Source of the DNA: an uncultured virus (IMG/VR IMGVR_UViG_3300034082_002556)
Lineage: Duplodnaviria; Heunggongvirae; Uroviricota; Caudoviricetes
Length of the DNA stretch: 54,353 bases
Reading direction: 5' to 3' (one strand)
IMG/VR virus record: IMGVR_UViG_3300034082_002556
How positions within the stretch are numbered: position 1 is the first letter of the stretch; the number at the start of each line of letters is the position of its first letter. Below are positions 1 through 54,353 of this stretch, piece by piece. Position numbers and translations under genes: made by a program. Below the pieces are notes generated by a model that was given only the letters and a program-made list of their open reading frames with translations, ran no database searches and had not been told where the DNA came from.

Positions 1-312
1 CGCAACATATTTGAAAATTGGCCACAGTGGCGAATGTTGCTTAAATTTCCCGATGACCATGCAACAACTGATGTGGTTTATGCCATGGCGGCAGTGATTG
101 TGGGAGTGGAAAATGTCACATTACCAGCAGAACTAGGTCCAAGTATTGTGCACATGAAAAGACACATCCAGCCAATACACAGCAATAACTGGACACAGGA
201 ACTGGTATGGGAACACACTAATCCTGGACTACGCATCAATTCAGTAGCTCAGACTGGTATGTTTCATTATCACGTCAAGGATTGGTTAGAACATGACTCA
301 AGCAACAACTGA
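1..312 (+). CDS. 5'-truncated protein, possibly glycosyltransferase-like
   Basis: Frame is open from base 1 (RNIFENWPQWRM...); lies at the head of a GT-rich cluster. Confidence 0.5.
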   Translation, partial: RNIFENWPQWRMLLKFPDDHATTDVVYAMAAVIVGVENVTLPAELGPSIVHMKRHIQPIHSNNWTQELVWEHTNPGLRINSVAQTGMFHYHVKDWLEHDSSNN

Positions 313-643
313 TAACTTCTGGGCTGCACTAACTGCCTGGAATCCACCTGCACCTGCACCTGTATTCTATCGGTTATATTACAATGACCAAGGACGGCCG
401 TTATTCTACACCATGGAAGACTTGCCCGGTAACTACATAGAAGTTGATCTAGAAACCTATTTAATCAGCCCCACAAACGCACGAGTGGTCGACGGCCACC
501 TAGTGCTAATTGAGACTCGACAATTTAATAAATTACGTCCTGGACAGGATGGCACATGTTGTGACCCAACCAATGTGGCCATTGTGGTAGAGCCTAGCGA
601 ACCACACATCAAATGGAGTTTGAATAACCATGCACAAGATTGA
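293..643 (+). CDS. hypothetical protein
   Basis: 116-aa ORF overlapping both neighbours. Confidence 0.7.
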   Translation: MTQATTDNFWAALTAWNPPAPAPVFYRLYYNDQGRPLFYTMEDLPGNYIEVDLETYLISPTNARVVDGHLVLIETRQFNKLRPGQDGTCCDPTNVAIVVEPSEPHIKWSLNNHAQD

Positions 644-1556
644 TATTGCAGATCTAGACTGCATATATTTAAGTTACGACGAACCACAAAAAGAAGAGTT
701 CTGGGTCAAAATCAAAAACATGATTCCCTGGGCCAAACGTGTGGATGGAGTCCAAGGTAGTGATGCGGCACACAAGGCCGCTGCCGCTGCCAGTGATACT
801 GAACGTTTTGTTTTGATTGATGGTGATAATTTACCTGATGAAAAATTCTTTAACCTGACTATAGAATACCAAGACACCGACTGGGAAAATGCAGTGTATC
901 GCTGGCGTGCTCGTAACCACATCAATGGGCTCATGTATGGCAACGGTGGTATCAGTAGCTGGACACGTAAGTTTGTCAATGACATGAAAACACACGAAGC
1001 AACAGATGGGCGTACCGAAACTCAAGTGGAGTTCTGTTTTGATCCCTTGTACTGGAGCATGTACGATTGTTATTCAACCACATACCCCAACGGCTCGCCC
1101 AAGCACGCCTGGCGTGCCGGCTTTAGGGAAGGGGTCAAGATGTGCCTGGACCGTGGCCGACGTCCCACAGTAGTTGAATTCCGTGACCGTGTGCATCAAC
1201 GCAACCTTGATCATCTTACCATATGGCAAAACGTTGGGTTGGATGTTGACCAGGGTGCGTGGGCCATTGCTGGTGCTAGAATGGGCACATACATGACCAT
1301 GCTAACTGACTGGGACTATAGAGATGTGCAGAGCTTTGATGCATTGGACCAGCTTTGGAAATCTATCCAGGGAGTGGATTCGGCTGAATTGATTGTGAGA
1401 TATCAAGAGCAGTTGCACACTCAGTTGGACCTGCCAATGAATACTTTGCTACACAAAGAAAGTGAATTCTTTAAACATCACTATCGTAGCAACTGGCACA
1501 ACCGTGGTGTAATGACACGAGAGATAGATGTTATCAGACAACAAGAAGGTTGGTAA
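630..1556 (+). CDS. GT-A-like glycosyltransferase-related phage protein
   Basis: DCIYLSYDEP start, IDGD (DxD) motif, AWRAGFREG; resembles the C-terminal part of 16838..18454. Confidence 0.6.
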   Translation: MHKIDIADLDCIYLSYDEPQKEEFWVKIKNMIPWAKRVDGVQGSDAAHKAAAAASDTERFVLIDGDNLPDEKFFNLTIEYQDTDWENAVYRWRARNHINGLMYGNGGISSWTRKFVNDMKTHEATDGRTETQVEFCFDPLYWSMYDCYSTTYPNGSPKHAWRAGFREGVKMCLDRGRRPTVVEFRDRVHQRNLDHLTIWQNVGLDVDQGAWAIAGARMGTYMTMLTDWDYRDVQSFDALDQLWKSIQGVDSAELIVRYQEQLHTQLDLPMNTLLHKESEFFKHHYRSNWHNRGVMTREIDVIRQQEGW

Positions 1557-1559
1557 CAC

Positions 1560-2054
1560 ATGAGTTGGCGGATCCAGCAGTTGCAAGGACTTGGCTGCAA
1601 CATCTTGCAAGACAAATATCTTGTTGATTTTGTAAAACAACACAGCATTACTAGCCTGGAACTGCACGGCGACAATGATGTTGAGTACTTTCAGTCTCAG
1701 TTGCCAGATTGCAAAATTGGAACAGTGCACAACACTGGATTGCTGGCAGTGTTTGTGAATCAACTTGATAACAAACTAGAAGAGGTATTGCTGGCAATTG
1801 ATAAAAAAATACAAGCTGCCAACCCAGACTGGGTTTACATAGCAATTAACAAATACTTAATAACCACTGACCAACACTGGCATAATCTCACGGACAATTA
1901 TGACCAGGACCTGATTGACATAGTTAGTTTGTCTCTACTGCCGTTGAATTTTGTAAAAATCAAACAGTCTTACATTGAACACGATGATGGCACACATTTT
2001 AATTTTGTTCATCCAACAACAAACATGTATTATGAAAAAAAATTATGCATGTAA
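1560..2054 (+). CDS. hypothetical protein
   Basis: 164-aa ORF in a tightly packed operon. Confidence 0.65.
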   Translation: MSWRIQQLQGLGCNILQDKYLVDFVKQHSITSLELHGDNDVEYFQSQLPDCKIGTVHNTGLLAVFVNQLDNKLEEVLLAIDKKIQAANPDWVYIAINKYLITTDQHWHNLTDNYDQDLIDIVSLSLLPLNFVKIKQSYIEHDDGTHFNFVHPTTNMYYEKKLCM

Positions 2055-2596
2055 AACAAAAATTATTTGCCTGGAGAGTGTACAAAGCACTACATCCTTT
2101 ATTGAGATTTAGAAAAATATCGCCTGTCCCAGTGGCATTTATTAAAAACAACATGGTCAACGGCAGCACCATGTCAATTGATAGTTTCCCGTACACACTG
2201 CCCAAAGATATACAGATTGACAAAATAATTGAATTAACAGACTCACAAGTGATATGGAATAAATTACATGTGCACAATGTCAGTTTTGTTGATTCGTACA
2301 ACCATGTACCAGACTCAATTCAGTACAACAACATAATTTTAGCAGGCCTAACTGAATTTAGATACCGGACTGTGGCTGATTGTGCCAGAGTTATTGGCAA
2401 ACTTGTTCCTGTATTAAAACAAAATGGGCGTGTTATAGTGACAATTCCAATTACCACGTTGTTGTTTCATAGATTAAAATTTTCGTACAATCAAGTGATT
2501 GATGAATTAAATTTACATCTGGCATCAAGCGGATTGACCATAACAGACAGATTATTGGACATTGACATTTTTTACATAACAGCAACACAATTATGA
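2045..2596 (+). CDS. hypothetical protein (possibly degenerate methyltransferase fold)
   Basis: 183-aa ORF; VLKQNGRVIVT resembles the LKPGG post-motif of class I methyltransferases. Confidence 0.55.
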   Translation: MHVKQKLFAWRVYKALHPLLRFRKISPVPVAFIKNNMVNGSTMSIDSFPYTLPKDIQIDKIIELTDSQVIWNKLHVHNVSFVDSYNHVPDSIQYNNIILAGLTEFRYRTVADCARVIGKLVPVLKQNGRVIVTIPITTLLFHRLKFSYNQVIDELNLHLASSGLTITDRLLDIDIFYITATQL

Positions 2597-4509
2597 TCAT
2601 AGCATTTTACCCCGGCGCAGGTGGAAACAGATACTACCAATATCTAACAGGAACAACGGAATTCACCAGTCACACCACCTATGATCATTTGCTTAAAAAT
2701 CAACGTTTTGAATACCGTTACCTAACAGCAGACTCAGTCTTGCCAGATCAGGACCTGATACTCACACACTGTGTAAATGCTCCGTTGTTGAGTCGGTTGT
2801 TTCCGGGACAGAAAATCACAATCATCAAGTCTGATTTGGGTAGCAGTCTACAACGAGAGTGGTATCTAGAGGATCAGTATCGTGACAAAGACATGCCCGG
2901 CAAATTAGAGCATGCCAAGGCACATGTATCGTACCATAAAAAATATTACACTGAATATCCACTGGACACAACCGGCGCTGACATCATTGTCAACATCTCC
3001 CTGGATCAGTCTGACTTTGCTCAAATGATGCGAATGGAATTGGCAACAATCAACAGTGTGGAATATCAACAGGCCATTGCAGAATATCAACCGCATGATC
3101 TGACTCAGGTGTCTGGGGATAAAATTGTGGATGGATTCAAAAGCAAGTTTCTTGACGATGCCGAAACCATGAAACAACGACTGGACACAGTAAGTCCCAG
3201 CATGTGTCTAGCCAAGTGGAAACAGGTTAGTCTGCACCTGGCCACAGGCCTCAATAACAGTTGTTACCATCCACCATTGCATGAAATTCGTCTCGAAGAC
3301 ATCAAGCGAGGCCCAAGCGGATTGCACAATACTGAACACAAAAAACAACAGCGTAAATTAATGCTTGATGGTGTGCGCCCTGCAGAATGCAGTTATTGCT
3401 GGACCATGGAGGATAACGGCAAGCTGAGTGATCGGCATTACCGCAGCGGAGAATCTTGGGCTGAAAAAGATTTTGGAAAAATTGTAAGCGCAAACTGGGA
3501 CGATGATATTGTGCCTAGTTATGTAGAAGTCAATTTCAATCATGCTTGCAATCTACGCTGTAGTTACTGCTCTCCTCAGTTTAGTTCTAGTTGGGCTGAT
3601 GAGATTGCTAGACAGGGAGGTTACCCCACCAGTACCGAGCATAACTCACCGTCTCACTTTGTTGGAACTCGAACTCCAATTCCTGTGAGAGAAAACAATC
3701 CCTACGTTGAAGCGTTTTGGCAGTGGTGGCCTACTCTGTACCCTGAACTGGTGCACTTTCGCATGACCGGCGGCGAACCGCTCATGGACAAAAACACTTA
3801 TAGAGTGTTTGACTATGTGATTCAAAACCCGTCAAAGCAACTACACTTGAATGTCACAAGTAACTTTTCAGTAGACCAAGTGCTATTTGACAAATATCTA
3901 ACAGCAGTACAAAACATTTGTGACGGGCGCATAGAACACTTTATGCAATATGTCTCCTTGGACGGATGGGGCTCACAAGCAGAGTACATGCGTCATGGCA
4001 TGGATTTTGATCTAGTTTGGAGTAGAGTAGATCAATACCTGACTCAAGTGCCCAGTTACAACAGCCTGACGTTTATTATCACAATGAACAATCTCTCTGT
4101 GAGTAGTCTGCCACAACTGCTTGAAGGCATACTAGAACTACGCCGCAAGCACAGCACCACATATCAGCGTGTGTGGTTTGATACGCCTGTACTGCGCGAC
4201 CCTGCATGGCAAAGCTTGCAAATTTTGCCTGAATCTTATGCACAAAAATTAGAGGACATTAGAGATTGGATGAGCACACACTTGACCACACCCGACAACC
4301 CTTATCATGGATTCAAGGACTACGAAGTGGCACGTTTGGACAGAGACATTGCCTGGATGCGCAGTGGCCAAACTGCTGATCACAATGTGGCACGAGCAGA
4401 TTTTTATCGTTTTTTTACTGAACACGATCGCCGCCGCAACACAGATTTTTTAAAGACCTTTCCCGAAATGCGAGCCTGGTGGGCAGAATGTGAATACAAT
4501 GCTAGATAA
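2593..4509 (+). CDS. radical SAM protein with N-terminal sulfotransferase/P-loop-like domain and Cys-rich twitch-like domain
   Basis: CNLRCSYC, TGGEP, SLDG; upstream C..KW/SCYHP/CSYC; N-terminal YPGAGG. Confidence 0.85.
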   Translation: MIIAFYPGAGGNRYYQYLTGTTEFTSHTTYDHLLKNQRFEYRYLTADSVLPDQDLILTHCVNAPLLSRLFPGQKITIIKSDLGSSLQREWYLEDQYRDKDMPGKLEHAKAHVSYHKKYYTEYPLDTTGADIIVNISLDQSDFAQMMRMELATINSVEYQQAIAEYQPHDLTQVSGDKIVDGFKSKFLDDAETMKQRLDTVSPSMCLAKWKQVSLHLATGLNNSCYHPPLHEIRLEDIKRGPSGLHNTEHKKQQRKLMLDGVRPAECSYCWTMEDNGKLSDRHYRSGESWAEKDFGKIVSANWDDDIVPSYVEVNFNHACNLRCSYCSPQFSSSWADEIARQGGYPTSTEHNSPSHFVGTRTPIPVRENNPYVEAFWQWWPTLYPELVHFRMTGGEPLMDKNTYRVFDYVIQNPSKQLHLNVTSNFSVDQVLFDKYLTAVQNICDGRIEHFMQYVSLDGWGSQAEYMRHGMDFDLVWSRVDQYLTQVPSYNSLTFIITMNNLSVSSLPQLLEGILELRRKHSTTYQRVWFDTPVLRDPAWQSLQILPESYAQKLEDIRDWMSTHLTTPDNPYHGFKDYEVARLDRDIAWMRSGQTADHNVARADFYRFFTEHDRRRNTDFLKTFPEMRAWWAECEYNAR

Positions 4510-5641
4510 TCGTAAACTTATACTTGATACAATGTGCGAAGTTTATGATCAATTAAAGCCCTGGCTGGATGATCATTTCTACAATTTCAACAAGCACAAC
4601 ATAGTACCAGGCGCCATTTATGTAATTGGCCGCGCACAATATAATTTAAATAAAGATCGAATCAGAGAGTTAGTGACCTCCAACACAATCAGTGTTGTGT
4701 TGAGCAATCCAGCCGAAGGCAGCGAGACATTAAAAGCACACTGCGAGCATGTGCACAACTGCGCGGATCTAATACAATCCGGACGTGTGTTATTGGTTGG
4801 TGGTGGGGACATGGATGAAACCTGGCCCTGTTTACTGTATGATAGTTTCTTGCCCAAGATACACGACTATGAAGAAAACATCGCTGCTATTACACAAGCA
4901 CAGGCGCTGTACTCAACCACTAACAAGCCCTATAAGTTTTTGTTTCTAAATGGGCGTATTCGTGGGCATCGTAAGTTTCTAATAGAAAAACTCAATATCA
5001 TGGGCCTGCTAGATCAGAGTTTATGGAGTTGCTTGGAGGGCGGGCTTGGTGGCAAAATTAATTTGTCTGTGCCATTTAATGGTCAAGATCTAATGCTCAC
5101 ACATCGAGATCCGCATCTTTTACCGGCTCATTATGAAGTTGATCGATACAGTGTCAATGTAGATCGCAACCTAGGACACGGCTACATCAAATTTGGGTTG
5201 TTTAATCAAGAATGGGGAGAAATATATCTCAAGGCCGATCCCTATATCGACACCTACTTTAGTCTAGTATCAGAAACAGTGTTTGAATATCCGTATTCAT
5301 TTAGAACTGAAAAGATATGGAAGCCTGTGGCCATGGGACATCCTTGGATAGCAGCAGCCAATCGCGGATACTATCGCGACATGCGTAACCTAGGCTTCAA
5401 GACATTTGGGCATGTGATTGACGAAAGTTTTGATTTGATTGACAACAGCCAGGATCGACTCACACGTATTACACAGGTAGTTGAAGATTTGTGTGCTCAG
5501 AATCTAGATGAATTCCTTGCGGCCTGCTCCAGCGTATGTAAATACAATCAACAGCACATGTTAGAACTGCGTGACACTGTGCGTGATGAATTCCCCGAGC
5601 GTTTTCGTCAATTTCTTAAAGAAAACAAATTTAATGACTGA
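4490..5641 (+). CDS. glycosyltransferase-like protein (SLVSET...TEK family)
   Basis: FLNGRIRGHR, SLVSET, RTEKIWKP, GFKTF...DESFD; paralog of 14555..15733 and 15730..16839. Confidence 0.6.
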   Translation: MNTMLDNRKLILDTMCEVYDQLKPWLDDHFYNFNKHNIVPGAIYVIGRAQYNLNKDRIRELVTSNTISVVLSNPAEGSETLKAHCEHVHNCADLIQSGRVLLVGGGDMDETWPCLLYDSFLPKIHDYEENIAAITQAQALYSTTNKPYKFLFLNGRIRGHRKFLIEKLNIMGLLDQSLWSCLEGGLGGKINLSVPFNGQDLMLTHRDPHLLPAHYEVDRYSVNVDRNLGHGYIKFGLFNQEWGEIYLKADPYIDTYFSLVSETVFEYPYSFRTEKIWKPVAMGHPWIAAANRGYYRDMRNLGFKTFGHVIDESFDLIDNSQDRLTRITQVVEDLCAQNLDEFLAACSSVCKYNQQHMLELRDTVRDEFPERFRQFLKENKFND

Positions 5642-6965
5642 TTTAGATTTTAAACACACAGTACTGGACAAACTGTCTAACAGTTTTTGTGCTGCCAAAT
5701 GGTACAACGCCACTATATGGCTAGGAAGTGGGCAAACTACCAGTTGTCATCACCCACTGCCGCATGCAATTGACGTTGAAGAGATCAAGTTAAACCCCAG
5801 CGCACTGCACAACACTACCAAAAAGAAAATGGAACGTGAGCAAATGCAACGGGGAGAACGTCCCAGCGGCTGTGAATATTGCTGGAAGGTAGAGGACATT
5901 GGTCGTGACAACATCAGCGACCGTGTGTACAAAAGTAAAATTTACGAAATAAAGGATTTGAAACATGCTTACGCAACTCCAGCCCGTGAAGACTTTAATC
6001 TCAAAACATTGGAAATTGCTTTTGATCGCACTTGCCAGTTTGCTTGTAGTTACTGTAATCCTGCTTTCAGCACTACATGGGTTAACGACATTAAACGAAA
6101 CGGGGCATACACAGGACTTGTATCAGACGGGCGCAATCACTTTACTCATACTCATGATAGCAGCCAATTGTATAAATTCGGTGAGGTTAATCCTTATGTG
6201 GAAGCGTTCCACCAATGGTGGGAGTCAGACCTCCACAGAACACTACAAGAGCTAAGGATCACCGGTGGTGAACCCTTGATGAGTGCCGAAACATGGCGAC
6301 TAATTGAGTGGTTTAAAACCAACAAAGGCAAGAGTACCACACGCTTGGCCATTAACAGTAACCTAGGCACCGATGTTGATGTTGATCGCCTGTTAACTGC
6401 TATTGATGGTGTGGAAGTAGACCTATACACTTCAAACGAAGCAATGAGTTTACAAGCAGAATACATTCGTGATGGCCTGGTATTTGACGACTGGGCAAAC
6501 AATGTAGAACGTTTGTTAAGCTCGGGCAAGTTCCGTGGCCTACACGTTATGTGTACCATTAATGCACTGTGCTTGACTACACTGGATTCATTTTTAGAGT
6601 GTGTGCTGAATTGGAAGCGCGAATACGGAAATGATTCCATTAATGTCAGCTTGAATATTCTACGTTTCCCTAGTTTCCAAAGCCCGTTAGTGTTACCCGA
6701 TCATTTACGCCAAGAACTTCAACAGCGATTGGTCCAGGTCATGGTTGATAATAAAGGATCAAGCTTGTTCCAGGAATTTGAGTGGAATCAATTACAACGC
6801 CTAGTAGACTATTTAGATGTGGTCAAAACACCACATGCCGGAGCCGCTGAACAATCAGTGCTACAGCAAGACTTCAAACAGTTCTACACACAGTACGACA
6901 ACCGCAGGGGTAAAAACTTTGCGGATGCATTTCCGGAACTGACCGAGTGGTATAATTCACTATAA
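5634..6965 (+). CDS. radical SAM protein with N-terminal twitch-like domain
   Basis: CQFACSYC, TGGEP; start moved to ATG 5634 overlapping the upstream stop region. Confidence 0.85.
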   Translation: MTDLDFKHTVLDKLSNSFCAAKWYNATIWLGSGQTTSCHHPLPHAIDVEEIKLNPSALHNTTKKKMEREQMQRGERPSGCEYCWKVEDIGRDNISDRVYKSKIYEIKDLKHAYATPAREDFNLKTLEIAFDRTCQFACSYCNPAFSTTWVNDIKRNGAYTGLVSDGRNHFTHTHDSSQLYKFGEVNPYVEAFHQWWESDLHRTLQELRITGGEPLMSAETWRLIEWFKTNKGKSTTRLAINSNLGTDVDVDRLLTAIDGVEVDLYTSNEAMSLQAEYIRDGLVFDDWANNVERLLSSGKFRGLHVMCTINALCLTTLDSFLECVLNWKREYGNDSINVSLNILRFPSFQSPLVLPDHLRQELQQRLVQVMVDNKGSSLFQEFEWNQLQRLVDYLDVVKTPHAGAAEQSVLQQDFKQFYTQYDNRRGKNFADAFPELTEWYNSL

Positions 6966-8224
6966 TGACATACAATTACAACTCAACAGATCTAGTACAT
7001 GCCACAGAGCTGACCGAGCGTGAGGAATTTTTATTAAAAGATTCAAAAACGTTTTGTATCTATCCTTGGATACACTTACACGCATACCCCACAGGCGAAG
7101 CATATCCTTGCTGTCATGCTGAAATGAAGCCGGGTGTGGTAGGCAACTGTAGAACCAACACACTTGAGGAAATCTGGCGCGGCAAACCCATGCAAAAGCT
7201 ACGTGCAGATATGTTAAGCGAAACGCCCAATGCTGCCTGCACACGTTGCTACGAGCAAGAAGAATCGGGGTTCTTTAGTGGCCGTAAGAGCGCCAATAAA
7301 CATCACGGGCATCAGATCAAGAAGTTGGAAGACAACCCGTTTGAAATGACTTACTGGGACATTCGTTTCAGCAACTTGTGTAACCTAAGTTGCCGTAGCT
7401 GTGGCCATATCTTTAGTTCAAGCTGGTATCAAGATCAAGCCAAGTTAGCTGGCGGAGATTGGAAAGCACAAAACAAAGTATTAAACTACGCAGGCCGCAC
7501 AGAAACAGACATGTGGACTCAATTGATTCCCCATTTAGACTATGTGGAACAAATATACTTTGCCGGGGGTGAACCATTATTAATGGAAGAACACTACAAT
7601 ATCCTGGAAGAACTGGTTCGACGTGGGCGCACAGATGTCAGACTGATATACAACACAAACTTCACACATACAGACCTTAAAGGTCGCAGTGTATTTGAAT
7701 ACTGGAAGCAATTTAAATCAGTTGCAGTGGGTGCCAGCCTGGACGACATGGGCTCACGCGGTGAATACATACGTAAAGGCACAGACTGGGGTGTGGTGCG
7801 CCAGAACCGTATAGATATGTTGGCCACATGTCCCGACGTGGATTTTTACATCTCGCCTACACTAAGCATCATGAATGCAATGCATCTGTCAGAGTTTCAT
7901 CGTGCTTGGGTAGACCAAGGATTGATTCGCGCACAAGATCTCAATGTAAACATACTACAAGATCCACAGCACTACAGGATTGATATTGCTCCGTTGAAAT
8001 ACAAAGCACAGTTACACGCAAAGTGGACACAGCATCTAGAATGGCTTCGTCCCCAGGATCGCCTGGGTCGTGCCACCCAAGGATTTGAGTCAGCTATTAC
8101 GTTTATGAACGCAACAGATAATACTCATTTAATTGATACATTCTGGCGCAAAACACATGAGCTAGATACCATTAGAAAAGAAAACATTCTAGATGTGATC
8201 CCAGAATTAAAGGCCCTAAAATGA
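6965..8224 (+). CDS. radical SAM protein with N-terminal SPASM/twitch-like domain
   Basis: FCIYPW..G..YPCC..CTRC, then CNLSCRSC, AGGEP. Confidence 0.9.
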   Translation: MTYNYNSTDLVHATELTEREEFLLKDSKTFCIYPWIHLHAYPTGEAYPCCHAEMKPGVVGNCRTNTLEEIWRGKPMQKLRADMLSETPNAACTRCYEQEESGFFSGRKSANKHHGHQIKKLEDNPFEMTYWDIRFSNLCNLSCRSCGHIFSSSWYQDQAKLAGGDWKAQNKVLNYAGRTETDMWTQLIPHLDYVEQIYFAGGEPLLMEEHYNILEELVRRGRTDVRLIYNTNFTHTDLKGRSVFEYWKQFKSVAVGASLDDMGSRGEYIRKGTDWGVVRQNRIDMLATCPDVDFYISPTLSIMNAMHLSEFHRAWVDQGLIRAQDLNVNILQDPQHYRIDIAPLKYKAQLHAKWTQHLEWLRPQDRLGRATQGFESAITFMNATDNTHLIDTFWRKTHELDTIRKENILDVIPELKALK

Positions 8225-9429
8225 ACCTGCCTCATGAGAAGTTTTGTGTATTGCCCTGGGTCAGTCTGGAAGCCAGTCCCATAGGAACTGTGCGTCCTTG
8301 CTGTCTAGCTGATGATGAGCTGGTGGATGATGCTGGTCAAAAGTTCTCATTGTTAACTGCTGACTTTGCCTCTGTGCAAAATTCCAAATCAATGCAATCT
8401 CTGCGTGAACAATTCCTTCAGGGGCAACAGCCCAAAACATGCCGCAAGTGCTGGAACGAGGAAGATGCTGGCCGCACCAGCAAACGCATGCACACCCTGG
8501 ACAGACTCAAACACATGGGCATTGATACAGACTGGACAGCACATGCCAAGCCCCTGATGTTCTTGGATTTAAAACTAGGCAACATTTGCAATTTAAAATG
8601 CCGTATATGTGGATCGTGGAGTAGCAGTCAATTTGCCACAGAAGAACTGAGCTTTTTGCCACGTGAGGAACAAAAGCAGTCATTTCATTATCAGATGCTA
8701 CGTGCCGGGGCTTGGCCTAGGGACAACAAGAATTTTTGGCAGGAAATTGATTCAATATTGAGTCAGATCAAATATATTGAATTCACCGGTGGCGAGCCAT
8801 TTATGATTCAGGAACATTTTGACATGTTGCAAGGCATGGTGGATCGTGGCATTGCTGGCAACGTGGAAATACATTACAACACAAATGGAACACAATTCCC
8901 AGATCAAGCACCGTCAATTTGGAAACATTTTAAAACTGTGGAAATTGCCATCAGCATCGACGATGTGGGGTCAAGATTTGAATATCAACGCACCAACGCC
9001 AGTTGGCCCAAGGTAGTAGATAATCTTGATCGTTTTCGGGCGTTAAGGACTCAAATGCCCAACCTACAGTTGCAATGCTGTAGTACTGTGAATATCTTTA
9101 ATGTGTGCTATCTTGAAGACACTGCATTGTGGATCAGCCTACAGGACTTTGACTTTGTGTACTGGAATATCATGCATGATGCTTGGTATTTTAGTGTGGC
9201 TGCTTTGCCTGCACATGCCAAGCTAGAAATCACACAGTACCTACAACAAGCCAGTACAGAATATCGTGCTGACTTTGATGGAATCATTGATTTTATGAAT
9301 CAAGGAACCAGCACTTCGGGTGAGAGAATCTGCGCAGAAATACGCCAATTGGATCAACGTCGTGACACTGATTTAAAATGGGCCATACCCAAATTGTCGC
9401 AATTGCTGAATTATGTCAAAAACATCTAG
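8221..9429 (+). CDS. radical SAM protein with N-terminal SPASM/twitch-like domain
   Basis: FCVLPW..G..RPCC..CRKC, then CNLKCRIC, TGGEP, YNTNG. Confidence 0.9.
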   Translation: MNLPHEKFCVLPWVSLEASPIGTVRPCCLADDELVDDAGQKFSLLTADFASVQNSKSMQSLREQFLQGQQPKTCRKCWNEEDAGRTSKRMHTLDRLKHMGIDTDWTAHAKPLMFLDLKLGNICNLKCRICGSWSSSQFATEELSFLPREEQKQSFHYQMLRAGAWPRDNKNFWQEIDSILSQIKYIEFTGGEPFMIQEHFDMLQGMVDRGIAGNVEIHYNTNGTQFPDQAPSIWKHFKTVEIAISIDDVGSRFEYQRTNASWPKVVDNLDRFRALRTQMPNLQLQCCSTVNIFNVCYLEDTALWISLQDFDFVYWNIMHDAWYFSVAALPAHAKLEITQYLQQASTEYRADFDGIIDFMNQGTSTSGERICAEIRQLDQRRDTDLKWAIPKLSQLLNYVKNI

Positions 9430-10705
9430 TCTTTGCCTGGCCCCGTGGACTCACACATACCTGAGTCCGCAAACCGAACGGCGGCTGTGCTGTGCGTCTA
9501 GAGAACCTGCGCAAAACTTTCGTCAGTATATTGACACTGCGGCAGGTTCTGGGCAATACATACCAATAACACTGGAACAACACTGGAACGGTGACCACAT
9601 GCGCAGTGTGCGCCAACGCATGCTGGCCGGGGAATCCTTGCCCGAGTGTGAAGTATGCAATGACAAACTGCTGAATACCAGTGTGTACCGAGATTACTTT
9701 TGGCATTTGTTCCAACACAAACTAGATCAAGTATATGAATCAACAGACCAATCAGGATCTACAACCATGCGGCCAGTGTCGTGGGACTATAGATTTTCGA
9801 ACTTGTGCAATTTCAAGTGTAGAATGTGTGGTGACATGTTATCCAGCAGTTGGGAAGCCGAGCAAAAAACACACAACATGGTTGACTGGACCAACTCTAA
9901 AAACAATTGGCAATTGCCGGAAATACGTGAACAAATATCTCAATTTCAAGACCAGCAAATCGAAGCAGAATTCTCCACAGCAGTAGAACAGCACAGTGTG
10001 GAGGAAATATACTGGGTGGGCGGCGAACCACTCATGTACGAACAGCACTGGCGTTATATGCAACGCATAATTGAATTAGGGGATGGAGGGCAAGTATATG
10101 CTAGATACAATACCAATCTTAGCCGTGTTAATTATAGGGGGTGTAATCTTTACAGTGATATTTTGGATCATGTACGAGATTGGCAAATTTGCGCGAGCCT
10201 TGACGGCACTGGAGCAATCGGTGAATACATTAGAACAGGGCTTGACTACCAGCAGTTTAGACACAACTTTGAAGCAGGATTATCACACCAACGTCACCGC
10301 AGACAAATGCGATTAGATTTCACACTCACGCTGCCGGGCATGTTTGAAGTTGAGAACATACAGCAGTTGGCACAGGAATACAATGTGGACTTGTTGGCCA
10401 AGGTCATATTCAGCTTTGGACCAGATATTATCATGAGTCCACTGGCATTGCCAAGATCGCTATTGGAAGACTGGATTGATGAATTGATTCCAAACTGTAC
10501 AGAGCCCGCCATGCGCGATGTGCTGGCACAGTTAAAAACACGCCCAACGTTTGAAGAACAATGGCCGGATACCTATCAGAAAGAGCTTGCAAAAGGCAAA
10601 GCTCGTGTGTTACAATTAGAAAACATTCGCACAGCAAAGACATCAATGTCAGACATACTGAGTGCAAGACCCAAGATAAAGAAATGGTGGGATGAAATTG
10701 CTTGA
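9413..10705 (+). CDS. radical SAM protein with N-terminal SPASM/twitch-like domain
   Basis: LCLAPW..RLCC..CEVC, then CNFKCRMC, VGGEP, SLDG. Confidence 0.9.
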   Translation: MSKTSSLCLAPWTHTYLSPQTERRLCCASREPAQNFRQYIDTAAGSGQYIPITLEQHWNGDHMRSVRQRMLAGESLPECEVCNDKLLNTSVYRDYFWHLFQHKLDQVYESTDQSGSTTMRPVSWDYRFSNLCNFKCRMCGDMLSSSWEAEQKTHNMVDWTNSKNNWQLPEIREQISQFQDQQIEAEFSTAVEQHSVEEIYWVGGEPLMYEQHWRYMQRIIELGDGGQVYARYNTNLSRVNYRGCNLYSDILDHVRDWQICASLDGTGAIGEYIRTGLDYQQFRHNFEAGLSHQRHRRQMRLDFTLTLPGMFEVENIQQLAQEYNVDLLAKVIFSFGPDIIMSPLALPRSLLEDWIDELIPNCTEPAMRDVLAQLKTRPTFEEQWPDTYQKELAKGKARVLQLENIRTAKTSMSDILSARPKIKKWWDEIA

Positions 10706-11780
10706 TAAAATTCAAATGACCCTGCGTGATATACGCACAGGCAATTTATTACCATTACACATTGACGTAATGGATTCATCATTGTCACGCAAATGGCTTG
10801 GCGCACTGAATCAATTGCTAAAGAACAACTATCATCTAGAAAAGAATTACTGTTTTCTGGGATTTGCACAAAGCCAGCGCAACGGTGCGTACATACTAGA
10901 CCAAATAAACACCAGCATCCAGGCAATAAATTCAGCTGATCTGGGATACACAATACATGATCACTTTTCACTTAGTGACTGTTTGATTCCCGGACCATTT
11001 GACGAACACACCCCTGGGGGTATGGTCAACCAGCAACGCATGAACATGTTGCACAGATACTTTGAAGACCTTCAAGGGGTCAGTGGCCAAATGAGCCAGT
11101 TGTACACTGCGGCCAACGGCACCACTCGCTGGCACATACGACAGCTGAATTTGCTGTGTCATGAATTTGAATCCTGGGTACTCAGCAATAGAAAACTACA
11201 CACAGCGCCAGAATGGCAACGTCCCAGTCAACTCATGTGCTGGCTGCATGCACCGAGGTTTGTGCTAGATCAACACGACTATGAGTTGTTTGGGGTTGAT
11301 ACCATTAATCGTGCTCAGGGCGGGGTGTTTGTTGGGGTCAACAAAGCAGTGGGCAAACATCATTGGGAAGTGTTTAATGATGAAGGTCGCAGTGTGGACG
11401 AATTAACAACCAGCACCCTGCGCAGTCAGACTGAAGCTGCTGGAGATTTTGATATTGAATGGGGTGTGAACCCTGCTGGACGTGATTGGCAAGTGCGCAA
11501 GTTGGCAGAATTTAGATCATGGCTACGAGATAATGGATTTGATCCGGAAGATCCAGCTCTGACCATTGGACATCCACAAGTGGCGCAGATTGATTTGCAC
11601 AGTAGTTTTGGAACCCAGGACTATTTGTCTGTGTGGCAACAACTCTATAAATATTTGGATGTATACAGTATTCGTACCAGCGATGCTGTGGCAACATACG
11701 ATTATCACTGGAGTGACAGCAATTTTACGGCATCACAAGTGGCCATTATTGAACAAGGACGCACACATGAACTGGATTAA
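10692..11780 (+). CDS. hypothetical protein
   Basis: 362-aa ORF; shares N.LHRY and LN...H..E motifs with 40408..41295. Confidence 0.75.
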   Translation: MKLLDKIQMTLRDIRTGNLLPLHIDVMDSSLSRKWLGALNQLLKNNYHLEKNYCFLGFAQSQRNGAYILDQINTSIQAINSADLGYTIHDHFSLSDCLIPGPFDEHTPGGMVNQQRMNMLHRYFEDLQGVSGQMSQLYTAANGTTRWHIRQLNLLCHEFESWVLSNRKLHTAPEWQRPSQLMCWLHAPRFVLDQHDYELFGVDTINRAQGGVFVGVNKAVGKHHWEVFNDEGRSVDELTTSTLRSQTEAAGDFDIEWGVNPAGRDWQVRKLAEFRSWLRDNGFDPEDPALTIGHPQVAQIDLHSSFGTQDYLSVWQQLYKYLDVYSIRTSDAVATYDYHWSDSNFTASQVAIIEQGRTHELD

Positions 11781-11868
11781 GAACATAATCAATCGAATCA
11801 AATTGGAAATTCACTACCGCCGAAAGCTCAAAGAGTTACGCAAACGAGACCCATTTATCTACAAATGA
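11767..11868 (+). CDS. small basic protein (33 aa)
   Basis: MNWIKNIINRIKLEIHYRRKLKELRKRDPFIYK, AAGGA upstream, ATGA overlap with the next gene. Confidence 0.6.
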   Translation: MNWIKNIINRIKLEIHYRRKLKELRKRDPFIYK

Positions 11869-13352
11869 ATATACTGGGAATCGCAGCTGGATTTCATGAT
11901 GCGGCAGCCACAGTGATATCTCCCCAGGGTGATATCTTGTTTGCTGGACATAGTGAACGCTACAGCAAGAAAAAAAATGACGAAAACCTATGTCTTGAAT
12001 TGATTCAAGATGCCGTGGATTATGGCAACACAATCAATCAGATTGCCTACTATGAACGACCATGGTTGAAACAGTTGCGACAATTGTACTCGGGACAGGG
12101 CATAGAATGGAACAAGTTAACAGCTAGACGCATCATCAATGATCAATTAGGCGGCCTGGTCACGTTGCCAGCACGCATCAGCACGCACAGCCATCATCTC
12201 AGTCATGCAGCCGGTGGATTCCAAACCAGCCCGTTTGATCGTGCTACTGTGGTGGTAATTGATGCCATTGGGGAATTTGACACAATAACAATATGGGCGG
12301 CAGAATATGATAAATTTGGTAAAGCGCATTATCGCAAGATGTGGAGCCAGTGTTATCCGCATAGCATCGGACTCTTTTATTCAGCAGCGACTGGCCGCGT
12401 TGGCCTACGTGTACTAGACGAAGAGTATATACTAATGGGCATGGCTGCATATGGCGACCGCAAAATGTCCAACAAGTTTAAATATGATTTTGTTGCCGAC
12501 GAATGGAATATCAAGTTTACACAAAATCTGCACACAGGAATAGACAAATCTTATCTTGAAAAATCAAATGACATGGACTTGGCTGCTGGTGCTCAGGAAC
12601 TGGCAGAGCAGTTGATTCTAAATGTGATGTTACGTGCAAGACAATTCAACTGGAGCAACAATCTGGTTTACATGGGCGGGGTTGCACTTAATTGTGCAGC
12701 CAATGCACGAATAGGGCGTTACTTTGATAATATATGGATTATGCCTTGCCCGGGTGATGCTGGCAGCAGTCTTGGCGCTGCCGCACTGACTCTTGGGCGC
12801 AAAATCAACTGGCAAAATGCTTTTTTGGGTCATGATATTCCTGGTCCCTATCCCGTTAACAGTATCCTGGATCGGCTACTGGCTGACAAAATTGTAGGAG
12901 TTGCCTCGGGCCGGGCTGAGTTTGGTCCCAGAGCCCTAGGAAATCGCAGTTTACTGGCTGACCCCAGAGGTCAAGAAATCAAGGAGAAAGTAAATGACAT
13001 CAAACGACGACAACAATTCAGACCTTTTGCGCCCGTTATTTTGGAAGAATTGGCTGATACTTACTTTGATATGCCTGGGGGTTTCGGCAACAGTAGGTAT
13101 ATGCAGTCAGTCGCTCGTTGCAGGGTTCCTGACTTATTTCCTGCTATCGTTCACGCTGACGGTACTAGTCGTGTACAGACAGTGCCGCGAGATGGAAGTG
13201 GAATTAGAGAACTGCTCGAAAAGTGGTACGTCATGACCGACTGCCCCATGTTGCTCAACACCAGCCTTAACATACGTGGTGAGCCCATGGTCAACAATCG
13301 AGCAGATGCAGATAGATTTGAACAACAATACGGAGTGAAAGTATGCAGTTAG
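11865..13352 (+). CDS. carbamoyltransferase (NodU/CmcH family)
   Basis: FHDAAA, ER.S.KK, HHLSHA, GGVALNC, EFGPRALGNRSLLADP, FRPFAP, LNTSLN. Confidence 0.95.
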   Translation: MNILGIAAGFHDAAATVISPQGDILFAGHSERYSKKKNDENLCLELIQDAVDYGNTINQIAYYERPWLKQLRQLYSGQGIEWNKLTARRIINDQLGGLVTLPARISTHSHHLSHAAGGFQTSPFDRATVVVIDAIGEFDTITIWAAEYDKFGKAHYRKMWSQCYPHSIGLFYSAATGRVGLRVLDEEYILMGMAAYGDRKMSNKFKYDFVADEWNIKFTQNLHTGIDKSYLEKSNDMDLAAGAQELAEQLILNVMLRARQFNWSNNLVYMGGVALNCAANARIGRYFDNIWIMPCPGDAGSSLGAAALTLGRKINWQNAFLGHDIPGPYPVNSILDRLLADKIVGVASGRAEFGPRALGNRSLLADPRGQEIKEKVNDIKRRQQFRPFAPVILEELADTYFDMPGGFGNSRYMQSVARCRVPDLFPAIVHADGTSRVQTVPRDGSGIRELLEKWYVMTDCPMLLNTSLNIRGEPMVNNRADADRFEQQYGVKVCS

Positions 13353-13579
13353 TAGAAACACACAAACGAACAATAACAAGAATGCTCACATATAGATTGA
13401 CCGCTTGGTCATTTACAATATTGTGGACCTATATGTTTACTGGAAATATTGCCAGTGCCACAGGATTTGCAACAGCATTGCATATACTGTTAAGCATTGA
13501 CTATTATATCCATGAACGCATTTGGCTAAAAATCAAATGGGGTCTTAAAGATACCGTTCAAGCCCGCCCCGACGCCTGA
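13343..13579 (+). CDS. DUF2061-like small membrane protein
   Basis: ETHKRTI...TYR, two hydrophobic segments, YYIHERIW..IKWG. Confidence 0.8.
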   Translation: MQLVETHKRTITRMLTYRLTAWSFTILWTYMFTGNIASATGFATALHILLSIDYYIHERIWLKIKWGLKDTVQARPDA

Positions 13580-14594
13580 TGTCCTGGGTACAGCAACTGA
13601 TTCCCCCATCCCAGAAATAACTGTGTCGTAGCTCAGATATAATGGGATTGATTTTGTGTTGTTGGCAAAAATCAAATACTGATTTGTTGTAGGCTGAGAA
13701 GATGACATTTTGTTCGTCTAGTACCAAGCAGTTGACGTCAAACACTGTTTCGGCCACAAAGCCAGTCCATTTAGTCAAGTATGTGTCTACATACTGTTTG
13801 AAGTTGTCGCTAGGTGTTTGTCCCTGTATGTACCAAGCACCTGCATTGCTTTGATTTTTAAACTGTCCCATGGCAATGGCAGCATCAATACTGGAATCCA
13901 ACACACGCAAGACTTCCCAGCCTGGAAAGTCACGATCAAAGTGCAAGTTTTCATCGTGCTTGCTTGACAAGATAACACCAGGCTTGAGAATGGCAAAAAC
14001 AGCATCTCCGTGGCCATCTGTAACTGCTTCGTGAACACGGTGTTGCTTGCTCAGGCAGTTGTCAACAATCCATTGTGTTTGATCTGGACGCAAGTAATCA
14101 CTATTGTCAAAAAACACATCAAGGCCAACTCGCACAATACAACTGGCACTGGCACCGACTAACACACAGTCAGGATCATGTATGCCATCCACGTGCCGAA
14201 TTCCGTGATCATGATGAGGACTGCGCACTTGATCTCCGTACTGATCACAAATATGATCCAGTTCTTTTAATGGCAGTATGCGTAACAGTGTTTCGCCAAG
14301 AGTGATTTGCCAATCTCTAGGAGTCAATGGGGGTAGCGGAATTGGTCTGCCAAACGTTTGAAACTTTTGAAATCTGTCTTTGTCAGGCAAGTCTGGGCGT
14401 TGCACAATTGCTCCGTACCGCTCAATGGTCTTTTGCAAGTTGTCCAGATCTTCAGCTGTTTCAGCAAGAATTTGCTGTAGTTGATTTCGCACTTGTGCAT
14501 CTTCGATGAAATCAAAGTAGTCTGGACTGTAGGCTCGCCCCACAACAACTTCTTCTAATGGTTGCCAACTGGTGTGGCTGCTAACTCTAGGCAT
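13545..14594 (-). CDS. amidinotransferase family protein (glycine/inosamine amidinotransferase-like)
   Basis: WQPLEEVVVG, PRD, HGD, FDVN, YFWDGGISCCT.DIRR with the catalytic Cys region. Confidence 0.85.
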   Translation of the reverse strand: MPRVSSHTSWQPLEEVVVGRAYSPDYFDFIEDAQVRNQLQQILAETAEDLDNLQKTIERYGAIVQRPDLPDKDRFQKFQTFGRPIPLPPLTPRDWQITLGETLLRILPLKELDHICDQYGDQVRSPHHDHGIRHVDGIHDPDCVLVGASASCIVRVGLDVFFDNSDYLRPDQTQWIVDNCLSKQHRVHEAVTDGHGDAVFAILKPGVILSSKHDENLHFDRDFPGWEVLRVLDSSIDAAIAMGQFKNQSNAGAWYIQGQTPSDNFKQYVDTYLTKWTGFVAETVFDVNCLVLDEQNVIFSAYNKSVFDFCQQHKINPIISELRHSYFWDGGISCCTQDIRRRGGLERYL

Positions 14595-15733
14595 TTTGTC
14601 TCCATGTGTTTTATTAAATTATTTAATGGTAGTTGTCCACGACTGGCAAACAACTGTTGGTTATGCAGTATGTCCGGAAGACAACGGCGGAACCAGGTCA
14701 ATCGATCAAATTCGTTATTGATTTTTGCAATGGTATTCTGTATTGCGGCCCACCTGCCACGATTGTCATGAATACTATCATAACTGTTGTCTATCACATG
14801 ATCAAATGTGCGATACCCCAGTGCCCGTAGTGCCTCTAGACTTCCTGCACATCCGATTATCACAAATGGCTGTCCATACTTGATGGGCTTGAATGTTTTT
14901 TCTGTCAAGAATGCACCCAAGCTCTGATCAACATCGTACAGTGTTTCCAACACAATATTACAATAAGAATTGGTAAACAGGTCCAGATTTACATCACTGT
15001 GTTGGTTTTGTTTGTCGGCATCGGCAGTGTCACACACATACGGTCCGTGTGCAATGAACTCTAGCACACGACGATACTGTTTGGGGTGCCAGGCACGTAT
15101 GGGATTGTTTTCGTTAGAGTCATTGATGTCTACCAGAGTGTTGTAGCTCCAGAGACTTTGATCTAGATAACCGGCATGTTTTAGCTCGCTCATGACTGTG
15201 GCACGCCACCATTTGTGTGTTCGACTCAGTGCTGTAAACGTATAGTCACGTGGTTGATTTGTTGCTGGTTGGCTGACCTGGAATCGATTTATGTGTCGGA
15301 AAAAGTACTCGTGATCTGGAAAGTATATACCTTGTGACACTTGATCGGCTGCTGTGTTAGCACTGATCAATAGTGCATGTGGCAGTGAATATGTGTCACA
15401 CAATTGATTCAATCGTTGGATTATCAATTGAGGATTGTCTCCTTCGTGATAGTAAAACAACAATTGAATGTGTTTGTTTTGAACACGCTTGATCAGTGCC
15501 GGGGTCATCAATGACATGTAATCACAAGAGTGATCAAACCAGCTTATACCAATGGGGTACCAGGCGCCCGGGGGTGCTTGCTCTACTGTGGATTCTGCAC
15601 AGGGTATTCCGTGAGATTTTAAATACAGACTCAGTCTTGGCAACACTGTGAATGGCCACTGGGTATCATAACTACCATCTGTTGCAAGTGCTAGATTTGG
15701 GCGGCCAACTTGATCGTAACACAAGTGAATCAT
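14555..15733 (-). CDS. glycosyltransferase-like protein (ET...TEK family)
   Basis: NIVLET, LTEKTFKPI, GYRTF...DNSYD. Confidence 0.6.
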   Translation of the reverse strand: MIHLCYDQVGRPNLALATDGSYDTQWPFTVLPRLSLYLKSHGIPCAESTVEQAPPGAWYPIGISWFDHSCDYMSLMTPALIKRVQNKHIQLLFYYHEGDNPQLIIQRLNQLCDTYSLPHALLISANTAADQVSQGIYFPDHEYFFRHINRFQVSQPATNQPRDYTFTALSRTHKWWRATVMSELKHAGYLDQSLWSYNTLVDINDSNENNPIRAWHPKQYRRVLEFIAHGPYVCDTADADKQNQHSDVNLDLFTNSYCNIVLETLYDVDQSLGAFLTEKTFKPIKYGQPFVIIGCAGSLEALRALGYRTFDHVIDNSYDSIHDNRGRWAAIQNTIAKINNEFDRLTWFRRCLPDILHNQQLFASRGQLPLNNLIKHMETKCLELAATPVGNH

Positions 15734-16839
15734 GAAAAATCTTTGCGCAAGTTTTGTAACATCGTTGTAAATTCAGACCAAAGCACTGTTTCAAATCCAC
15801 CATTATAAAAATGATTCCAGTTGTGCTCAATTATGCTGTGGGCTGCCTTAAAAATATCTTGCTTGTGCAACGGTGACAGGCAGTCTAGGCCTTTAAGGGT
15901 CTGTGCTATCATCTGAATTCTCACAGCGGTGTCCGGCTCGTTGTCATAACTTTCATCCCAAAGCCCATCAAAAGTTTTAAACCCATATTGACGCAGATAT
16001 TTCAAACTGCCCTGTGTGCCCACTACCATAAATGGCATACCCAGGGCAATGGGTTTGAATATCTTTTCAGTCAAGTGCTGACGCTGACCTTGAGCCACAG
16101 TTTCAGTCACAAGATACAGCAAACTATCAGCACATTCATCAAACAAACTTAACCAACAACTGTGCATGGGGTGATTGACTTCTCCGGCAAAATTTAACGG
16201 CAACGGTGGTTTTGCAAATACTGATGCTATGTCGGGGTACTGTGGCAATAGCGGAGAAATTGCATCGTGTATACTGACATTTTCTGCTGGACATGTTTTG
16301 GGACAACTGATGTGGTTGTCCATCATGTCTAGTTTAAATATCCAATATAACATTTGCAATCTGTGTGCCCTGTGTCCAGCAATGATCCTGTTGGGGGCTA
16401 TGAATGTTTTGGTAGGAACACGGTCAGCCCAGGGCTGAATCAAAAAGGTTTTATTGTACCCTCGATACCAATCCAGTGCTGCCCACCCATGAAAGAAGTA
16501 ATAGTAGTGCTGCCAGTTAAATTGACTACATACTTGTTCAACTGCCTGGCTTTGATATTCACTAGTGATAATAGCTTGATGAGTAGCGCCTGTGTTTTGA
16601 TTCAAGTCTCGATTTCGTCTCACTGCATCTTCAAATAACGGAATGTGTGTGTCCAGATGAATAGGCTCTTGGTCATGAAATAATATATAATTAGAATCGT
16701 GTACACTACTTCCATAATTGATCAAACTCTCAGCATCGCTTCGCCCCGGCGGATCGCACATGAACATTCTAGTTCCGGGCATGAACCTGTTTATATAGGG
16801 CTTGAATGTGTTGTTATAAATCTCGTCGATTCTAATCAT
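15730..16839 (-). CDS. glycosyltransferase-like protein (ET...TEK family)
   Basis: YLVTET, LTEKIFKPI, GFKTF...DESYD. Confidence 0.6.
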   Translation of the reverse strand: MIRIDEIYNNTFKPYINRFMPGTRMFMCDPPGRSDAESLINYGSSVHDSNYILFHDQEPIHLDTHIPLFEDAVRRNRDLNQNTGATHQAIITSEYQSQAVEQVCSQFNWQHYYYFFHGWAALDWYRGYNKTFLIQPWADRVPTKTFIAPNRIIAGHRAHRLQMLYWIFKLDMMDNHISCPKTCPAENVSIHDAISPLLPQYPDIASVFAKPPLPLNFAGEVNHPMHSCWLSLFDECADSLLYLVTETVAQGQRQHLTEKIFKPIALGMPFMVVGTQGSLKYLRQYGFKTFDGLWDESYDNEPDTAVRIQMIAQTLKGLDCLSPLHKQDIFKAAHSIIEHNWNHFYNGGFETVLWSEFTTMLQNLRKDFS

Positions 16840-18454
16840 GTTTGATGTATTTTATATTGGAGCCAAACCCAACTTGTTCCCACACGAGCAGGCTGTGAAT
16901 TCTTTGGCAGAGGCATGTGAAAAAAGTCGTACGCGGGCATGTTGGATTGTCAACTACTTATCGGACTATCAGGGCTTTGACTTTCTTTGGGTGCCCAGCC
17001 CTTGGCAAGCTGATCAAACACATGTTTGGCCCAGTCAGCATCAAGCCAACGGCGGCACCTACTTGTTGCCCAAATCTGGCATGAGTGATATCAATCGAGA
17101 TCATGCTGTGATCAATCGTGGTCAATCAGTTCCAATCATTGCAATTGATCACGGCAACGGATTTGAAACCGCATACGACACAGTCACTCGATACGTAAGC
17201 GATTATCTAGGCACTCTACGCAGAGTATTAAAAAATGTAAAGCATGAATATGTGTGGGTGGTATCAAGTGTTTGCGATTACAGCAACTTTGATTTTACTT
17301 GGCATCCAAGCGAATGGCAGAACAACATGTTGCATGTGTTTGCCAGCAACGAACAGAAATTTGGTGATACTTTTTATGTGCACGTGCCTAGCTTTTTACA
17401 GAAAACTGAAAGCTTGAAAGTTTTGGAATGGTTTGAGACTTTGCATTTTGTTGAAGATATAGTTGTGCCTCGATTGCCCATGCCAGAAGTTGAGTACACA
17501 CATGACAGTCTAGCAACTGCTATTTGGGAACATGAATTCACCACTCCCTTGGTGCAGTTTCATCAAGGCACCAGCATGGGCACACATGCTCCCACAGTAA
17601 GTTTGTGGCAAGAGCGTACCAAAACAGTTACACCACTCAGCAACGATCATGGCACAGCAGTGGTACCTAGGGAATGTAAAAATTACATCAAAACACAAGT
17701 ATACGATTATCCTTATATTGATAAAAGTAAAATTTGTCTCAAGACTCATCCCTTGGACATTGTGTTTATCAGCAATGGCGAACCCAATGCCAAGTCTAAT
17801 TATTTGCAGATGACAGTGTATCTGGCCAATGAGTCAAGGTACACAAATCGCGTTCATGTGATAGAGGGTGTAAATGGACGAGTGGCAGCATACCACGCGG
17901 CTGCCAGAGCCAGCACCACGCCTTGGTTCTTTGCGGTGTTTGCCAAGCTAGAAGTAAATCAAAGGTTTGATTGGACCTGGCAACCTGATCGTATGCAACA
18001 GCCCAAGCACTATATTTTTCATGCTGGTAATCCTGTGAATGGACTGGTATACGGACACCAAGCCATGATTGCCTACAACCGGCAGTTGGTGTTGGAGAAC
18101 ACAGGTGTTGGCTTGGACTTTACTCTAGATCAACCGCACGAAGTTGTACCTATTATCAGTGGCACAGCCATGTATGCTGAATCGCCTTGGATGGCCTGGC
18201 GCACTGCATTCCGTGAAGTACTAAAACTTCGTGCAAGTTTACCCGACGTGGAAAACGAGTACCGACTAAAGGTTTGGCTAAAGGAAGACTCAGGTACTAT
18301 TGCCAATGGTCATTGGAGCCACAAAGGTGCACAAGATGCTGTGGAGTATTACGAAGCAGTCAATGGTGATCCCACTGAACTCCGCAAGAGCTACGAGTGG
18401 GATTGGTTGGCAAGTTATGCGTTTATGAAACGCAATCTACTAACTGATCGCTGA
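16838..18454 (+). CDS. multi-domain glycosyltransferase-related phage protein
   Basis: Repeated FDF.W.P..W units; C-terminal DIVFISNGEP...AWRTAFRE similar to 630..1556. Confidence 0.6.
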   Translation: MFDVFYIGAKPNLFPHEQAVNSLAEACEKSRTRACWIVNYLSDYQGFDFLWVPSPWQADQTHVWPSQHQANGGTYLLPKSGMSDINRDHAVINRGQSVPIIAIDHGNGFETAYDTVTRYVSDYLGTLRRVLKNVKHEYVWVVSSVCDYSNFDFTWHPSEWQNNMLHVFASNEQKFGDTFYVHVPSFLQKTESLKVLEWFETLHFVEDIVVPRLPMPEVEYTHDSLATAIWEHEFTTPLVQFHQGTSMGTHAPTVSLWQERTKTVTPLSNDHGTAVVPRECKNYIKTQVYDYPYIDKSKICLKTHPLDIVFISNGEPNAKSNYLQMTVYLANESRYTNRVHVIEGVNGRVAAYHAAARASTTPWFFAVFAKLEVNQRFDWTWQPDRMQQPKHYIFHAGNPVNGLVYGHQAMIAYNRQLVLENTGVGLDFTLDQPHEVVPIISGTAMYAESPWMAWRTAFREVLKLRASLPDVENEYRLKVWLKEDSGTIANGHWSHKGAQDAVEYYEAVNGDPTELRKSYEWDWLASYAFMKRNLLTDR

Positions 18455-19529
18455 CATATTCAACTTCAAGATCTGTTAACTCAGGATAGATAGGCAAACT
18501 CAGTACTCGTCGACACAGTGCACTGGCTGAACTCAACAAGTCGGGTCCTGGATATTGTCTATAAGCACCCAGTTCGTGCAAGGGATACTCATAATGCACT
18601 TTGGTTTCGATTTTGCGTAGAGATAGATTCTTTTTTACAATGTCTCGTTGATCAATGTCAACTACAAATTTATGAAAGCAATGTTCCTGGTTATTGCTGT
18701 CATTGATTAAACATCTAATGGGACTTTTCTTGAATCGATCAATCCAGTAATTGGCAATGTTACGTCTACGATGTTGCCATTGATCAATATACTGAGCTTT
18801 CACACGCATGGTTGCACAATCAATCTCGCTCATTCTGCTGTTGGTACCTGGTTGGTGATTGCTGGGTTTACCATTGTCTCTCCAGGATCGTGCATGATTG
18901 GCTAGACTGATGTTGTTGGTTACCACAGCACCGCCATTGCCATAATTGGCTAGATTTTTCATTGGGTCAAAGCTAACAGCAGCCGCCTCACCTAGTCTAA
19001 CACACCCGGCACTGAGCCAGTGTTGAGCAGCATCCTCAATTATTGCAACATCTTGCAATTGCCAGTCGTCCCATTGTCGGGAATTTTTATAATGCAACAC
19101 ACTGGCACCATACAAGCCCACCAGCACAACAGCATCGTACCCTAGTGTGGATGGGATACGGTTGAGATCCAACAGTCCATGTACATCAGTGTCAACAAAG
19201 TAAACATCCCACCCTGCATTGATAAATGCATTAGCAGTGGCCACGTAAGTTACTGATGGAAGCAATACCCTGGGAGGGTCGGAGATGTCTGCTTGACCTG
19301 CATAATAGCTAGCAATAATTTCCAGTGCATGTGTACCACTGTGGCAAGTCACTGCATATCTTGCGTGATTCTTTTGAGCCAACCAGTGTTCAAACTCTAG
19401 TGTATGATTGCCATTCATGAGTTGTCCAGATCGCAGTACCTCATCCACAGAATTCAGTATTTCTGTGCGAAGATTATTGTACTGTTTTCGCAATCCAGTA
19501 AACGGAATAGTAAGACCAGTGGCTGTCAT
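18423..19529 (-). CDS. DegT/DnrJ/EryC1/StrS PLP-dependent sugar aminotransferase
   Basis: SGTHAL, EDAAQ, SFDPMKNL..YGNGG, NSRM, LSLPIYPEL. Confidence 0.93.
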   Translation of the reverse strand: MTATGLTIPFTGLRKQYNNLRTEILNSVDEVLRSGQLMNGNHTLEFEHWLAQKNHARYAVTCHSGTHALEIIASYYAGQADISDPPRVLLPSVTYVATANAFINAGWDVYFVDTDVHGLLDLNRIPSTLGYDAVVLVGLYGASVLHYKNSRQWDDWQLQDVAIIEDAAQHWLSAGCVRLGEAAAVSFDPMKNLANYGNGGAVVTNNISLANHARSWRDNGKPSNHQPGTNSRMSEIDCATMRVKAQYIDQWQHRRRNIANYWIDRFKKSPIRCLINDSNNQEHCFHKFVVDIDQRDIVKKNLSLRKIETKVHYEYPLHELGAYRQYPGPDLLSSASALCRRVLSLPIYPELTDLEVEYVSDQLVDCVS

Positions 19530-20485
19530 TTGTTCCAATAAGACGATTCGCTCAACCACTTGTAGTAATTTTGGAATCCTTGTTCAACATCTACCTTGGG
19601 ATCAAAACCAAGAATGGTTCGTGCACGGTCAATGTTCAGTGCGCCACGGCTGGGAAAGTCTGCATCCTTGTCTCGAACTTCAATCTTGCCCCGCCCCACA
19701 ATACCTGTGATCATTTCGGCAGCTTGCAGTAGACTCACACTGTGGCTCTTGGTAATGTTAAACGTCATATCACGACATGTGATACGTGTGGCTGCTGATA
19801 CCACACCGTCGGCAGCATCGTCAACATAGGTAAAGTCCAGTGTTTCGCCTGCCCCGTTTACTTTGAGAGTTTCATCTCGCATGGCAGTGAGCATGAACTT
19901 TGCAACTACACGATCTTCCACATCCAGTGGTCCATACACAGCACTAGGTCTAAGAATAACATATTCCATACCAGTGCGGCGAGCATAGTCTTTGACCAAC
20001 CATTCACCGGCCAGTTTCATAATGCCGTATTGCCCTTGTGGGCTACACTCATCATCTTCTAACACTTGGTCATCAAAGTCTCCGTACACCATGCTTGAAC
20101 TAATGTATACAAAACGTTCTACACCATGCTTTTTGGCACTCTCCAACAGGTTGATCAAGCCACGCATCATGACGTCAGCACCATGTGCAGGGTTGGCATT
20201 GACCACTTTCTGTCGAGGGAAACTAGCACAGTGAATGATCACCCGGGGGTTTTCTTTTTCTACAATATGATCAATTTCGTAACTGTCTGTGATACACTGA
20301 TTGTAGTATGTGTGATCGGTGAGCTTTTTGAGTCGTTCGCCAATCAAGTAATCAATCTCTGCTTGTGGGATGATTCCATAAGTGGTGTGTGTGTCCACAA
20401 CACTGACTGTTTCGCCACGTGCCTGAAGACGTTGTACCACGTTGTGTCCAATCAGACCATGTCCACCAGTTACTAAAATATTCAT
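19526..20485 (-). CDS. NAD-dependent epimerase/dehydratase (extended SDR)
   Basis: TGGHGLIG, ISSSMVYG, YGIMK, DFTYVDD. Confidence 0.95.
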   Translation of the reverse strand: MNILVTGGHGLIGHNVVQRLQARGETVSVVDTHTTYGIIPQAEIDYLIGERLKKLTDHTYYNQCITDSYEIDHIVEKENPRVIIHCASFPRQKVVNANPAHGADVMMRGLINLLESAKKHGVERFVYISSSMVYGDFDDQVLEDDECSPQGQYGIMKLAGEWLVKDYARRTGMEYVILRPSAVYGPLDVEDRVVAKFMLTAMRDETLKVNGAGETLDFTYVDDAADGVVSAATRITCRDMTFNITKSHSVSLLQAAEMITGIVGRGKIEVRDKDADFPSRGALNIDRARTILGFDPKVDVEQGFQNYYKWLSESSYWNK

Positions 20486-20823
20486 ACCTTGAATCTCAAT
20501 CTAAAATAAGTTTCGTTTTGTTCACTAAGCCGGGCCATTACAATGTATCTATAACCATGTATTTCATAACTAGATGATCTAACCCAATATGGTGTTTCTT
20601 CTGCATTTTCTATACACCATTTGCCAACTTCGCTTTCGGCCCACTTGTGCAACGGTCTGGCTGCAAACAAGTCAGGGTCATCTACATCACCTAGGATAAA
20701 TTCATGCACTTGTACATCTCGAAACCGAACTGCACGATCGGCAATTACCTTGACTTCTTCAGATTTAAAATGACGCCACTGAGCGTGTTCTTTGCGTGTT
20801 ATTGCCATAACACATTGTAGCAT
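20482..20823 (-). CDS. hypothetical protein
   Basis: ORF coupled to neighbours; true start may be the ATG at 20808. Confidence 0.65.
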   Translation of the reverse strand: MLQCVMAITRKEHAQWRHFKSEEVKVIADRAVRFRDVQVHEFILGDVDDPDLFAARPLHKWAESEVGKWCIENAEETPYWVRSSSYEIHGYRYIVMARLSEQNETYFRLRFKV

Positions 20824-21515
20824 TATTCTGCCACAAGGTCACTGGCCATTGGGAATATTTCAGTAATTACCTTGGCACATGCTATCGCAATGGCTTGATG
20901 TTCTTTCTGAGTTCCATTGGCACTACGCAGTTGGATAAAGTGAATCCAGCTACGTAATGTGCCATTCATGTACAAACGACTCACTGTAAGACCTTCGGGT
21001 AATACAGCACGGGCCTGTTCTTTGGCAATGCCATTTTTGATTGCCCAGGCGTACTCTTGTTTGGCCGAGAATAGCACACGTTTTTGAGCACGTTCCCATT
21101 CAATAGCCAACAGCCGCTGAGACTCATCGGCAAGATCAAGTTCTACGCTGTTTTGTCGATTCTTGGTGTCTTGGAATCTAGCGTCTCGTAGTACAAACGC
21201 ATCATCCAACTCTGCCGTTGGGTCAGCATATCGTTGGGAGAACTCTTGAAAGGAGAAGCTTCGATGTCGTAGAATTTGTCTTGCGATGTCGCGGGTGGTG
21301 ACGATTTCGAGGCAGGCTGACACCATCTCCAAAGGACTCCAGTGTTGGTGTCGGATAAGGTATCGTATGAGTTTGTCGCTTGTTTCAGTGTTGAACTGAT
21401 TGGCGGGATTGGACACACGGGCGCAATACGCAATGAGTTCCTGCGCATCTTCGACGCCCAGGCTTGCAAATTCTGCTGTGGGTTGACTGTAACTGAGTAG
21501 TTTAACATTCATCAT
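20823..21515 (-). CDS. thyX: flavin-dependent thymidylate synthase
   Basis: HWSPLE, QILRHRSFSFQEFSQRY ThyX motif, ARAVLP. Confidence 0.97.
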   Translation of the reverse strand: MMNVKLLSYSQPTAEFASLGVEDAQELIAYCARVSNPANQFNTETSDKLIRYLIRHQHWSPLEMVSACLEIVTTRDIARQILRHRSFSFQEFSQRYADPTAELDDAFVLRDARFQDTKNRQNSVELDLADESQRLLAIEWERAQKRVLFSAKQEYAWAIKNGIAKEQARAVLPEGLTVSRLYMNGTLRSWIHFIQLRSANGTQKEHQAIAIACAKVITEIFPMASDLVAE

Positions 21516-21814
21516 ATTCCTCTAAGGAGCTTGTCAGTTTCGGGTTGTAATAATTCTGCCACTGCTTCGATGTCAAGCACAAATTCCATGTTGGTGATAT
21601 CATCACAATTGGCCTGCACAAAGTTGTCCACTGCCTCTTGAATGTCGTCAATTCCAAATCCTTGATCTTTAAGTTTTCGAAGATTAATGGTTTTTTGACG
21701 ACCACCTGCAATTCGGAACACTACCTTTTTGATGCATTCAAACGGGATGTGCTCTTTCTCGACTTGGTCAATGATGTCTTCCCATCGTTTCAGCCAATCC
21801 TCAGTATGTTGCAT
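21512..21814 (-). CDS. hypothetical protein
   Basis: 100-aa acidic ORF coupled to thyX. Confidence 0.7.
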   Translation of the reverse strand: MQHTEDWLKRWEDIIDQVEKEHIPFECIKKVVFRIAGGRQKTINLRKLKDQGFGIDDIQEAVDNFVQANCDDITNMEFVLDIEAVAELLQPETDKLLRGI

Positions 21815-22502
21815 CCGGCACCGCCTTTTTATTAGGACGGCCGCGCTTGGGTTTTGCGGCTTGTTCTCCGGACGCTACACTGCCGCTCATGGTAGCTGCC
21901 TCTTTCATCAAACGATCTGACTCGGCTAGCAAGCTTCGTGCCTCTGCTGCCATACGTGTGGCTTGGTCCCGGAAGTTGTTGGCCAAGGCCGCATCGTCAA
22001 GTGCACGTGCCGCATCTGAACCTGCCACAGCGGCACTTCCTTGACGCAGTTGCTCCATTGGCGCACCAATCTCACGACCGTAATCATCTCTGCGTTTGTA
22101 GTTACTCATGCCGCGATTGTTGTCAATGTCGGCCATTTTCTTGATAGCATCTGCACCGGTCTTCATCTCGCGGATGATACGATTCATTTCTTCCAAGTTA
22201 ACATGACTTGATGGATTTGGTGTAACTACCACCTGCTTTGTTTGCACTTTCTTCAACATGCCTTCGGCGTGCAGAGTCTGAAGCATAGGGCGTCCATCTG
22301 GGAACAAACTACGGAACAGAGCATCTCCAAGATTCTCTGCTGTTTGTCCAATGTCTGACTCGATTGTGCGCATGATAGTATCATGCATGGAAACTGGCAT
22401 GGTGTCAGGATAAATTACCAAGCACATGTGCTCTTCACCAGGCACTTCTCTGAATACAATAGCGACTCTACGGTCACCGTGTTTACCTACGTGTTTAATC
22501 AT
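21801..22502 (-). CDS. hypothetical protein with C-terminal coiled coil and AT-hook-like tail
   Basis: 233 aa, ends KPKRGRPNKK; AGGAG upstream. Confidence 0.75.
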   Translation of the reverse strand: MIKHVGKHGDRRVAIVFREVPGEEHMCLVIYPDTMPVSMHDTIMRTIESDIGQTAENLGDALFRSLFPDGRPMLQTLHAEGMLKKVQTKQVVVTPNPSSHVNLEEMNRIIREMKTGADAIKKMADIDNNRGMSNYKRRDDYGREIGAPMEQLRQGSAAVAGSDAARALDDAALANNFRDQATRMAAEARSLLAESDRLMKEAATMSGSVASGEQAAKPKRGRPNKKAVPDATY

Positions 22503-22708
22503 TTTGGTTCTCCTTGTTGATTAGCGGATGTTGCATTGGCTTGAGCGACCACTTCGCTCAGGAATGCATTTAGGCGTTCGTATATTTCGCCAACTGATTT
22601 CATTTCTGAAGCTCGGTACGCACCCCTAGAGCATGCAGTGTCGATTAAATCTCTAATAGATGCTAAGTCAGCTATGGTAAGATTTGTTTGTTGTGTAGTT
22701 TCGTCCAT
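22499..22708 (-). CDS. hypothetical protein
   Basis: 69 aa; TAAATA element 5 nt upstream. Confidence 0.7.
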   Translation of the reverse strand: MDETTQQTNLTIADLASIRDLIDTACSRGAYRASEMKSVGEIYERLNAFLSEVVAQANATSANQQGEPK

Positions 22709-22723
22709 GTCAATATTTAAGAT

Positions 22724-22757
22724 AAAAAGAACACCGGGGGTAAAAAATCCCCCGGTT
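22724..22757 (-). terminator. intrinsic terminator
   Basis: CCGGGGG/CCCCCGG stem followed by TGTTCTTTTT on the minus strand, after the VWA gene. Confidence 0.75.
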
Positions 22758-22777
22758 ATAGCACGGTTCTGGACAAA

Positions 22778-24064
22778 TTAGTCTTGATCGCCTTCGCCGT
22801 ACAATGCAAAAGTACCAAACGGTGGATCAGGATTCTTGTCACCGTGAATGATCCAAACAGTGTCACAATAAATTGGGTCGCCCCAGCTACCGAATGGATA
22901 CCCATCTGTAAACACCACCAGCTTCTTGGGCTCAATTTCAACATCTTTAAGATAGCGGAAAATAGCATCAAAATCAGTACCGCCACCACCCTGAATGTCG
23001 TACTCAGTAATGTCTTCAAGATTCTCGCTGTTGTACTGTTGTGGATTGTATGTTTCAGTATCAAAAGTAAACACATGGATTTTGTAGCTGTCAAAGCTTT
23101 CCATGATGCCCTTGATCTCACTCAAGAAGTCACGAGCTTGTTCAGTACTGATAGATCCAGATGTGTCAATAGCCACAGCAATATCAATGGCATCGGTAGT
23201 TTTCATACCGGGCATCACTGCATCCATGTCCCAACCTTTACGGCTAGATCGCATCCAACTGTAATCACTCTTGATAGTGCTCTCCAATTGCATGCGTAGC
23301 AGTTCTCGCCAGTTCATCTGAGGCTCTGTCAATTGACTAATCAATCGCTTGACTCCAGCTGGCAAGTTACCTGCATCGCAAGTCTGTGCCGCTGACAACA
23401 TGGCTTCTTTAATCTCATCGCGAATCTTGGCACGTTCCTCATCGCTCAACTTTGGACGACCCTTGCCGTCCTTGCCACCATCGCCGCCACCATCGCCACT
23501 GCCTTCGTCTGTGCCGTCTAGATGCTCGTCAATCAGTTGATTGACCAGGTCATCAATATTGATTTTTTCTGCGTTCTCATACAGTTTGTCGTAAACTTCT
23601 TCAGAGCTCATGCCATCGTATTTGGAATTATACAAGCAAGGCACACTGGTAATGAATTCTCCAACTTTGTGTTTCTTCAAATCTGAGTTAACACAGAAAT
23701 CGTTTGCAACGTTCCACAATTGCGGGTCACGATCTCCGCGACGCCCAAAGTGATCATAAACACAATGCAATACCTCATGCCCAAACAAGAACTCAATCTC
23801 TTTGGGTTTTAGCATTTTGACAAACCGACTGTTGTAATAGAAATTACGACCATCTGTTGCGGCAGTACTGCACCACTCGTCGGCATTGACCAATTTCAAC
23901 CGAGTTGCTAGGTTACCAAAGAAGCTGGCACGAAGCAACATACCAACTCGTGCAGTAATCAAGGACTCTCGAACTTCGCGATCAATTTTTGGGTCTGTGG
24001 CACCAATAAGACTAGCAAACTTTTTTGCCAGTTCTTTTTTGTTTTCTGTAGTGGTTGCGCTCAT
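22778..24064 (-). CDS. DUF2201-type metallopeptidase + VWA domain protein
   Basis: TAATDG, HEVLH (HExxH), DTSGS MIDAS motif, GGGGTDF, FTDG. Confidence 0.9.
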   Translation of the reverse strand: MSATTTENKKELAKKFASLIGATDPKIDREVRESLITARVGMLLRASFFGNLATRLKLVNADEWCSTAATDGRNFYYNSRFVKMLKPKEIEFLFGHEVLHCVYDHFGRRGDRDPQLWNVANDFCVNSDLKKHKVGEFITSVPCLYNSKYDGMSSEEVYDKLYENAEKINIDDLVNQLIDEHLDGTDEGSGDGGGDGGKDGKGRPKLSDEERAKIRDEIKEAMLSAAQTCDAGNLPAGVKRLISQLTEPQMNWRELLRMQLESTIKSDYSWMRSSRKGWDMDAVMPGMKTTDAIDIAVAIDTSGSISTEQARDFLSEIKGIMESFDSYKIHVFTFDTETYNPQQYNSENLEDITEYDIQGGGGTDFDAIFRYLKDVEIEPKKLVVFTDGYPFGSWGDPIYCDTVWIIHGDKNPDPPFGTFALYGEGDQD

Positions 24065-24090
24065 GTCAGTTCCTTGGTGTCTATACAAGT

Positions 24091-24119
24091 ATTATAACAA
24101 ATTGGAATTTATTGGTCAA
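24091..24119 (-). promoter_or_regulatory. sigma70-type promoter
   Basis: TTGACC-17-TATAAT. Confidence 0.8.
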
Positions 24120-24336
24120 CCTTTTTGTCAAGGTATTGAGCTTCGAATTTTGCTTGATCAAGTTTGGTATCGTAGATCAACTTGGCGGCAAAACACATAG
24201 CCGCCACACCGACGATTCCGCCCAGTACTGGCAAAGGGATCAGAAAGATTGTGACCGGTACCAGCACAGCAATGGCAGTGAGTCCTGCCAGAGTTTTGGC
24301 TGTTTCTTTGAGTGCTGTTTTTTGGATAGTGTCCAT
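24109..24336 (-). CDS. small membrane protein
   Basis: Two hydrophobic segments; AAGGA upstream. Confidence 0.7.
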   Translation of the reverse strand: MDTIQKTALKETAKTLAGLTAIAVLVPVTIFLIPLPVLGGIVGVAAMCFAAKLIYDTKLDQAKFEAQYLDKKVDQ

Positions 24337-24367
24337 TTTGAGTTCCTTTGTTTCTTACTATACCCTA

Positions 24368-24396
24368 ATTGTAGCAAAAAGGGAATTATTGGTCAA
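24368..24396 (-). promoter_or_regulatory. sigma70-type promoter
   Basis: TTGACC-17-TACAAT. Confidence 0.75.
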
Positions 24397-24766
24397 CCGC
24401 ATTTGCCAGTTGAAAAAACGCTAGTTCTGCGTCACTTTTGAAGTAAATTCGTAGCTCGTTGGCACTGGTAGAACCATTGGTCCAACTCCAATAAGGATTG
24501 CACTCTTCGGGGAGATTACTAGGTGTTTGTTTAACAAAGCCGCCAGGCAAACGCATCATTGGAGTATGATTTGAGCTCCAGCGATAGATGTCGTTCCATT
24601 GCCTGACCTCGGCACTCCAGCCCCAGGTACGAAAACACCATTGTTGAGCTTGAGTAAAATGCAATGGTCCTTTGTTAAAGGACATGGAATTTGAAAATCC
24701 GGCATAATACTGAAACCATTTTTGATAACTATGTCTGCCATCAAGCCGCTGTACAGTGTATTTCAT
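24386..24766 (-). CDS. hypothetical protein
   Basis: 126 aa, Trp-rich. Confidence 0.7.
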   Translation of the reverse strand: MKYTVQRLDGRHSYQKWFQYYAGFSNSMSFNKGPLHFTQAQQWCFRTWGWSAEVRQWNDIYRWSSNHTPMMRLPGGFVKQTPSNLPEECNPYWSWTNGSTSANELRIYFKSDAELAFFQLANAVDQ

Positions 24767-24996
24767 CTTGCGTATTTAAGACTAAACATAATTGCATCAT
24801 GTGGGTCTTTGAATGTGAAGTCCAGTATCCAGACATTTTCTTCAACTGAGTCAACTGGAGGAGAAACATAATACCACCGATTTTTATCTTTTCCAAAACT
24901 GGCGTAAATTTGTCGCAAGAGTTGTTGAACTTCATGATGACTGTAAGGACTAAACTTTATCCGAACAGTGGAATAGTCCGGGGTTGAGTCAGACAT
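24763..24996 (-). CDS. hypothetical protein
   Basis: 77 aa from ATG 24996; the start lies inside a hairpin. Confidence 0.65.
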   Translation of the reverse strand: MSDSTPDYSTVRIKFSPYSHHEVQQLLRQIYASFGKDKNRWYYVSPPVDSVEENVWILDFTFKDPHDAIMFSLKYAR

Positions 24997-25028
24997 AGCC
25001 CTATGTCCCTTCACTTGACTCAACCCCG
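24979..25028 (-). promoter_or_regulatory. nested RNA hairpin covering a translation start
   Basis: CGGGGTTGAGTCA/TGACTCAACCCCG (13 bp) enclosing GACATAG/CTATGTC. Confidence 0.6.
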
Positions 25029-25033
25029 TGCTA

Positions 25034-26125
25034 TCAGCTGTTGGCTTGCAAGATGTACTTGCCGTAACGTTGATGAAACTCATCAAAGTACTTCAGCTTG
25101 GTGGGCTGGAAAGGCAAGTTATAAGTTGTAAGGGCAATCCTTGCACCCATAACAACCAGCTCTGTTTCAAAATTCTTCATCATGAACGCAAAGAAATTGT
25201 CAGACATTTCATGGAACTTTTTGTCGTCCACACGCTTGCTGTCAATTGCATCCTTGAGCTCGTAACACAAGCTGATGACCAAACTGTACATTGCACTCAC
25301 TTCTTTAACTGCGAGTTCAGTAGCCTTGCCACTCAGCACATCCTCGGGCTTGGGCAATTTACCAGCAATCTTGCGATGTGCCATGAACTTCACTGCAAGA
25401 CCTTCGCCAACGGTGCCGGCAATCAAATCAGTTGCAGTGGTCTCGTCGATGTCGTCATCATCCAACAACTCGCTTACAAAGGTCCAGGTGCGCGGAGTAG
25501 CAAATGCACGTGAGCTGGACTTGGCATCAAAGTCATACAAGTCTTGCTTGGCAAAACTCAAGTAACCAACCACATCCTTGTGGATCTGATTCTGCACAGC
25601 CCACTCTTGCCAGCTTGGGAAGTCCACACGCATTTCAGCATGCACAAATCGGTTTGCCAGCGGAGTAGGCATGCGATACGTGACACCTTTGTCGCTCTCG
25701 CGGTTGCCTGCGGCTACCATAACAACATTGTCGGGCAGTCGGTACTTGCCAATTCGGCGATTCAATACCAATTGATAAGCCGCAGCCTGTACAGCAGGTG
25801 CCGCAGAGTTCATTTCGTCCATGAACAAAACCACAACTGGATATTGGCCAGCCAAGTCTTCGTCCGGCAAGTCAATTGGTGGAGCCCAGTCCATCTTACC
25901 AATTTCTTTGTTGTAAAACGGAATACCGCGAATGTCTGTTGGATCCATTTGTCCCAGACGCAAGTCAATCATGAAGCCACCAAGTTCTTCGGTGATACTA
26001 GCAACAACCTCAGACTTGCCAATACCAGGAGGGCCCCAGAGGAACAGTGGGCGTTTTTTAGAAAAGCACTTTTTAATGGCTTTTCGGGCACCAGCAGAGG
26101 TAACTGTGCGATTTTCGTGTGACAT
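25034..26125 (-). CDS. MoxR-like AAA+ ATPase
   Basis: Walker A GPPGIGKS, Walker B LFMDE, AAGN sensor, LANRF. Confidence 0.9.
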   Translation of the reverse strand: MSHENRTVTSAGARKAIKKCFSKKRPLFLWGPPGIGKSEVVASITEELGGFMIDLRLGQMDPTDIRGIPFYNKEIGKMDWAPPIDLPDEDLAGQYPVVVLFMDEMNSAAPAVQAAAYQLVLNRRIGKYRLPDNVVMVAAGNRESDKGVTYRMPTPLANRFVHAEMRVDFPSWQEWAVQNQIHKDVVGYLSFAKQDLYDFDAKSSSRAFATPRTWTFVSELLDDDDIDETTATDLIAGTVGEGLAVKFMAHRKIAGKLPKPEDVLSGKATELAVKEVSAMYSLVISLCYELKDAIDSKRVDDKKFHEMSDNFFAFMMKNFETELVVMGARIALTTYNLPFQPTKLKYFDEFHQRYGKYILQANS

Positions 26126-26164
26126 AGGGCGTTTCCTTCAGTTAAAAAATGTTTCAATACAAGT

Positions 26165-26193
26165 ATTATACAATCAAGCGATTTCTGTGTCAA
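26165..26193 (-). promoter_or_regulatory. sigma70-type promoter
   Basis: TTGACA-17-TATAAT. Confidence 0.85.
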
Positions 26194-26308
26194 CTAGCAC
26201 TTGTTGTGTAAAAACAACACCACCAAATGCCGCTTGATACGTTTCTGCTACAGATTTGAGATAAAAAGTGTAAACTTTACCAGACTTTGTGATCAGTGTG
26301 TACATCAT
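26174..26308 (-). CDS. small hypothetical protein (44 aa, not in ORF track)
   Basis: MMYTLITKSGKVYTFYLKSVAETYQAAFGGVVFTQQVLVDTEIA with TAAGGA and its own promoter. Confidence 0.6.
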   Translation of the reverse strand: MMYTLITKSGKVYTFYLKSVAETYQAAFGGVVFTQQVLVDTEIA

Positions 26309-26334
26309 CTCAATTCCTTATTGTCTATACATGT

Positions 26335-26363
26335 ATTATAGCAAATCAGGAATTATTGGTCAA
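26335..26363 (-). promoter_or_regulatory. sigma70-type promoter
   Basis: TTGACC-17-TATAAT. Confidence 0.8.
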
Positions 26364-26364
26364 C

Positions 26365-26634
26365 CTACAAATAGCGCAACTGGAACCAACTTTGTGCAGA
26401 TTCATTGAAGAAATCTAGATGAATTTGAGCTTGATAGTACATTCTGTTTGGGTCTTTGGCTATGTTGGCAGACGCCAGCCCCTGGTGATTGCGCCAGGTG
26501 AATCCAAGTTCTCGACGCATGACCCAACTGATTCTAATTGTTGGGCCGTGATTGTCTACTAGTTTCTGAAGAATTGGTTCCCAATCTGCTGGATCATGGA
26601 ACACAATAAGGTTACGTTTTACGGTGACTTTCAT
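26365..26634 (-). CDS. hypothetical protein
   Basis: 89-aa ORF overlapping ACP. Confidence 0.7.
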   Translation of the reverse strand: MKVTVKRNLIVFHDPADWEPILQKLVDNHGPTIRISWVMRRELGFTWRNHQGLASANIAKDPNRMYYQAQIHLDFFNESAQSWFQLRYL

Positions 26635-26857
26635 GTTTGCTCTGAATAAGGTTTACAATTTGTTGCACAGTTCTTGCGTTCTCGTATTCGTGTTCTTCAA
26701 TTGCAATTTTAAATTTTGTTTCAATCTCCATCACCAGCTCAATCAAGTCCAGTGAGTCGGCCCCCAAGTCAGCTACAATCTCGTGGTGTTCGTGAATTTT
26801 GCTTTCAGGAATTCCCAGTTGAATAGAAATAATTTTTTTAAGTTCAGATATAATCAT
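26612..26857 (-). CDS. acpP: acyl carrier protein
   Basis: DLGADSLDLIELVM phosphopantetheine attachment motif, 81 aa, acidic. Confidence 0.9.
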   Translation of the reverse strand: MIISELKKIISIQLGIPESKIHEHHEIVADLGADSLDLIELVMEIETKFKIAIEEHEYENARTVQQIVNLIQSKHESHRKT

Positions 26858-26862
26858 GATAG

Positions 26863-27591
26863 TTAGGTGATATGTCGTTGTTGTTCAGAATAGACTCGAC
26901 TCATATTGGAGCCATTGATGCTGACCACTTCCCCTGGCATGGTTCCGCGTCGAATGTATAGGCATTCGTGCACAAAGGTGTCTTTGCCAAATGTTGCACT
27001 GGTCTTGAGAGCCTTGACATTGACCCCCAGGAAACAGTTTTCTTCAAAGTGAATGTCACCACCAATCGAGCAAAATCTTTGCAGTACTGAATTACGGTCA
27101 ACTCTGGTGTGATGACCCACACAAGTAAAACTGTAAATCATAGAGTAATCACCCAGTACCACACCTGGCTCAATCTGCGCAAGACCATCAACAAACACCC
27201 CACGACCAATAGTGGCGCTACGGCTAACATGGGCCGTGGGGTCAATCAAGCTAATGACTGACAGTTGCTTACTATCCAGTAGATTGATCAGCCTCTGTCG
27301 CTTTTCTCTATTGCGAGTGGTAACAGCATCCTTTTCGGGAGCCCAGTTTGTAGCACAAAAGAAATTGAAGTTGCGTTGGTAGTAATTCAGTTTGGTGTCT
27401 TGCTCAAACGCATCTTCTGTGTCGATAACAGGCACTCCATACAATTCAGATTTGTTGCCAAAGTAATCGCTGTCAATACAACCATGGATTTGTATACCCA
27501 ACACATTGCACATGTCGGTGTACTTTTCCATGGTCATACTTGACCCCACCAATATCAACGGTCTGTCAGTTGTATTAATGTGTTGGGTCAT
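26863..27591 (-). CDS. left-handed beta-helix acetyltransferase (NeuD/PglD-like)
   Basis: LIDPTAHVSRSATIGRGVFV hexapeptide repeats, VGHH. Confidence 0.8.
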   Translation of the reverse strand: MTQHINTTDRPLILVGSSMTMEKYTDMCNVLGIQIHGCIDSDYFGNKSELYGVPVIDTEDAFEQDTKLNYYQRNFNFFCATNWAPEKDAVTTRNREKRQRLINLLDSKQLSVISLIDPTAHVSRSATIGRGVFVDGLAQIEPGVVLGDYSMIYSFTCVGHHTRVDRNSVLQRFCSIGGDIHFEENCFLGVNVKALKTSATFGKDTFVHECLYIRRGTMPGEVVSINGSNMSRVYSEQQRHIT

Positions 27592-28633
27592 AAACAGTGT
27601 AAGAACTCTGTTGAGTTTTTTCAAAATAGTCTTTGCGATCTGCATCAACCAACTTGGCAAATTCGTCGTGTGTGTAAATTTCCCCGTTGTATCTCACCGT
27701 GGTTGCAGGTTGCACATGCGGGTATACCTTGTTTAGATAAGACACCACACGAGCCATGGTGCGTTTGTCTCCATCTTGCACATTGGTTGGTCGAGCATGC
27801 AGTGTAATTTCTTGATCCATGAACACAATTTGTCCGTCAGCCCAATTTTGGGTGTATACATAGCGATCCTGATACACATGACGTTTCAATTCAGACATCA
27901 CACGCTGACTTTCTTCTTGACTCATGCCAACAAAACCGTCAAATGTATGACTGGGGATTTTCATACCCGACAGTCCTGTAACAGTTTCTCGGTACAGCCG
28001 AGTCTCCATGCCATCCAACGGAGTCATGTTGTAACGCAGAATCAAGCTCTGTGTTTTGTTCAGTCCAGGGGCCATGAGATTGTCAGTCCATTTGTGTCGA
28101 ACCACAAGCTCTTTGACCATGCTACGCATATCACTGCTGAGAGACTCATATGCATCGTGTGTGCACAAAAATGTGGTTTGGCTGTTGGCCGTGTCGCTTA
28201 CACTCTGCAGGCCAATAATGCGTTGTGCATCATCGGATGAACATTGGTCACTGTGCCAGTCTAGTTCACCATTGGTAAACAATCCAGTAGGACGCCCGTG
28301 ATCATCATTCTTGTAGCTGACCAGGGTCACTGCCGCTGATAGGTCTTTTACATTCTTGGCAACAAATCCCAAGTTGAGCAACAGTTCGCGCCAATGCCGA
28401 CCTTGCAGTTTACTTTCAAGCACGTAGTTATGCATGATTGCTCGGCTAGGGTCTCCCCATTGCATCATTACATTGAACAATCTTTCTGTGGGAATTTTTT
28501 GATTGACAAATACAATGCATTGTCCGGCAACAAGCCTACCAAGTTCAAATATTTCATCATCTGAATTTAGGTCAATGTCGTATACTTCTACTCCAACTGT
28601 GGAGTCGTAATTTTTAAGTGAGCGAGTTTTCAT
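27575..28633 (-). CDS. TauD/TfdA-family Fe(II)/2OG dioxygenase
   Basis: GVEVYDIDL, WHSD (HxD), W..G.IVFMD...LHAR, R.M.R. Confidence 0.85.
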   Translation of the reverse strand: MKTRSLKNYDSTVGVEVYDIDLNSDDEIFELGRLVAGQCIVFVNQKIPTERLFNVMMQWGDPSRAIMHNYVLESKLQGRHWRELLLNLGFVAKNVKDLSAAVTLVSYKNDDHGRPTGLFTNGELDWHSDQCSSDDAQRIIGLQSVSDTANSQTTFLCTHDAYESLSSDMRSMVKELVVRHKWTDNLMAPGLNKTQSLILRYNMTPLDGMETRLYRETVTGLSGMKIPSHTFDGFVGMSQEESQRVMSELKRHVYQDRYVYTQNWADGQIVFMDQEITLHARPTNVQDGDKRTMARVVSYLNKVYPHVQPATTVRYNGEIYTHDEFAKLVDADRKDYFEKTQQSSYTVYDPTH

Positions 28634-28639
28634 CGTGTT

Positions 28640-28775
28640 TTCCTTTGTTGTGATTTAGGGCTAGTGAACGTTTTGTCCACACACGGTAGGCGTTCTGTAT
28701 TAATAATACAGTAAAGACATCGATATGTCAAGCGTCTTGGAGATCCGACGTCGGTCTGATACCGGCGTTGCTGAC
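28640..28775 (-). promoter_or_regulatory. candidate structured 5' leader RNA
   Basis: Several short helices between a TAAATA element (28778-28783) and the dioxygenase RBS. Confidence 0.4.
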
Positions 28776-28806
28776 TATATTTATTCTGTCAATTAATTTA
28801 ATCAAG

Positions 28807-28828
28807 AAAAAGCCCACCGAAGTGGGCT
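28807..28828 (-). terminator. intrinsic terminator after tmRNA
   Basis: AGCCCAC-TTCG-GTGGGCT followed by a T run. Confidence 0.85.
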
Positions 28829-28829
28829 T

Positions 28830-29152
28830 CTAGAGTTTCTGTTACGAGGTATGTCTTACCCTAAGCTGAGTTTAGGCAGCTAATGCGAACTGTGAGTCGT
28901 TTGCGTTTACTTTGTTTTGCTTCTTCGACCGAGTTACCCCAATCCTACGGCTTCTACATTGCCGGACTGTCCATTTCAATACTCTTGACCCAATCGATCC
29001 TGTGTCAGGCCCATCATAAAAAGATTGCTACTATTACTATGAAAATTAATATTGCTAACAATGATGGTAATCTCACGTAATCTCCTTATGGTGGACCTGG
29101 CGGGCACTGCCCCCGCGTCTTGAATCCTTTTCTGTCTACTTCATACAGTCTT
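28830..29152 (-). ncRNA. ssrA: circularly permuted (two-piece) tmRNA
   Basis: T-arm+CAGGTCC-A-CCA (ends 29089) precedes the 5' GGGCCTG (29012); G3.U70 pair; tag ANDSQFALAA* at 28904-28872; outer ends approximate. Confidence 0.92.
29014..29076 (-). CDS. putative 20-aa hydrophobic peptide in the tmRNA intervening segment
   Basis: TAAGGAG-N5-GTG, MRLPSLLAILIFIVIVAIFL*. Confidence 0.45.
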   Translation of the reverse strand: MRLPSLLAILIFIVIVAIFL

Positions 29153-29161
29153 AACTTTTAT

Positions 29162-29338
29162 TTATTCTTCAACTCCGAAATGTGCCAGTATAATGTCTGC
29201 ATCGTAGTCTGCCAAGCAAAGTTCAGCACATTTCTTCACAATCAACTCGGCGAACTTTTCAGCATGGTCCACGCCCATCCATTTGCCACTAGTATCAGTG
29301 CCTGCTTGATTCATTAGTTGTTTAATTCGTTCGTTCAT
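29162..29338 (-). CDS. small hypothetical protein (58 aa, not in ORF track)
   Basis: MNERIKQLMNQAG...EKFAELIVKKC...HFGVEE; GGAG upstream. Confidence 0.7.
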   Translation of the reverse strand: MNERIKQLMNQAGTDTSGKWMGVDHAEKFAELIVKKCAELCLADYDADIILAHFGVEE

Positions 29339-29369
29339 CTATCAACTCCGGAATAGGTTAACAGAATCA

Positions 29370-29633
29370 TTATCGACCGGGAAGGCCAGGTGTGGCACTG
29401 TGTCGTTCTTTGCGTGTTCTTCGATCTTCCACATGCGTGGATTTTAGCAAAAGCTCACGCCCAATTTTGCCTTGTTCAATTTCTTCCAGAGCCTTGACAA
29501 GATTGCCCGAATTGCTGACAACAGTTGGTTGATACCCCACAGAAAGTTCTCTAGCACGCCTGGATGCAATCAGCACCAGGTCGTACCGGTTGCCCACTGC
29601 ACTTACTGCTGATTCACTGGTGTATCTGGCCAT
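29370..29633 (-). CDS. rpoZ: RNA polymerase omega subunit homolog
   Basis: MARYT...GNRYDLVLIASRRAREL...ALEEIEQGKI. Confidence 0.85.
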   Translation of the reverse strand: MARYTSESAVSAVGNRYDLVLIASRRARELSVGYQPTVVSNSGNLVKALEEIEQGKIGRELLLKSTHVEDRRTRKERHSATPGLPGR

Positions 29634-29663
29634 AAAATTTTCCTTTTGTTAAACTATGTGTGT

Positions 29664-29692
29664 ATTATAGCAAATTATTCATTTGTTGTCAA
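29664..29692 (-). promoter_or_regulatory. sigma70-type promoter
   Basis: TTGACA-17-TATAAT upstream of rpoZ. Confidence 0.85.
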
Positions 29693-31252
29693 CGGCATGA
29701 TACCCAGTCGGCGATGCAACAACTCCTTGTATTCAATTGCTCGCTGTTGTTTTCTAACATCAACACTGTGCCAATCAAAATCTTTCATTGGTTTGTTCAG
29801 AGCAAAGTCCAAATCAAACCCAAGCCCGGCAATTTCAAATGCGGCCAAATTGCTTACTTTTCTATTACCGTCACGAATGCCCTGAGCCATTAACTCGTCA
29901 GCCATGCGTTTGCAATCTTCAAAGGTGGTAAATTGATTTTTCCACAAGTACCGATTGTTGTCTTGTGTTCCAGTGATTTCGTATCCGTATTTTTCTGGGT
30001 AACGATCGAACTCACTTGTGTAGGCTAGATTTTGTTGACTTAGATAAAATGGAAGCACCACCCAGGAGTCTAGTGGTATATCTTTGTTCAGCAAAGCCTG
30101 TGCAGTACGTTCCATGCTGGCAATTTCTTCTCCAGGCAATCCAAAGATAAATGTACCATGCAACAGAATACGATCACCGTATTTTTCTTTGCAAATGCGC
30201 AAGGTATCAATCAGCTTTTGTCTTGATCCACCTTTACCAATCAACTTGGCAGTGGCAGGGTCAAGTGTTTCAATACCGAAAAAACATCCACGACATCCAC
30301 TGTCAAACAACAAGTCAATGGTATGAGGGTGAGCTGCCAGCAGATCTAATCTAGCAAATGCCCAAAACTCTAAATCAAACGGCAGTGATTTAGACACACG
30401 ATGTATCATCTCTACTTTTTCTTGACTGTCATTAAATGTGTCATCGGAAAACAAGTACCTTGTGACTCCGAATTGCTGATAATTATCAATCAGTTCGTTG
30501 CGCAGAGTTTCTTCATGCTTGATGTGATCTAATTTTTTCTTGCCGTTCAAGGGATAACTGCAAAATCCACATCGAAATATACAACCTCGACTGATCTCGA
30601 TTACCAATGTTTCCCCGGGCAAGATAGCATCCTGAGGTTGATATTTCATAACACTGCTGTTAAAGTCGTATGATTCGGCCGCTCGGTCATCCACTAGCGT
30701 GGTTCCAAACAAACTGCGCCGAGACTTTTCAAGTGGAGTGCCTTTGTGCAAATGATCAGCTAGATTTACTATGGCAACATCGCCGTAACCAATCACAGCA
30801 TAATCGTAATCTCGTATGTAAGATAAGTCTTGTGCATCTGGTCCACCAAGCACCCATTGACAATGCGGGTTGATATTGGAAACTAGCTCACGTAGTTCAC
30901 GGTTGTACTTGATACCATGTGGTAGAAACGCACCGGGCTCTCGCTCGGTATACTTCTGTCCACCGCGTTCGTGATCCAGCACGTCCGGGGTGTCAAGTTG
31001 AATGGGATTTTCTATTGACTGATAAAAGAAAGAATTAACTCCCACAAACAATGTTTGTTGATTAACTGTTTGTTGGAGTATGTTCTTGATTTCTTCAATT
31101 GAAAACACATGCAAGTGATTTATCACTAGCACTTCGTACCCAGCCGCTCTAAGCTCGCATGCAACTTTGTGAGAGCCCAGTGGCTTAGACAGCAACAACA
31201 CATCTGTGCGATCAGTAAGGATTACAACATTTGGTTTGTGGTTGTCTAGCAT
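29675..31252 (-). CDS. B12-binding-type (class B-like) radical SAM protein
   Basis: LGGP, EISRGCIFRCGFC, DDTF, GIET, FIFGLPGE. Confidence 0.85.
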   Translation of the reverse strand: MLDNHKPNVVILTDRTDVLLLSKPLGSHKVACELRAAGYEVLVINHLHVFSIEEIKNILQQTVNQQTLFVGVNSFFYQSIENPIQLDTPDVLDHERGGQKYTEREPGAFLPHGIKYNRELRELVSNINPHCQWVLGGPDAQDLSYIRDYDYAVIGYGDVAIVNLADHLHKGTPLEKSRRSLFGTTLVDDRAAESYDFNSSVMKYQPQDAILPGETLVIEISRGCIFRCGFCSYPLNGKKKLDHIKHEETLRNELIDNYQQFGVTRYLFSDDTFNDSQEKVEMIHRVSKSLPFDLEFWAFARLDLLAAHPHTIDLLFDSGCRGCFFGIETLDPATAKLIGKGGSRQKLIDTLRICKEKYGDRILLHGTFIFGLPGEEIASMERTAQALLNKDIPLDSWVVLPFYLSQQNLAYTSEFDRYPEKYGYEITGTQDNNRYLWKNQFTTFEDCKRMADELMAQGIRDGNRKVSNLAAFEIAGLGFDLDFALNKPMKDFDWHSVDVRKQQRAIEYKELLHRRLGIMPLTTNE

Positions 31253-31264
31253 AGCTGATACTTA

Positions 31265-31738
31265 TCAAGCCACTCGTTGCAGGCTTGGGAACTTGTCGGC
31301 TGCATGTGAGGCAGCCCAGGCATGCGGTTTCACCAACGGAATAACATTGCAGGTGCCGCGAATGTAGCCAATGGCTTGACTGACCACACATGAACTACCG
31401 TGCATTTCATCTGGGTTAATATCCAAGTGAACTTCAACTGGTCGATCTTCAAGTACAGTACTCAGTTTCTGAAACATTTCGCTAACCTTGTATACTTCAT
31501 TCATCAAACGCATGCTGGGACGATTGGCTCGTTGGTCGTAGTCACGTTCACGAGTGATTTCTCCAAAGATTTTGCAACCGTGGCATCCGTCGATATGTAC
31601 TACAATGCACACAGTGTAAACACCCCACCATATTCCATTGATACGATGGCGCTCCGAGTCTGCTCCTAGGTAGATACGTGTGTTTGGGCCTTGTTGGGCA
31701 ATATAATCCTTGACTTGGTTTATATCTATAGTTGGCAT
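31265..31738 (-). CDS. RNase H-like YkuK (DUF458) family protein
   Basis: IYLGADS, RLMNEV, EVHLDIN, KP.AWAASHAAD. Confidence 0.85.
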   Translation of the reverse strand: MPTIDINQVKDYIAQQGPNTRIYLGADSERHRINGIWWGVYTVCIVVHIDGCHGCKIFGEITRERDYDQRANRPSMRLMNEVYKVSEMFQKLSTVLEDRPVEVHLDINPDEMHGSSCVVSQAIGYIRGTCNVIPLVKPHAWAASHAADKFPSLQRVA

Positions 31739-31755
31739 ACAATTTCCTTTGTGTG

Positions 31756-32388
31756 TTATGTCTGTATGGAGTGGTCGGTATCTATTAAATTTTTATAACG
31801 TTGCCTAAAGTCGGCAAACGTGGGGTTGGTATCAAGCAGTAGAGAAAACAAATAGCGTTCAGTTATGATATTCTCCACGCTGTGATAGTGTTGCACATCA
31901 TAAGCATGCCATTGATGTAACGGAATCACAGTTTTAAAATCCACAGTCACATCCTTGTGGTAGATGTTGGCAGCACTGGAAAGATCGGGATTGGGTCGCG
32001 ATTCTTTGTAAAATACTGTGCGAACATCCGGACCGCCAAGCTCTAGCAAATAGTTTATGGCAACATATCTTGCACGATCACAATGTGGTGGACTTTGACT
32101 GGGAACCGACAATACATTTTTAATTTTACCAACCACTGCGGATACAACTGTGTTTGGAAAAAATTTCTGATAAACTGCTCTAATTTGATTTTGTATTTCG
32201 GCAGACAGTACAGTGTCTTTGGTGCCGTATTCGTGTGCAGCCACAGGGATTTCGTTGCGATGAAAATTGTCGACCCAGATCCTGTGTTCTTCAAACAAGG
32301 GGATTTGTTGGCAACAGTTGATCAACTGGGTTGCCAACGCTGTCGGCGGCGCAGGCAAATTTAAAAAAGCTACTTTAAGTGTCGACAT
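31756..32388 (-). CDS. hypothetical protein, possibly 2OG-Fe(II) oxygenase-like
   Basis: PHCD..R..AINY and a distal HSVEN motif. Confidence 0.55.
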   Translation of the reverse strand: MSTLKVAFLNLPAPPTALATQLINCCQQIPLFEEHRIWVDNFHRNEIPVAAHEYGTKDTVLSAEIQNQIRAVYQKFFPNTVVSAVVGKIKNVLSVPSQSPPHCDRARYVAINYLLELGGPDVRTVFYKESRPNPDLSSAANIYHKDVTVDFKTVIPLHQWHAYDVQHYHSVENIITERYLFSLLLDTNPTFADFRQRYKNLIDTDHSIQT

Positions 32389-32407
32389 TGTGTTATCTTA
32401 CTTATAC

Positions 32408-32491
32408 TGGTGCGAGTGGCCGGAGTCGAACCGGCACGCCCTAAGACGGGAGATTTTAAGTCTCCTGTGGCTACCATTACACCACACTCGC
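32408..32491 (-). tRNA. tRNA-Leu(TAA)
   Basis: Cloverleaf, long V-arm, CCA. Confidence 0.93.
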
Positions 32492-32498
32492 ATTAATC

Positions 32499-32580
32499 TG
32501 GTACCCCAACCCGGACTCGAACCGGGACGCCGAAGCAGTAGATTTTGAGTCTACCGTGTCTACCATTCCACCATCGGGGC
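32499..32580 (-). tRNA. tRNA-Leu(CAA)
   Basis: Cloverleaf, V-arm, CCA. Confidence 0.93.
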
Positions 32581-32582
32581 GT

Positions 32583-33011
32583 CTAAAAGTCTGCGGTAAC
32601 AGGCTTCAAATCTTCCACATCAGCTAGTCCGTCTTGGTTGTAACTGATGGATCCTCCGTAATAACCATTGTGGCTGTTACGAACTTCTAAATCTATATAT
32701 CCACGATCTGTGCGGATGGTCACAAATGCGTCATCGACGCACTCGTGTTCATCTTCGAGATCTTGTCTTTCAAAATCTTTTGACTCTACAGCCAACACTG
32801 TTGCACCACGCAGGATATCAAAAGAGTTGCCACTGCCCAGTACAGAGTCTACACCATTAACATGGTTGAACCACACAGAATTGCAACAATCATTTGCAGT
32901 GTCAAATCGATAGTGATTTCCGTTGATGTCGCGAAATACCAATGTCCATGCATCGTTGCCTATGAACATTCCGTTTATCTTTTTATTAACTAACACACTA
33001 AAGCACGACAT
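32583..33011 (-). CDS. hypothetical protein
   Basis: DCC..VWF and SHNGYYGG motifs; start at ATG 33011. Confidence 0.7.
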   Translation of the reverse strand: MSCFSVLVNKKINGMFIGNDAWTLVFRDINGNHYRFDTANDCCNSVWFNHVNGVDSVLGSGNSFDILRGATVLAVESKDFERQDLEDEHECVDDAFVTIRTDRGYIDLEVRNSHNGYYGGSISYNQDGLADVEDLKPVTADF

Positions 33012-33246
33012 CGCTAATCCTTTCTTTTTTAACGCGGCCAATTCGGCTTGATTTGTCCCAGTCGTAAGCAACACCGTCTGGACACACACCGTCTTTGACA
33101 GCGTCAACACCAAACACCCCGCATACTTCGAAGTCTGCTCCTGCAATGGTTACAAATACTCCAACAGTTTTGGCAAAGCTCATGGCCTCGTCCAAAGTTG
33201 CACATACGTTTAATGTTAGGTTATTTTTGCTGATTACTTTGTACAT
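32998..33246 (-). CDS. hypothetical protein (probably leaderless)
   Basis: ATG 6 nt after TATAAT. Confidence 0.7.
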   Translation of the reverse strand: MYKVISKNNLTLNVCATLDEAMSFAKTVGVFVTIAGADFEVCGVFGVDAVKDGVCPDGVAYDWDKSSRIGRVKKERISDVVL

Positions 33247-33252
33247 GCATCA

Positions 33253-33281
33253 ATTATACTACATTGTTGATTTTTGGTCAA
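33253..33281 (-). promoter_or_regulatory. sigma70-type promoter
   Basis: TTGACC-17-TATAAT. Confidence 0.8.
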
Positions 33282-33291
33282 CCATAAAAAA

Positions 33292-33422
33292 GCAAACATA
33301 CTGATTTCGCTAGGGCGTGTGTGAGATATCAGCATCTCTATGGGTCTTGCACCCGATCACCTGGTCCACTGGATTGTATCAAGCGCCAATGGTAGGTATA
33401 CCCCTACACGTCTAATGTTTGC
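33292..33422 (-). ncRNA. candidate structured ncRNA
   Basis: Closing stem GCAAACAT/ATGTTTGC with four internal hairpins. Confidence 0.5.
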
Positions 33423-33427
33423 AAAAC

Positions 33428-33501
33428 TGGTAGGTCATAACGGTAACGATCCGCTGTATGTGCAATGTCAATGCACCGCTCTACCTTTGAGCTAATGACC
33501 T
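33428..33501 (-). tRNA. tRNA-Val(GAC)
   Basis: Cloverleaf, CCA, variant T-loop ATCGTTA. Confidence 0.88.
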
Positions 33502-33510
33502 AAATATTCA

Positions 33511-34011
33511 TCAACTGCTTTCGTGAGTGTCAGTACCGCGTGGATCGTTTTCATCCGGTTGGTACAGATATGGACGATGTTTGATTTCTTCTTGTTCATC
33601 GTAAGTCCAACCCAGTGCCTTCATCATGCGATGTTTGACCAACAAGTTGGGACTGCGAAACACCTCAGTATCATCAAAGCCCAGCATGACACCAACTTCG
33701 CACACTGCACCACTACGGCAAACACCCGCCACACAGTGAACAACCACATTCATGTGATTGTCCTTTGCATGTTGCAATAGTCGAACAAGCTCGTTGGCCT
33801 GCTCTTGACTGCACCGCATGGCTTCGTCTAATGCAAAATCATTTTCTTCAATGTCTAAGAATTCAAATTGATGAACTTGCTTGAACTTGTACAAGGGTGT
33901 GGGAAAGTCACCAGGTGGATCCACAATTTGAATCAGCATAGCGTTCTCACCGGGATTGATATGAAATCCCCGGGCAATGTCGCTTTTGGCTACGTTTTGA
34001 ATCCACGGCAT
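33511..34011 (-). CDS. protein-tyrosine/dual-specificity phosphatase-like protein
   Basis: VVHCVAGVCRS (HCx5R). Confidence 0.85.
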   Translation of the reverse strand: MPWIQNVAKSDIARGFHINPGENAMLIQIVDPPGDFPTPLYKFKQVHQFEFLDIEENDFALDEAMRCSQEQANELVRLLQHAKDNHMNVVVHCVAGVCRSGAVCEVGVMLGFDDTEVFRSPNLLVKHRMMKALGWTYDEQEEIKHRPYLYQPDENDPRGTDTHESS

Positions 34012-34028
34012 GGTGCACTCCTTTTGAT

Positions 34029-34103
34029 TGGTACCCTAGCGTGGGAACGATCCACGGACCTACGCCTTATCAAGACGGCGCTCTACCACTGAGCTACTAG
34101 GGC
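34029..34103 (-). tRNA. tRNA-Ile(GAT)
   Basis: Cloverleaf, CCA, T-loop ATCGTTC. Confidence 0.88.
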
Positions 34104-34109
34104 AATAAA

Positions 34110-34184
34110 TGGTACCTGGACACGGTTTCGAACCGCGGACCCTCTCCGTGTAAAGGAGACGCTCTACCCCTGAGCTATCCAGGC
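34110..34184 (-). tRNA. tRNA-Val(TAC)
   Basis: Cloverleaf, CCA. Confidence 0.93.
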
Positions 34185-34195
34185 AAAATCTCAAC

Positions 34196-34271
34196 TGGGG
34201 TGTCACACGGGGAACGATCCCGTACTACCAGTTTCACAGACTAGTGTGCGAACCTCTACACTAGTGACACC
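34196..34271 (-). tRNA. tRNA-His(GTG)
   Basis: Cloverleaf with G-1/C73, CCA, T-loop ATCGTTC. Confidence 0.9.
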
Positions 34272-34278
34272 ATAGAAC

Positions 34279-34587
34279 TTATTCCAACTCTGTTGGCGGC
34301 AAAATACCATTGCTATGTCGATCTGTAGATTTTTCTACATCTTGAAACAATCTCTTTTCTTGAGTTGTTAGTTTATCTTTGTGTGTTTTCCTAGGATTAC
34401 CACACAAATAACATTCAGGGTTACCACAATCCATGGCGTGATGTTTTGCTAATCGATGAGGCTCTTGTATGGCTTTATCTTTGTCAGTTAACCCATGTGC
34501 TTTGGCAATCTTGACTTGCTTGTTTACAGCATTTTCATCTTTTTGAATACGCTTCGAACGTTTGAATTTATCTGACTCACTGTTCAT
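34279..34587 (-). CDS. hypothetical basic protein with CxxxxCxxC
   Basis: CGNPECYLCGNPRK; start at ATG 34587. Confidence 0.7.
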   Translation of the reverse strand: MNSESDKFKRSKRIQKDENAVNKQVKIAKAHGLTDKDKAIQEPHRLAKHHAMDCGNPECYLCGNPRKTHKDKLTTQEKRLFQDVEKSTDRHSNGILPPTELE

Positions 34588-35110
34588 GCCATGATCCATC
34601 TTTGTGTTTTTCAATTGCCAACCTCAGAGCCTGCTCAACATATTGGTTAAACGTGATATCCAAGTCATGCGCCGCCTTCATGTATTTTAGCAAATCCTCG
34701 TCGGAAAAATCAACTGGCATTTGTACTCGAGTATCGTAAACCTCGCCAGCTACAATAGCTAGACCCTTTTGGATCCACTCATCGTCAACTTCAAGATTGA
34801 TATACTCAACATCGTCCCAGGCTTGATTACCTAATTCTCCGCGGTCAACGGATTCATCGGCATGTGCTTGAGTGTACTCAGAATTGATAATACGATATGC
34901 ACGATTGTTAGTGTAGTCACAAACATCAACTTCGTAGACCTCCTGAGTCTTTGTATCAAACACAATATTGGCACTCCAGCCGCCGGCGCCGTGAATACCA
35001 TTCCACGCACTCAGGCTATATGCATCATCACCAAAACAACTCCAGCCGTAGTCGCTACCCTCGGTAACACGATAATTCACTACTTCCATGAATTCTTTAA
35101 AAGTAATCAT
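34577..35110 (-). CDS. hypothetical protein
   Basis: Start ATG 35110 with AAGGA; acidic 177 aa. Confidence 0.75.
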   Translation of the reverse strand: MITFKEFMEVVNYRVTEGSDYGWSCFGDDAYSLSAWNGIHGAGGWSANIVFDTKTQEVYEVDVCDYTNNRAYRIINSEYTQAHADESVDRGELGNQAWDDVEYINLEVDDEWIQKGLAIVAGEVYDTRVQMPVDFSDEDLLKYMKAAHDLDITFNQYVEQALRLAIEKHKDGSWHEQ

Positions 35111-35149
35111 TTCAATTCCTTGGTTTAAATTACTGTCTCTGCATGTAAA

Positions 35150-35178
35150 ATTATACACTAACTGCAATTTGTTGTCAA
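35150..35178 (-). promoter_or_regulatory. sigma70-type promoter
   Basis: TTGACA-17-TATAAT. Confidence 0.85.
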
Positions 35179-35202
35179 TGCATTTGTTTTGCCAGTTATG
35201 AT

Positions 35203-35278
35203 TGGTACCGCTGAAGGGAATCGAACCCCTATCCCGACGTTCGTAGCATCGTATTCTTATCCATTGAACTACAGCGAT
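35203..35278 (-). tRNA. tRNA-Arg(ACG)
   Basis: Cloverleaf, CCA. Confidence 0.9.
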
Positions 35279-35284
35279 ATAAAT

Positions 35285-35361
35285 TGGTCGGTGTGACACG
35301 ATTCGAACATGCGACCACTGCGTCCCAAACGCAGAGCTCTACCAGACTGAGCTACACACCG
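35285..35361 (-). tRNA. tRNA-Pro(TGG)
   Basis: Cloverleaf, CCA. Confidence 0.92.
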
Positions 35362-35362
35362 A

Positions 35363-35515
35363 TTAACTTGCTACAATTTTTGGAATGTATGGCACTGCTC
35401 TAGGACCACCATACAGTTGTTCAAAAAGTCGTTTAGCCTCTTGCGGGGTGTCCGCATAGATACGCTTCTTTTCTTCACCTTGTGGTGTTCTTACAGTTGT
35501 TTCATACATTGGCAT
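35363..35515 (-). CDS. small hypothetical protein (50 aa, not in ORF track)
   Basis: MPMYETTVRTPQGEEKKRIYADTPQEAKRLFEQLYGGPRAVPYIPKIVAS; AAGGA upstream. Confidence 0.65.
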   Translation of the reverse strand: MPMYETTVRTPQGEEKKRIYADTPQEAKRLFEQLYGGPRAVPYIPKIVAS

Positions 35516-35529
35516 ATTGTATCCTTGAA

Positions 35530-35603
35530 TGGAGCGGGGTGCGAGAATCGAACTCGCAACTCTAACTTGGAAGGATAGCGTTTTGCCACTAAACTAACCC
35601 CGC
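35530..35603 (-). tRNA. tRNA-Gly(TCC)
   Basis: Cloverleaf, U73, CCA. Confidence 0.92.
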
Positions 35604-35611
35604 TTGGTTTT

Positions 35612-35685
35612 TGGTGCCCCATGACAGAATCGAACTGCCGTAACCTGATTACAAAACAGGTGTAATACCATTATACTAATAGGGC
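35612..35685 (-). tRNA. tRNA-Thr(TGT)
   Basis: Cloverleaf, CCA. Confidence 0.9.
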
Positions 35686-35702
35686 ATCTTTACTATATAT
35701 CC

Positions 35703-35777
35703 TGGTAGTGATAAGTGGGAATGATCCACTCTCCTCGCCTTATGAGGGCGGTACGCATCCATCTACGTCATATCACC
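35703..35777 (-). tRNA. tRNA-Met or Ile2 (CAT)
   Basis: Cloverleaf, CCA, T-loop ATCATTC; identity unresolved. Confidence 0.8.
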
Positions 35778-35878
35778 ATATAGAAACACACTAACGAACC
35801 TGGCTGTGGGGATCGAACCCACTAAATCCCGTAGCACCAGCAGTACTGCTACGATACTGGTTAATGTGTTTTTATATG
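35777..35878 (-). ncRNA. stem-enclosed tRNA-like element (T-arm, no D arm)
   Basis: 19-bp closing stem, hairpin CGTAGCA/TGCTACG, T-arm GTGGG-TTCGATC-CCCAC. Confidence 0.55.
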
Positions 35879-35954
35879 GTAGGGGCACAGGGATTCGAAC
35901 CCTGACCTGGCAGATTAAAAGTCTGCTGTGCTAAACCGTTAACACTATACCCCC
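35877..35954 (-). tRNA. tRNA-Lys(TTT)
   Basis: Cloverleaf, CCA. Confidence 0.92.
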
Positions 35955-35957
35955 ATA

Positions 35958-36034
35958 TGGTCCCTCCACTGAGATTCGAACTCAGACTTCTCGGATTAAG
36001 AGTCCGGTATGCTAACCAGTAACATCTTGAAGGG
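35958..36034 (-). tRNA. tRNA-Lys(CTT)
   Basis: Cloverleaf, CCA. Confidence 0.88.
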
Positions 36035-36143
36035 ATGGATCGTAAAGAATTGTCTTTTACGTGCCATCCAGGACCATACGGGGGTCTAGGATGACACTAT
36101 CGTTTCGCTGAACGTTTCATGTCATTTTCCTTAGTAAAAACAT

Positions 36144-36172
36144 ATTATACGACAAATGTCATTTGTTGTCAA
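36144..36172 (-). promoter_or_regulatory. sigma70-type promoter
   Basis: TTGACA-17-TATAAT. Confidence 0.85.
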
Positions 36173-36180
36173 GTCATTTG

Positions 36181-36258
36181 TGGCTGAGGATCTAGGATTC
36201 GAACCTAGGAATGCCGGAATCAAAATCCGGTGCCTTGGACCAACTTGGCGAATCCCCA
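36181..36258 (-). tRNA. tRNA-Gln(TTG)
   Basis: Cloverleaf, CCA. Confidence 0.92.
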
Positions 36259-36264
36259 ACAAAA

Positions 36265-36699
36265 CTACAGGTACTCGTAGTTTACTGTGTCTGTGTTGGT
36301 ACGGTAAACCTTGGCACCATTTTTGATATGGAACCTACGGGCCATCTCAGTGGGCGGACTCAGTGTAACAAACCGTTGAATACCTGGCTTGTTTTTTTGA
36401 ATCCAGTCTCTTGCTTCAAAGATCAAGTCTCGTCCTGCTCCTGCTTCGTAGCTCCAAATGGTGTAGAAAACCACAACAATTGGCTCTTGGGAAGGAGTAA
36501 ACAATTGGCTTTCACTTTCGGGCACAATTGACTGGTAGCTCACGCAAGTGATTGCGCGGGCAGTTGAGTCATTTTTGCGAGCAACAAAAATGTCTCTGTT
36601 TTCACCAACTCTTGAAGAAGTTGGTATGTGTGGGCGCACAGGATCTTGTGCAATAAACTCAAGAAATGAGTCAGCGGCTGATTTAATTAGATGTAACAT
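36265..36699 (-). CDS. hypothetical protein, GNAT-like fold possible
   Basis: VFYTIWSY..GAGR.LI and FVTLSP motifs. Confidence 0.65.
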   Translation of the reverse strand: MLHLIKSAADSFLEFIAQDPVRPHIPTSSRVGENRDIFVARKNDSTARAITCVSYQSIVPESESQLFTPSQEPIVVVFYTIWSYEAGAGRDLIFEARDWIQKNKPGIQRFVTLSPPTEMARRFHIKNGAKVYRTNTDTVNYEYL

Positions 36700-36777
36700 A
36701 ATATCCTTATATATCTATTTTTGTATTACAATAACATTAAACTCAGCATGGGCTCGGCTACAGCATAAGTATTCTTG

Positions 36778-37209
36778 ATGCTAATTTCCCTAACAATCAA
36801 TCCCACCCAAGTTTGTCAAGACATCAAAATTGATGTATCCTTAAATGGTCATTTGTTGTCTACCTTGGTTTGTGACCAAAAATGGACTTTTGAACATGAA
36901 CTTGATGAAAGTGATATTTCACAAGACCATGTGTTAACTGTGACCATGCATGGCAAAAATCAAACGCACACAGTGGTTGACAGCAACAACCTCATAGTCT
37001 CGGACTGCACAGTACTCGTTGAACATATAACATTTGATGGCATAGATATTACTGATCTCTATGCAAAAGGTAAAAAATGCTACACTCACGATTTCAACGG
37101 AACACAGCCTGAGTTTACAGACGAATTCTACGGAATCATGGGCTGCAACGGCACAGTAACAATTGATTTTTATACTCCAATTCACATTTGGTTATTGGAG
37201 AATTGTTAA
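36778..37209 (+). CDS. hypothetical protein
   Basis: ORF after a TAAGTA element; coupled to the radical SAM gene. Confidence 0.7.
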   Translation: MLISLTINPTQVCQDIKIDVSLNGHLLSTLVCDQKWTFEHELDESDISQDHVLTVTMHGKNQTHTVVDSNNLIVSDCTVLVEHITFDGIDITDLYAKGKKCYTHDFNGTQPEFTDEFYGIMGCNGTVTIDFYTPIHIWLLENC

Positions 37210-38186
37210 TGATTGTTGCTGAACAAGTGACCGGAGTTGTAGTAGAAGCTACATCGCATTGCAATTTGCATTGCCCACAGTGTCCTAGATACGATCAGGA
37301 AGGATTCTTAAACAAGTTTCTAGTGCCTGACCATTTGGACTTTGAAGCATTTGAACAAAACTTTGTACTGTCTCAGTTGCCAAACCTCAAACACATTGTG
37401 TTTGAAGGCGACTACGGTGATATCATGATGCATCCACGTGCCGAAAGCTTTTTTAGGCACTGCTCAAGTGTGGAGTCAATTGTTGCATACACCAACGGTA
37501 GCATGCGATCCACAACCTGGTGGGCAAATCTTGCAACCATTCCCAACTTGACAGTTGTTTTTTCAATTGACGGATTAGCTGACACCAATGCAACATACAG
37601 AATCAATGCTGATTTTGATAAAATCATGCGCAACGCCCGGGCATACATCAATGCAGGCGGTCGTGCCACGTGGAAATTTCTTGTGTTCAAACACAATCAG
37701 CACCAAGTGGCGCAAGCACAAGAACTTGCCGCTAGCATGGGGTTTGCTGATTTTCAAACACAATCAACCAATAGAAACTTTTGGGATAATCCAATTTGGC
37801 CGGTAAAGATCAACGGTGAGTACTCACACGATATTGAAATGAGTGACACAGCTGATTCTACTCGTACCAAGGATTATATTGTGGCGCTTGACAAAGTCAA
37901 ACAACAACAATTTACCAAACCATCTTGTTCCTGGATCAACAGTGGTAGAATTTACATAAACCACAAAGGGCATGTGATTCCTTGTTGCATGACCAGTGGC
38001 TTGTCTTGGCAACGCGATATATCTGCACAGTTGTGGCAGCGCATTATACAGCATGTGGATTCAATTGATATCAATCAGCACAACATTGCTGACATATTAA
38101 CAAGTGACTTCTTTGTGCATAATCTAGCAACATCGCTGTCCAGCGCCAAGACAGTACATCCAACCTGTTTGTCTCAATGTTCATAA
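37209..38186 (+). CDS. radical SAM protein with C-terminal SPASM/twitch-like domain
   Basis: CNLHCPQC, TNG, FSIDG, FKHNQHQ, G.VIPCC. Confidence 0.88.
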   Translation: MIVAEQVTGVVVEATSHCNLHCPQCPRYDQEGFLNKFLVPDHLDFEAFEQNFVLSQLPNLKHIVFEGDYGDIMMHPRAESFFRHCSSVESIVAYTNGSMRSTTWWANLATIPNLTVVFSIDGLADTNATYRINADFDKIMRNARAYINAGGRATWKFLVFKHNQHQVAQAQELAASMGFADFQTQSTNRNFWDNPIWPVKINGEYSHDIEMSDTADSTRTKDYIVALDKVKQQQFTKPSCSWINSGRIYINHKGHVIPCCMTSGLSWQRDISAQLWQRIIQHVDSIDINQHNIADILTSDFFVHNLATSLSSAKTVHPTCLSQCS

Positions 38187-38261
38187 TGGCCCGGCGTAGA
38201 GGAATCGAACCCCTATAATGACTTTAGAAGAATCATGTCCTATCCGTTGAACGAACGCCGG
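38187..38261 (-). tRNA. tRNA-Arg(TCT)
   Basis: Cloverleaf, CCA. Confidence 0.9.
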
Positions 38262-38267
38262 AGTATT

Positions 38268-38343
38268 TGGTCTCCCTACAAGGATTCGAACCTTGACCAC
38301 ACGGCCCCAAACCGTGTACGCAACCAGATAACGCTTTAGAGAG
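38268..38343 (-). tRNA. tRNA-Pro(TGG)
   Basis: Cloverleaf, CCA. Confidence 0.88.
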
Positions 38344-38350
38344 ATAAACT

Positions 38351-38425
38351 TGGTGGAGACCGTCGGTATCGAACCGATCTAGACACGAATCTTGCAAGGA
38401 TCCGCCGTAGCCCTCTACTGCCCCC
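38351..38425 (-). tRNA. tRNA-Ala(TGC), atypical D arm
   Basis: G3.U70, anticodon arm, T arm, CCA; shortened D arm. Confidence 0.78.
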
Positions 38426-38510
38426 ATTATAGAAACACACTTAAACAGTCCTTCAACGTTAGTCGCTATCTCCCTTACTATCGGGCGGATCTGTATGTGT
38501 TTCTATAATG
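38425..38510 (-). ncRNA. stem-enclosed spacer element
   Basis: Perfect 15-bp CATTATAGAAACACA/TGTGTTTCTATAATG. Confidence 0.5.
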
Positions 38511-38587
38511 GCTCCGCATCTGGGTAACGATCCCAGCTAATCATTGATTAACAGTCAAGCCCATGCACCATGCTCGGGTTCTGCGGA
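38509..38587 (-). tRNA. tRNA-Asn(GTT)
   Basis: Cloverleaf, G73, CCA, T-loop ATCGTTA. Confidence 0.85.
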
Positions 38588-38596
38588 ATAAAATTT

Positions 38597-38686
38597 TGGC
38601 GGAACGACTCGGACTCGAACCGAGAACCCGGATTACGCCGAGCGACAGATTAGCAATCTGCTCTAATACCATTATAGGACCGTTCC
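38597..38686 (-). tRNA. tRNA-Ser(GCT)
   Basis: Long V-arm, G73, CCA. Confidence 0.92.
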
Positions 38687-38699
38687 AAAACTTACAAAA

Positions 38700-38774
38700 T
38701 GGCTGGCCTTGAGAGGATCGAACTCCCACCCCTTGTTTCGAAGACAAGGATGATATCCATTTCACCAAAGGCCA
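38700..38774 (-). tRNA. tRNA-Arg(TCG)
   Basis: Cloverleaf, CCA. Confidence 0.9.
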
Positions 38775-38779
38775 AAAAC

Positions 38780-38853
38780 TGGTGCTCTCACCAGGTAACG
38801 ATCCTGGGTTGCTACATTACCAATGTAGTGTAATGCCTTTATACTATGAGAGC
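38780..38853 (-). tRNA. tRNA-Thr(GGT)
   Basis: Cloverleaf, CCA, T-loop ATCGTTA. Confidence 0.88.
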
Positions 38854-38861
38854 AATAAAAC

Positions 38862-38935
38862 TGGTGCGGGGTAAGAGAATCGAACTCTTGCTTAAACGTT
38901 GGCAACGTCTGGTTCTACCATTAAACTAACCACGC
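38862..38935 (-). tRNA. tRNA-Gly(GCC)
   Basis: Cloverleaf, CCA (A73 rather than the usual bacterial U73). Confidence 0.88.
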
Positions 38936-38959
38936 ATTTGCTATTTGCAAATAGCAAAT
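38936..38959. repeat. perfect 24-bp palindrome
   Basis: ATTTGCTATTTGCAAATAGCAAAT equals its reverse complement. Confidence 0.9.
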
Positions 38960-38964
38960 AAAAT

Positions 38965-39040
38965 TGGCTCCACAGCCTGGGCTCGAACCAGGGACCAAAA
39001 GATTAACAGTCTTCTACTCTACCAACTGAGCTACTGCGGA
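38965..39040 (-). tRNA. tRNA-Asn(GTT)
   Basis: Canonical cloverleaf, CCA. Confidence 0.93.
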
Positions 39041-39049
39041 ATAAAAATT

Positions 39050-39126
39050 TGGAGTAGGTGACAAGGATCGAACTTGCATAAAACGGATTTGCAATCCGCG
39101 GCCTAACCATTCAGCGACACACCTAC
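39050..39126 (-). tRNA. tRNA-Cys(GCA)
   Basis: Cloverleaf, U73, CCA. Confidence 0.88.
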
Positions 39127-39129
39127 ATA

Positions 39130-39349
39130 TTGCTCTGCATCCCCCGGCGGTAATTGTAGTACATCAGAAATTTGGTCAGCAAGTTTTCACTCACCAATTA
39201 GTTTTTCATCACACGTACCTTCCACCCGCTTCCCGACAGGGACCGTTATCGCATTGCTAGCGGCCTTTGGGTTCGAAGACTACCACCCGTACTTGTCACA
39301 GTACTTCTCATCGTGTGGGTCACACTATCCGGAGACACCCGGAACGTTC
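39130..39349 (-). ncRNA. candidate ~220-nt multi-hairpin ncRNA
   Basis: GC-rich non-coding spacer with at least six helices, starting right after the tRNA-Tyr CCA. Confidence 0.55.
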
Positions 39350-39438
39350 TGGTGGAGATGATAGGATTCGAACCTATTGCGTTTCTTAAGTACCGGATTT
39401 ACAGTCCGGGGCCACTCCACCATCGTAGCCGCATCTCC
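39350..39438 (-). tRNA. tRNA-Tyr(GTA)
   Basis: Long V-arm, CCA. Confidence 0.92.
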
Positions 39439-39442
39439 AAAG

Positions 39443-39517
39443 TGGTACTGGGTACGGGAATCGAACCCGTCTTACAAACGTGAAAGGCTTGTGTCCTAAC
39501 CGATAGACGAACCCAGC
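39443..39517 (-). tRNA. tRNA-Glu(TTC)
   Basis: Cloverleaf, CCA. Confidence 0.92.
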
Positions 39518-39645
39518 GTAAAGAAAAACCCTGAAGTAGTCCAGTCAAGCAACCAAACAGGGCCGTGTTAAAAAGAGAAACTGCTGTTGCAGGACCTAGT
39601 GCCTCAATGAGGGAAGTATCCAGGCGATGCAGTTTCAAAAATGAA

Positions 39646-39855
39646 TTTGAGAGTAGTGCCACCCTGTTATAGGCACCATTCACCCGATTTAACAAGTCCG
39701 GACGGGGTTCGGTACGTCACTTGGGATTCATCCAGCGTGGTAACCATGCTACACCGATCTTCCGATCAGCCGGGAGTCGAACCCGCTTGCCTTCTATTAC
39801 TCAGTACCTTCGAAGAATACTGCATAACGTGACTTCACTTGCTGACACTCTCAAA
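39646..39855 (-). ncRNA. candidate ~210-nt structured ncRNA with embedded T-arm
   Basis: Closing stem TTTGAGAGT/ACTCTCAAA, CGGG-TTCGACT-CCCG, GATC-GGAA-GATC and further helices. Confidence 0.6.
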
Positions 39856-39858
39856 ACT

Positions 39859-39934
39859 TGGCGGTCTTAGGGGGTAACGATCCCCACTCTTACGGCGTGA
39901 CAAGCCGTCGTGCGTCCATGAACACTTTAAGACC
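39859..39934 (-). tRNA. tRNA-Asp(GTC)
   Basis: Cloverleaf, G73, CCA, T-loop ATCGTTA. Confidence 0.88.
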
Positions 39935-39936
39935 AA

Positions 39937-40154
39937 CTATATTAAAAAATACTAAAGGAACCATTGTGCATCTATGTCTACCTATACGACCGTCTCGTAT
40001 AGGCCTGCACGGTCATTACTGCCTACATGCTCCGCCGCTTTTCTGAGCATTACTGCTCGGCTTCATGAACTCTGACTATTGAGCGTGGGCGGCCCCACTG
40101 TCCTCGCACAAAGTTCCTAACGGTGTAGGTAACCTTTAATACATTTTAATATAG
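39937..40154 (-). ncRNA. candidate ~218-nt structured ncRNA
   Basis: Closing stem CTATATTAAAA/TTTTAATATAG plus 9 bp, GTAA-loop hairpins, CCTATACGA/TCGTATAGG. Confidence 0.6.
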
Positions 40155-40187
40155 CAACCCTTGCGGGTTACTACAAGAAAACTCGAC

Positions 40188-40220
40188 TTTTTAAAGAACA
40201 TCTAGTTAATTTCTAACTAG
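40188..40220 (-). promoter_or_regulatory. boxB-like hairpin + boxA antitermination-like element
   Basis: CTAGTTA-GAAAT-TAACTAG then TGTTCTTTAAAAA. Confidence 0.7.
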
Positions 40221-40225
40221 TCTCT

Positions 40226-40254
40226 AGTATAACACGATGTGCAATACCAGTCAA
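40226..40254 (-). promoter_or_regulatory. sigma70-type promoter (P2 of the tRNA operon)
   Basis: TTGACT-17-TATACT. Confidence 0.8.
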
Positions 40255-40322
40255 TCTGTTTTGCAAAGTCCCTACAACTTCTAGGGTTTTTGCAACATCA
40301 GTTAATTTCTTAACTTGTTTCT

Positions 40323-40351
40323 ATTGTAGCAAAAATACGTTTACCGGTCAA
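40323..40351 (-). promoter_or_regulatory. sigma70-type promoter (P1 of the tRNA operon)
   Basis: TTGACC-17-TACAAT. Confidence 0.75.
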
Positions 40352-40407
40352 GTGAATTTTTGTTGTATTTTCACAACACTACCGGGGCCGCCCCTATAAG
40401 TATAGGC

Positions 40408-41295
40408 ATGACCAATCAAATACAACTTTCGACCAAGCACGGTCAGGTCCTGGTCGAACTACTTGACACTGAGTTTGTTCACTTCTGGAAAACTCATTAT
40501 GATCAAATGGTTGATTGTTACAGCCTAACACCTAGACACGTGCCCTGGCCCAATTATCAGCCCTGCAGCCACGAAACTGTTGACACACTAATTGATCGCA
40601 TTTTGAACGTGATCAAAACAATTAACTCCAGCAGTTACCTATGCCCGTTACCGGAAATTGTAACCAAAGATCAATTGAGTAGATTGGATTTGAGCACACA
40701 ACAATTGCTCAATCGATTACACAGATATGCAGTAGTAGCTACAGAATTTGGAAATCGATGGCATCACAACGGGCAGGAAGAATTTAACCCTGTACCCTAT
40801 ACCAACGATGAATTCATGTACAACATCAATGTGTTAAATCAAAGCATTCATTACCTTGAAGAATATGTAATAACACCACACAAACAAGAATTCTTGCGAC
40901 AAGTACAAACAGTAGAGTTTGTTTTTGAGTCATCTAAATACCAAGATGTTGACGTTTTTCTAGATGGATCAGCTGTTGCAATCCCTGACGAAATGCAACA
41001 GCATCTCAGATTGTCGGGGTATGATGTGTGGATCAAAAAAGATCTACTGGGAAAAGACTTTATAACTGCATTTGCAGATCATGATGACCCTGCACAATTT
41101 GACATACGTCCACCGCCTACAATCAGTGGCGGTATCGCAATTGATCTTGACCAAGGTAGGGACAACCTATTTGACAGTCCTTTATTTGCTGCCTGGCTCG
41201 GACAATCTCCCAATGATACACATGGTAGCTATCCATTGGGCAAAGTCATTTCTGGTAAAGAAAACTTATTAAAATTCAGCAGACGTTTCTGGTAG
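40408..41295 (+). CDS. hypothetical protein
   Basis: ATG 5 nt after TAAGTA; motifs shared with 10692..11780. Confidence 0.75.
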   Translation: MTNQIQLSTKHGQVLVELLDTEFVHFWKTHYDQMVDCYSLTPRHVPWPNYQPCSHETVDTLIDRILNVIKTINSSSYLCPLPEIVTKDQLSRLDLSTQQLLNRLHRYAVVATEFGNRWHHNGQEEFNPVPYTNDEFMYNINVLNQSIHYLEEYVITPHKQEFLRQVQTVEFVFESSKYQDVDVFLDGSAVAIPDEMQQHLRLSGYDVWIKKDLLGKDFITAFADHDDPAQFDIRPPPTISGGIAIDLDQGRDNLFDSPLFAAWLGQSPNDTHGSYPLGKVISGKENLLKFSRRFW

Positions 41296-41363
41296 CTCCA
41301 CCGGGTAACGATCCCAGGACTGCCGGTTATCAGCCGACTGTTATTCCATTTAACTACAGAGCT
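41290..41363 (-). tRNA. tRNA-Ile(GAT)
   Basis: Cloverleaf, CCA, T-loop ATCGTTA. Confidence 0.87.
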
Positions 41364-41371
41364 ATTCAATT

Positions 41372-41445
41372 TGGCACGGGTACTAGGGCTCGAACCTAGA
41401 ATGACAGAGTCAAAGTCTGTAGTGTTACCATTACACTATACCCGA
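41372..41445 (-). tRNA. tRNA-Gln(TTG)
   Basis: Cloverleaf, CCA. Confidence 0.92.
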
Positions 41446-41452
41446 ACAATCT

Positions 41453-41544
41453 TGGCGGAAAGCAGAGGAGTCGAACCCCATCCCATTTCTGAGAACCTGG
41501 TTTTCAAGGCCAGTCGCAGGACCATCCCCGCTGCATTACTTTCC
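41453..41544 (-). tRNA. tRNA-Ser(TGA)
   Basis: Long V-arm, G73, CCA. Confidence 0.9.
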
Positions 41545-41553
41545 ATTAACTAT

Positions 41554-41628
41554 TGGTGCCCCAGGATGGAATCGAACCACCACACCCTGCTTACAAAACA
41601 GGACCTCTACCACTAAGGATACAAGGGC
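41554..41628 (-). tRNA. tRNA-Thr(TGT)
   Basis: Cloverleaf, CCA. Confidence 0.9.
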
Positions 41629-41634
41629 AAAAAT

Positions 41635-41708
41635 TGGCGTACCCACTAGGACTCGAACCTAGACTGACGGTTTTGGAGACCGCGATGCTGCCATTACACT
41701 ATGGATAC
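41635..41708 (-). tRNA. tRNA-Trp(CCA)
   Basis: Cloverleaf, G73, CCA. Confidence 0.92.
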
Positions 41709-41717
41709 ATTAACATA

Positions 41718-41792
41718 TGGTGGACCGTAACGGGATCGAACCGTTCCTTAAGGCTTGCAAAGCCCTCGTGCCCCCAACAACACTTACAGCCC
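41718..41792 (-). tRNA. tRNA-Ala(TGC)
   Basis: G3.U70, cloverleaf, CCA. Confidence 0.88.
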
Positions 41793-41793
41793 A

Positions 41794-41858
41794 TACATTC
41801 TAAAACACACCATCTGCGGTATTGCAACCCAGATCAGCTTGGTGTATTTTAGAATGTA
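41794..41858 (-). ncRNA. stem-enclosed spacer element
   Basis: 19-bp stem TACATTCTAAAATACACCA/TGGTGTGTTTTAGAATGTA with one G.U. Confidence 0.5.
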
Positions 41859-42008
41859 GTGTGTTTCCACACCACATGATAGGGTCAATACCCTACCCAG
41901 GAGTCTTACTGTCTGTGTTACCGCCACAGAGTTCATGTGTCCTGTCCGCCCGTTTGCTTGTTTTTTTGAGTGCTTTAGCGGGACCTCGTTTCCCAATAGC
42001 ACTAAGTG

Positions 42009-42037
42009 AAAAACCCTGGAGTTTTTAATTCCAGGGT
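42009..42037 (-). terminator. intrinsic terminator / attenuator hairpin
   Basis: ACCCTGGA/TCCAGGGT followed by a T run. Confidence 0.8.
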
Positions 42038-42063
42038 CTTTGAATTTGTAGATGTTAACTTAG

Positions 42064-42195
42064 TTAATCATCCCATCCTTCAATAGACCCCGGTACTCCT
42101 GGAATACTATTCACATGATCATAGCCGCGTGACCAGGCTGTTGTCGCCTGTGTCAACATGGGTTTGGATCTTGTTAAAGTATTTGTTTTCATCAT
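42064..42195 (-). CDS. putative leaderless leader peptide (43 aa)
   Basis: MMKTNTLTRSKPMLTQATTAWSRGYDHVNSIPGVPGSIEGWDD, ATG 6 nt after TATAAT. Confidence 0.5.
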   Translation of the reverse strand: MMKTNTLTRSKPMLTQATTAWSRGYDHVNSIPGVPGSIEGWDD

Positions 42196-42201
42196 GTACC
42201 T

Positions 42202-42230
42202 ATTATAGTTTATTTATGATTGCCTGTCAA
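42202..42230 (-). promoter_or_regulatory. sigma70-type promoter
   Basis: TTGACA-17-TATAAT. Confidence 0.85.
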
Positions 42231-42280
42231 CCACTAAATTTATGTTTTATTTAGTCCAGTTGATTGGTATTCATTCAAGT

Positions 42281-42309
42281 ATTATACAACAAAAAGCTTT
42301 CTTGGTCAA
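42281..42309 (-). promoter_or_regulatory. sigma70-type promoter
   Basis: TTGACC-17-TATAAT. Confidence 0.8.
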
Positions 42310-42366
42310 GGGGGTATTTTGCCAGAATCATGTAAATACAACAACACAACATAGAAATGGAAACAC

Positions 42367-42642
42367 ATGGACTTTTTAAAAATTGTTGCCGAGCTTGGCT
42401 TTCCTATTGCGGCTGCATGCGGTGCAGGCTACTTTGTGTTCCTGACCTTGAAGTTTATTCTTGCAGGCGTGACTAGCAGTGTGAATGGCATGGGCGGAAT
42501 CATCAAGGGACTGGACAGCAGAGTTGATACCATGACCAACCAATTGCAACGTATCGACGTCAAGGTTAGTCATGCACTGGGGCTACAGCCTGACTATGAT
42601 CGCATAAGCAGAGCAGAGCAAATAGATCAAAGGAAAGATTAA
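42367..42642 (+). CDS. single-TM coiled-coil membrane protein (holin-like architecture)
   Basis: ELGFPIAAACGAGYFVF TM, then an amphipathic tail. Confidence 0.7.
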   Translation: MDFLKIVAELGFPIAAACGAGYFVFLTLKFILAGVTSSVNGMGGIIKGLDSRVDTMTNQLQRIDVKVSHALGLQPDYDRISRAEQIDQRKD

Positions 42643-42824
42643 TGAAATACCACGACTACGACCTAGATCTTTCCAAAGAAAAAATTGTACTTGATCGAGA
42701 AATAACACTTAAAAAACTTGAGTGGCACAAGGGTGACTACTTTGAAGTCACGGAGCATGATGGTCAAATTGAATTGGTCAGGGTTGATCCATTAGTAAAA
42801 TTTATAAAAGGTTACGAATTGTGA
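42642..42824 (+). CDS. small hypothetical protein (AbrB-like pattern)
   Basis: LKKLEWHKGDYFEV...DGQIEL. Confidence 0.55.
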   Translation: MKYHDYDLDLSKEKIVLDREITLKKLEWHKGDYFEVTEHDGQIELVRVDPLVKFIKGYEL

Positions 42825-42860
42825 ATTTCATGAGTGTTCAACCAGTAGGTAAATATTACT

Positions 42861-43217
42861 ATGAATTTAGCAGAATTAATTAACAAATATGGATTCCCTA
42901 TTATCAGCGCAGCTGGCATGGGATATTTCATTTACTATGTGTGGACCTGGGTAACCACTGAGATCAAGCCAGTTATAGGACAAGCCAATGGAACTCTTAT
43001 TGCTCTTATTGATCGTATTCGTATGCTGGACAACGACCTTATAAGGTTGAATCAAAAAGTAGAAACAGTTATGGAACTGCGCGGCAAAACCATTGAACAA
43101 GAGCGCATTGAAGCTGATAAAGAGATCAACACTCGGCGCAAAAAAGTAGTAGAAGAAGAGAATTCAGCCAACAAAAGAAAAATTGCACCCAAGGAAGCCA
43201 CAGGTAATGACCAATGA
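42861..43217 (+). CDS. single-TM coiled-coil membrane protein, paralog of 42367..42642
   Basis: KYGFPIISAAGMGYFIY TM; LIDRIRMLDNDLIRL. Confidence 0.7.
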   Translation: MNLAELINKYGFPIISAAGMGYFIYYVWTWVTTEIKPVIGQANGTLIALIDRIRMLDNDLIRLNQKVETVMELRGKTIEQERIEADKEINTRRKKVVEEENSANKRKIAPKEATGNDQ

Positions 43218-43921
43218 TCGAAGTCATATACACACTGATTACAACTCACATTACTATCTTAAGTGTTACTTTATTTTTGCACAGAGGCCAAGCACACAGA
43301 GGGATTGTGTTTCACCCTGTACTAGAACATTTTATGCGAGCCTGGCTATGGCTCACCACAGGCATGGTCACCAAGCAATGGGTTGCCATTCATCGTAAAC
43401 ATCATAGATTTACCGAACAACCGGGTGATCCACATAGCCCGCATGTGTACGGCATTAGCCGGGTGTTTTTTCGAGGAGCAGGGTTGTACCACCAAGCCAG
43501 CAAAGACACAGACATGGTCAACACTTATGGGCCAGGCACCCCAGATGATTGGGTAGAACGAAATGTATATTCCAAGCACAGTCGCTTGGGAATTGCTTTG
43601 TTATTGGGTGTAAATTTACTTTGCTTTTCCTGGTGGGGATTATTGATCTGGGTGATACAGATGTTATGGATTCCTTTTTGGGCAGCTGGGTTTATCAATG
43701 GAATTGGCCACTGGGCCGGCTATCGGAATAGCAACACCAAGGACCGCAGTTATAACATTGTGCCCTGGGGAATCATTGTTGGTGGTGAGGAATTGCACAA
43801 TAATCACCACCATGCGCCAGCAAATCCAAAACTAAGTCAACGATGGTTTGAATTTGACCTAGGTTGGGCTTGGTTCAAGATATTTGAAAAATTGAAATTA
43901 GCAAACGTTAGAATTGCCTAG
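43214..43921 (+). CDS. membrane fatty acid desaturase (delta-9 type)
   Basis: His boxes HRGQAH, HRKHH, HNNHH; GDPHSP; WFEFDLG. Confidence 0.92.
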   Translation: MIEVIYTLITTHITILSVTLFLHRGQAHRGIVFHPVLEHFMRAWLWLTTGMVTKQWVAIHRKHHRFTEQPGDPHSPHVYGISRVFFRGAGLYHQASKDTDMVNTYGPGTPDDWVERNVYSKHSRLGIALLLGVNLLCFSWWGLLIWVIQMLWIPFWAAGFINGIGHWAGYRNSNTKDRSYNIVPWGIIVGGEELHNNHHHAPANPKLSQRWFEFDLGWAWFKIFEKLKLANVRIA

Positions 43922-44609
43922 CAATAGATTCAGCTTCAGGAATGCGTGTATGTGTGTTCTTGCTGCCCAGTAATACCACAATTCGTCGACCAACATTGGT
44001 ATCCAGCATCATGACAATGCATCCGCCGCTGGCACGGATGTAACCAGTTTTACTCACTAAGAAATTGTATTTGTCAACAATTGGGTTGGTGTTATTGATC
44101 ACTACCCACTTTGCACGAGTGTGAATTTTAGTTTGCCTGATGTTGCTAGCATTGATGATTTCTTGGTAGCGAGATGATTCTATTACCATCTTTACCAGGT
44201 CAGATGCAGTGCTAATATTCATTATGTTAAGGCCAGTGGAGTCAATGAATCTAGTGCTGGTCATACCAAGTTGTTGAGCTTTGCGATTCATTTCCTTAAC
44301 ACAAGAATTGCGAAAACCATCATAGTTATCACACAGTACCTGCGTTGCTTGATTGTCACTTTTTATTAATGCCAGTTTGATCAGTGCTCGACGAGTGTAT
44401 GTTCCCAGCAGTTCATCAAGATCTTGTTGCTTGTCCAAAATCACCATGACTGTCATCAGTTTGGTGATGCTAGCAATACTGCGAGATTCTTGACTGTTGT
44501 TGCTGTGAAGTACGTGGCCATCACTATCTGCTACCAACCAACTTTTGGCAGTCATTGCAAAGGCTGCGGGACAGGCCAGCATGGCAATAGTGAGTAAAAA
44601 TTTAATCAT
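43908..44609 (-). CDS. peptidase S11 (D-Ala-D-Ala carboxy/endopeptidase, PbpG-like)
   Basis: Signal peptide, SITK (SxxK), SDN, KTG. Confidence 0.92.
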   Translation of the reverse strand: MIKFLLTIAMLACPAAFAMTAKSWLVADSDGHVLHSNNSQESRSIASITKLMTVMVILDKQQDLDELLGTYTRRALIKLALIKSDNQATQVLCDNYDGFRNSCVKEMNRKAQQLGMTSTRFIDSTGLNIMNISTASDLVKMVIESSRYQEIINASNIRQTKIHTRAKWVVINNTNPIVDKYNFLVSKTGYIRASGGCIVMMLDTNVGRRIVVLLGSKNTHTRIPEAESIARQF

Positions 44610-44668
44610 CAAATTGATTATAACTGAACTGTTGCCAGCATACACTGATATTGAACAAACTCAGAGTC

Positions 44669-46723
44669 TTACTTGCTTGTGGCTCTAAACACACCGTCCC
44701 AATCGCCGGGCAAGTTGGCCACACGCATTTCTGCAATACGTTCAACCCATAATTCGTAGTAATGGGTCATTTTTCCGTCAAATTCATCCTTGATGGTTTC
44801 AATCAAGGCAAGAGTCTTGTCCCACTGCTGTTTACGATAGTATTCTAACATCAAGTCGTGAATCTCTTTGGCATGATTCCATTTGGACATTTCCTCAGCG
44901 GTGGGATTGTAGAACACTGTGTATATGGTTACACCTTCTTTTTTGCCCTTGACTGCAATACAGTCTAGTTCAATTGTGAAATAATCAGTGCCCAATCGTT
45001 CAGCAGTGGCTGGGCCTAACACAATTAAAACTCCGTAATTTTTACTTTGTCCTTCGAGCCTACTAGCCAAGTTAACAGCGTCTCCAAGGCAGGTGTAATC
45101 AAACCTTTGTTCGCCGCCCATGTTGCCAACCACAACAACCCCAGTATTACAACCGATCCCAAGACCAAAAGGAGGCACGCCTTCTTCAGCAATTTCATCA
45201 TTAAATATTTTAACGGCATCCAACATCTCCAGTGCAGCCTTAACAGAATCTTTCGCATGTTTAGTATTATCTAACGGTGCGTTCCAAAATGACATTGTAG
45301 CATCACCGATGTATTTGTCAAGTGTGCCTTCGTTTTCAAGAATGACTTTGGTTACCACAGTCATATAACGATTCATGATTTTGGTTAGACCTTGTACATC
45401 TTTACCATAGTGTTCACTAATACTAGTAAAGCCACGCACATCGCTAAACTGAATTGTCAAGTCTTGTTCTGTTCCGCCTAGAACCAGTAAACTAGGATCC
45501 TTGACCAACTTGGCCACAAGATCTGGACTCAAGTAACTACCGAACTGTTTCTTGATCTGTTGCTTTTGCAAAAACTCACTCACAAACTTTACCATAAAGG
45601 CATGCAAAGCGACCAAGCCAATGCCAACTGCAAAGGCAGCACTATCGAATAAGAATAGGTAATGGCTATAAGCAAACATACTGCCAGCAATGACGCTGCC
45701 AATCGTAACCACAGTTGCCGCAATGCCCACATAAGTCCACCTCATTAAAAAGATTAATAAAATGCCAGCCAATGCAATGCTGACTATTTCTAGCTCATCG
45801 GCGTATCCAGGACGTTGAATTGATGTGCCACTCAACATTGTGCCTAACAAACTAGCCTGTAGTTCTTGTGGCCAAATTTCACCTCGACTGGTTGCAATTG
45901 GGTTTACAAGTCCTGCCGCACTCAGACCAACAATGACAATTTCGCCATTGAAGTCCTTGGGCAAATCAGCCAGACTATGTTGTGAGGGACGCTGGCTCCA
46001 ATCAATCCAAACACGGCTTAGCGGGTCCACTGTGATTTTGTTTAGCTTGGGAACCCTAAGTGCCTCTACACCCATGTCTGTGATTTTAACTTGTATCTTT
46101 GTGTCGCCTGCTGCCAGCCTCAAAGTTTCCAATGCCAAACTAGGATGTATAGTGTCTTGGCTCATGATCAACAAAGGCATACGTCGAACAACGCCGTCAA
46201 TCTCTGGGAATGTATTAACGACTCCAACACCGGCTGCACGTTCTTCTAGCATGGGAACGTTGGCAATGATACCAGGATACTCTACCAACGTGCCGTGTGC
46301 ATCTTGACCCACAACTTGAACAGCTGATCCAAATGTAGTGTTTTTACTTTTGGAACCAGCCACTTGAGGCAACACAGTGGCGTATTGTCCAAGAGCTTTG
46401 CTCAGTTGAACATCGCCACCAAATCTGTCAGACTCGGGCATGAGCACGTTAAACACAACCAATCCAGCATTGCGCTTGTAAAGATCTTCAATGATGGCAG
46501 CATAGGTTGTTCGCGGGAATGGAAATTGTCCATATTTGTCCAATGCCGCTTCGTCGATGTTTACTGTGTGTACTGGTATTTCTTTGGCAGGTTGGCTGGT
46601 AACCAATTGGTCAAAGTAGCGTAGTCTCACGCTTTCAACAAATGTAGGATCCCAGGCACGTACCAGCATCACTATTAACAAGGTGAGCAAGGCAGTCCAT
46701 GGGTTTAGTAATACTTTTTTCAT
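44669..46723 (-). CDS. CHASE2-domain class III adenylate cyclase
   Basis: IDE...FPFPR, DGVVRRMPL, three TMs, FSDVRGFT, DKYIGD, YTCLGDAVNLASRLE. Confidence 0.93.
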   Translation of the reverse strand: MKKVLLNPWTALLTLLIVMLVRAWDPTFVESVRLRYFDQLVTSQPAKEIPVHTVNIDEAALDKYGQFPFPRTTYAAIIEDLYKRNAGLVVFNVLMPESDRFGGDVQLSKALGQYATVLPQVAGSKSKNTTFGSAVQVVGQDAHGTLVEYPGIIANVPMLEERAAGVGVVNTFPEIDGVVRRMPLLIMSQDTIHPSLALETLRLAAGDTKIQVKITDMGVEALRVPKLNKITVDPLSRVWIDWSQRPSQHSLADLPKDFNGEIVIVGLSAAGLVNPIATSRGEIWPQELQASLLGTMLSGTSIQRPGYADELEIVSIALAGILLIFLMRWTYVGIAATVVTIGSVIAGSMFAYSHYLFLFDSAAFAVGIGLVALHAFMVKFVSEFLQKQQIKKQFGSYLSPDLVAKLVKDPSLLVLGGTEQDLTIQFSDVRGFTSISEHYGKDVQGLTKIMNRYMTVVTKVILENEGTLDKYIGDATMSFWNAPLDNTKHAKDSVKAALEMLDAVKIFNDEIAEEGVPPFGLGIGCNTGVVVVGNMGGEQRFDYTCLGDAVNLASRLEGQSKNYGVLIVLGPATAERLGTDYFTIELDCIAVKGKKEGVTIYTVFYNPTAEEMSKWNHAKEIHDLMLEYYRKQQWDKTLALIETIKDEFDGKMTHYYELWVERIAEMRVANLPGDWDGVFRATSK

Positions 46724-46751
46724 ATAATATTTACCTGGTATAAATTTGAAG

Positions 46752-46982
46752 TCACCCGGAAGTTTTAACTACTTCCAGTATGGTAATTTCTAATACTCTA
46801 TGCTTGCGATAATGCATAAAATTTTTGAACTTGGCTTCTATGTCCCGTTGAATGTATTCGTCATGGTAGGGCATGGTGGCCGTGTCTTCGTAAGGCTCGT
46901 CGTTTTCGTTTAACGCTATGAAGCTGAGCTTGACTGTGCCTTGTTCTGGCTCTTTAAACATTTTAACAAGTTTACTGAGCAT
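46752..46982 (-). CDS. hypothetical protein
   Basis: 76 aa from ATG 46982. Confidence 0.6.
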   Translation of the reverse strand: MLSKLVKMFKEPEQGTVKLSFIALNENDEPYEDTATMPYHDEYIQRDIEAKFKNFMHYRKHRVLEITILEVVKTSG

Positions 46983-46990
46983 AAGAATAG

Positions 46991-48382
46991 TTATTGTCCT
47001 TGTGTTACACTCACACTGCATCCCGAAAGTGTGGCACACTGTTGTGTAATGTTGATGTTTTGTGCTGTGGCACCCTGCTGAACAAGTGTGACATTACTAG
47101 CACCACCTGCATTGGTCAAATTAATTGTGGCTTTGTGACTGCCAGCATCCTTTTGATTGGCACTGACATTATGTCCGTTACCTGTTAAACTTAGATCAAG
47201 GAAACTTCCTGTACCCTGTTGTGAGATATCAAATATGTTGGTACTGCCGTTAATAATACCAAAGAATGTTTTCTCGCCGTTGCCTGTTTGTTTTAGTGTT
47301 CCGTTGTTGTTATTTCCTGTAACATCAACATAGGCAAAGTGCCCACTAGTGGAGCCGCCATCGTTGGCTTGTTTTAGGCTCAATGTGTTGGTACTGCCGC
47401 TGATGTTTAGACCCATATAATGCCCGCCGCTCTCGCTAGCATCTTGTAGGCCTGTTGTAGGATTACGTGCTTGCCAGAGTGAGATATTGTTTGTATTGCC
47501 TGCGATGTTAAATTCAATCAAGTTCTTGCCCAATGTGTCGCCTTGCTTGATGTTGATAGTATTGCTGTCACCATTGATAACAGCATAGTTGGTGCCACCT
47601 AGTCCTGCAATTTTGTTATAGTTACCAGTTTGTTCAACAGTTACAGAGTTACTACTGCTACCAATTTTTTGATCAATGTAAACGCTGTTACCTATTGTAA
47701 GATTATTATCTCTTGTTTTGGCAGCATTTCGTTGTGTAATCTGTGATGCAGTTATGTCACTATTCTCTGGCCAGGTGGGTGCGGCAGTACCCCCACCTCC
47801 TCCAGAGGATGCTGTTTGTCCAGCAGCCAAAGGCGTTGAACTAGGTGGTGTATATGCTTGTAATTGTGCATTTGATGGATATTCTTGTGTTACAGCCCAA
47901 CTACCACTGCTACCGTTGGTGTATCCTTGTCCGGTAGTGATAAGTGTTCCCCACATCCCATTTCCATTGTAGAATATAGCGCCATTGGCTAATGCTCTGA
48001 ACGATCCTGTATTGTTGATTATTTTATATTTTGTACCATCACTGTTAAACACAGCCATGCCATATGTCCCAGGATTGGTTGTGCTAGCAAAGAATCCAAT
48101 ATATCTTCCGTTACTACCGGCATCAGCAGTTTGCGCCGCCGTCCATCTTGCCGCGCTGGCTGTTTGTGTGGAATAATTTATAGATGCATAGATGTAGTTA
48201 AACCCGCTGGCATATAACGTACCTCCCGATACATACCACTGTACATCAAATATCTGTGCTGTACTAAGTTTTAAGTCTGTAATTGCGGCCTGCGAGCATT
48301 TGGAAATACTCATTAGAAATACTGCAACAATTAACCATGCCCAGTATTTTGGTCTTGCTGAATAAAAAATATTTTTAATCAT
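46991..48382 (-). CDS. secreted protein with C-terminal curlin-like repeats
   Basis: Signal-like N-terminus, Gly linker, repeated Q.G..N / I.G..N...I.Q units. Confidence 0.7.
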   Translation of the reverse strand: MIKNIFYSARPKYWAWLIVAVFLMSISKCSQAAITDLKLSTAQIFDVQWYVSGGTLYASGFNYIYASINYSTQTASAARWTAAQTADAGSNGRYIGFFASTTNPGTYGMAVFNSDGTKYKIINNTGSFRALANGAIFYNGNGMWGTLITTGQGYTNGSSGSWAVTQEYPSNAQLQAYTPPSSTPLAAGQTASSGGGGGTAAPTWPENSDITASQITQRNAAKTRDNNLTIGNSVYIDQKIGSSSNSVTVEQTGNYNKIAGLGGTNYAVINGDSNTINIKQGDTLGKNLIEFNIAGNTNNISLWQARNPTTGLQDASESGGHYMGLNISGSTNTLSLKQANDGGSTSGHFAYVDVTGNNNNGTLKQTGNGEKTFFGIINGSTNIFDISQQGTGSFLDLSLTGNGHNVSANQKDAGSHKATINLTNAGGASNVTLVQQGATAQNINITQQCATLSGCSVSVTQGQ

Positions 48383-49551
48383 CTGTAGTTCTGATTGATA
48401 ACAATCTGTCCTATAGTTTTTCCTGTGCCAAAGTTGTAACTGGTAGTCTGCATATCTTGTGTGACAATAACTTGCACTTTGGTATCTAGTGGTATAATAA
48501 CGTTGGTATAGTTTCGGCTATTAGGACTTAGACTCTCATACAACCATCCAACTTGTTGTGTTTCACTTTGATCTTTGAATAGTTTTTTAACATAGGGATT
48601 ATCAGTGTCGCTCAAAGAAGCCACAGCATTGGCTAAAGCGTCTTTATTTCCGGGAGTATCAACGCCAACTTTGGTTCCTTTAGCAGTGTCTTCGTCATCT
48701 TCGTTGGCACTACGACCTTGTTTGTAAGATCTATTACCACCACCACCTTCTTGCTTGCCTGCTACTTGTTGCTTCTCTTGATCCTTGGCATCATCTTTTT
48801 CATCTCGCTTGTCTCTATTATCAGAGCGTTTAGCATCACCTGTAGCCACGGCAGCGGCACGAGCAGCGGCAATGACATTTACTCCGGTAGTTGTTTGTGG
48901 AGGACTGACCATCAAGTTGTTGCCAATGGCCATGCCATTAAGGGCTACAATAACAGCAGGGCTTGGCATGCCGTTTAGTGTTTCAACTAGAGTGGCTTGA
49001 TAAGGACGGTTTAGTTTAACTATGCCTGCTGGTGTTTCTACATCGATAGCACCGCTACCACAGCTAAGACCTTTCAAGTTGATGTTTTGTTCAATTTCGC
49101 AAGTGGGCATCAGCATGATCATACTGGCACCTGTTTCGCTTACTGCCATGACAAAGTCAGTACCGCGAACAGCAATGGCTGCTGTGGGTGTGTTGATTTT
49201 TACGTTTTTGGGATCTTTGGCAATGCTACCTGATACGTAGCGAACTGTGCCTGCGGCTGCCTTGAGTCCCAGCTTACCGGCACCGCTTTTGGGATCATAA
49301 ACAAAATCATCAATAACAAGGCTACTCGACTCAGTAACAGTGACATTTGTATCGTCTTTAAAAACAATCTTGACTCGACCGTTTTTAGTTTCAACTCGGT
49401 CATTGGTTTTGATTTCTGTGCCTTTTGCAATTTGAATTGTATCTTTACCGCGTTTGATGATAGCAGTGCCAGAGGCTTCTGTAACAGAGCCAATGTCCGC
49501 CCATGCTGAACTGGCTATTAGTAAGCCCGCGATAAGAGAGGCAACTCTCAT
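48379..49551 (-). CDS. FecR-domain periplasmic protein
   Basis: Signal peptide, DRVET..G.VKIVFKDDT, TPTAAIAVRGTDF. Confidence 0.88.
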   Translation of the reverse strand: MRVASLIAGLLIASSAWADIGSVTEASGTAIIKRGKDTIQIAKGTEIKTNDRVETKNGRVKIVFKDDTNVTVTESSSLVIDDFVYDPKSGAGKLGLKAAAGTVRYVSGSIAKDPKNVKINTPTAAIAVRGTDFVMAVSETGASMIMLMPTCEIEQNINLKGLSCGSGAIDVETPAGIVKLNRPYQATLVETLNGMPSPAVIVALNGMAIGNNLMVSPPQTTTGVNVIAAARAAAVATGDAKRSDNRDKRDEKDDAKDQEKQQVAGKQEGGGGNRSYKQGRSANEDDEDTAKGTKVGVDTPGNKDALANAVASLSDTDNPYVKKLFKDQSETQQVGWLYESLSPNSRNYTNVIIPLDTKVQVIVTQDMQTTSYNFGTGKTIGQIVINQNYR

Positions 49552-49560
49552 TGTTGCCCC

Positions 49561-50349
49561 TTAGTTCTTCTGCGTTATATTAAACATGCCTGAATTAGAC
49601 ACGCTCTTGATATTGATAACATTGTCAATAGTACCAGTCTGGCTCATTGTAAATGTGTTGCTATTACCTGCAACATCAACCCAGATGCTAGAACCAGTAG
49701 CACCTGTTGAACGTTGATTGATATCAAATGTGTTAGTATCACCAACTACTTTGATAGTTTGACTGTGCTTGTCACCGATTGCATCAATTCGAAAAAGGTT
49801 GCTGTTACCAGTTACATCAACTGCACTTTTTAGATCAGCACCTGTACCACGGAATTGTAGATCATTGCTGTTACCGGTGAACTTCCAGTTTAGGTCAGCA
49901 GCATTACAGCCTGTTAGGGCTGTTCCACCTGTTGAAGCTGTGCCGTATCCACAGGCTGCATCAACTCGATTGCTATCACCAATCTGTTGAATGGTGACAT
50001 TAACTCCTTTACCAGAGCCTGTTGTATCATTGACTGCTTCTAGACTGATGTCATTGTTAACACCAATTTGGCGAGTAACGATTTTTTGATCAATGCCGCG
50101 TAGGTACACAGGTCTGCCGCCAGATCCAGCTTTGTTACCTGTACCATCTTGTGTCATGTTGACGTTGGGATTGTCACCGCTTTGGTCAATAAAGATACGG
50201 TTAGTTGTGGCAATGGCCAGTGCGGCTGTTGCGTTAGGACTAACTGTAGCCATGTTTGGAATCACCGGCGCACTTGGTGCTGTGACCGCAGTCTGTGCCA
50301 TTGCAGGTAATGATACTGCTAGTAAAATTGCTAATATTGTTTTTTTCAT
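49561..50349 (-). CDS. curlin-like secreted protein
   Basis: Signal peptide; QSGDN, QDGTGN, QIGVNN, QIGDSN, GNSN repeats. Confidence 0.7.
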   Translation of the reverse strand: MKKTILAILLAVSLPAMAQTAVTAPSAPVIPNMATVSPNATAALAIATTNRIFIDQSGDNPNVNMTQDGTGNKAGSGGRPVYLRGIDQKIVTRQIGVNNDISLEAVNDTTGSGKGVNVTIQQIGDSNRVDAACGYGTASTGGTALTGCNAADLNWKFTGNSNDLQFRGTGADLKSAVDVTGNSNLFRIDAIGDKHSQTIKVVGDTNTFDINQRSTGATGSSIWVDVAGNSNTFTMSQTGTIDNVINIKSVSNSGMFNITQKN

Positions 50350-50379
50350 TTTTGTTCTCCCGGTTTTTTACCGATGTTA

Positions 50380-51318
50380 TTATTTCCAGAACTGTAGTCT
50401 GGACCAGACACTTTTTTCTTTGCTTCCTTCATCACGCTTTGCGATATCGGACTGTAGTGGAGTGGATGGAGCTTTGGCAGCTCCTTCACGTGGGGTTTCC
50501 TTTTGAACCAACTCATTAGATTTCTCCTTGAATTTCCATAGGCCCGTGCGTTCACCTTTGTTAATCAATTCAATTACTGCTGTTTCAATTGCTGAACGTA
50601 GAGCGTAGTTGCCTGGCTCGTTGAATGTTTGACTTGAGTCAAACTCAAATGCTCGTGTTGCCTGGTTGAAAAATTTCAACGCAGTAGTGCCATCAGCAGT
50701 ACTGAGCAAGTTCTTTTCCACTGTAACAGTGGTTAATACTTCCCCAGTTTGTACACTTACCAAACGTAGGCTGATAACAACCACGTCTTGAGTGTAGGCA
50801 GTTTGTGCGCCGATACCCAACCAACGTGCTCCAGTGCCACCTGTTAGGGTATTGCTGTTGTAATCAATAATGCCACCTTCTAGAATAACACCTGCCATTT
50901 GTAGTGGAGGTAACATCTTGGCATTTGCGCCTTCGTAGATCTCACGTGTCTGTTTGATCATCTGACGTTCTTTTAACAAGTTGTCTAGGCCAACACGTTC
51001 AACAACTGTGAACCATTGACGATTGCCGACTTCTTGAAGACTCTTCATCAAGTATGCTTCAGCACCTTGTGTAACTGCTGTTGAGAACAAGCTCAACGTT
51101 GAACTTGGTTTACGTTGTCCCGTCAGATCTTTGAAACCATATACAGCCACTGTTACTGCTGGACCTGCCGGTGCTGGTATGTTGGCAAAACTTTTGTTGA
51201 TTGTTTCGCTGACACGAGCTTCTTCTTTGATCTTCGTATCTCCCCAAGGACGTACTGTTGAGCAACCTGCCAAGGCTACAACTGCTAGAGCGATCAAGGA
51301 TAATTTAATTGTTTTCAT
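50380..51318 (-). CDS. csgG: curli secretion channel CsgG homolog (lipoprotein)
   Basis: Lipobox LAGC; VAVYGFKDLTGQRKP, STAVTQGA, VVERVGLDNLLKERQ. Confidence 0.92.
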   Translation of the reverse strand: MKTIKLSLIALAVVALAGCSTVRPWGDTKIKEEARVSETINKSFANIPAPAGPAVTVAVYGFKDLTGQRKPSSTLSLFSTAVTQGAEAYLMKSLQEVGNRQWFTVVERVGLDNLLKERQMIKQTREIYEGANAKMLPPLQMAGVILEGGIIDYNSNTLTGGTGARWLGIGAQTAYTQDVVVISLRLVSVQTGEVLTTVTVEKNLLSTADGTTALKFFNQATRAFEFDSSQTFNEPGNYALRSAIETAVIELINKGERTGLWKFKEKSNELVQKETPREGAAKAPSTPLQSDIAKRDEGSKEKSVWSRLQFWK

Positions 51319-51327
51319 TTTTTCTCC

Positions 51328-51801
51328 TTAAAAACCAAAACTAGCAATTGGAACTGTAACAGTGGTCACAGTGCCCTTGGCATCTACCACTGTTAATGTA
51401 ACTCGGTCATTGGCTTTGACCCAGGTTACTGTATTGTTGTCTAATTTAAACGTTCCTGTAGTGGGATTTACACAACCGGGAATTGCTGAACCATCTGCGG
51501 CTGCACAACGATTTTGAAATAAGTTGTTGCTTAACTGTGTAGCCAGTTGGGCATATACTTGGCTTTGGAATAGACTCATGAATCTATTCAACGGTGTGTT
51601 TAGTAAGTCGGCTTCGGCTTTGGCGATGGCGGCTTTTTTGTCTGCTTCGATAGCATCACGTCGTGACTTTTCTATTGAATCAATGGTCAATACGTGACTG
51701 CTAAATCCAATTCCGCTAAAGGCCGGATTTTTAAACTGATGAACAAGCTCGGAGTGAGCAACAATCGGGCACAGTAACAAAACCATTAGGATTTTTTTCA
51801 T
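51328..51801 (-). CDS. csgF: curli assembly component CsgF homolog
   Basis: Signal peptide then ELVHQFKNPAFSG; FMSLFQSQVYAQL; directly upstream of csgG. Confidence 0.8.
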   Translation of the reverse strand: MKKILMVLLLCPIVAHSELVHQFKNPAFSGIGFSSHVLTIDSIEKSRRDAIEADKKAAIAKAEADLLNTPLNRFMSLFQSQVYAQLATQLSNNLFQNRCAAADGSAIPGCVNPTTGTFKLDNNTVTWVKANDRVTLTVVDAKGTVTTVTVPIASFGF

Positions 51802-51827
51802 TATTAGTATACTCCTAGTATTACTAA

Positions 51828-51833
51828 TATTTA
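51828..51833 (-). promoter_or_regulatory. putative late promoter (TAAATA)
   Basis: TAA(A/G)TA recurs just upstream of many genes lacking sigma70 motifs. Confidence 0.55.
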
Positions 51834-51869
51834 CTTAAACTAATGTAAAACTTCTGTGCAGAGTTTAAT

Positions 51870-52238
51870 CTAGAACAAGATCCAAGCCGCCAGGCCAAGA
51901 TATGTAAGTTGGTGCGCTAGTTGATCTAGGCCGAATTGATTCCAAAATAAAGGTTTGGTTTGATCCTTGATACCAAAATGAACCTTGGCCCAATCAATAT
52001 GATAATGTATCACACCCTCAATCACAGTGACCAACAAGATGGTTCCAGCGGGTACAGGATGCACCAGGCTGAATATCAGTAGCACAACCAAGCTGGTCCA
52101 TACATGGTCTAGACTGTGGCTAATCCCACAAAGATCACGATAGATTCCCTTGCGCACAGTTTGGGCATAAGTTTGTATCACAAAGTCAGCATAGTAGTGC
52201 TTGACTTGCAACAGGCATAATAGTATTAGGATTTCCAT
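51870..52238 (-). CDS. DUF3307-like membrane protein
   Basis: HYYADFVIQT, HYHIDWAK, GLDQLAHQL. Confidence 0.85.
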   Translation of the reverse strand: MEILILLCLLQVKHYYADFVIQTYAQTVRKGIYRDLCGISHSLDHVWTSLVVLLIFSLVHPVPAGTILLVTVIEGVIHYHIDWAKVHFGIKDQTKPLFWNQFGLDQLAHQLTYLGLAAWILF

Positions 52239-52281
52239 GCAGTAATTTATTTAACCATATAGAATAATACTTATAGATTTT

Positions 52282-52452
52282 TCACAAGGTATTCTGAGCA
52301 AGATTGCGCAGTTTTTCAAGCTCATCGGCAGCTTCCTCCAGCAGATCGGCAATTCTGTCGGGTTTGCCCTCAACAACAGATTTTCTGCCAGGAATTTGTC
52401 TGCGTATTTCAGCTCGTTTACGAAGACGATATACTAGATCTTGGTTCTCCAT
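52282..52452 (-). CDS. small hypothetical protein (56 aa, not in ORF track)
   Basis: MENQDLVYRLRKRAEIRRQIPGRKSVVEGKPDRIADLLEEAADELEKLR... Confidence 0.7.
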   Translation of the reverse strand: MENQDLVYRLRKRAEIRRQIPGRKSVVEGKPDRIADLLEEAADELEKLRNLAQNTL

Positions 52453-52572
52453 TTATTCTTCCTTGATCTCAACCACATGATATTCTGACTTGGGATAATT
52501 GCCCCATAACCATTCCAACAAGTCTTGACTATACGGTAACTTGATAGATTTAAATTTGTTGGTAATATACAT
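52453..52572 (-). CDS. small hypothetical protein (39 aa, not in ORF track)
   Basis: MYITNKFKSIKLPYSQDLLEWLWGNYPKSEYHVVEIKEE, coupled to both neighbours. Confidence 0.6.
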   Translation of the reverse strand: MYITNKFKSIKLPYSQDLLEWLWGNYPKSEYHVVEIKEE

Positions 52573-52754
52573 TATTTCTCTCTGTCCAGCTGAATTAACA
52601 CATCACGTTCTTGTTGGTCAATGTCACTAAGTGACTGCTCTAGAGTTTTACCAACAATGCCCACATATTGCACATTGTCATGCCAGTGTGAGTACAATGC
52701 AACTGCATCTCGCATGCCTTGATGATAGGCCTTGCACAGCAAAGCTTTGTCCAT
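52572..52754 (-). CDS. hypothetical protein
   Basis: 60 aa from ATG 52754. Confidence 0.6.
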   Translation of the reverse strand: MDKALLCKAYHQGMRDAVALYSHWHDNVQYVGIVGKTLEQSLSDIDQQERDVLIQLDREK

Positions 52755-52755
52755 C

Positions 52756-53301
52756 TTAGTGATGACCTTTGACTTTGCCTTTGATCGCATCGGCAATGGC
52801 ATCCTCCATGGTAATAGCAATCATTCCAGTTGCATCCATGCCCATGTCGCGACATCGAAATTGTTCCATTCCACTCTCGCCACCATGCAAGTGACCGTGC
52901 AAGTGAACAGCACCCCTGTGCATTTGGTCCCACTCAGCAATGGGGTAGTGGAACATCACAACCTTTGTTCCATTATAGTTGATGTCTAGGTACTTGTGTA
53001 CTTCTAGGAAACATCTTCGGAAAGTGGGATCATTGAGTATCTTGCGATCATGGTTGCCTTCGATCAATATTTTTGTGCCATTGCAACGATTCATGTACTC
53101 TGCTGCTTTTTGTGCAGGCAAGAAAGCCACATCGCCGAGTATGTAAACTTTATCTTCAGGTGCAATCAAGTCGTTCCATTCCTTGATCATTGCCTCGTTC
53201 ATGTAGTTTACATCATTGCGAAACCGAGCACGTGACACTGAACAAAAACTCATGATGTTGGTATGTCCAAAATGCAAATCGCTGGTTACGAATGTTTTCA
53301 T
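52756..53301 (-). CDS. calcineurin-like metallophosphoesterase
   Basis: SDLHFGH, LGD, GNHD, HYP, HGHLH. Confidence 0.92.
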   Translation of the reverse strand: MKTFVTSDLHFGHTNIMSFCSVSRARFRNDVNYMNEAMIKEWNDLIAPEDKVYILGDVAFLPAQKAAEYMNRCNGTKILIEGNHDRKILNDPTFRRCFLEVHKYLDINYNGTKVVMFHYPIAEWDQMHRGAVHLHGHLHGGESGMEQFRCRDMGMDATGMIAITMEDAIADAIKGKVKGHH

Positions 53302-53307
53302 AGTTGT

Positions 53308-53336
53308 ATTATACACTTAACTGAATACTTTGTCAA
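53308..53336 (-). promoter_or_regulatory. sigma70-type promoter (leaderless transcript)
   Basis: TTGACA-17-TATAAT, ATG 6 nt later. Confidence 0.85.
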
Positions 53337-53342
53337 CAGTAT

Positions 53343-53807
53343 TCAAACATGCCAAATCTCATGAAATCCTTCTTCCAGAGTTGGCATTTCAAAATTCCAT
53401 ACCATGTCATGTAACACATGTTCTGGAATGACTTTTCCAGGGCGTGTTTTTAGTCTGCGCTGGTGTTCTTGCTCATCCGGTGTTTGGAACACTATAGCAA
53501 TTGCGTAATAGTCAGGCAACATGCGGAACTTGCGAGTACGACTTGCAAGAGTAGTGCTGGTCTGATCCCAGATAATATCCTTGCCTGCATCACGTGCACC
53601 ATTTACGGCACCTGCCATTCTTGCAACAGCCACAGGCATGTATTCCTCAAACACTTCAGAATAGGTTTTACCAACATTCTCGGCCCACTCTTCAACATAC
53701 TTATCGGTTGAAATGTACGCACAGTCTCTAAACCAGTCTTGATTTTTTGCCCAGGTGGTTTTACCCGATCCGGGTACACCAATCAACATGTATAGTTTAT
53801 TTTTCAT
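53343..53807 (-). CDS. P-loop kinase (AAA_33 / polynucleotide-kinase-like)
   Basis: GVPGSGKTT, ISTD, IWDQT, R...R. Confidence 0.88.
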   Translation of the reverse strand: MKNKLYMLIGVPGSGKTTWAKNQDWFRDCAYISTDKYVEEWAENVGKTYSEVFEEYMPVAVARMAGAVNGARDAGKDIIWDQTSTTLASRTRKFRMLPDYYAIAIVFQTPDEQEHQRRLKTRPGKVIPEHVLHDMVWNFEMPTLEEGFHEIWHV

Positions 53808-53822
53808 TTTTTTTACCAACGC

Positions 53823-53914
53823 TGGTACCTCCGCCGGGACTCGAACCCAGATGAACCAATTATCTGTTGCTTACGGGATATAAATCCGCCGTTTTACCAT
53901 TAAACTACAGAGGC
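53823..53914 (-). tRNA. tRNA with TAT anticodon and long variable arm
   Basis: Acceptor, D and T arms, CCA; loop TT-TAT-AT; ~20-nt V region. Confidence 0.75.
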
Positions 53915-53919
53915 ATTAT

Positions 53920-53995
53920 TGGTTGCGGGGCTTGGATTTGAACCAAGGATGGCAAAGGCTTATGAGACCTCGCTGGTGACCGGACCCTCCCCGCG
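53920..53995 (-). tRNA. tRNA-fMet-like (CAT)
   Basis: C1.A72 mismatch, CGCGGGG start, TTCAAAT loop, CCA; reduced D arm. Confidence 0.82.
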
Positions 53996-53998
53996 ATA

Positions 53999-54135
53999 AC
54001 TTTATAGGTGCTCTCTGTTGGAATCGAACCAAACTGTTTAACTCCGTATCTTCCTGGCACTTTCGGTAGTTAGTCGACTTAGTACCTAACTCGTGTTATC
54101 CAGTGTAGTTAAACTTCAAAGAGCATTTATAAAGT
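53999..54135 (-). ncRNA. stem-enclosed tRNA-like element
   Basis: Long closing stem, T-arm TTGG-TTCGATT-CCAA, extended internal helix GTTTAACT/AGTTAAAC. Confidence 0.55.
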
Positions 54136-54353
54136 GTCCGGCTACTCTCACCACAAGAGCCCCGGACTGGGCTGTCTACTCCGTCTACGTATTTGTTCTT
54201 ATGGTAAAGGTTAGCGTTCCTCACCCTAGGCAGTTTTCAGTATCTCCGAACAGGAGACTGTAAGGTCAGGTCCTAGTGTACCCCCTGGTCTATCGTTACA
54301 GGGACGCTATTTCGTTAACGTAGAAATAGTAAGACGGGGTCTGTTATAGCAGG
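54136..54353 (-). ncRNA. candidate structured ncRNA (may extend beyond the window)
   Basis: Multiple helices, no credible ORF. Confidence 0.45.

What the first reader, a model, noticed from the sequence alone, without database searches (positions are those of the whole stretch)
29013..29088. The tmRNA intervening segment encodes a type-I-toxin-like membrane peptide
Seen: the 76-nt segment between the CCA and G1 is almost entirely TAAGGAG-N5-GTG plus MRLPSLLAILIFIVIVAIFL*, and its ends pair (UAAGGAGAUU/AAUCUUUUUA), hiding the RBS. Known: this segment is normally excised and discarded; Ibs-type toxins are 18-19-aa hydrophobic peptides with structure-occluded RBSs. Inference: a peptide whose expression is tied to tmRNA processing. 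I know of no description of this arrangement.
Basis: partly seen in the sequence, partly recalled or inferred. Interest (0 to 1): 0.75.

Follow-up and report, generated by a model that had tools for sequence, protein, structure and literature searches.

The report
Membrane peptide gene inside tmRNA spacer
The short piece cut out when this lake phage's two-piece ribosome-rescue RNA (tmRNA) matures carries what is very probably a real gene for a 20-residue membrane peptide, one of many small genes that related phages swap into this spot, but nothing marks it as a toxin of the Ibs type.

Summary
Confirmed. A permuted tmRNA (Rfam RF04321, 106 bits) has a 76-nt intervening segment (IVS) filled by an RBS, GTG and 20 codons, 15 of them consecutively hydrophobic. 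The ORF is very probably a gene. At most 1 of 20,000 end-preserving shuffles matched it. A lake-DNA variant differs only by GTG to ATG. A diverged homologue keeps the frame. All 43 of 43 unique short AAGGAG-led phage tmRNA IVSs encode 20-24-aa hydrophobic peptides, with dN/dS about 0.1 in the two best-conserved subfamilies but 0.7-1.0 in two others.

The toxin reading is not supported. The RBS-hiding end stem is generic (161 of 193 unbiased IVSs; 120 of 130 lacking an RBS). There is no Ibs match, no Sib hit and no antisense promoter. Five IVSs with identical tmRNA flanks carry unrelated contents, so the IVS is a swappable slot and the peptide is dispensable. Translation is not shown. This scan found other IVS genes on other phage DNA before; my paper searches found no description of it.

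The parts
29014..29076 (-). IVS ORF: 20 aa, GTG start (ATG in a natural variant), residues 6-20 all hydrophobic, one Arg at position 2, stop TGA one base before G1
   Evidence: start variant; homologue
29082..29087 (-). Shine-Dalgarno AAGGAG, 5 nt before the start; also the 5' arm of the IVS closing stem
29017..29026 (-). 3' arm of the IVS closing stem (anti-SD), overlapping the last codons of the ORF
29013..29088 (-). Intervening segment of the permuted tmRNA gene (76 nt), a swappable cassette
29089..29150 (-). tmRNA acceptor piece (T arm, 3' acceptor strand, encoded CCA); its true 5' end is probably a little further upstream
   Evidence: RF04321, 106.1 bits
28872..29012 (-). tmRNA coding piece from G1 to the tag stop (continues to the terminator)
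28872..28904 (-). Tag reading frame, 10 codons ending Ala-Leu-Ala-Ala, then TAA
29187..29215 (-). Sigma-70-like promoter candidate (10 of 12) just upstream of the acceptor piece, inside the upstream 58-aa ORF
   Evidence: consensus match only; 4 sites found against 2.5 expected
28808..28831 (-). Intrinsic-terminator-like hairpin closing the tmRNA transcript

Best explanation
The IVS of this jumbo-phage two-piece tmRNA gene behaves like a spacer between two tRNA genes. It is a stem-closed cassette between an encoded CCA and the next G1 that phages exchange freely, and here it holds a real gene for a 20-aa single-helix membrane peptide. The precursor doubles as its mRNA. The SD is partly free while the IVS is being transcribed, is locked once the closing stem and tRNA-like domain form, and loosens again if the cut-out IVS survives, so output should be low and brief (inferred from folding). 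The conserved terminal TGAT of all IVSs supplies the stop codon. The peptide most likely inserts in the host inner membrane as an accessory microprotein, modulating a membrane protein or membrane state during infection. It is dispensable for tmRNA function and is not part of a toxin-antitoxin pair. Shown: anatomy, coding-type conservation, exchangeability, generic stem. Inferred: translation, timing, membrane insertion, function.
For: Chance test: 0-1 of 20,000 end-preserving shuffles. In lake run X15, a 116-nt contig over 28993-29108 has one difference, 29076 C>T, which turns the GTG into ATG; run X18 holds the same stretch with no difference. Homologue L405/L412/L416/L418 (one unique IVS, 73 nt, ATG start, 19 aa) sits in a different tmRNA backbone: best of 47 peptides compared, BLOSUM62 score 44, 0 of 2000 shuffles; 31 of 45 nt identical over codons 2-16 (171 of 100,000 codon shuffles); 3 synonymous changes, a one-codon length difference, and 8 of 9 replacements among hydrophobic or small residues. 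43 of 43 unique tmRNA IVSs of 76-89 nt picked only by starting NAAGGAG (own included) have an ORF ending in the terminal TGA, GRAVY 1.74-2.8. dN/dS is 0.12 in 13 sequences of the 24-aa subfamily (differences by codon position 315/144/637) and 0.10 in 4 of a 22-aa subfamily. In unbiased sets, slot-filling ORFs occur in 33 of 48 IVSs with an SD-like start against 19 of 130 without, and hydrophobic ones in 15 of 48 against 1 of 130. Five other unique IVSs have flanks identical to the window's over 85 nt but unrelated content; 9 of the 26 closest backbones carry an SD-led ORF. The window's own tRNA cluster has the same RBS-ORF-TAAT-next tRNA layout at 35362-35529. P(SD paired) is 0.28-0.46 until 70 nt of the IVS are made and 0.98-1.00 afterwards; opening the ribosome site costs 20.3 kcal/mol in the precursor and 6.6 in the excised IVS.
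Against: There is no expression evidence: the two RNA runs laid do not cover the IVS interior. Only one diverged homologue and one point variant of this exact peptide were found. The other exact copy (L134/L203/L223) is 100% identical over 6024 bp and not independent. After 47 comparisons the DNA-level homology to L405 is borderline (0.0017 x 47, about 0.08), and 9 of 15 aligned residues differ. Two subfamilies ending His-Val-Phe/Tyr give dN/dS 0.68 (5 sequences) and 1.0 (3 sequences); two small ones give 0.33 and 0.46; pairs are not independent. With a looser RBS pattern, 2 of 7 new unique tmRNA IVSs had no hydrophobic ORF. The GTG start is itself 50-89% paired in the folding models. No target or function is known.
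Confidence: 0.7

Rival explanations
1. Ibs-like toxin: the peptide depolarises the host membrane, and the closing stem is a safety catch that keeps it off until processing (host takeover or lysis aid, without an antisense antitoxin).
For: Size (20 aa) and 15 consecutive hydrophobic residues fit IbsC, a 19-aa peptide that keeps toxicity with 15 residues and at least 10 hydrophobic ones and lacks the cationic C-terminus of most type I toxins (PMC8309996, passages). The SD is sequestered, a feature of type I toxin mRNAs (PMC8594479, passages).
Against: The stem is generic: at least 8 bp in 161 of 193 unbiased IVSs and 120 of 130 without SD, against 2.5% of shuffles. It also hides the SD in 22 of 23 long IVSs at P above 0.9, many with soluble cargo. 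No PF13956 match in the own genome, and none among 42 family peptides. No antisense promoter (0 of 4 sites on the + strand; 3 of 41 homologous loci against 8.3 expected). No Sib-family hit. Single copy in each of 5 large phage records.
Confidence: 0.12
2. Translation itself is the function: a ribosome loading on the IVS delays folding and cutting of the tmRNA precursor (leader-peptide-like control of tmRNA maturation), and the peptide is a by-product.
For: An initiating 30S would cover the CCA and acceptor strand, and a terminating ribosome would cover G1 (geometry; ribosome footprint sizes from general knowledge). Many unrelated ORFs fill the slot in the same register.
Against: 130 of 178 unbiased IVSs of 59 nt or more have no SD, so tmRNA matures without translation. 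Low dN/dS and strict hydrophobicity point to selection on the peptides themselves.
Confidence: 0.08
3. Not translated: a chance or decaying ORF in a U-rich spacer, like the Coxiella 23S rRNA IVS ORF that is not made in vivo.
For: The stop comes free with the conserved TGAT/TAAT end (172 of 193 IVSs). The SD is occluded. There is no RNA evidence. Precedent: PMC4990558 (abstract).
Against: Shuffle test, GTG/ATG polymorphism, frame-keeping homologue, 43 of 43 family pattern.
Confidence: 0.1

Closest known systems
Circularly permuted (two-piece) tmRNA genes, Rfam RF04321 / RF01849 / RF01850; phage example Methylophilales phage Melnitz (PMC9004378, passages)
   Same: Permuted gene order, encoded CCA, G1 with G-U acceptor pair, tag ending Ala-Ala, IVS absent from the mature RNA; common in aquatic phages (50 of 53 phage two-piece tmRNAs in that paper).
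   Different: Here the IVS is filled by an RBS-led ORF. The passages read of PMC11915505 mention only a tRNA-Ala gene and a repetitive element inside IVSs; PMC9004378 has no occurrence of 'intervening'.
Ibs/Sib type I toxin-antitoxin family (Pfam PF13956; PMC8309996 and PMC8594479, passages)
   Same: About 19-20 aa, single hydrophobic helix, SD sequestered by structure.
   Different: No profile match, no antisense RNA spanning the ORF, not an independent mRNA, single copy; the occluding stem is the generic IVS closing stem.
23S rRNA intervening sequences with the S23p ORF (Coxiella; PMC4990558, abstract only)
   Same: An ORF inside a stem-closed segment excised from a stable-RNA precursor.
   Different: That IVS is 428 nt, cut by RNase III, and its ORF is reported to be decaying and not made in vivo. 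Here the segment is 76 nt, probably released by tRNA-type processing, has a strong RBS, and its class shows purifying selection.
Small ORFs between tRNA genes in phage tRNA clusters (seen in this window; T4-like precedent recalled, not looked up)
   Same: RBS just after a tRNA 3' end, ORF filling the spacer, stop one base before the next 5' end.
   Different: The two flanks here are the two halves of one RNA that pair with each other, so ribosome loading competes with folding of the tRNA-like domain.

Membership tests
Permuted two-piece tmRNA gene | Acceptor piece before coding piece, tRNA-like domain, above Rfam gathering score | tested here: met
   RF04321 106.1 bits against cut-off 47, full model
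Permuted two-piece tmRNA gene | Tag reading frame ending in Ala-Ala | tested here: met
   10 codons, 28904-28872
Permuted two-piece tmRNA gene | IVS removed from the precursor in vivo | not testable with these tools
   Only contigs were available; RNA runs do not cover this IVS
Ibs/Sib type I toxin-antitoxin | 18-19-aa hydrophobic single-helix peptide | tested here: met
   20 aa, GRAVY 2.7; homologue 19 aa
Ibs/Sib type I toxin-antitoxin | Sequence match to the Ibs family profile | tested here: not met
   PF13956: no match at E <= 10 in the own genome, while the control rings over the cut-off in 1 of 14 known genomes; not among the 5 families hit by 42 peptides
Ibs/Sib type I toxin-antitoxin | Cis-antisense RNA spanning the whole ORF, with its own promoter (PMC8594479) | tested here: not met
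   No + strand promoter-like site in 28600-29800; 3 of 41 homologous loci against 8.3 expected; no Sib hit among 11 Rfam matches at E <= 10. Consensus scans only, so an unusual phage promoter is not excluded.
Ibs/Sib type I toxin-antitoxin | SD sequestered in the mRNA structure | tested here: met
   P(paired) 1.00, but not diagnostic: the stem is generic
Ibs/Sib type I toxin-antitoxin | Toxicity and membrane depolarisation | not testable with these tools
   Needs a bench assay
Protein-coding gene (microprotein) | Frame, start and stop kept in homologues; excess of synonymous change | tested here: met
   strong for the class, modest for this exact peptide (one homologue, one variant)
Protein-coding gene (microprotein) | Ribosome occupancy or detected product | not testable with these tools
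   No Ribo-seq or raw RNA reads were available

The most novel reading that the evidence does not exclude
Phage tmRNA precursors are processing-gated messengers. The tRNA-like fold silences the cargo gene, and cutting by tRNA-processing enzymes releases the IVS as a self-contained 76-nt mini-mRNA (SD at its 5' end, stop at its 3' end) whose membrane-active peptide is thus timed and dosed by tmRNA maturation. Jumbo phages exchange a library of such cassettes, including a large class of 19-24-aa membrane peptides.
Probability: 0.25. Interest if true: 0.8.

Novelty: new variant of a known kind. Interest (0 to 1): 0.55.

Why it matters
If translated, a segment treated as processing waste is a gene slot, and the tmRNA precursor is also an mRNA. 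These 19-24-codon genes lie inside an RNA-gene annotation and are probably too short for usual gene callers, so a class of phage membrane microproteins would be overlooked (48 unique IVSs collected here). The layout makes a direct test possible of how translation and tRNA-type processing compete on one transcript.

Tried and rejected
RNA evidence: of 24 runs listed, 4 were laid. RNA runs X19 and X20 (shares 0.08) hold related tmRNAs but have no cover over 29036-29059; contigs cannot show absence, so nothing follows. blastn of the tmRNA region against 50,697 annotated phage records: no match. Scan of bacterial and archaeal genomes with one RBS-led pattern: 42 hits, 1 passed my tmRNA-layout filter and does not look like a tmRNA; the pattern covers only one acceptor-stem type. 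Three narrow scans for closer relatives gave the identical record only or that record plus the L405 group among 28 hits, the rest chance. Pfam, PHROGs and NCBIfam scans of 42 peptides: nothing for the window's peptide, only weak scattered hits for others (best E 0.02-0.03). Pair counts on the IVS stem in 32 RBS-selected sequences are weakly informative, as the 5' arm was fixed by the search (91.5% paired). Homology of the window's peptide to the 21-24-aa acidic-start peptides is unproven: shared ends are constrained by the stem, and the next best score has p = 0.0045 of 47 comparisons. The 65-aa ORF on the + strand (28883-29080) was set aside as a shadow of the tmRNA; it was not tested further. 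Structure and complex prediction were not run (peptide under 30 aa). PMC516066 is not held.

Full report
Setting. The window lies in a 72,456-nt linear virus record estimated 21% complete, so probably a jumbo phage. It carries 30 ARAGORN tRNA genes, and the stretch is held at shares of 0.70-0.92 by 18 lake-water DNA runs. The host is unknown: the tmRNA scores 62 bits on the alphaproteobacterial model (cut-off 50) and 79.4 on the betaproteobacterial one (cut-off 84).

Observation. Rfam finds a full permuted tmRNA at 29150..28872 on the minus strand (RF04321, 106.1 bits). The acceptor piece ends in CCA at 29089, the IVS is 29088..29013, and G1 is 29012. The IVS is AAGGAG, a 5-nt spacer, GTG, 20 codons, TGA and one U. 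Its ends form a 10-bp stem. A promoter-like site (10 of 12) lies at 29215-29187 and a terminator-like hairpin at 28831-28808.

Is the ORF real? Four lines say very probably yes.
(1) Shuffling the interior while keeping the ends gives an open frame in 2-3% of 20,000 trials, and one as hydrophobic in 0-1. With the GTG also fixed, the figures are 19-24% and 1-14 of 20,000.
(2) In run X15 a 116-nt contig (depth 8.5) across the IVS has a single difference, which turns GTG into ATG; X18 has the window's form.
(3) A scan that did not specify the ORF interior found a 73-nt IVS in four records of another phage group. It encodes a 19-aa ATG-started peptide that is the best match among 47 (score 44, 0 of 2000 shuffles), with three synonymous changes, a one-codon length difference and conservative replacements. 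At DNA level the match is borderline after correction.
(4) The class is clearly coding. All 43 of 43 unique tmRNA IVSs of 76-89 nt selected only by an initial NAAGGAG (16 non-tmRNA loci dropped; own IVS included) encode 20-24-aa peptides of GRAVY 1.74-2.8 ending in the terminal TGA. dN/dS is 0.12 (13 sequences) and 0.10 (4) in two subfamilies, but 0.33, 0.46, 0.68 and 1.0 in four smaller ones. With a looser RBS pattern, 5 of 7 new unique IVSs were of this kind. Translation itself is not shown; the RNA runs laid did not cover this IVS.

What the slot is. From two scans anchored only on the T arm and acceptor (120 loci each, capped), 215 IVSs were extracted, 193 unique. They range from 26 to 373 nt. 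161 have an end stem of at least 8 bp (2.5% of shuffles do), including 120 of 130 with no SD, and 172 end in TGAT or TAAT. So the RBS-hiding stem and the stop codon are both features of the slot, not of this peptide. ORFs fill 33 of 48 IVSs with an SD-like start, and they range from membrane peptides to soluble proteins of about 120 aa whose SD is hidden equally. Five other IVSs whose flanks are identical to the window's over 85 nt have unrelated content, and only 9 of the 26 closest backbones carry an SD-led ORF. The IVS is therefore an exchangeable cassette and the peptide is dispensable for tmRNA. The window's tRNA cluster shows the same two spacer types: an ORF-filled one with its stop one base before the next tRNA (35362-35529) and a stem-closed non-coding one (35778-35876). 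The IVS behaves like an inter-tRNA spacer.

Mechanism (inferred). Two-piece tmRNA precursors are probably cut by RNase P and tRNase Z (PMC3985003, passages). Folding of growing transcripts leaves the SD 28-46% paired until about 70 nt of the IVS are made, then 98-100%. Opening the ribosome site costs 20.3 kcal/mol in the full precursor and 6.6 in the excised IVS. Two windows for translation follow: co-transcriptional, and after excision, when the IVS would be a complete mini-mRNA with an intact stop. A ribosome at the start would cover the CCA end and one at the stop would cover G1, so translation and maturation should exclude each other on one molecule. The product has a short polar N-terminus and 15 hydrophobic residues to the C-terminus; 5 of 48 family peptides have positive net charge, most are acidic or neutral. 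I think a low-dose inner-membrane accessory peptide is most likely (0.7 for this whole reading), ahead of an Ibs-like toxin (0.12), an untranslated ORF (0.10) and translation-only control (0.08).

Toxin membership. Ibs/Sib loci are defined by the peptide family and an antisense RNA spanning the ORF (PMC8594479, passages). PF13956 finds nothing in this genome or among 42 family peptides. No + strand promoter-like site occurs here, homologous loci show 3 of 41 against 8.3 expected, and Rfam shows no Sib. In 5 of 5 large phage records the peptide profile gives one significant match, at the tmRNA locus. It is not a member. It could still harm membranes: IbsC needs only 15 residues with 10 hydrophobic (PMC8309996, passages), which also means an overexpression assay would be weak evidence.

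Literature. Phage two-piece tmRNAs are published (PMC9004378, passages; PMC4131195, passages, lists phages with tmRNA genes). The 2025 database paper notes a tRNA gene and a repeat within IVSs, but no ORF in the 12 of 19 passages shown (PMC11915505; supplements not read and they may bear on this). The nearest analogue is the ORF in 23S rRNA IVSs (PMC4990558, abstract). Searches found no paper describing a coding tmRNA IVS; for most listed papers I saw only the listing. The library lacks most subscription papers, and PMC516066 was not held. This scan has reported other IVS genes on other phage and bacterial DNA; those notes are leads, not support, and the slot reading was re-tested here.

Verdict. 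A very probably real microprotein gene in a swappable tmRNA spacer: a new variant of a known kind, interest 0.55. The toxin label should be dropped until tested.

Noticed in passing
window 29370-29633 (-): Phage-encoded RNA polymerase omega/Rpb6-like protein (PF01192, E 3.5e-15) just upstream of the tmRNA, behind a 12 of 12 sigma-70-like promoter at 29692-29664.
   Followed up: no
window 35362-35529 (-): 50-aa ORF filling an inter-tRNA spacer with the same RBS-ORF-TAAT-next RNA geometry as the IVS.
   Followed up: partly
window 35778-35876 (-): Non-coding inter-tRNA spacer closed by a 12-bp stem like those of non-coding IVSs, with a T-loop-like motif inside; several non-coding IVSs (e.g. L004, L035) show such motifs too.
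   Followed up: no
window 38344-38596 and 41446-41553 (-): Spacers that appear to contain tRNA-like sequences ending in CCA that ARAGORN and Rfam did not call.
   Followed up: no
window 29069-29086 (-): An 8-nt direct repeat, two bases apart, flanks the start codon; possibly a small duplication, possibly chance.
   Followed up: no
L053, L050, L088, L017, L325, L029: IVSs of 220-373 nt holding 69-120-aa ORFs, showing that the slot takes sizeable genes.
   Followed up: no
window 26612-31252 (-): Acyl-carrier protein, TauD-type dioxygenase and B12-binding radical SAM genes flank the tmRNA.
   Followed up: no
window 53823-53914 (-): tRNA called Ile(TAT) of 92 nt, an unusual anticodon and length.
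   Followed up: no

Follow-up and report, generated by a model that had tools for sequence, protein, structure and literature searches.

Phage tRNA clusters have long been known for unexplained stable RNAs (T4 species 1/2, GOLLD, ROOL), and the locus described here raises the question of what the non-coding segments between its tRNA genes are, how they would be released and what governs their supply. The window is the whole 54,353-nt stretch of DNA analysed, from an uncultured virus (IMG/VR IMGVR_UViG_3300034082_002556). Within 32408-41858 it carries 33 tRNA genes, all on the minus strand, and two more at 53.8 kb bring the window to 35, as a sequence-only reading of this DNA had counted. The tally comprises 28 genes found by ARAGORN at default settings (32408-41792), two added by Rfam (35706, 35880) and three gained at a relaxed threshold (38351, 38509, 41453). 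The gap at 35362-35529 holds a conserved 50-codon ORF, a correction to that reading. The phages carrying such islands are jumbo (giant lake) phages. The array is laid out as follows:

41290-41792, minus strand: tRNA genes Ala, Trp, Thr, Ser(UGA), Gln, Ile
38187-39934, minus strand: tRNA block from Asp to Arg(UCU), with S3, S4, S6 and S7 in between
39518-39568, minus strand: small hairpin with U-tail, weakly conserved
35203-36258, minus strand: tRNA block Gln, Lys, Lys, Met(CAU), Thr, Gly, Pro, Arg
32408-34270, minus strand: tRNA genes His, Val, Ile, Val, Leu, Leu (default ARAGORN)

At least eight non-coding, structured segments had been proposed to lie among these genes, and eight were recovered:

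41794-41858, minus strand: S1, 19-bp carrier stem enclosing a T-loop mini-hairpin (RNase III consensus score 18)
39937-40154, minus strand: S2, 22-bp carrier stem enclosing a conserved multi-helix RNA of ~175 nt (covariation)
39645-39858, minus strand: S3, RNA of 214 nt whose core is a circularly permuted tRNA (covariation)
39570-39640, minus strand: S4, conserved RNA of ~70 nt
39127-39349, minus strand: S6, RNA of ~200-250 nt with two pseudoknots, a T-loop hairpin, an invariant internal loop and a kink-turn-like arm
38424-38511, minus strand: S7, 16-bp carrier stem enclosing a 56-nt two-hairpin cargo
35775-35880, minus strand: S9, 21-bp carrier stem, starting from the upstream tRNA CCA, enclosing a canonical T-arm cargo
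33292-33422, minus strand: S11, self-closed multi-hairpin segment 3' of tRNA-Val

S1, S2, S7 and S9 sit in carrier stems; the description of the segments as self-closed needs correction for S6, which has no long terminal closing stem. As anticipated, T-arms occur (S3 and S9); S1 and S6 each show a T-loop hairpin. Seven of the eight segments fold better on the tRNA strand, S4 being the exception, with z-scores on that strand of -7.9 (S1), -6.6 (S7), -5.6 (S2), -4.9 (S9) and -3.1 (S4). Minimum free energies on the same strand were not unusual for S3 (z = -0.7), S6 (-1.0) and S11 (-1.9), and the structures of S3 and S6 are argued from covariation.

Homologues were sought in 770 fetched loci. The three RNAs of ~200 nt, S2 (141 loci, 84 unique), S3 (177, 127 unique) and S6 (218, 139 unique), covary strongly and change their tRNA neighbours, 27 kinds of tRNA lying upstream of S3 and nine of S6. 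Tested against a tree-based null, S2 (3-4 pairs) and S3 (12 pairs) have covarying pairs with E<0.1, most of them Watson-Crick. S4 occurs in 62 loci (28 unique), with two fully paired covarying pairs at E 0, S7 in 12 (7 unique) and S9 in 14 (12 unique). The homologue sets derive in part from exact-pattern scans, so that invariance is inflated at the scanned positions; in an unbiased, protein-anchored set of 135 loci, S6 was found in 41, S3 in 24 and S2 in 15. Several segments are conserved with compensatory changes. S11 lacked homologues among the 770 loci, apart from two near-identical contigs, a loose pattern scan adding none. Homologues of S2, S3, S6 and S9 occur in RNA-seq contigs of relatives (five metatranscriptome runs with 5-8% of words), contigs that give no RNA ends and had no DNA control and are therefore not taken to indicate expression or habitat.

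None of the segments matches GOLLD, ROOL or any other Rfam family. Searches of cultured phages by blastn returned tRNA matches only, and the family profiles gave no match to the arrays of Paride, Phosso, RSP15 and T4 except one T-arm. No description of these RNAs, of their carrier or of the leader described below was found in the open-access literature. Fremin et al. 2023 list 8,495 predicted candidates from IMG/VR of at most 151 nt (PMC10690425), which may include fragments of these RNAs; six motifs had no match in three supplement files of that study.

The four segments S1, S2, S7 and S9 share one carrier stem of 16-22 bp, with 5' arm CCATATWAAARCACAYT and 3' arm AGTGTGTTTYWATATGG, and the same duplex encloses many unrelated cargoes elsewhere; its core recurs in 379 of the 514 long stems located close to tRNAs. 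Scored against the RNase III consensus quoted in PMC4357697, a consensus described as weak and derived from E. coli, carriers averaged 16.3 and pair-shuffled stems 13.5, and 31% of carriers against 5% of shuffled stems reached at least 18. For the processing stem of E. coli 16S rRNA, whose geometry the carrier shares, the score in this register is 21. In the window S9 (19) and S1 (18) score highest and S7 (16) and S2 (15) moderately, and S3, S4 and S11 (9-10) do not match. With a long duplex and consensus bases around a staggered cut, the carrier is a predicted RNase III substrate. No RNase III gene was found in five complete relatives, which implies the host enzyme. The carrier resembles the processing stems of bacterial rRNA operons, from which it differs in being miniature, repeated many-fold and loaded with small interchangeable cargoes. 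G.U pairs had been noticed mostly to favour the tRNA strand, and in a set of 265 unique pairs of carrier arms that strand shows 301 G.U against 105 A.C. The outer arms follow the upstream flank, in many cases the CCA of the tRNA itself, and different arrays contain the cassettes in shuffled order.

Carrier stems of relatives enclose ~205 cargo families, 66 with at least two members and 139 singletons, a count that takes in some double cassettes and mis-cut arms. A canonical T-arm is present in 15 families (0.2 expected, ~75-fold over shuffles) and a T-loop hairpin in 28 (3.4 expected), so the tRNA-like look belongs to a minority of families. Cargoes alone fold weakly (median z -0.46), and this, together with the 139 singletons among 205, indicates that many cargoes may be neutral.

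The core of S3 consists of a T-arm from 39786, a 7-bp acceptor stem capped by a tetraloop and a D-arm at 39752-39740. Of 93 copies examined, 81 could be scored, and 69 of these have this permuted arrangement (T-arm, acceptor stem, D-arm), against 10.2 by shuffling; the 5' end of S3 coincides with CCA+0 in 91 of 122 unique copies. The order V, T, capped acceptor stem, D is common to YrlA RNA, in which the 7-bp acceptor stem, also shared by S3, is tied to RNase P cleavage (PMC4201824); the conserved 3' scaffold of S3 is larger. Membership of the YrlA family was rejected, as Ro60 and the Ro motif are absent and no Rfam YrlA match was obtained. By eye, the Ro60-binding motif GNCGAAN0-1G is absent near the 5' end of S3 (consensus GTCAGCAAG), and the Ro60 gene expected within 4 kb of a YrlA RNA is missing, Ro60/TROVE (PF05731) being found in none of five genomes, four of them S3 carriers and one 65% complete; a Ro60 supplied by the host is possible.

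In S6, 96% of cells are paired and 30 of 44 pairs show compensatory change (56 sequences), a level that none of 500 shuffles equals and that compares with 35-48% paired in slid controls. Many unpaired bases are invariant. Its 5' end lies at CCA+0 in 46 of 130 copies, and 42 of 130 have no CCA directly upstream. The 3' domain, with an invariant loop pair and the kink-turn-like arm, resembles 23S helices 77-78 by eye in the relative locus L465. A role as an L1-stalk mimic or uL1 decoy was rejected, this likeness being by eye alone and the E. coli L1 stalk (23S helices 76-78) going unmatched at E<=10 by both an HMM and a covariance model of the domain. The double T-loop signature of the L1 stalk, RNase P and T-box, AGNNA...UGNNA (PMC3664808), is only partly present, the loops reading UGGAR and UAYAA and the first closing with A in 52 of 93. 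A pattern scan of 185,579 GTDB genomes gave 42 matches, which were treated as chance since they lack the 5' domain and mostly fall inside long open frames.

Small stable non-tRNA RNAs of a phage tRNA cluster have an annotated precedent in T4 species 1/2 (rnaC, rnaD), rnaC having a terminal T-arm, and RNase III participates in T4 tRNA maturation (PMC4810235). Species 1/2 match the segments over T-arm-sized stretches only; moreover, the T4 cluster lacks a long carrier stem at the threshold used here and has two such RNAs against hundreds of cargo families. GOLLD and ROOL are structured, as yet unexplained RNAs near phage tRNA islands (PMC12286853), of 400-800+ nt as against 65-250 nt for the segments. 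Their covariance models gave no match in the window at gathering score or E<=10. GOLLD was detected in relatives L452 and L325, at positions other than the segments among the matches listed, which indicates that the model works in this clade, and segment family profiles had no match in these two GOLLD copies except one 21-nt T-arm piece.

Two further elements, at 41905-42200 and 36035-36135, are read as cis-regulatory and not as released RNAs, which corrects the earlier reading. The first is listed here with the promoters and boxA-like sites:

42281-42309, minus strand: sigma70-type promoter, 11/12 consensus
42202-42230, minus strand: perfect sigma70-type promoter
42064-42195, minus strand: 43-codon attenuator leader peptide, with an antiterminator strand inside at about 42090
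42008-42041, minus strand: intrinsic terminator hairpin and U-tract, its 5' strand pairing alternatively with the antiterminator
41905-42005, minus strand: leader motif, conserved and pseudoknotted, that includes a boxA-like run near 41973
40188-40351, minus strand: two sigma70-type promoters (40351-40323, 40254-40226) and a GAAA hairpin, rrn-leader-like
40200-40188, minus strand: boxA-like element

The leader ATG lies 7 nt past the -10 box of the 42202-42230 promoter, so a leaderless start is inferred there. Among 56 unique leader matches examined, the ORF crosses the antiterminator and stops upstream of the terminator in 38 of the 40 homologues having both hairpin elements; after four short alternative frames were left out, all 20 amino acids are present in 24 of 34 peptides (3.8-5.9% under three nulls), and when the peptides are clustered at 60% identity, all-20 leaders occur in 8 of the 12 clusters. 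The window's own leader has 18 of the 20, Cys and Phe being absent. The trp, his and ilv leaders are ribosome-mediated attenuators in which a leader ORF, alternative pairing and an intrinsic terminator are combined, and they repeat one to three amino acids. The phage leader has the same three parts, but samples all 20 amino acids and would control phage tRNA and ncRNA genes; no comparable attenuator was seen in the fetched T4 stretch. The motif at 41905-42005 (67 of 770 loci, 54 unique), in which five pairs reach E<0.1 with pairing of 80% or more across 50 sequences, probably acts in cis. A boxA-like run 3' of a phage promoter recalls rRNA-operon antitermination, and the E. coli boxA itself is present in L465. 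The second element is a lysine leader:

36061-36172, minus strand: S8, comprising a promoter (36172-36144), a 7-codon Lys/Arg leader (36120-36097) and a hairpin (36097-36061)
35945-35963, minus strand: target of the S8 loop, covering the tRNA-Lys(CUU) 3' end, the spacer and the tRNA-Lys(UUU) 5' end

The hairpin loop is complementary to the junction of the two tRNA-Lys genes over a 19-bp duplex, the complementarity follows sequence changes across homologues, and a tRNA-Lys lies directly 3' of 47 of 52 unique S8 homologues.

Taken together, the island is rather likely to be a mimic of an rRNA operon, in which host RNases III, P and E release variable stable phage RNAs under translational feedback; cleavage, accumulation and function of the released RNAs are inferred from sequence. 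Host RNase III would cut the 5' arm 10 nt short of its inner end and the 3' arm after its first 12 nt, freeing the cargo on a stem of ~10 bp and leaving short tRNA trailers and leaders to exonucleases and RNase P. S3, S4 and S11, with a U-rich 5' start just past a CCA or a preceding RNA, would probably be released by RNase E and RNase P, and S6 by tRNA punctuation or from a promoter of its own. The earlier proposal of release by tRNA processing fits the placement of S3 and S6 at CCA but would be only one route, many segments having an RNase III-type carrier of their own, and two elements of the span are read as ribosome-sensing leaders acting in cis. Ribosomes keeping pace on the near-all-amino-acid leader would let the terminator form, and scarcity of any charged tRNA would give read-through into the operon, which thus appears to be induced by short sensor peptides when translation slows; the Lys-codon leader would gate maturation of both tRNA-Lys.

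Other readings of the same features were weighed. The stems could be mere signals for splitting the precursor, most cargoes being neutral loops or decayed tRNAs and S2, S3 and S6 alone functional. The 139 singletons among 205 families, the median z of -0.46, the lack of S11 homologues and the conveniently short tRNA trailers that the cut sites would give all agree with this, but a small loop would then suffice, whereas 66 families are seen more than once and show sequence conservation inside the cargo, the cargoes of S4, S7 and S9 persist in different phages and beside different neighbours, and T-arms are ~75-fold above shuffles, which leaves the reading unlikely. That the stems serve to move cassettes, as attC-like DNA hairpin recombination sites or through inverted duplication, would account for outer arms that follow the upstream flank, often a tRNA CCA, and for the shuffling among arrays; it is most improbable, because wobble pairs favour the transcribed strand (301 against 105) and the consensus that the conserved core fits, in the correct register, is that of an RNA nuclease.

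For the large RNAs, the starts at CCA+0 in S3 (91/122) and S6 (46/130) recall theta ribozymes, which sit at phage tRNA 3' ends (PMC10879173), and S6 has two pseudoknots and many invariant unpaired bases; S3 and S6, and also S2, could be ribozymes of a new kind, cleaving tRNA 3' trailers or otherwise processing the array. Theta ribozymes are, however, minimal HDV-like folds, whereas S3 and S6 are ~200 nt with other topologies. No Rfam ribozyme match, HDV-type included, was found in the window, the covariation-supported folds of S3 and S6 differ from HDV, a home-made HDV-like descriptor (no positive control) placed none of its five matches at tRNA ends, and 42 of 130 S6 copies lack a CCA just upstream, so that this is a very unlikely explanation. 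A structural role, as GOLLD/ROOL-like scaffolds or oligomers or as binders of the ribosome or tRNA elbow (S6 mimicking the L1 stalk or the RNase P S-domain), draws on the presence of GOLLD in the same arrays in at least two of 20 relatives tested and on the S6 3' domain; given the incomplete double T-loop signature (PMC3664808) and the failure of both S6 models to find the L1 stalk, it seems quite unlikely.

Under the rRNA-operon reading, the released RNAs are tentatively predicted to act in trans on tRNA or the translation machinery. Several would be anticodon-less mimics of the tRNA elbow that could absorb defence nucleases that cut tRNA, or host factors that bind it, with the genuine tRNAs replenishing the pool. 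It is a more speculative suggestion that the island holds interchangeable RNA cassettes in which one carrier frees hundreds of arms-race RNAs, tRNA mimics and other decoys aimed at host defence and translation factors, induced by a peptide that senses all 20 aminoacyl-tRNAs. New here are several covariation-supported families, a simple rule to predict excision sites and ~200 cargo families in one clade, whereby synthetic cassettes could be used in E. coli to test directly what such RNAs do. The Lys switch and the attenuator that samples all amino acids, if true, would mean that the host's translation state feeds back on phage tRNA supply, and such feedback would bear on the reason why phages carry tRNAs.

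Annotation of the RNA island (32408..42309) recovered the 33 minus-strand tRNAs that the sequence-only reading had counted there and the 35 in the window, and for the at least eight structured segments it had seen among them, eight non-coding ones were present (S1, 41794-41858; S2, 39937-40154; S3, 39645-39858; S4, 39570-39640; S6, 39127-39349; S7, 38424-38511; S9, 35775-35880; S11, 33292-33422). Known families were excluded, as that reading had advised: no segment reached the Rfam gathering score and no match at E <= 10 was convincing. Against shuffled sequences, five segments folded more stably (z -3.1 to -7.9), and S3, S6 and S11 folded no better. One inter-tRNA gap was rejected as an RNA, being a conserved ORF, and two tRNAs beside S7 escaped default ARAGORN and Rfam. 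The other features annotated were as follows.

Features of the window and its source contig
28807-29219, minus: permuted two-piece tmRNA, tag ANDSQFALAA; top score with the permuted model; conserved in relatives
29370-29633: RNA polymerase omega-subunit gene, adjoining the permuted tmRNA
35363-35515, minus: conserved 50-codon ORF between tRNA-Gly and tRNA-Pro
35945-36172, minus: Lys-codon minipeptide and anti-tRNA-Lys hairpin, covarying with the tRNA-Lys junction
38347-38425 and 38509-38587, minus: second tRNA-Ala(UGC) and tRNA-Asn(GUU), atypical D-arms, flanking S7
42008-42230, minus: attenuator with a leader peptide of nearly all 20 amino acids
53823-53914, minus: tRNA called Ile(UAU), 92 nt, unusual length for its type
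~67697-67769 of the source contig (G000 C1): extra carrier cassette, 19-bp stem, 35-nt cargo, within another tRNA cluster that lies beyond the window

The window derives from a 72-kb viral contig, and its complete IMG/VR relatives are 343-364 kb. The contig carries tail genes, thyX, CsgG, radical-SAM genes and a gene for the RNA polymerase omega subunit; a radical-SAM-like gene run and a CsgG cluster for curli assembly, with a probable adenylate cyclase next to it, were seen at 2593-10705 and 44669-51801, the labels in these runs, CsgG excepted, being assigned by eye. For the MoxR-type ATPase the closest cultured phages were PA5oct and Paride (51% identity); directly downstream of its gene, at 24973-25034, a 24-nt loop separates the arms of a 19-bp inverted repeat. 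The tmRNA scored marginally below the betaproteobacterial cut-off, and its model scores give a weak hint of the host.

The structured RNA array is real and conserved. Among 135 loci fetched via two neighbouring proteins, without RNA-based selection, profiles matched S6 in 41, S3 in 24 and S2 in 15. Pattern scans and genome regions enlarged the pool to 770 loci, of which 218 matched S6 (139 unique sequences), 177 S3 (127), 141 S2 (84), 62 S4 (28), 14 S9 (12) and 12 S7 (7); invariance at pattern positions is inflated by the pattern-selected loci. The tRNA neighbours vary freely, 27 tRNA kinds preceding S3 and 9 preceding S6. The S1 cargo had one weak profile match and three look-alikes by eye, and S11 was confined to two near-identical contigs of this pool.

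A 44-pair model of S6 paired 96.4% of cells in 56 sequences, with both-sided changes in 30 pairs; none of 500 shuffles equalled it, slid controls gave 35-48%, and a tree-based null with 93 sequences agreed with the model. Its two pseudoknots, mostly invariant and with just one or two compensatory sequences, are less firm than its stems. The 3' domain, in which the internal loop is invariant and one arm is kink-turn-like, resembles 23S helices 77-78 by eye. An L1-stalk likeness was rejected: the domain fails the AGNNA...UGNNA signature of PMC3664808, and the E. coli L1 stalk was missed both by an HMM and by a covariance model of the domain. In S3, 12 pairs covaried at E < 0.1, mostly as Watson-Crick pairs, and 69 of the 81 copies that could be scored, where 10.2 were expected, showed its core (a T-arm, a 7-bp stem with a tetraloop cap, then a D-like arm with GG). 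This arrangement is that of YrlA (PMC4201824), but S3 lacks the Ro60 motif, and the Ro60 gene is missing from the five genomes searched. Because acceptor-stem identity varies, aminoacylation of S3 appears doubtful. S2, a long irregular helix stack with conserved junctions, is supported less deeply (46 sequences).

Similar stems of 16-22 bp close S1, S2, S7 and S9, forming a carrier around interchangeable cargo RNAs. The six long stems of the window's array are by themselves a modest count, since shuffles gave a mean of 1.1 and a maximum of 5. Near tRNAs, 379 of 514 long stems (loci in the pool at that stage) shared a common core, yielding 265 distinct arm pairs and cargoes of 18-293 nt, a length distribution biased by the 35-65-nt scan. 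The G.U strand bias noticed earlier reappeared in these arm pairs, with 301 G.U against 105 A.C on the tRNA strand. By the RNase III consensus given in PMC4357697, a weak one, 459 carrier stems averaged 16.3 against 13.5 when pair-shuffled, and 31% against 5% scored at least 18; the E. coli 16S stem scored 21 in an identical register. The outer carrier arm often includes the tRNA's own CCA, and an RNase III gene was found in none of five complete relatives. Cuts in the E. coli 16S stem, at the 115-nt and 33-nt positions, are consistent with the scoring register. S3, S4 and S11 have no carrier stem (consensus scores 9-10) and begin with a U-rich run, presumably, given the specificity of RNase E, a site for that enzyme. 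In cultured phage RSP15 (locus L648, 4749-4863), a similar 19-bp stem anchored at the CCA encloses a 77-nt cargo and scores 17 on the RNase III consensus, and a 24-bp stem surrounds 290 nt (1412-1749); the cultured Sinorhizobium phage Phosso has similar stems between tRNAs.

At the head of the array, an ORF of 43 codons lies behind a perfect promoter at 42230, along with an antiterminator strand and, further on, an intrinsic terminator with a pseudoknotted motif downstream; the 40254 promoter is followed, as in many relatives, by a boxA-like run. Both hairpin elements occurred in 40 of 56 unique homologues, and in 38 of those 40 the ORF spans the antiterminator and ends ~25 nt before the terminator. 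After removal of four short alternative-frame ORFs, 24 of 34 leader peptides contained all 20 amino acids, against expectations of 3.8% (proteome fragments), 4.4% (nucleotide-shuffled ORFs) and 5.9% (other frames); clustered at 60% identity, 8 of 12 clusters held such a peptide. A single Trp was present in 31 of the 34, and the window's own peptide has 18 of the 20 amino acids. In classical attenuation a lagging ribosome frees the antiterminator; a ribosome lagging on this leader would likewise free it, and the tRNA operon would be transcribed.

A second promoter, at 36172, leads into a 7-codon Lys/Arg ORF and the hairpin of S8, the Lys leader element, whose loop could pair over 19 bp with the tRNA-Lys/tRNA-Lys junction. 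tRNA-Lys lies directly downstream in 47 of 52 S8 homologues, in most of which the loop sequence tracks junction changes. We infer a ribosome-dependent gate: the hairpin would be unfolded by a ribosome sitting on the stop codon, letting the loop disrupt both tRNA-Lys acceptor stems, and one stalled at a Lys codon would leave both protected.

The array very probably has an rRNA-operon-like architecture, from which host enzymes would excise tRNAs and non-tRNA RNAs alike, with output rising when translation falters. Cargoes fell into 205 families (66 with at least two members, 139 singletons), a count carrying some noise from double cassettes; 15 contained a canonical T-arm against 0.2 expected, and 28 a T-loop hairpin against 3.4. 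Much more tentatively, the cargoes may work in trans against proteins that handle tRNA, serving as decoys that include elbow mimics lacking an anticodon, a reading favoured by the enrichment of tRNA-like parts, rapid cargo turnover and the predicted tie of induction to tRNA shortage. Rival readings take the cargoes as neutral loops, and folding of the cargo alone was weak overall, or the RNAs as ribozymes or scaffolds, or the cassettes as DNA cassettes. Five RNA-labelled runs gave 5-8% of words, and RNA-labelled contigs of relatives, which come without ends, strand or DNA control, span S2, S3, S6 and S9.

T4 likewise carries stable non-tRNA RNAs (rnaC/rnaD) within its tRNA cluster, and PMC12286853 places the structured GOLLD and ROOL RNAs near phage tRNA islands; given these precedents, the kind of RNA is not new. 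GOLLD RNAs with an embedded tRNA were seen at two fetched loci (L452, 1986-2452; L325, 83-549), each directly followed by an apparent carrier 5' arm. The supplementary alignments of PMC10690425 may contain fragments of the present RNAs. Neither Rfam nor the searched open-access literature gave a match for the RNA families, the reusable carrier with its ~200 cargoes, the Lys switch or the leader that uses all amino acids. These four appear to be new, within a kind already known, and the all-amino-acid attenuator merits study as a separate finding.

What the first reader, a model, noticed from the sequence alone, without database searches (positions are those of the whole stretch)
39646..39855. 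210-nt closed RNA with an embedded T-arm and GNRA hairpin
Seen: a 9-bp closing stem; inner GUCAC/GUGAC enclosing CAGUAU/GUACUG, a T-arm CGGG-UUCGACU-CCCG and GAUC-GGAA-GAUC; a 3' GUGCC/GGCAC hairpin. Known: T-loops and GNRA loops mediate tertiary contacts in large RNAs. Inference: a compactly folded ncRNA, the best candidate here for a new class.
Basis: partly seen in the sequence, partly recalled or inferred. Interest (0 to 1): 0.7.

Follow-up and report, generated by a model that had tools for sequence, protein, structure and literature searches.

The report
Self-pairing tRNA-mimic RNA of lake phages
A 210-base folded RNA, absent from the standard RNA-family catalogue, sits among the transfer-RNA genes of many very large aquatic phages; it carries a rearranged tRNA-like corner and self-matching loops that suggest copies of it pair with each other.

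Summary
Real. The element is on the minus strand (39855-39646), between tRNA-Asp and tRNA-Glu of a jumbo-phage tRNA array. It has no Rfam match. I collected 194 distinct full-length homologues, nearly all from aquatic phage or metagenome tRNA arrays. (1) The T-arm and GNRA hairpin belong to a circularly permuted tRNA elbow (T-arm, capped acceptor-like helix, D-arm), the layout of YrlA. Yet the Ro60-binding motif is absent, and no Ro60 gene was found in 9 carrier records. (2) A 3' pseudoknot. (3) A loop palindrome kept in 189 of 194 homologues as 11 different hexamers; its inner pairs cannot form within one molecule, which points to kissing-loop self-pairing. A second loop is also palindromic. 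Best reading: a stable RNA cut from the tRNA precursor that self-associates and displays tRNA elbows as a decoy or scaffold. The fold is shown by covariation; pairing and function are inferred. This scan met what appears to be the same family on another genome (e1-6345754).

The parts
39646..39855 (-). Whole ncRNA, about 210 nt (homologue hits 195-242 nt including short flanks)
39847..39855 (-). P1 closing stem, 5' strand (pairs with 39654-39646)
   Evidence: 98.8% paired, 3 of 9 pairs with two-sided changes
39646..39654 (-). P1 closing stem, 3' strand
39838..39846 (-). P2 5' strand GUCA (pairs with UGAC 39719-39716), a probable bulged G, a C-G pair (39841 with 39720) and a near-invariant AAG; the best-conserved patch, a possible protein site
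   Evidence: the C-G pair reads U-A in 8 of 9 divergent loci, one clade
39716..39725 (-). P2 3' strand with the conserved CCCAAG internal loop
39831..39833 (-). P3 5' strand (pairs with 39732-39730)
   Evidence: U-A/A-U covariation, G=27.6 above null maximum 23.6
39796..39828 (-). P4 hairpin
39808..39815 (-). L4 apex, 8-nt palindrome CUUCGAAG (second possible self-pairing site, or a T-loop)
   Evidence: 191 of 194 have C/G-UUCGAA-G/C, with UUCGAA fixed by most search patterns; 6 of 9 divergent loci have the perfect palindrome GCUGGCCAGC instead and 3 of 9 a near-palindrome containing GCCGGC
39789..39791 (-). P5, anticodon-stem equivalent (pairs with 39736-39734), joining the tRNA-like module to the rest
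   Evidence: G=31.8
39771..39785 (-). T-arm, 4-bp stem with UUCRANN loop
   Evidence: 99.1% paired; loop census
39753..39770 (-). Acceptor-stem-like hairpin, 7 bp capped by GGAA; absent in short subtypes
39740..39752 (-). D-arm-like hairpin with GG in the loop (39745-39744)
   Evidence: GG in 78 of 80 parsed loops, 8 of 88 not parsed; stem sequence varies but stays paired (the parser selects for a stem)
39710..39712 (-). Pseudoknot 5' strand (pairs with 39664-39662 in the last loop)
   Evidence: G=23.2, E=0.03 for 39712-39662; 83.7% paired, 37 two-sided cells
39683..39706 (-). P7 hairpin: 4-bp stem and 16-nt loop
39696..39703 (-). L7 palindrome GUCCGGAC (core hexamer 39702-39697): predicted intermolecular kissing site
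   Evidence: third-strongest covariation in the alignment; 189 of 194 perfect hexamers, 11 kinds
39656..39676 (-). P8 3' hairpin with a conserved AUAA loop that carries the pseudoknot's 3' strand
39859..39934 (-). Upstream tRNA-Asp; the RNA starts 3 nt after its encoded CCA
39443..39517 (-). Downstream tRNA-Glu

Best explanation
A phage-encoded, trans-acting structured RNA. It is transcribed with the tRNA operon and released by the host's tRNA-processing nucleases (inferred from position and shared AU-rich spacers). It folds into a 5' domain ending in a circularly permuted tRNA elbow and a pseudoknotted 3' domain (shown by covariation). Copies pair through the GC-rich palindrome in loop L7 to form a two-fold symmetric kissing dimer (inferred, about 0.8). 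They may pair again through the L4 palindrome (about 0.45), which would allow rings or chains. The assembly most likely works during infection as a multivalent tRNA-elbow decoy or scaffold: it has no anticodon loop and no free CCA end, so it could bind host proteins that recognise tRNA shape, such as tRNA-cleaving defence enzymes or processing and modifying enzymes, without entering translation (inferred, about 0.35).
For: Fold; my tree-simulated null had a maximum G of 23.6, and 13 of the 17 top-ranked column pairs are pairs of my model. Palindrome: 189 of 194 distinct homologues have a perfect hexamer in this stretch, against a mean of 70 and a maximum of 87 when the stretch is shuffled; 11 different hexamers; about 54 hexamer changes on the tree. 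No search pattern touched this region. The alignment-based test, which does not select for palindromes, ranks pair 39702-39697 third, and the next pair in is C-G 58, U-A 13, other 3. The inner pairs would close loops of 2 and 0 nt, impossible within one strand. Self-duplex energies are -7.3 to -11.7 kcal/mol for the 8 hexamers computed. L4 is palindromic in two unrelated sequences. Elbow: order T, acceptor-like, D as in YrlA (PMC4201824 section 6); GG in 78 of 80 parsed D-loops. Context: 117 of 120 have a same-strand tRNA within 400 nt, and 87 of 120 begin directly after a tRNA, of 27 anticodon types. Precedent: GOLLD, ROOL and manA self-assemble through kissing loops.
Against: No experiment shows oligomers, expression as a discrete RNA, or a partner. 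RNA-library contigs cover the element only in part and come from relatives. Five of 194 lack a perfect hexamer (4 keep only CCGG, 1 has a U-G wobble). UUCGAA in L4 fits a T-loop equally well and was fixed by most patterns. In 8 of 9 divergent loci the T-loop is replaced by GCGCAA and the D-arm is lost, so elbow mimicry is not universal and may be only a folding module. The RNA is dispensable in the clade: the model finds it in 1 of 4 near-complete phages chosen by a protein marker. My tree is rough and the RNA looks mosaic, so change counts are approximate.
Confidence: 0.55

Rival explanations
1. An RNA-only self-assembling scaffold or cage like GOLLD, ROOL or manA; the T-loop/D-loop unit is only an internal folding module, not a mimic.
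For: Both palindromes persist in the divergent subtype that has lost the canonical T-loop and D-arm. Same tRNA-array habitat as GOLLD, which occurs separately in L106 and G002.
Against: A 7-bp acceptor-like helix between the T- and D-arms in most members rebuilds tRNA geometry beyond what a T-loop contact needs.
Confidence: 0.25
2. A divergent Y-like RNA (YrlA kind) that binds a host Ro60/Rsr ring and tethers a nuclease.
For: Same permuted T-AS-D order as YrlA. A long closing stem with a conserved bulged helix near the ends. Phage YrlAs exist.
Against: GNCGAAN0-1G is in the 5' 40 nt of 0 of 194. TROVE is absent from 9 of 9 carrier records, 3 of them at least 90% complete, while the control rang in 2 of 14 genomes. 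No RF02553 match over the element. Extra 3' domain with a palindrome.
Confidence: 0.07
3. A ribozyme or processing RNA (for instance acting on the tRNA precursor), with dimerisation secondary.
For: Pseudoknot, multi-way junctions and invariant unpaired nucleotides. Position directly after tRNA 3' ends, as for theta ribozymes (recalled, not checked).
Against: No ribozyme family in Rfam matches. It follows only one of dozens of tRNAs, and which one varies.
Confidence: 0.08
4. A cis-acting riboswitch or leader, or a coding sequence.
For: A 63-codon ORF overlaps it on the plus strand.
Against: 78 of 120 are followed within 30 nt by a tRNA, not a gene. Lengths fall evenly over the three frames (66/66/62), and a stop-free stretch of 60 or more codons occurs in only 32 (RNA strand) and 81 (opposite strand) of 194.
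Confidence: 0.02

Closest known systems
YrlA bacterial Y RNA (RF02553; Chen et al. 2014, PMC4201824)
   Same: Circularly permuted tRNA module in the order T-arm, closed acceptor-like stem, D-arm, on a long closing stem.
   Different: No GNCGAAN0-1G motif, no Ro60 gene found, no model match; about twice as long, with a P4 hairpin, a 3' pseudoknot and palindromic loops.
GOLLD (RF02032) and ROOL RNAs (bioRxiv 2024.12.08.627333)
   Same: Phage or prophage RNAs of unknown function near tRNA islands; self-assemble through kissing loops and other contacts.
   Different: About 550-830 nt against 210. No model match; GOLLD lies elsewhere in the same arrays (L106, G002).
manA RNA (RF01745; bioRxiv 2026.07.01.735769)
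   Same: About 200-nt RNA found in T4-like aquatic phages that forms closed oligomers through kissing loops.
   Different: No match at E<=10. manA sits in 5' UTRs and uses contacts between different loops (L5-L7', L8-L9'); here each loop is self-complementary.
T4 rnaC/rnaD (species 1 and 2 RNAs)
   Same: Stable RNAs of unknown function beside a phage tRNA cluster; rnaC ends in a T-arm-like hairpin.
   Different: 139 and 119 nt. The model scores only rnaC's T-arm region (11.8 bits, positions 64-111), against 112-129 bits for main-type members.
Retroviral dimer-initiation loops (HIV-1 DIS; recalled, not checked by a call)
   Same: A 6-nt GC-rich palindrome in a hairpin loop whose sequence differs between lineages.
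   Different: A genomic signal of an RNA virus, not a separate phage RNA; no homology implied.

Membership tests
YrlA / bacterial Y RNA | T, AS, D stem-loops in permuted order | tested here: met
YrlA / bacterial Y RNA | GNCGAAN0-1G Ro60-binding motif near the 5' end | tested here: not met
   0 of 194
YrlA / bacterial Y RNA | Ro60/TROVE gene within about 4 kb | tested here: not met
   0 of 9 carrier records, 3 near-complete; the host genome is unknown
YrlA / bacterial Y RNA | Match to RF02553 | tested here: not met
YrlA / bacterial Y RNA | Binds Rsr in vivo | not testable with these tools
   needs an experiment
GOLLD / ROOL | Match to the Rfam models; 550-830 nt ornate fold | tested here: not met
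   GOLLD is a separate locus in L106 and G002
GOLLD / ROOL | Encoded in phage tRNA islands | tested here: met
   117 of 120
GOLLD / ROOL | Forms RNA-only homo-oligomers | tested here: inconclusive
   predicted from palindrome covariation only
manA | Match to RF01745 | tested here: not met
manA | Located in 5' UTRs of protein genes | tested here: not met
   78 of 120 followed directly by a tRNA
tRNA / tmRNA | Free acceptor end with CCA, and an anticodon loop or tag frame | tested here: not met
   acceptor-like helix is capped by a loop or missing; ARAGORN calls no gene at 39646-39855
T4 rnaC/rnaD | Homology over the length | tested here: not met

The most novel reading that the evidence does not exclude
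A new class of natural self-assembling RNA: a 210-nt unit with two different self-complementary loops that polymerises into rings or filaments and displays an array of tRNA elbows, serving the phage as an RNA-only anti-defence sponge for tRNA-targeting enzymes. The varying palindrome would also act as a lineage-specific assembly code in co-infection.
Probability: 0.2. Interest if true: 0.92.

Novelty: categorically new. Interest (0 to 1): 0.75.

Why it matters
Few natural RNA-only oligomers are known, and none has a shown function. This one is short, has 194 natural variants, and makes a sharp prediction from sequence alone: one loop's palindrome was exchanged many times without losing self-complementarity. 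It can be tested directly by native gel and cryo-EM with natural swap controls. It joins two ideas so far seen apart, tRNA-elbow mimicry (Y RNAs) and self-assembly (GOLLD, ROOL, manA), and bears on the open question of what the stable non-tRNA RNAs of phage tRNA clusters do.

Tried and rejected
Single-sequence folding is not significant on the minus strand (z -0.50) and marginal on the plus strand (z -1.87). The plus strand is rejected as the RNA because conserved G-U pairs (80 of 88 in P4, 79 of 88 in P5) would be A-C there, and the tRNAs are on the minus strand. blastn against 50,697 cultured phage records gave only short matches, 14% of the query at E 3 in the 30 rows listed of 142. The model found nothing in Melnitz or HTVC008M. 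In GTDB, 34 of 39 pattern matches were chance; 5 were real, all beside tRNAs in MAG contigs of unrelated taxa, probably binned phage DNA, so no host could be named. In one search the 60 lowest-scoring Rfam rows were not shown, so the test was repeated on 13 small loci. A full-length covariance model could not be calibrated; the model covers the 5' domain only, so relatives that keep only the 3' domain would be missed. A motif count over held loci gave no match because the spacing was wrong. RNA runs: 24 listed, all with a share of 0.16 or less. Four were laid; contigs in each cover parts of the element, but contigs cannot show ends, strand or level, and DNA may be present. The Fremin 2023 catalogue could not be excluded: its alignments are in archives that could not be read, and the table part I read holds no sequences.

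Full report
Setting. The window is part of a 72-kb virus record estimated 21% complete. It has 30 ARAGORN tRNAs, a permuted tmRNA and CsgF/CsgG genes. The CsgG-like protein's best cultured matches are the Kyanoviridae myophages Melnitz and HTVC008M at 47% identity. Near-complete relatives are 320-383 kb. The finding lies on the minus strand, starting 3 nt after the CCA of tRNA-Asp and upstream of tRNA-Glu.

Observation. The listed motifs are present, but the sequence alone folds no better than its shuffles. Rfam 15 has no match at gathering score. At E<=10 there is only a weak partial tRNA-Sec hit over the window copy and nothing over the element in 13 homologue loci.

Homologues. A protein-anchored scan gave 80 loci, 5 with the element in reach. 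Together these give 194 distinct full-length sequences. A set of 89 at under 93% identity averaged 63% pairwise identity; 88 of them were aligned, one truncated copy being dropped. The sample is biased by the patterns towards GUGUYAGCAAG, UUCGAA and GGUUC.

Fold. An APC-corrected G-test with a tree-simulated null (60 replicates, maximum 23.6) ranked mostly pairs of my model first: 13 of the top 17. The 58-pair model is 91.3% paired with 41 pairs showing two-sided changes; no shuffle of 500 reached the observed paired share or covariation score, and slid controls give 32-46% paired. The resulting fold is P1 and P2, a conserved internal loop, P3, the P4 hairpin, then P5 opening into T-arm, acceptor-like hairpin and D-arm. 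After P2 come the P7 hairpin and the P8 hairpin, whose loop pairs back as a pseudoknot.

Permuted tRNA elbow. The T-loop reads UUCRANN in nearly all members. It is followed by a hairpin that is often exactly 7 bp, then by a 3-4-bp hairpin with GG in the loop in 78 of 80 parsed sequences (8 of 88 not parsed). This is the order described for YrlA (PMC4201824; passages and section 6 read). It is not a YrlA: the Ro60 motif is at the 5' end of 0 of 194, and TROVE is absent from 9 of 9 carrier records. In 54 of the 191 measured, the distance from T-loop to P2 is short, as in the forms that lack the acceptor-like hairpin. One divergent subtype replaces the T-loop altogether (8 of 9 loci). So the elbow is usual but not universal.

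Palindromes. The pair 39702-39697 is the third-strongest covariation, though only 4 nt lie between its bases. The hexamer is a perfect palindrome in 189 of 194 sequences: GCCGGC 53, UCCGGA 42, CUCGAG 40, CGGCCG 23, CCCGGG 19, GUCGAC 4, CCUAGG 4, and four singletons. The five exceptions keep CCGG. My rule looks for palindromes in a fixed stretch, so the control matters: shuffled stretches pass in 70 of 194 on average, 87 at most. The CGGCCG subtype carries its palindrome in a differently placed loop. The inner pairs cannot form within a strand, and the varying sequence argues against a protein site, so I infer pairing between two copies. Loop L4 is also self-complementary: CUUCGAAG or GUUCGAAC in 191 of 194 (core fixed by most patterns), and GCUGGCCAGC in 6 of 9 divergent loci found without constraining it. 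L4 could instead be a T-loop, and the switch is one evolutionary event, so this second contact is less sure.

Context. Of 120 distinct homologues, 117 have a same-strand tRNA within 400 nt, 87 start right after a tRNA (27 anticodon types), and 78 are followed directly by one. The RNA behaves as a movable cassette of the array, with the same AU-rich spacers as the tRNAs. Release by RNase E and RNase P is inferred from general knowledge of tRNA operons. It is not coding. It is patchy: 3 of 6 near-complete phage records have it, but two of those were picked for having it, so 1 of 4 unbiased. Contigs of four RNA libraries cover parts of it, which does not prove transcription. The host is unknown.

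Mechanism. Shown: a conserved fold, the permuted elbow, the pseudoknot and the maintained palindrome. Inferred: processing from the tRNA precursor, kissing-loop dimers, a possible higher oligomer, and a role as a tRNA-shape decoy or scaffold. The main rival is a purely structural self-assembling RNA like GOLLD, ROOL or manA.

Literature. Nine searches listed no description of this RNA. The library lacks most subscription papers. I read parts 1-2 of 5 of bioRxiv 2026.07.01.735769, and passages of bioRxiv 2024.12.08.627333, PMC12990946, PMC10085705, PMC10690425 (plus supplement searches), PMC9004378, PMC2864571 and PMC9697503. The alignments of the 8,495 DNA-virus candidates in PMC10690425 could not be read, so part of this RNA may be an unnamed entry there; I put that at about one in four. 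Supplements of the two preprints were closed. I had recorded that reading before seeing it, and do not count it as evidence.

Verdict. A real, apparently undescribed phage RNA family with an unusual and directly testable architecture. Novelty is rated for the family and fold; its likely mode of action resembles known self-assembling and tRNA-mimicking RNAs. Interest 0.75.

Noticed in passing
window 39130-39348 (-): Second unnamed structured RNA between tRNA-Tyr and tRNA-Cys; 4 distinct copies in held loci with compensatory stems, many RNA-library contigs over 39206-39300, no Rfam match at gathering score.
   Followed up: partly
window 39940-40135 (-): Third candidate RNA just upstream of tRNA-Asp, below two sigma-70-like promoters (40254, 40351); 3 distinct copies, one distant.
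   Followed up: partly
window 39566-39642 (-): A roughly 75-nt element directly after the finding, with a covarying closing stem and a conserved core; 4 distinct copies.
   Followed up: partly
window 41800-42010 (-): Conserved leader-like element at the head of the tRNA array below a perfect TTGACA-17-TATAAT promoter (42230); 7 distinct copies.
   Followed up: partly
window 36035-36180 (-): Conserved ~100-nt stretch behind a promoter-like sequence, 23 hits in held loci; may include a very short ORF.
   Followed up: no
window 38345-38596 and 35706-35957 (-): tRNA-like sequences missed by ARAGORN (some found by Rfam), and two long hairpins with a shared AAACACA/UGUGUUU motif.
   Followed up: no
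window 28872-29150 (-): Permuted (two-piece) tmRNA with a long AU-rich insert.
   Followed up: no
window 46991-51801 (-): Curli-like module (CsgF, CsgG, curlin repeat, FecR) next to an adenylate-cyclase-like gene, the same arrangement as in phage Melnitz.
   Followed up: partly
L106:1160-1624 and L274:14405-14871: GOLLD RNAs in the same arrays as this RNA.
   Followed up: no
L229 (183-kb contig of a Haliscomenobacter MAG): Carries the RNA inside a phage-type tRNA cluster; probably phage DNA binned into the genome.
   Followed up: no
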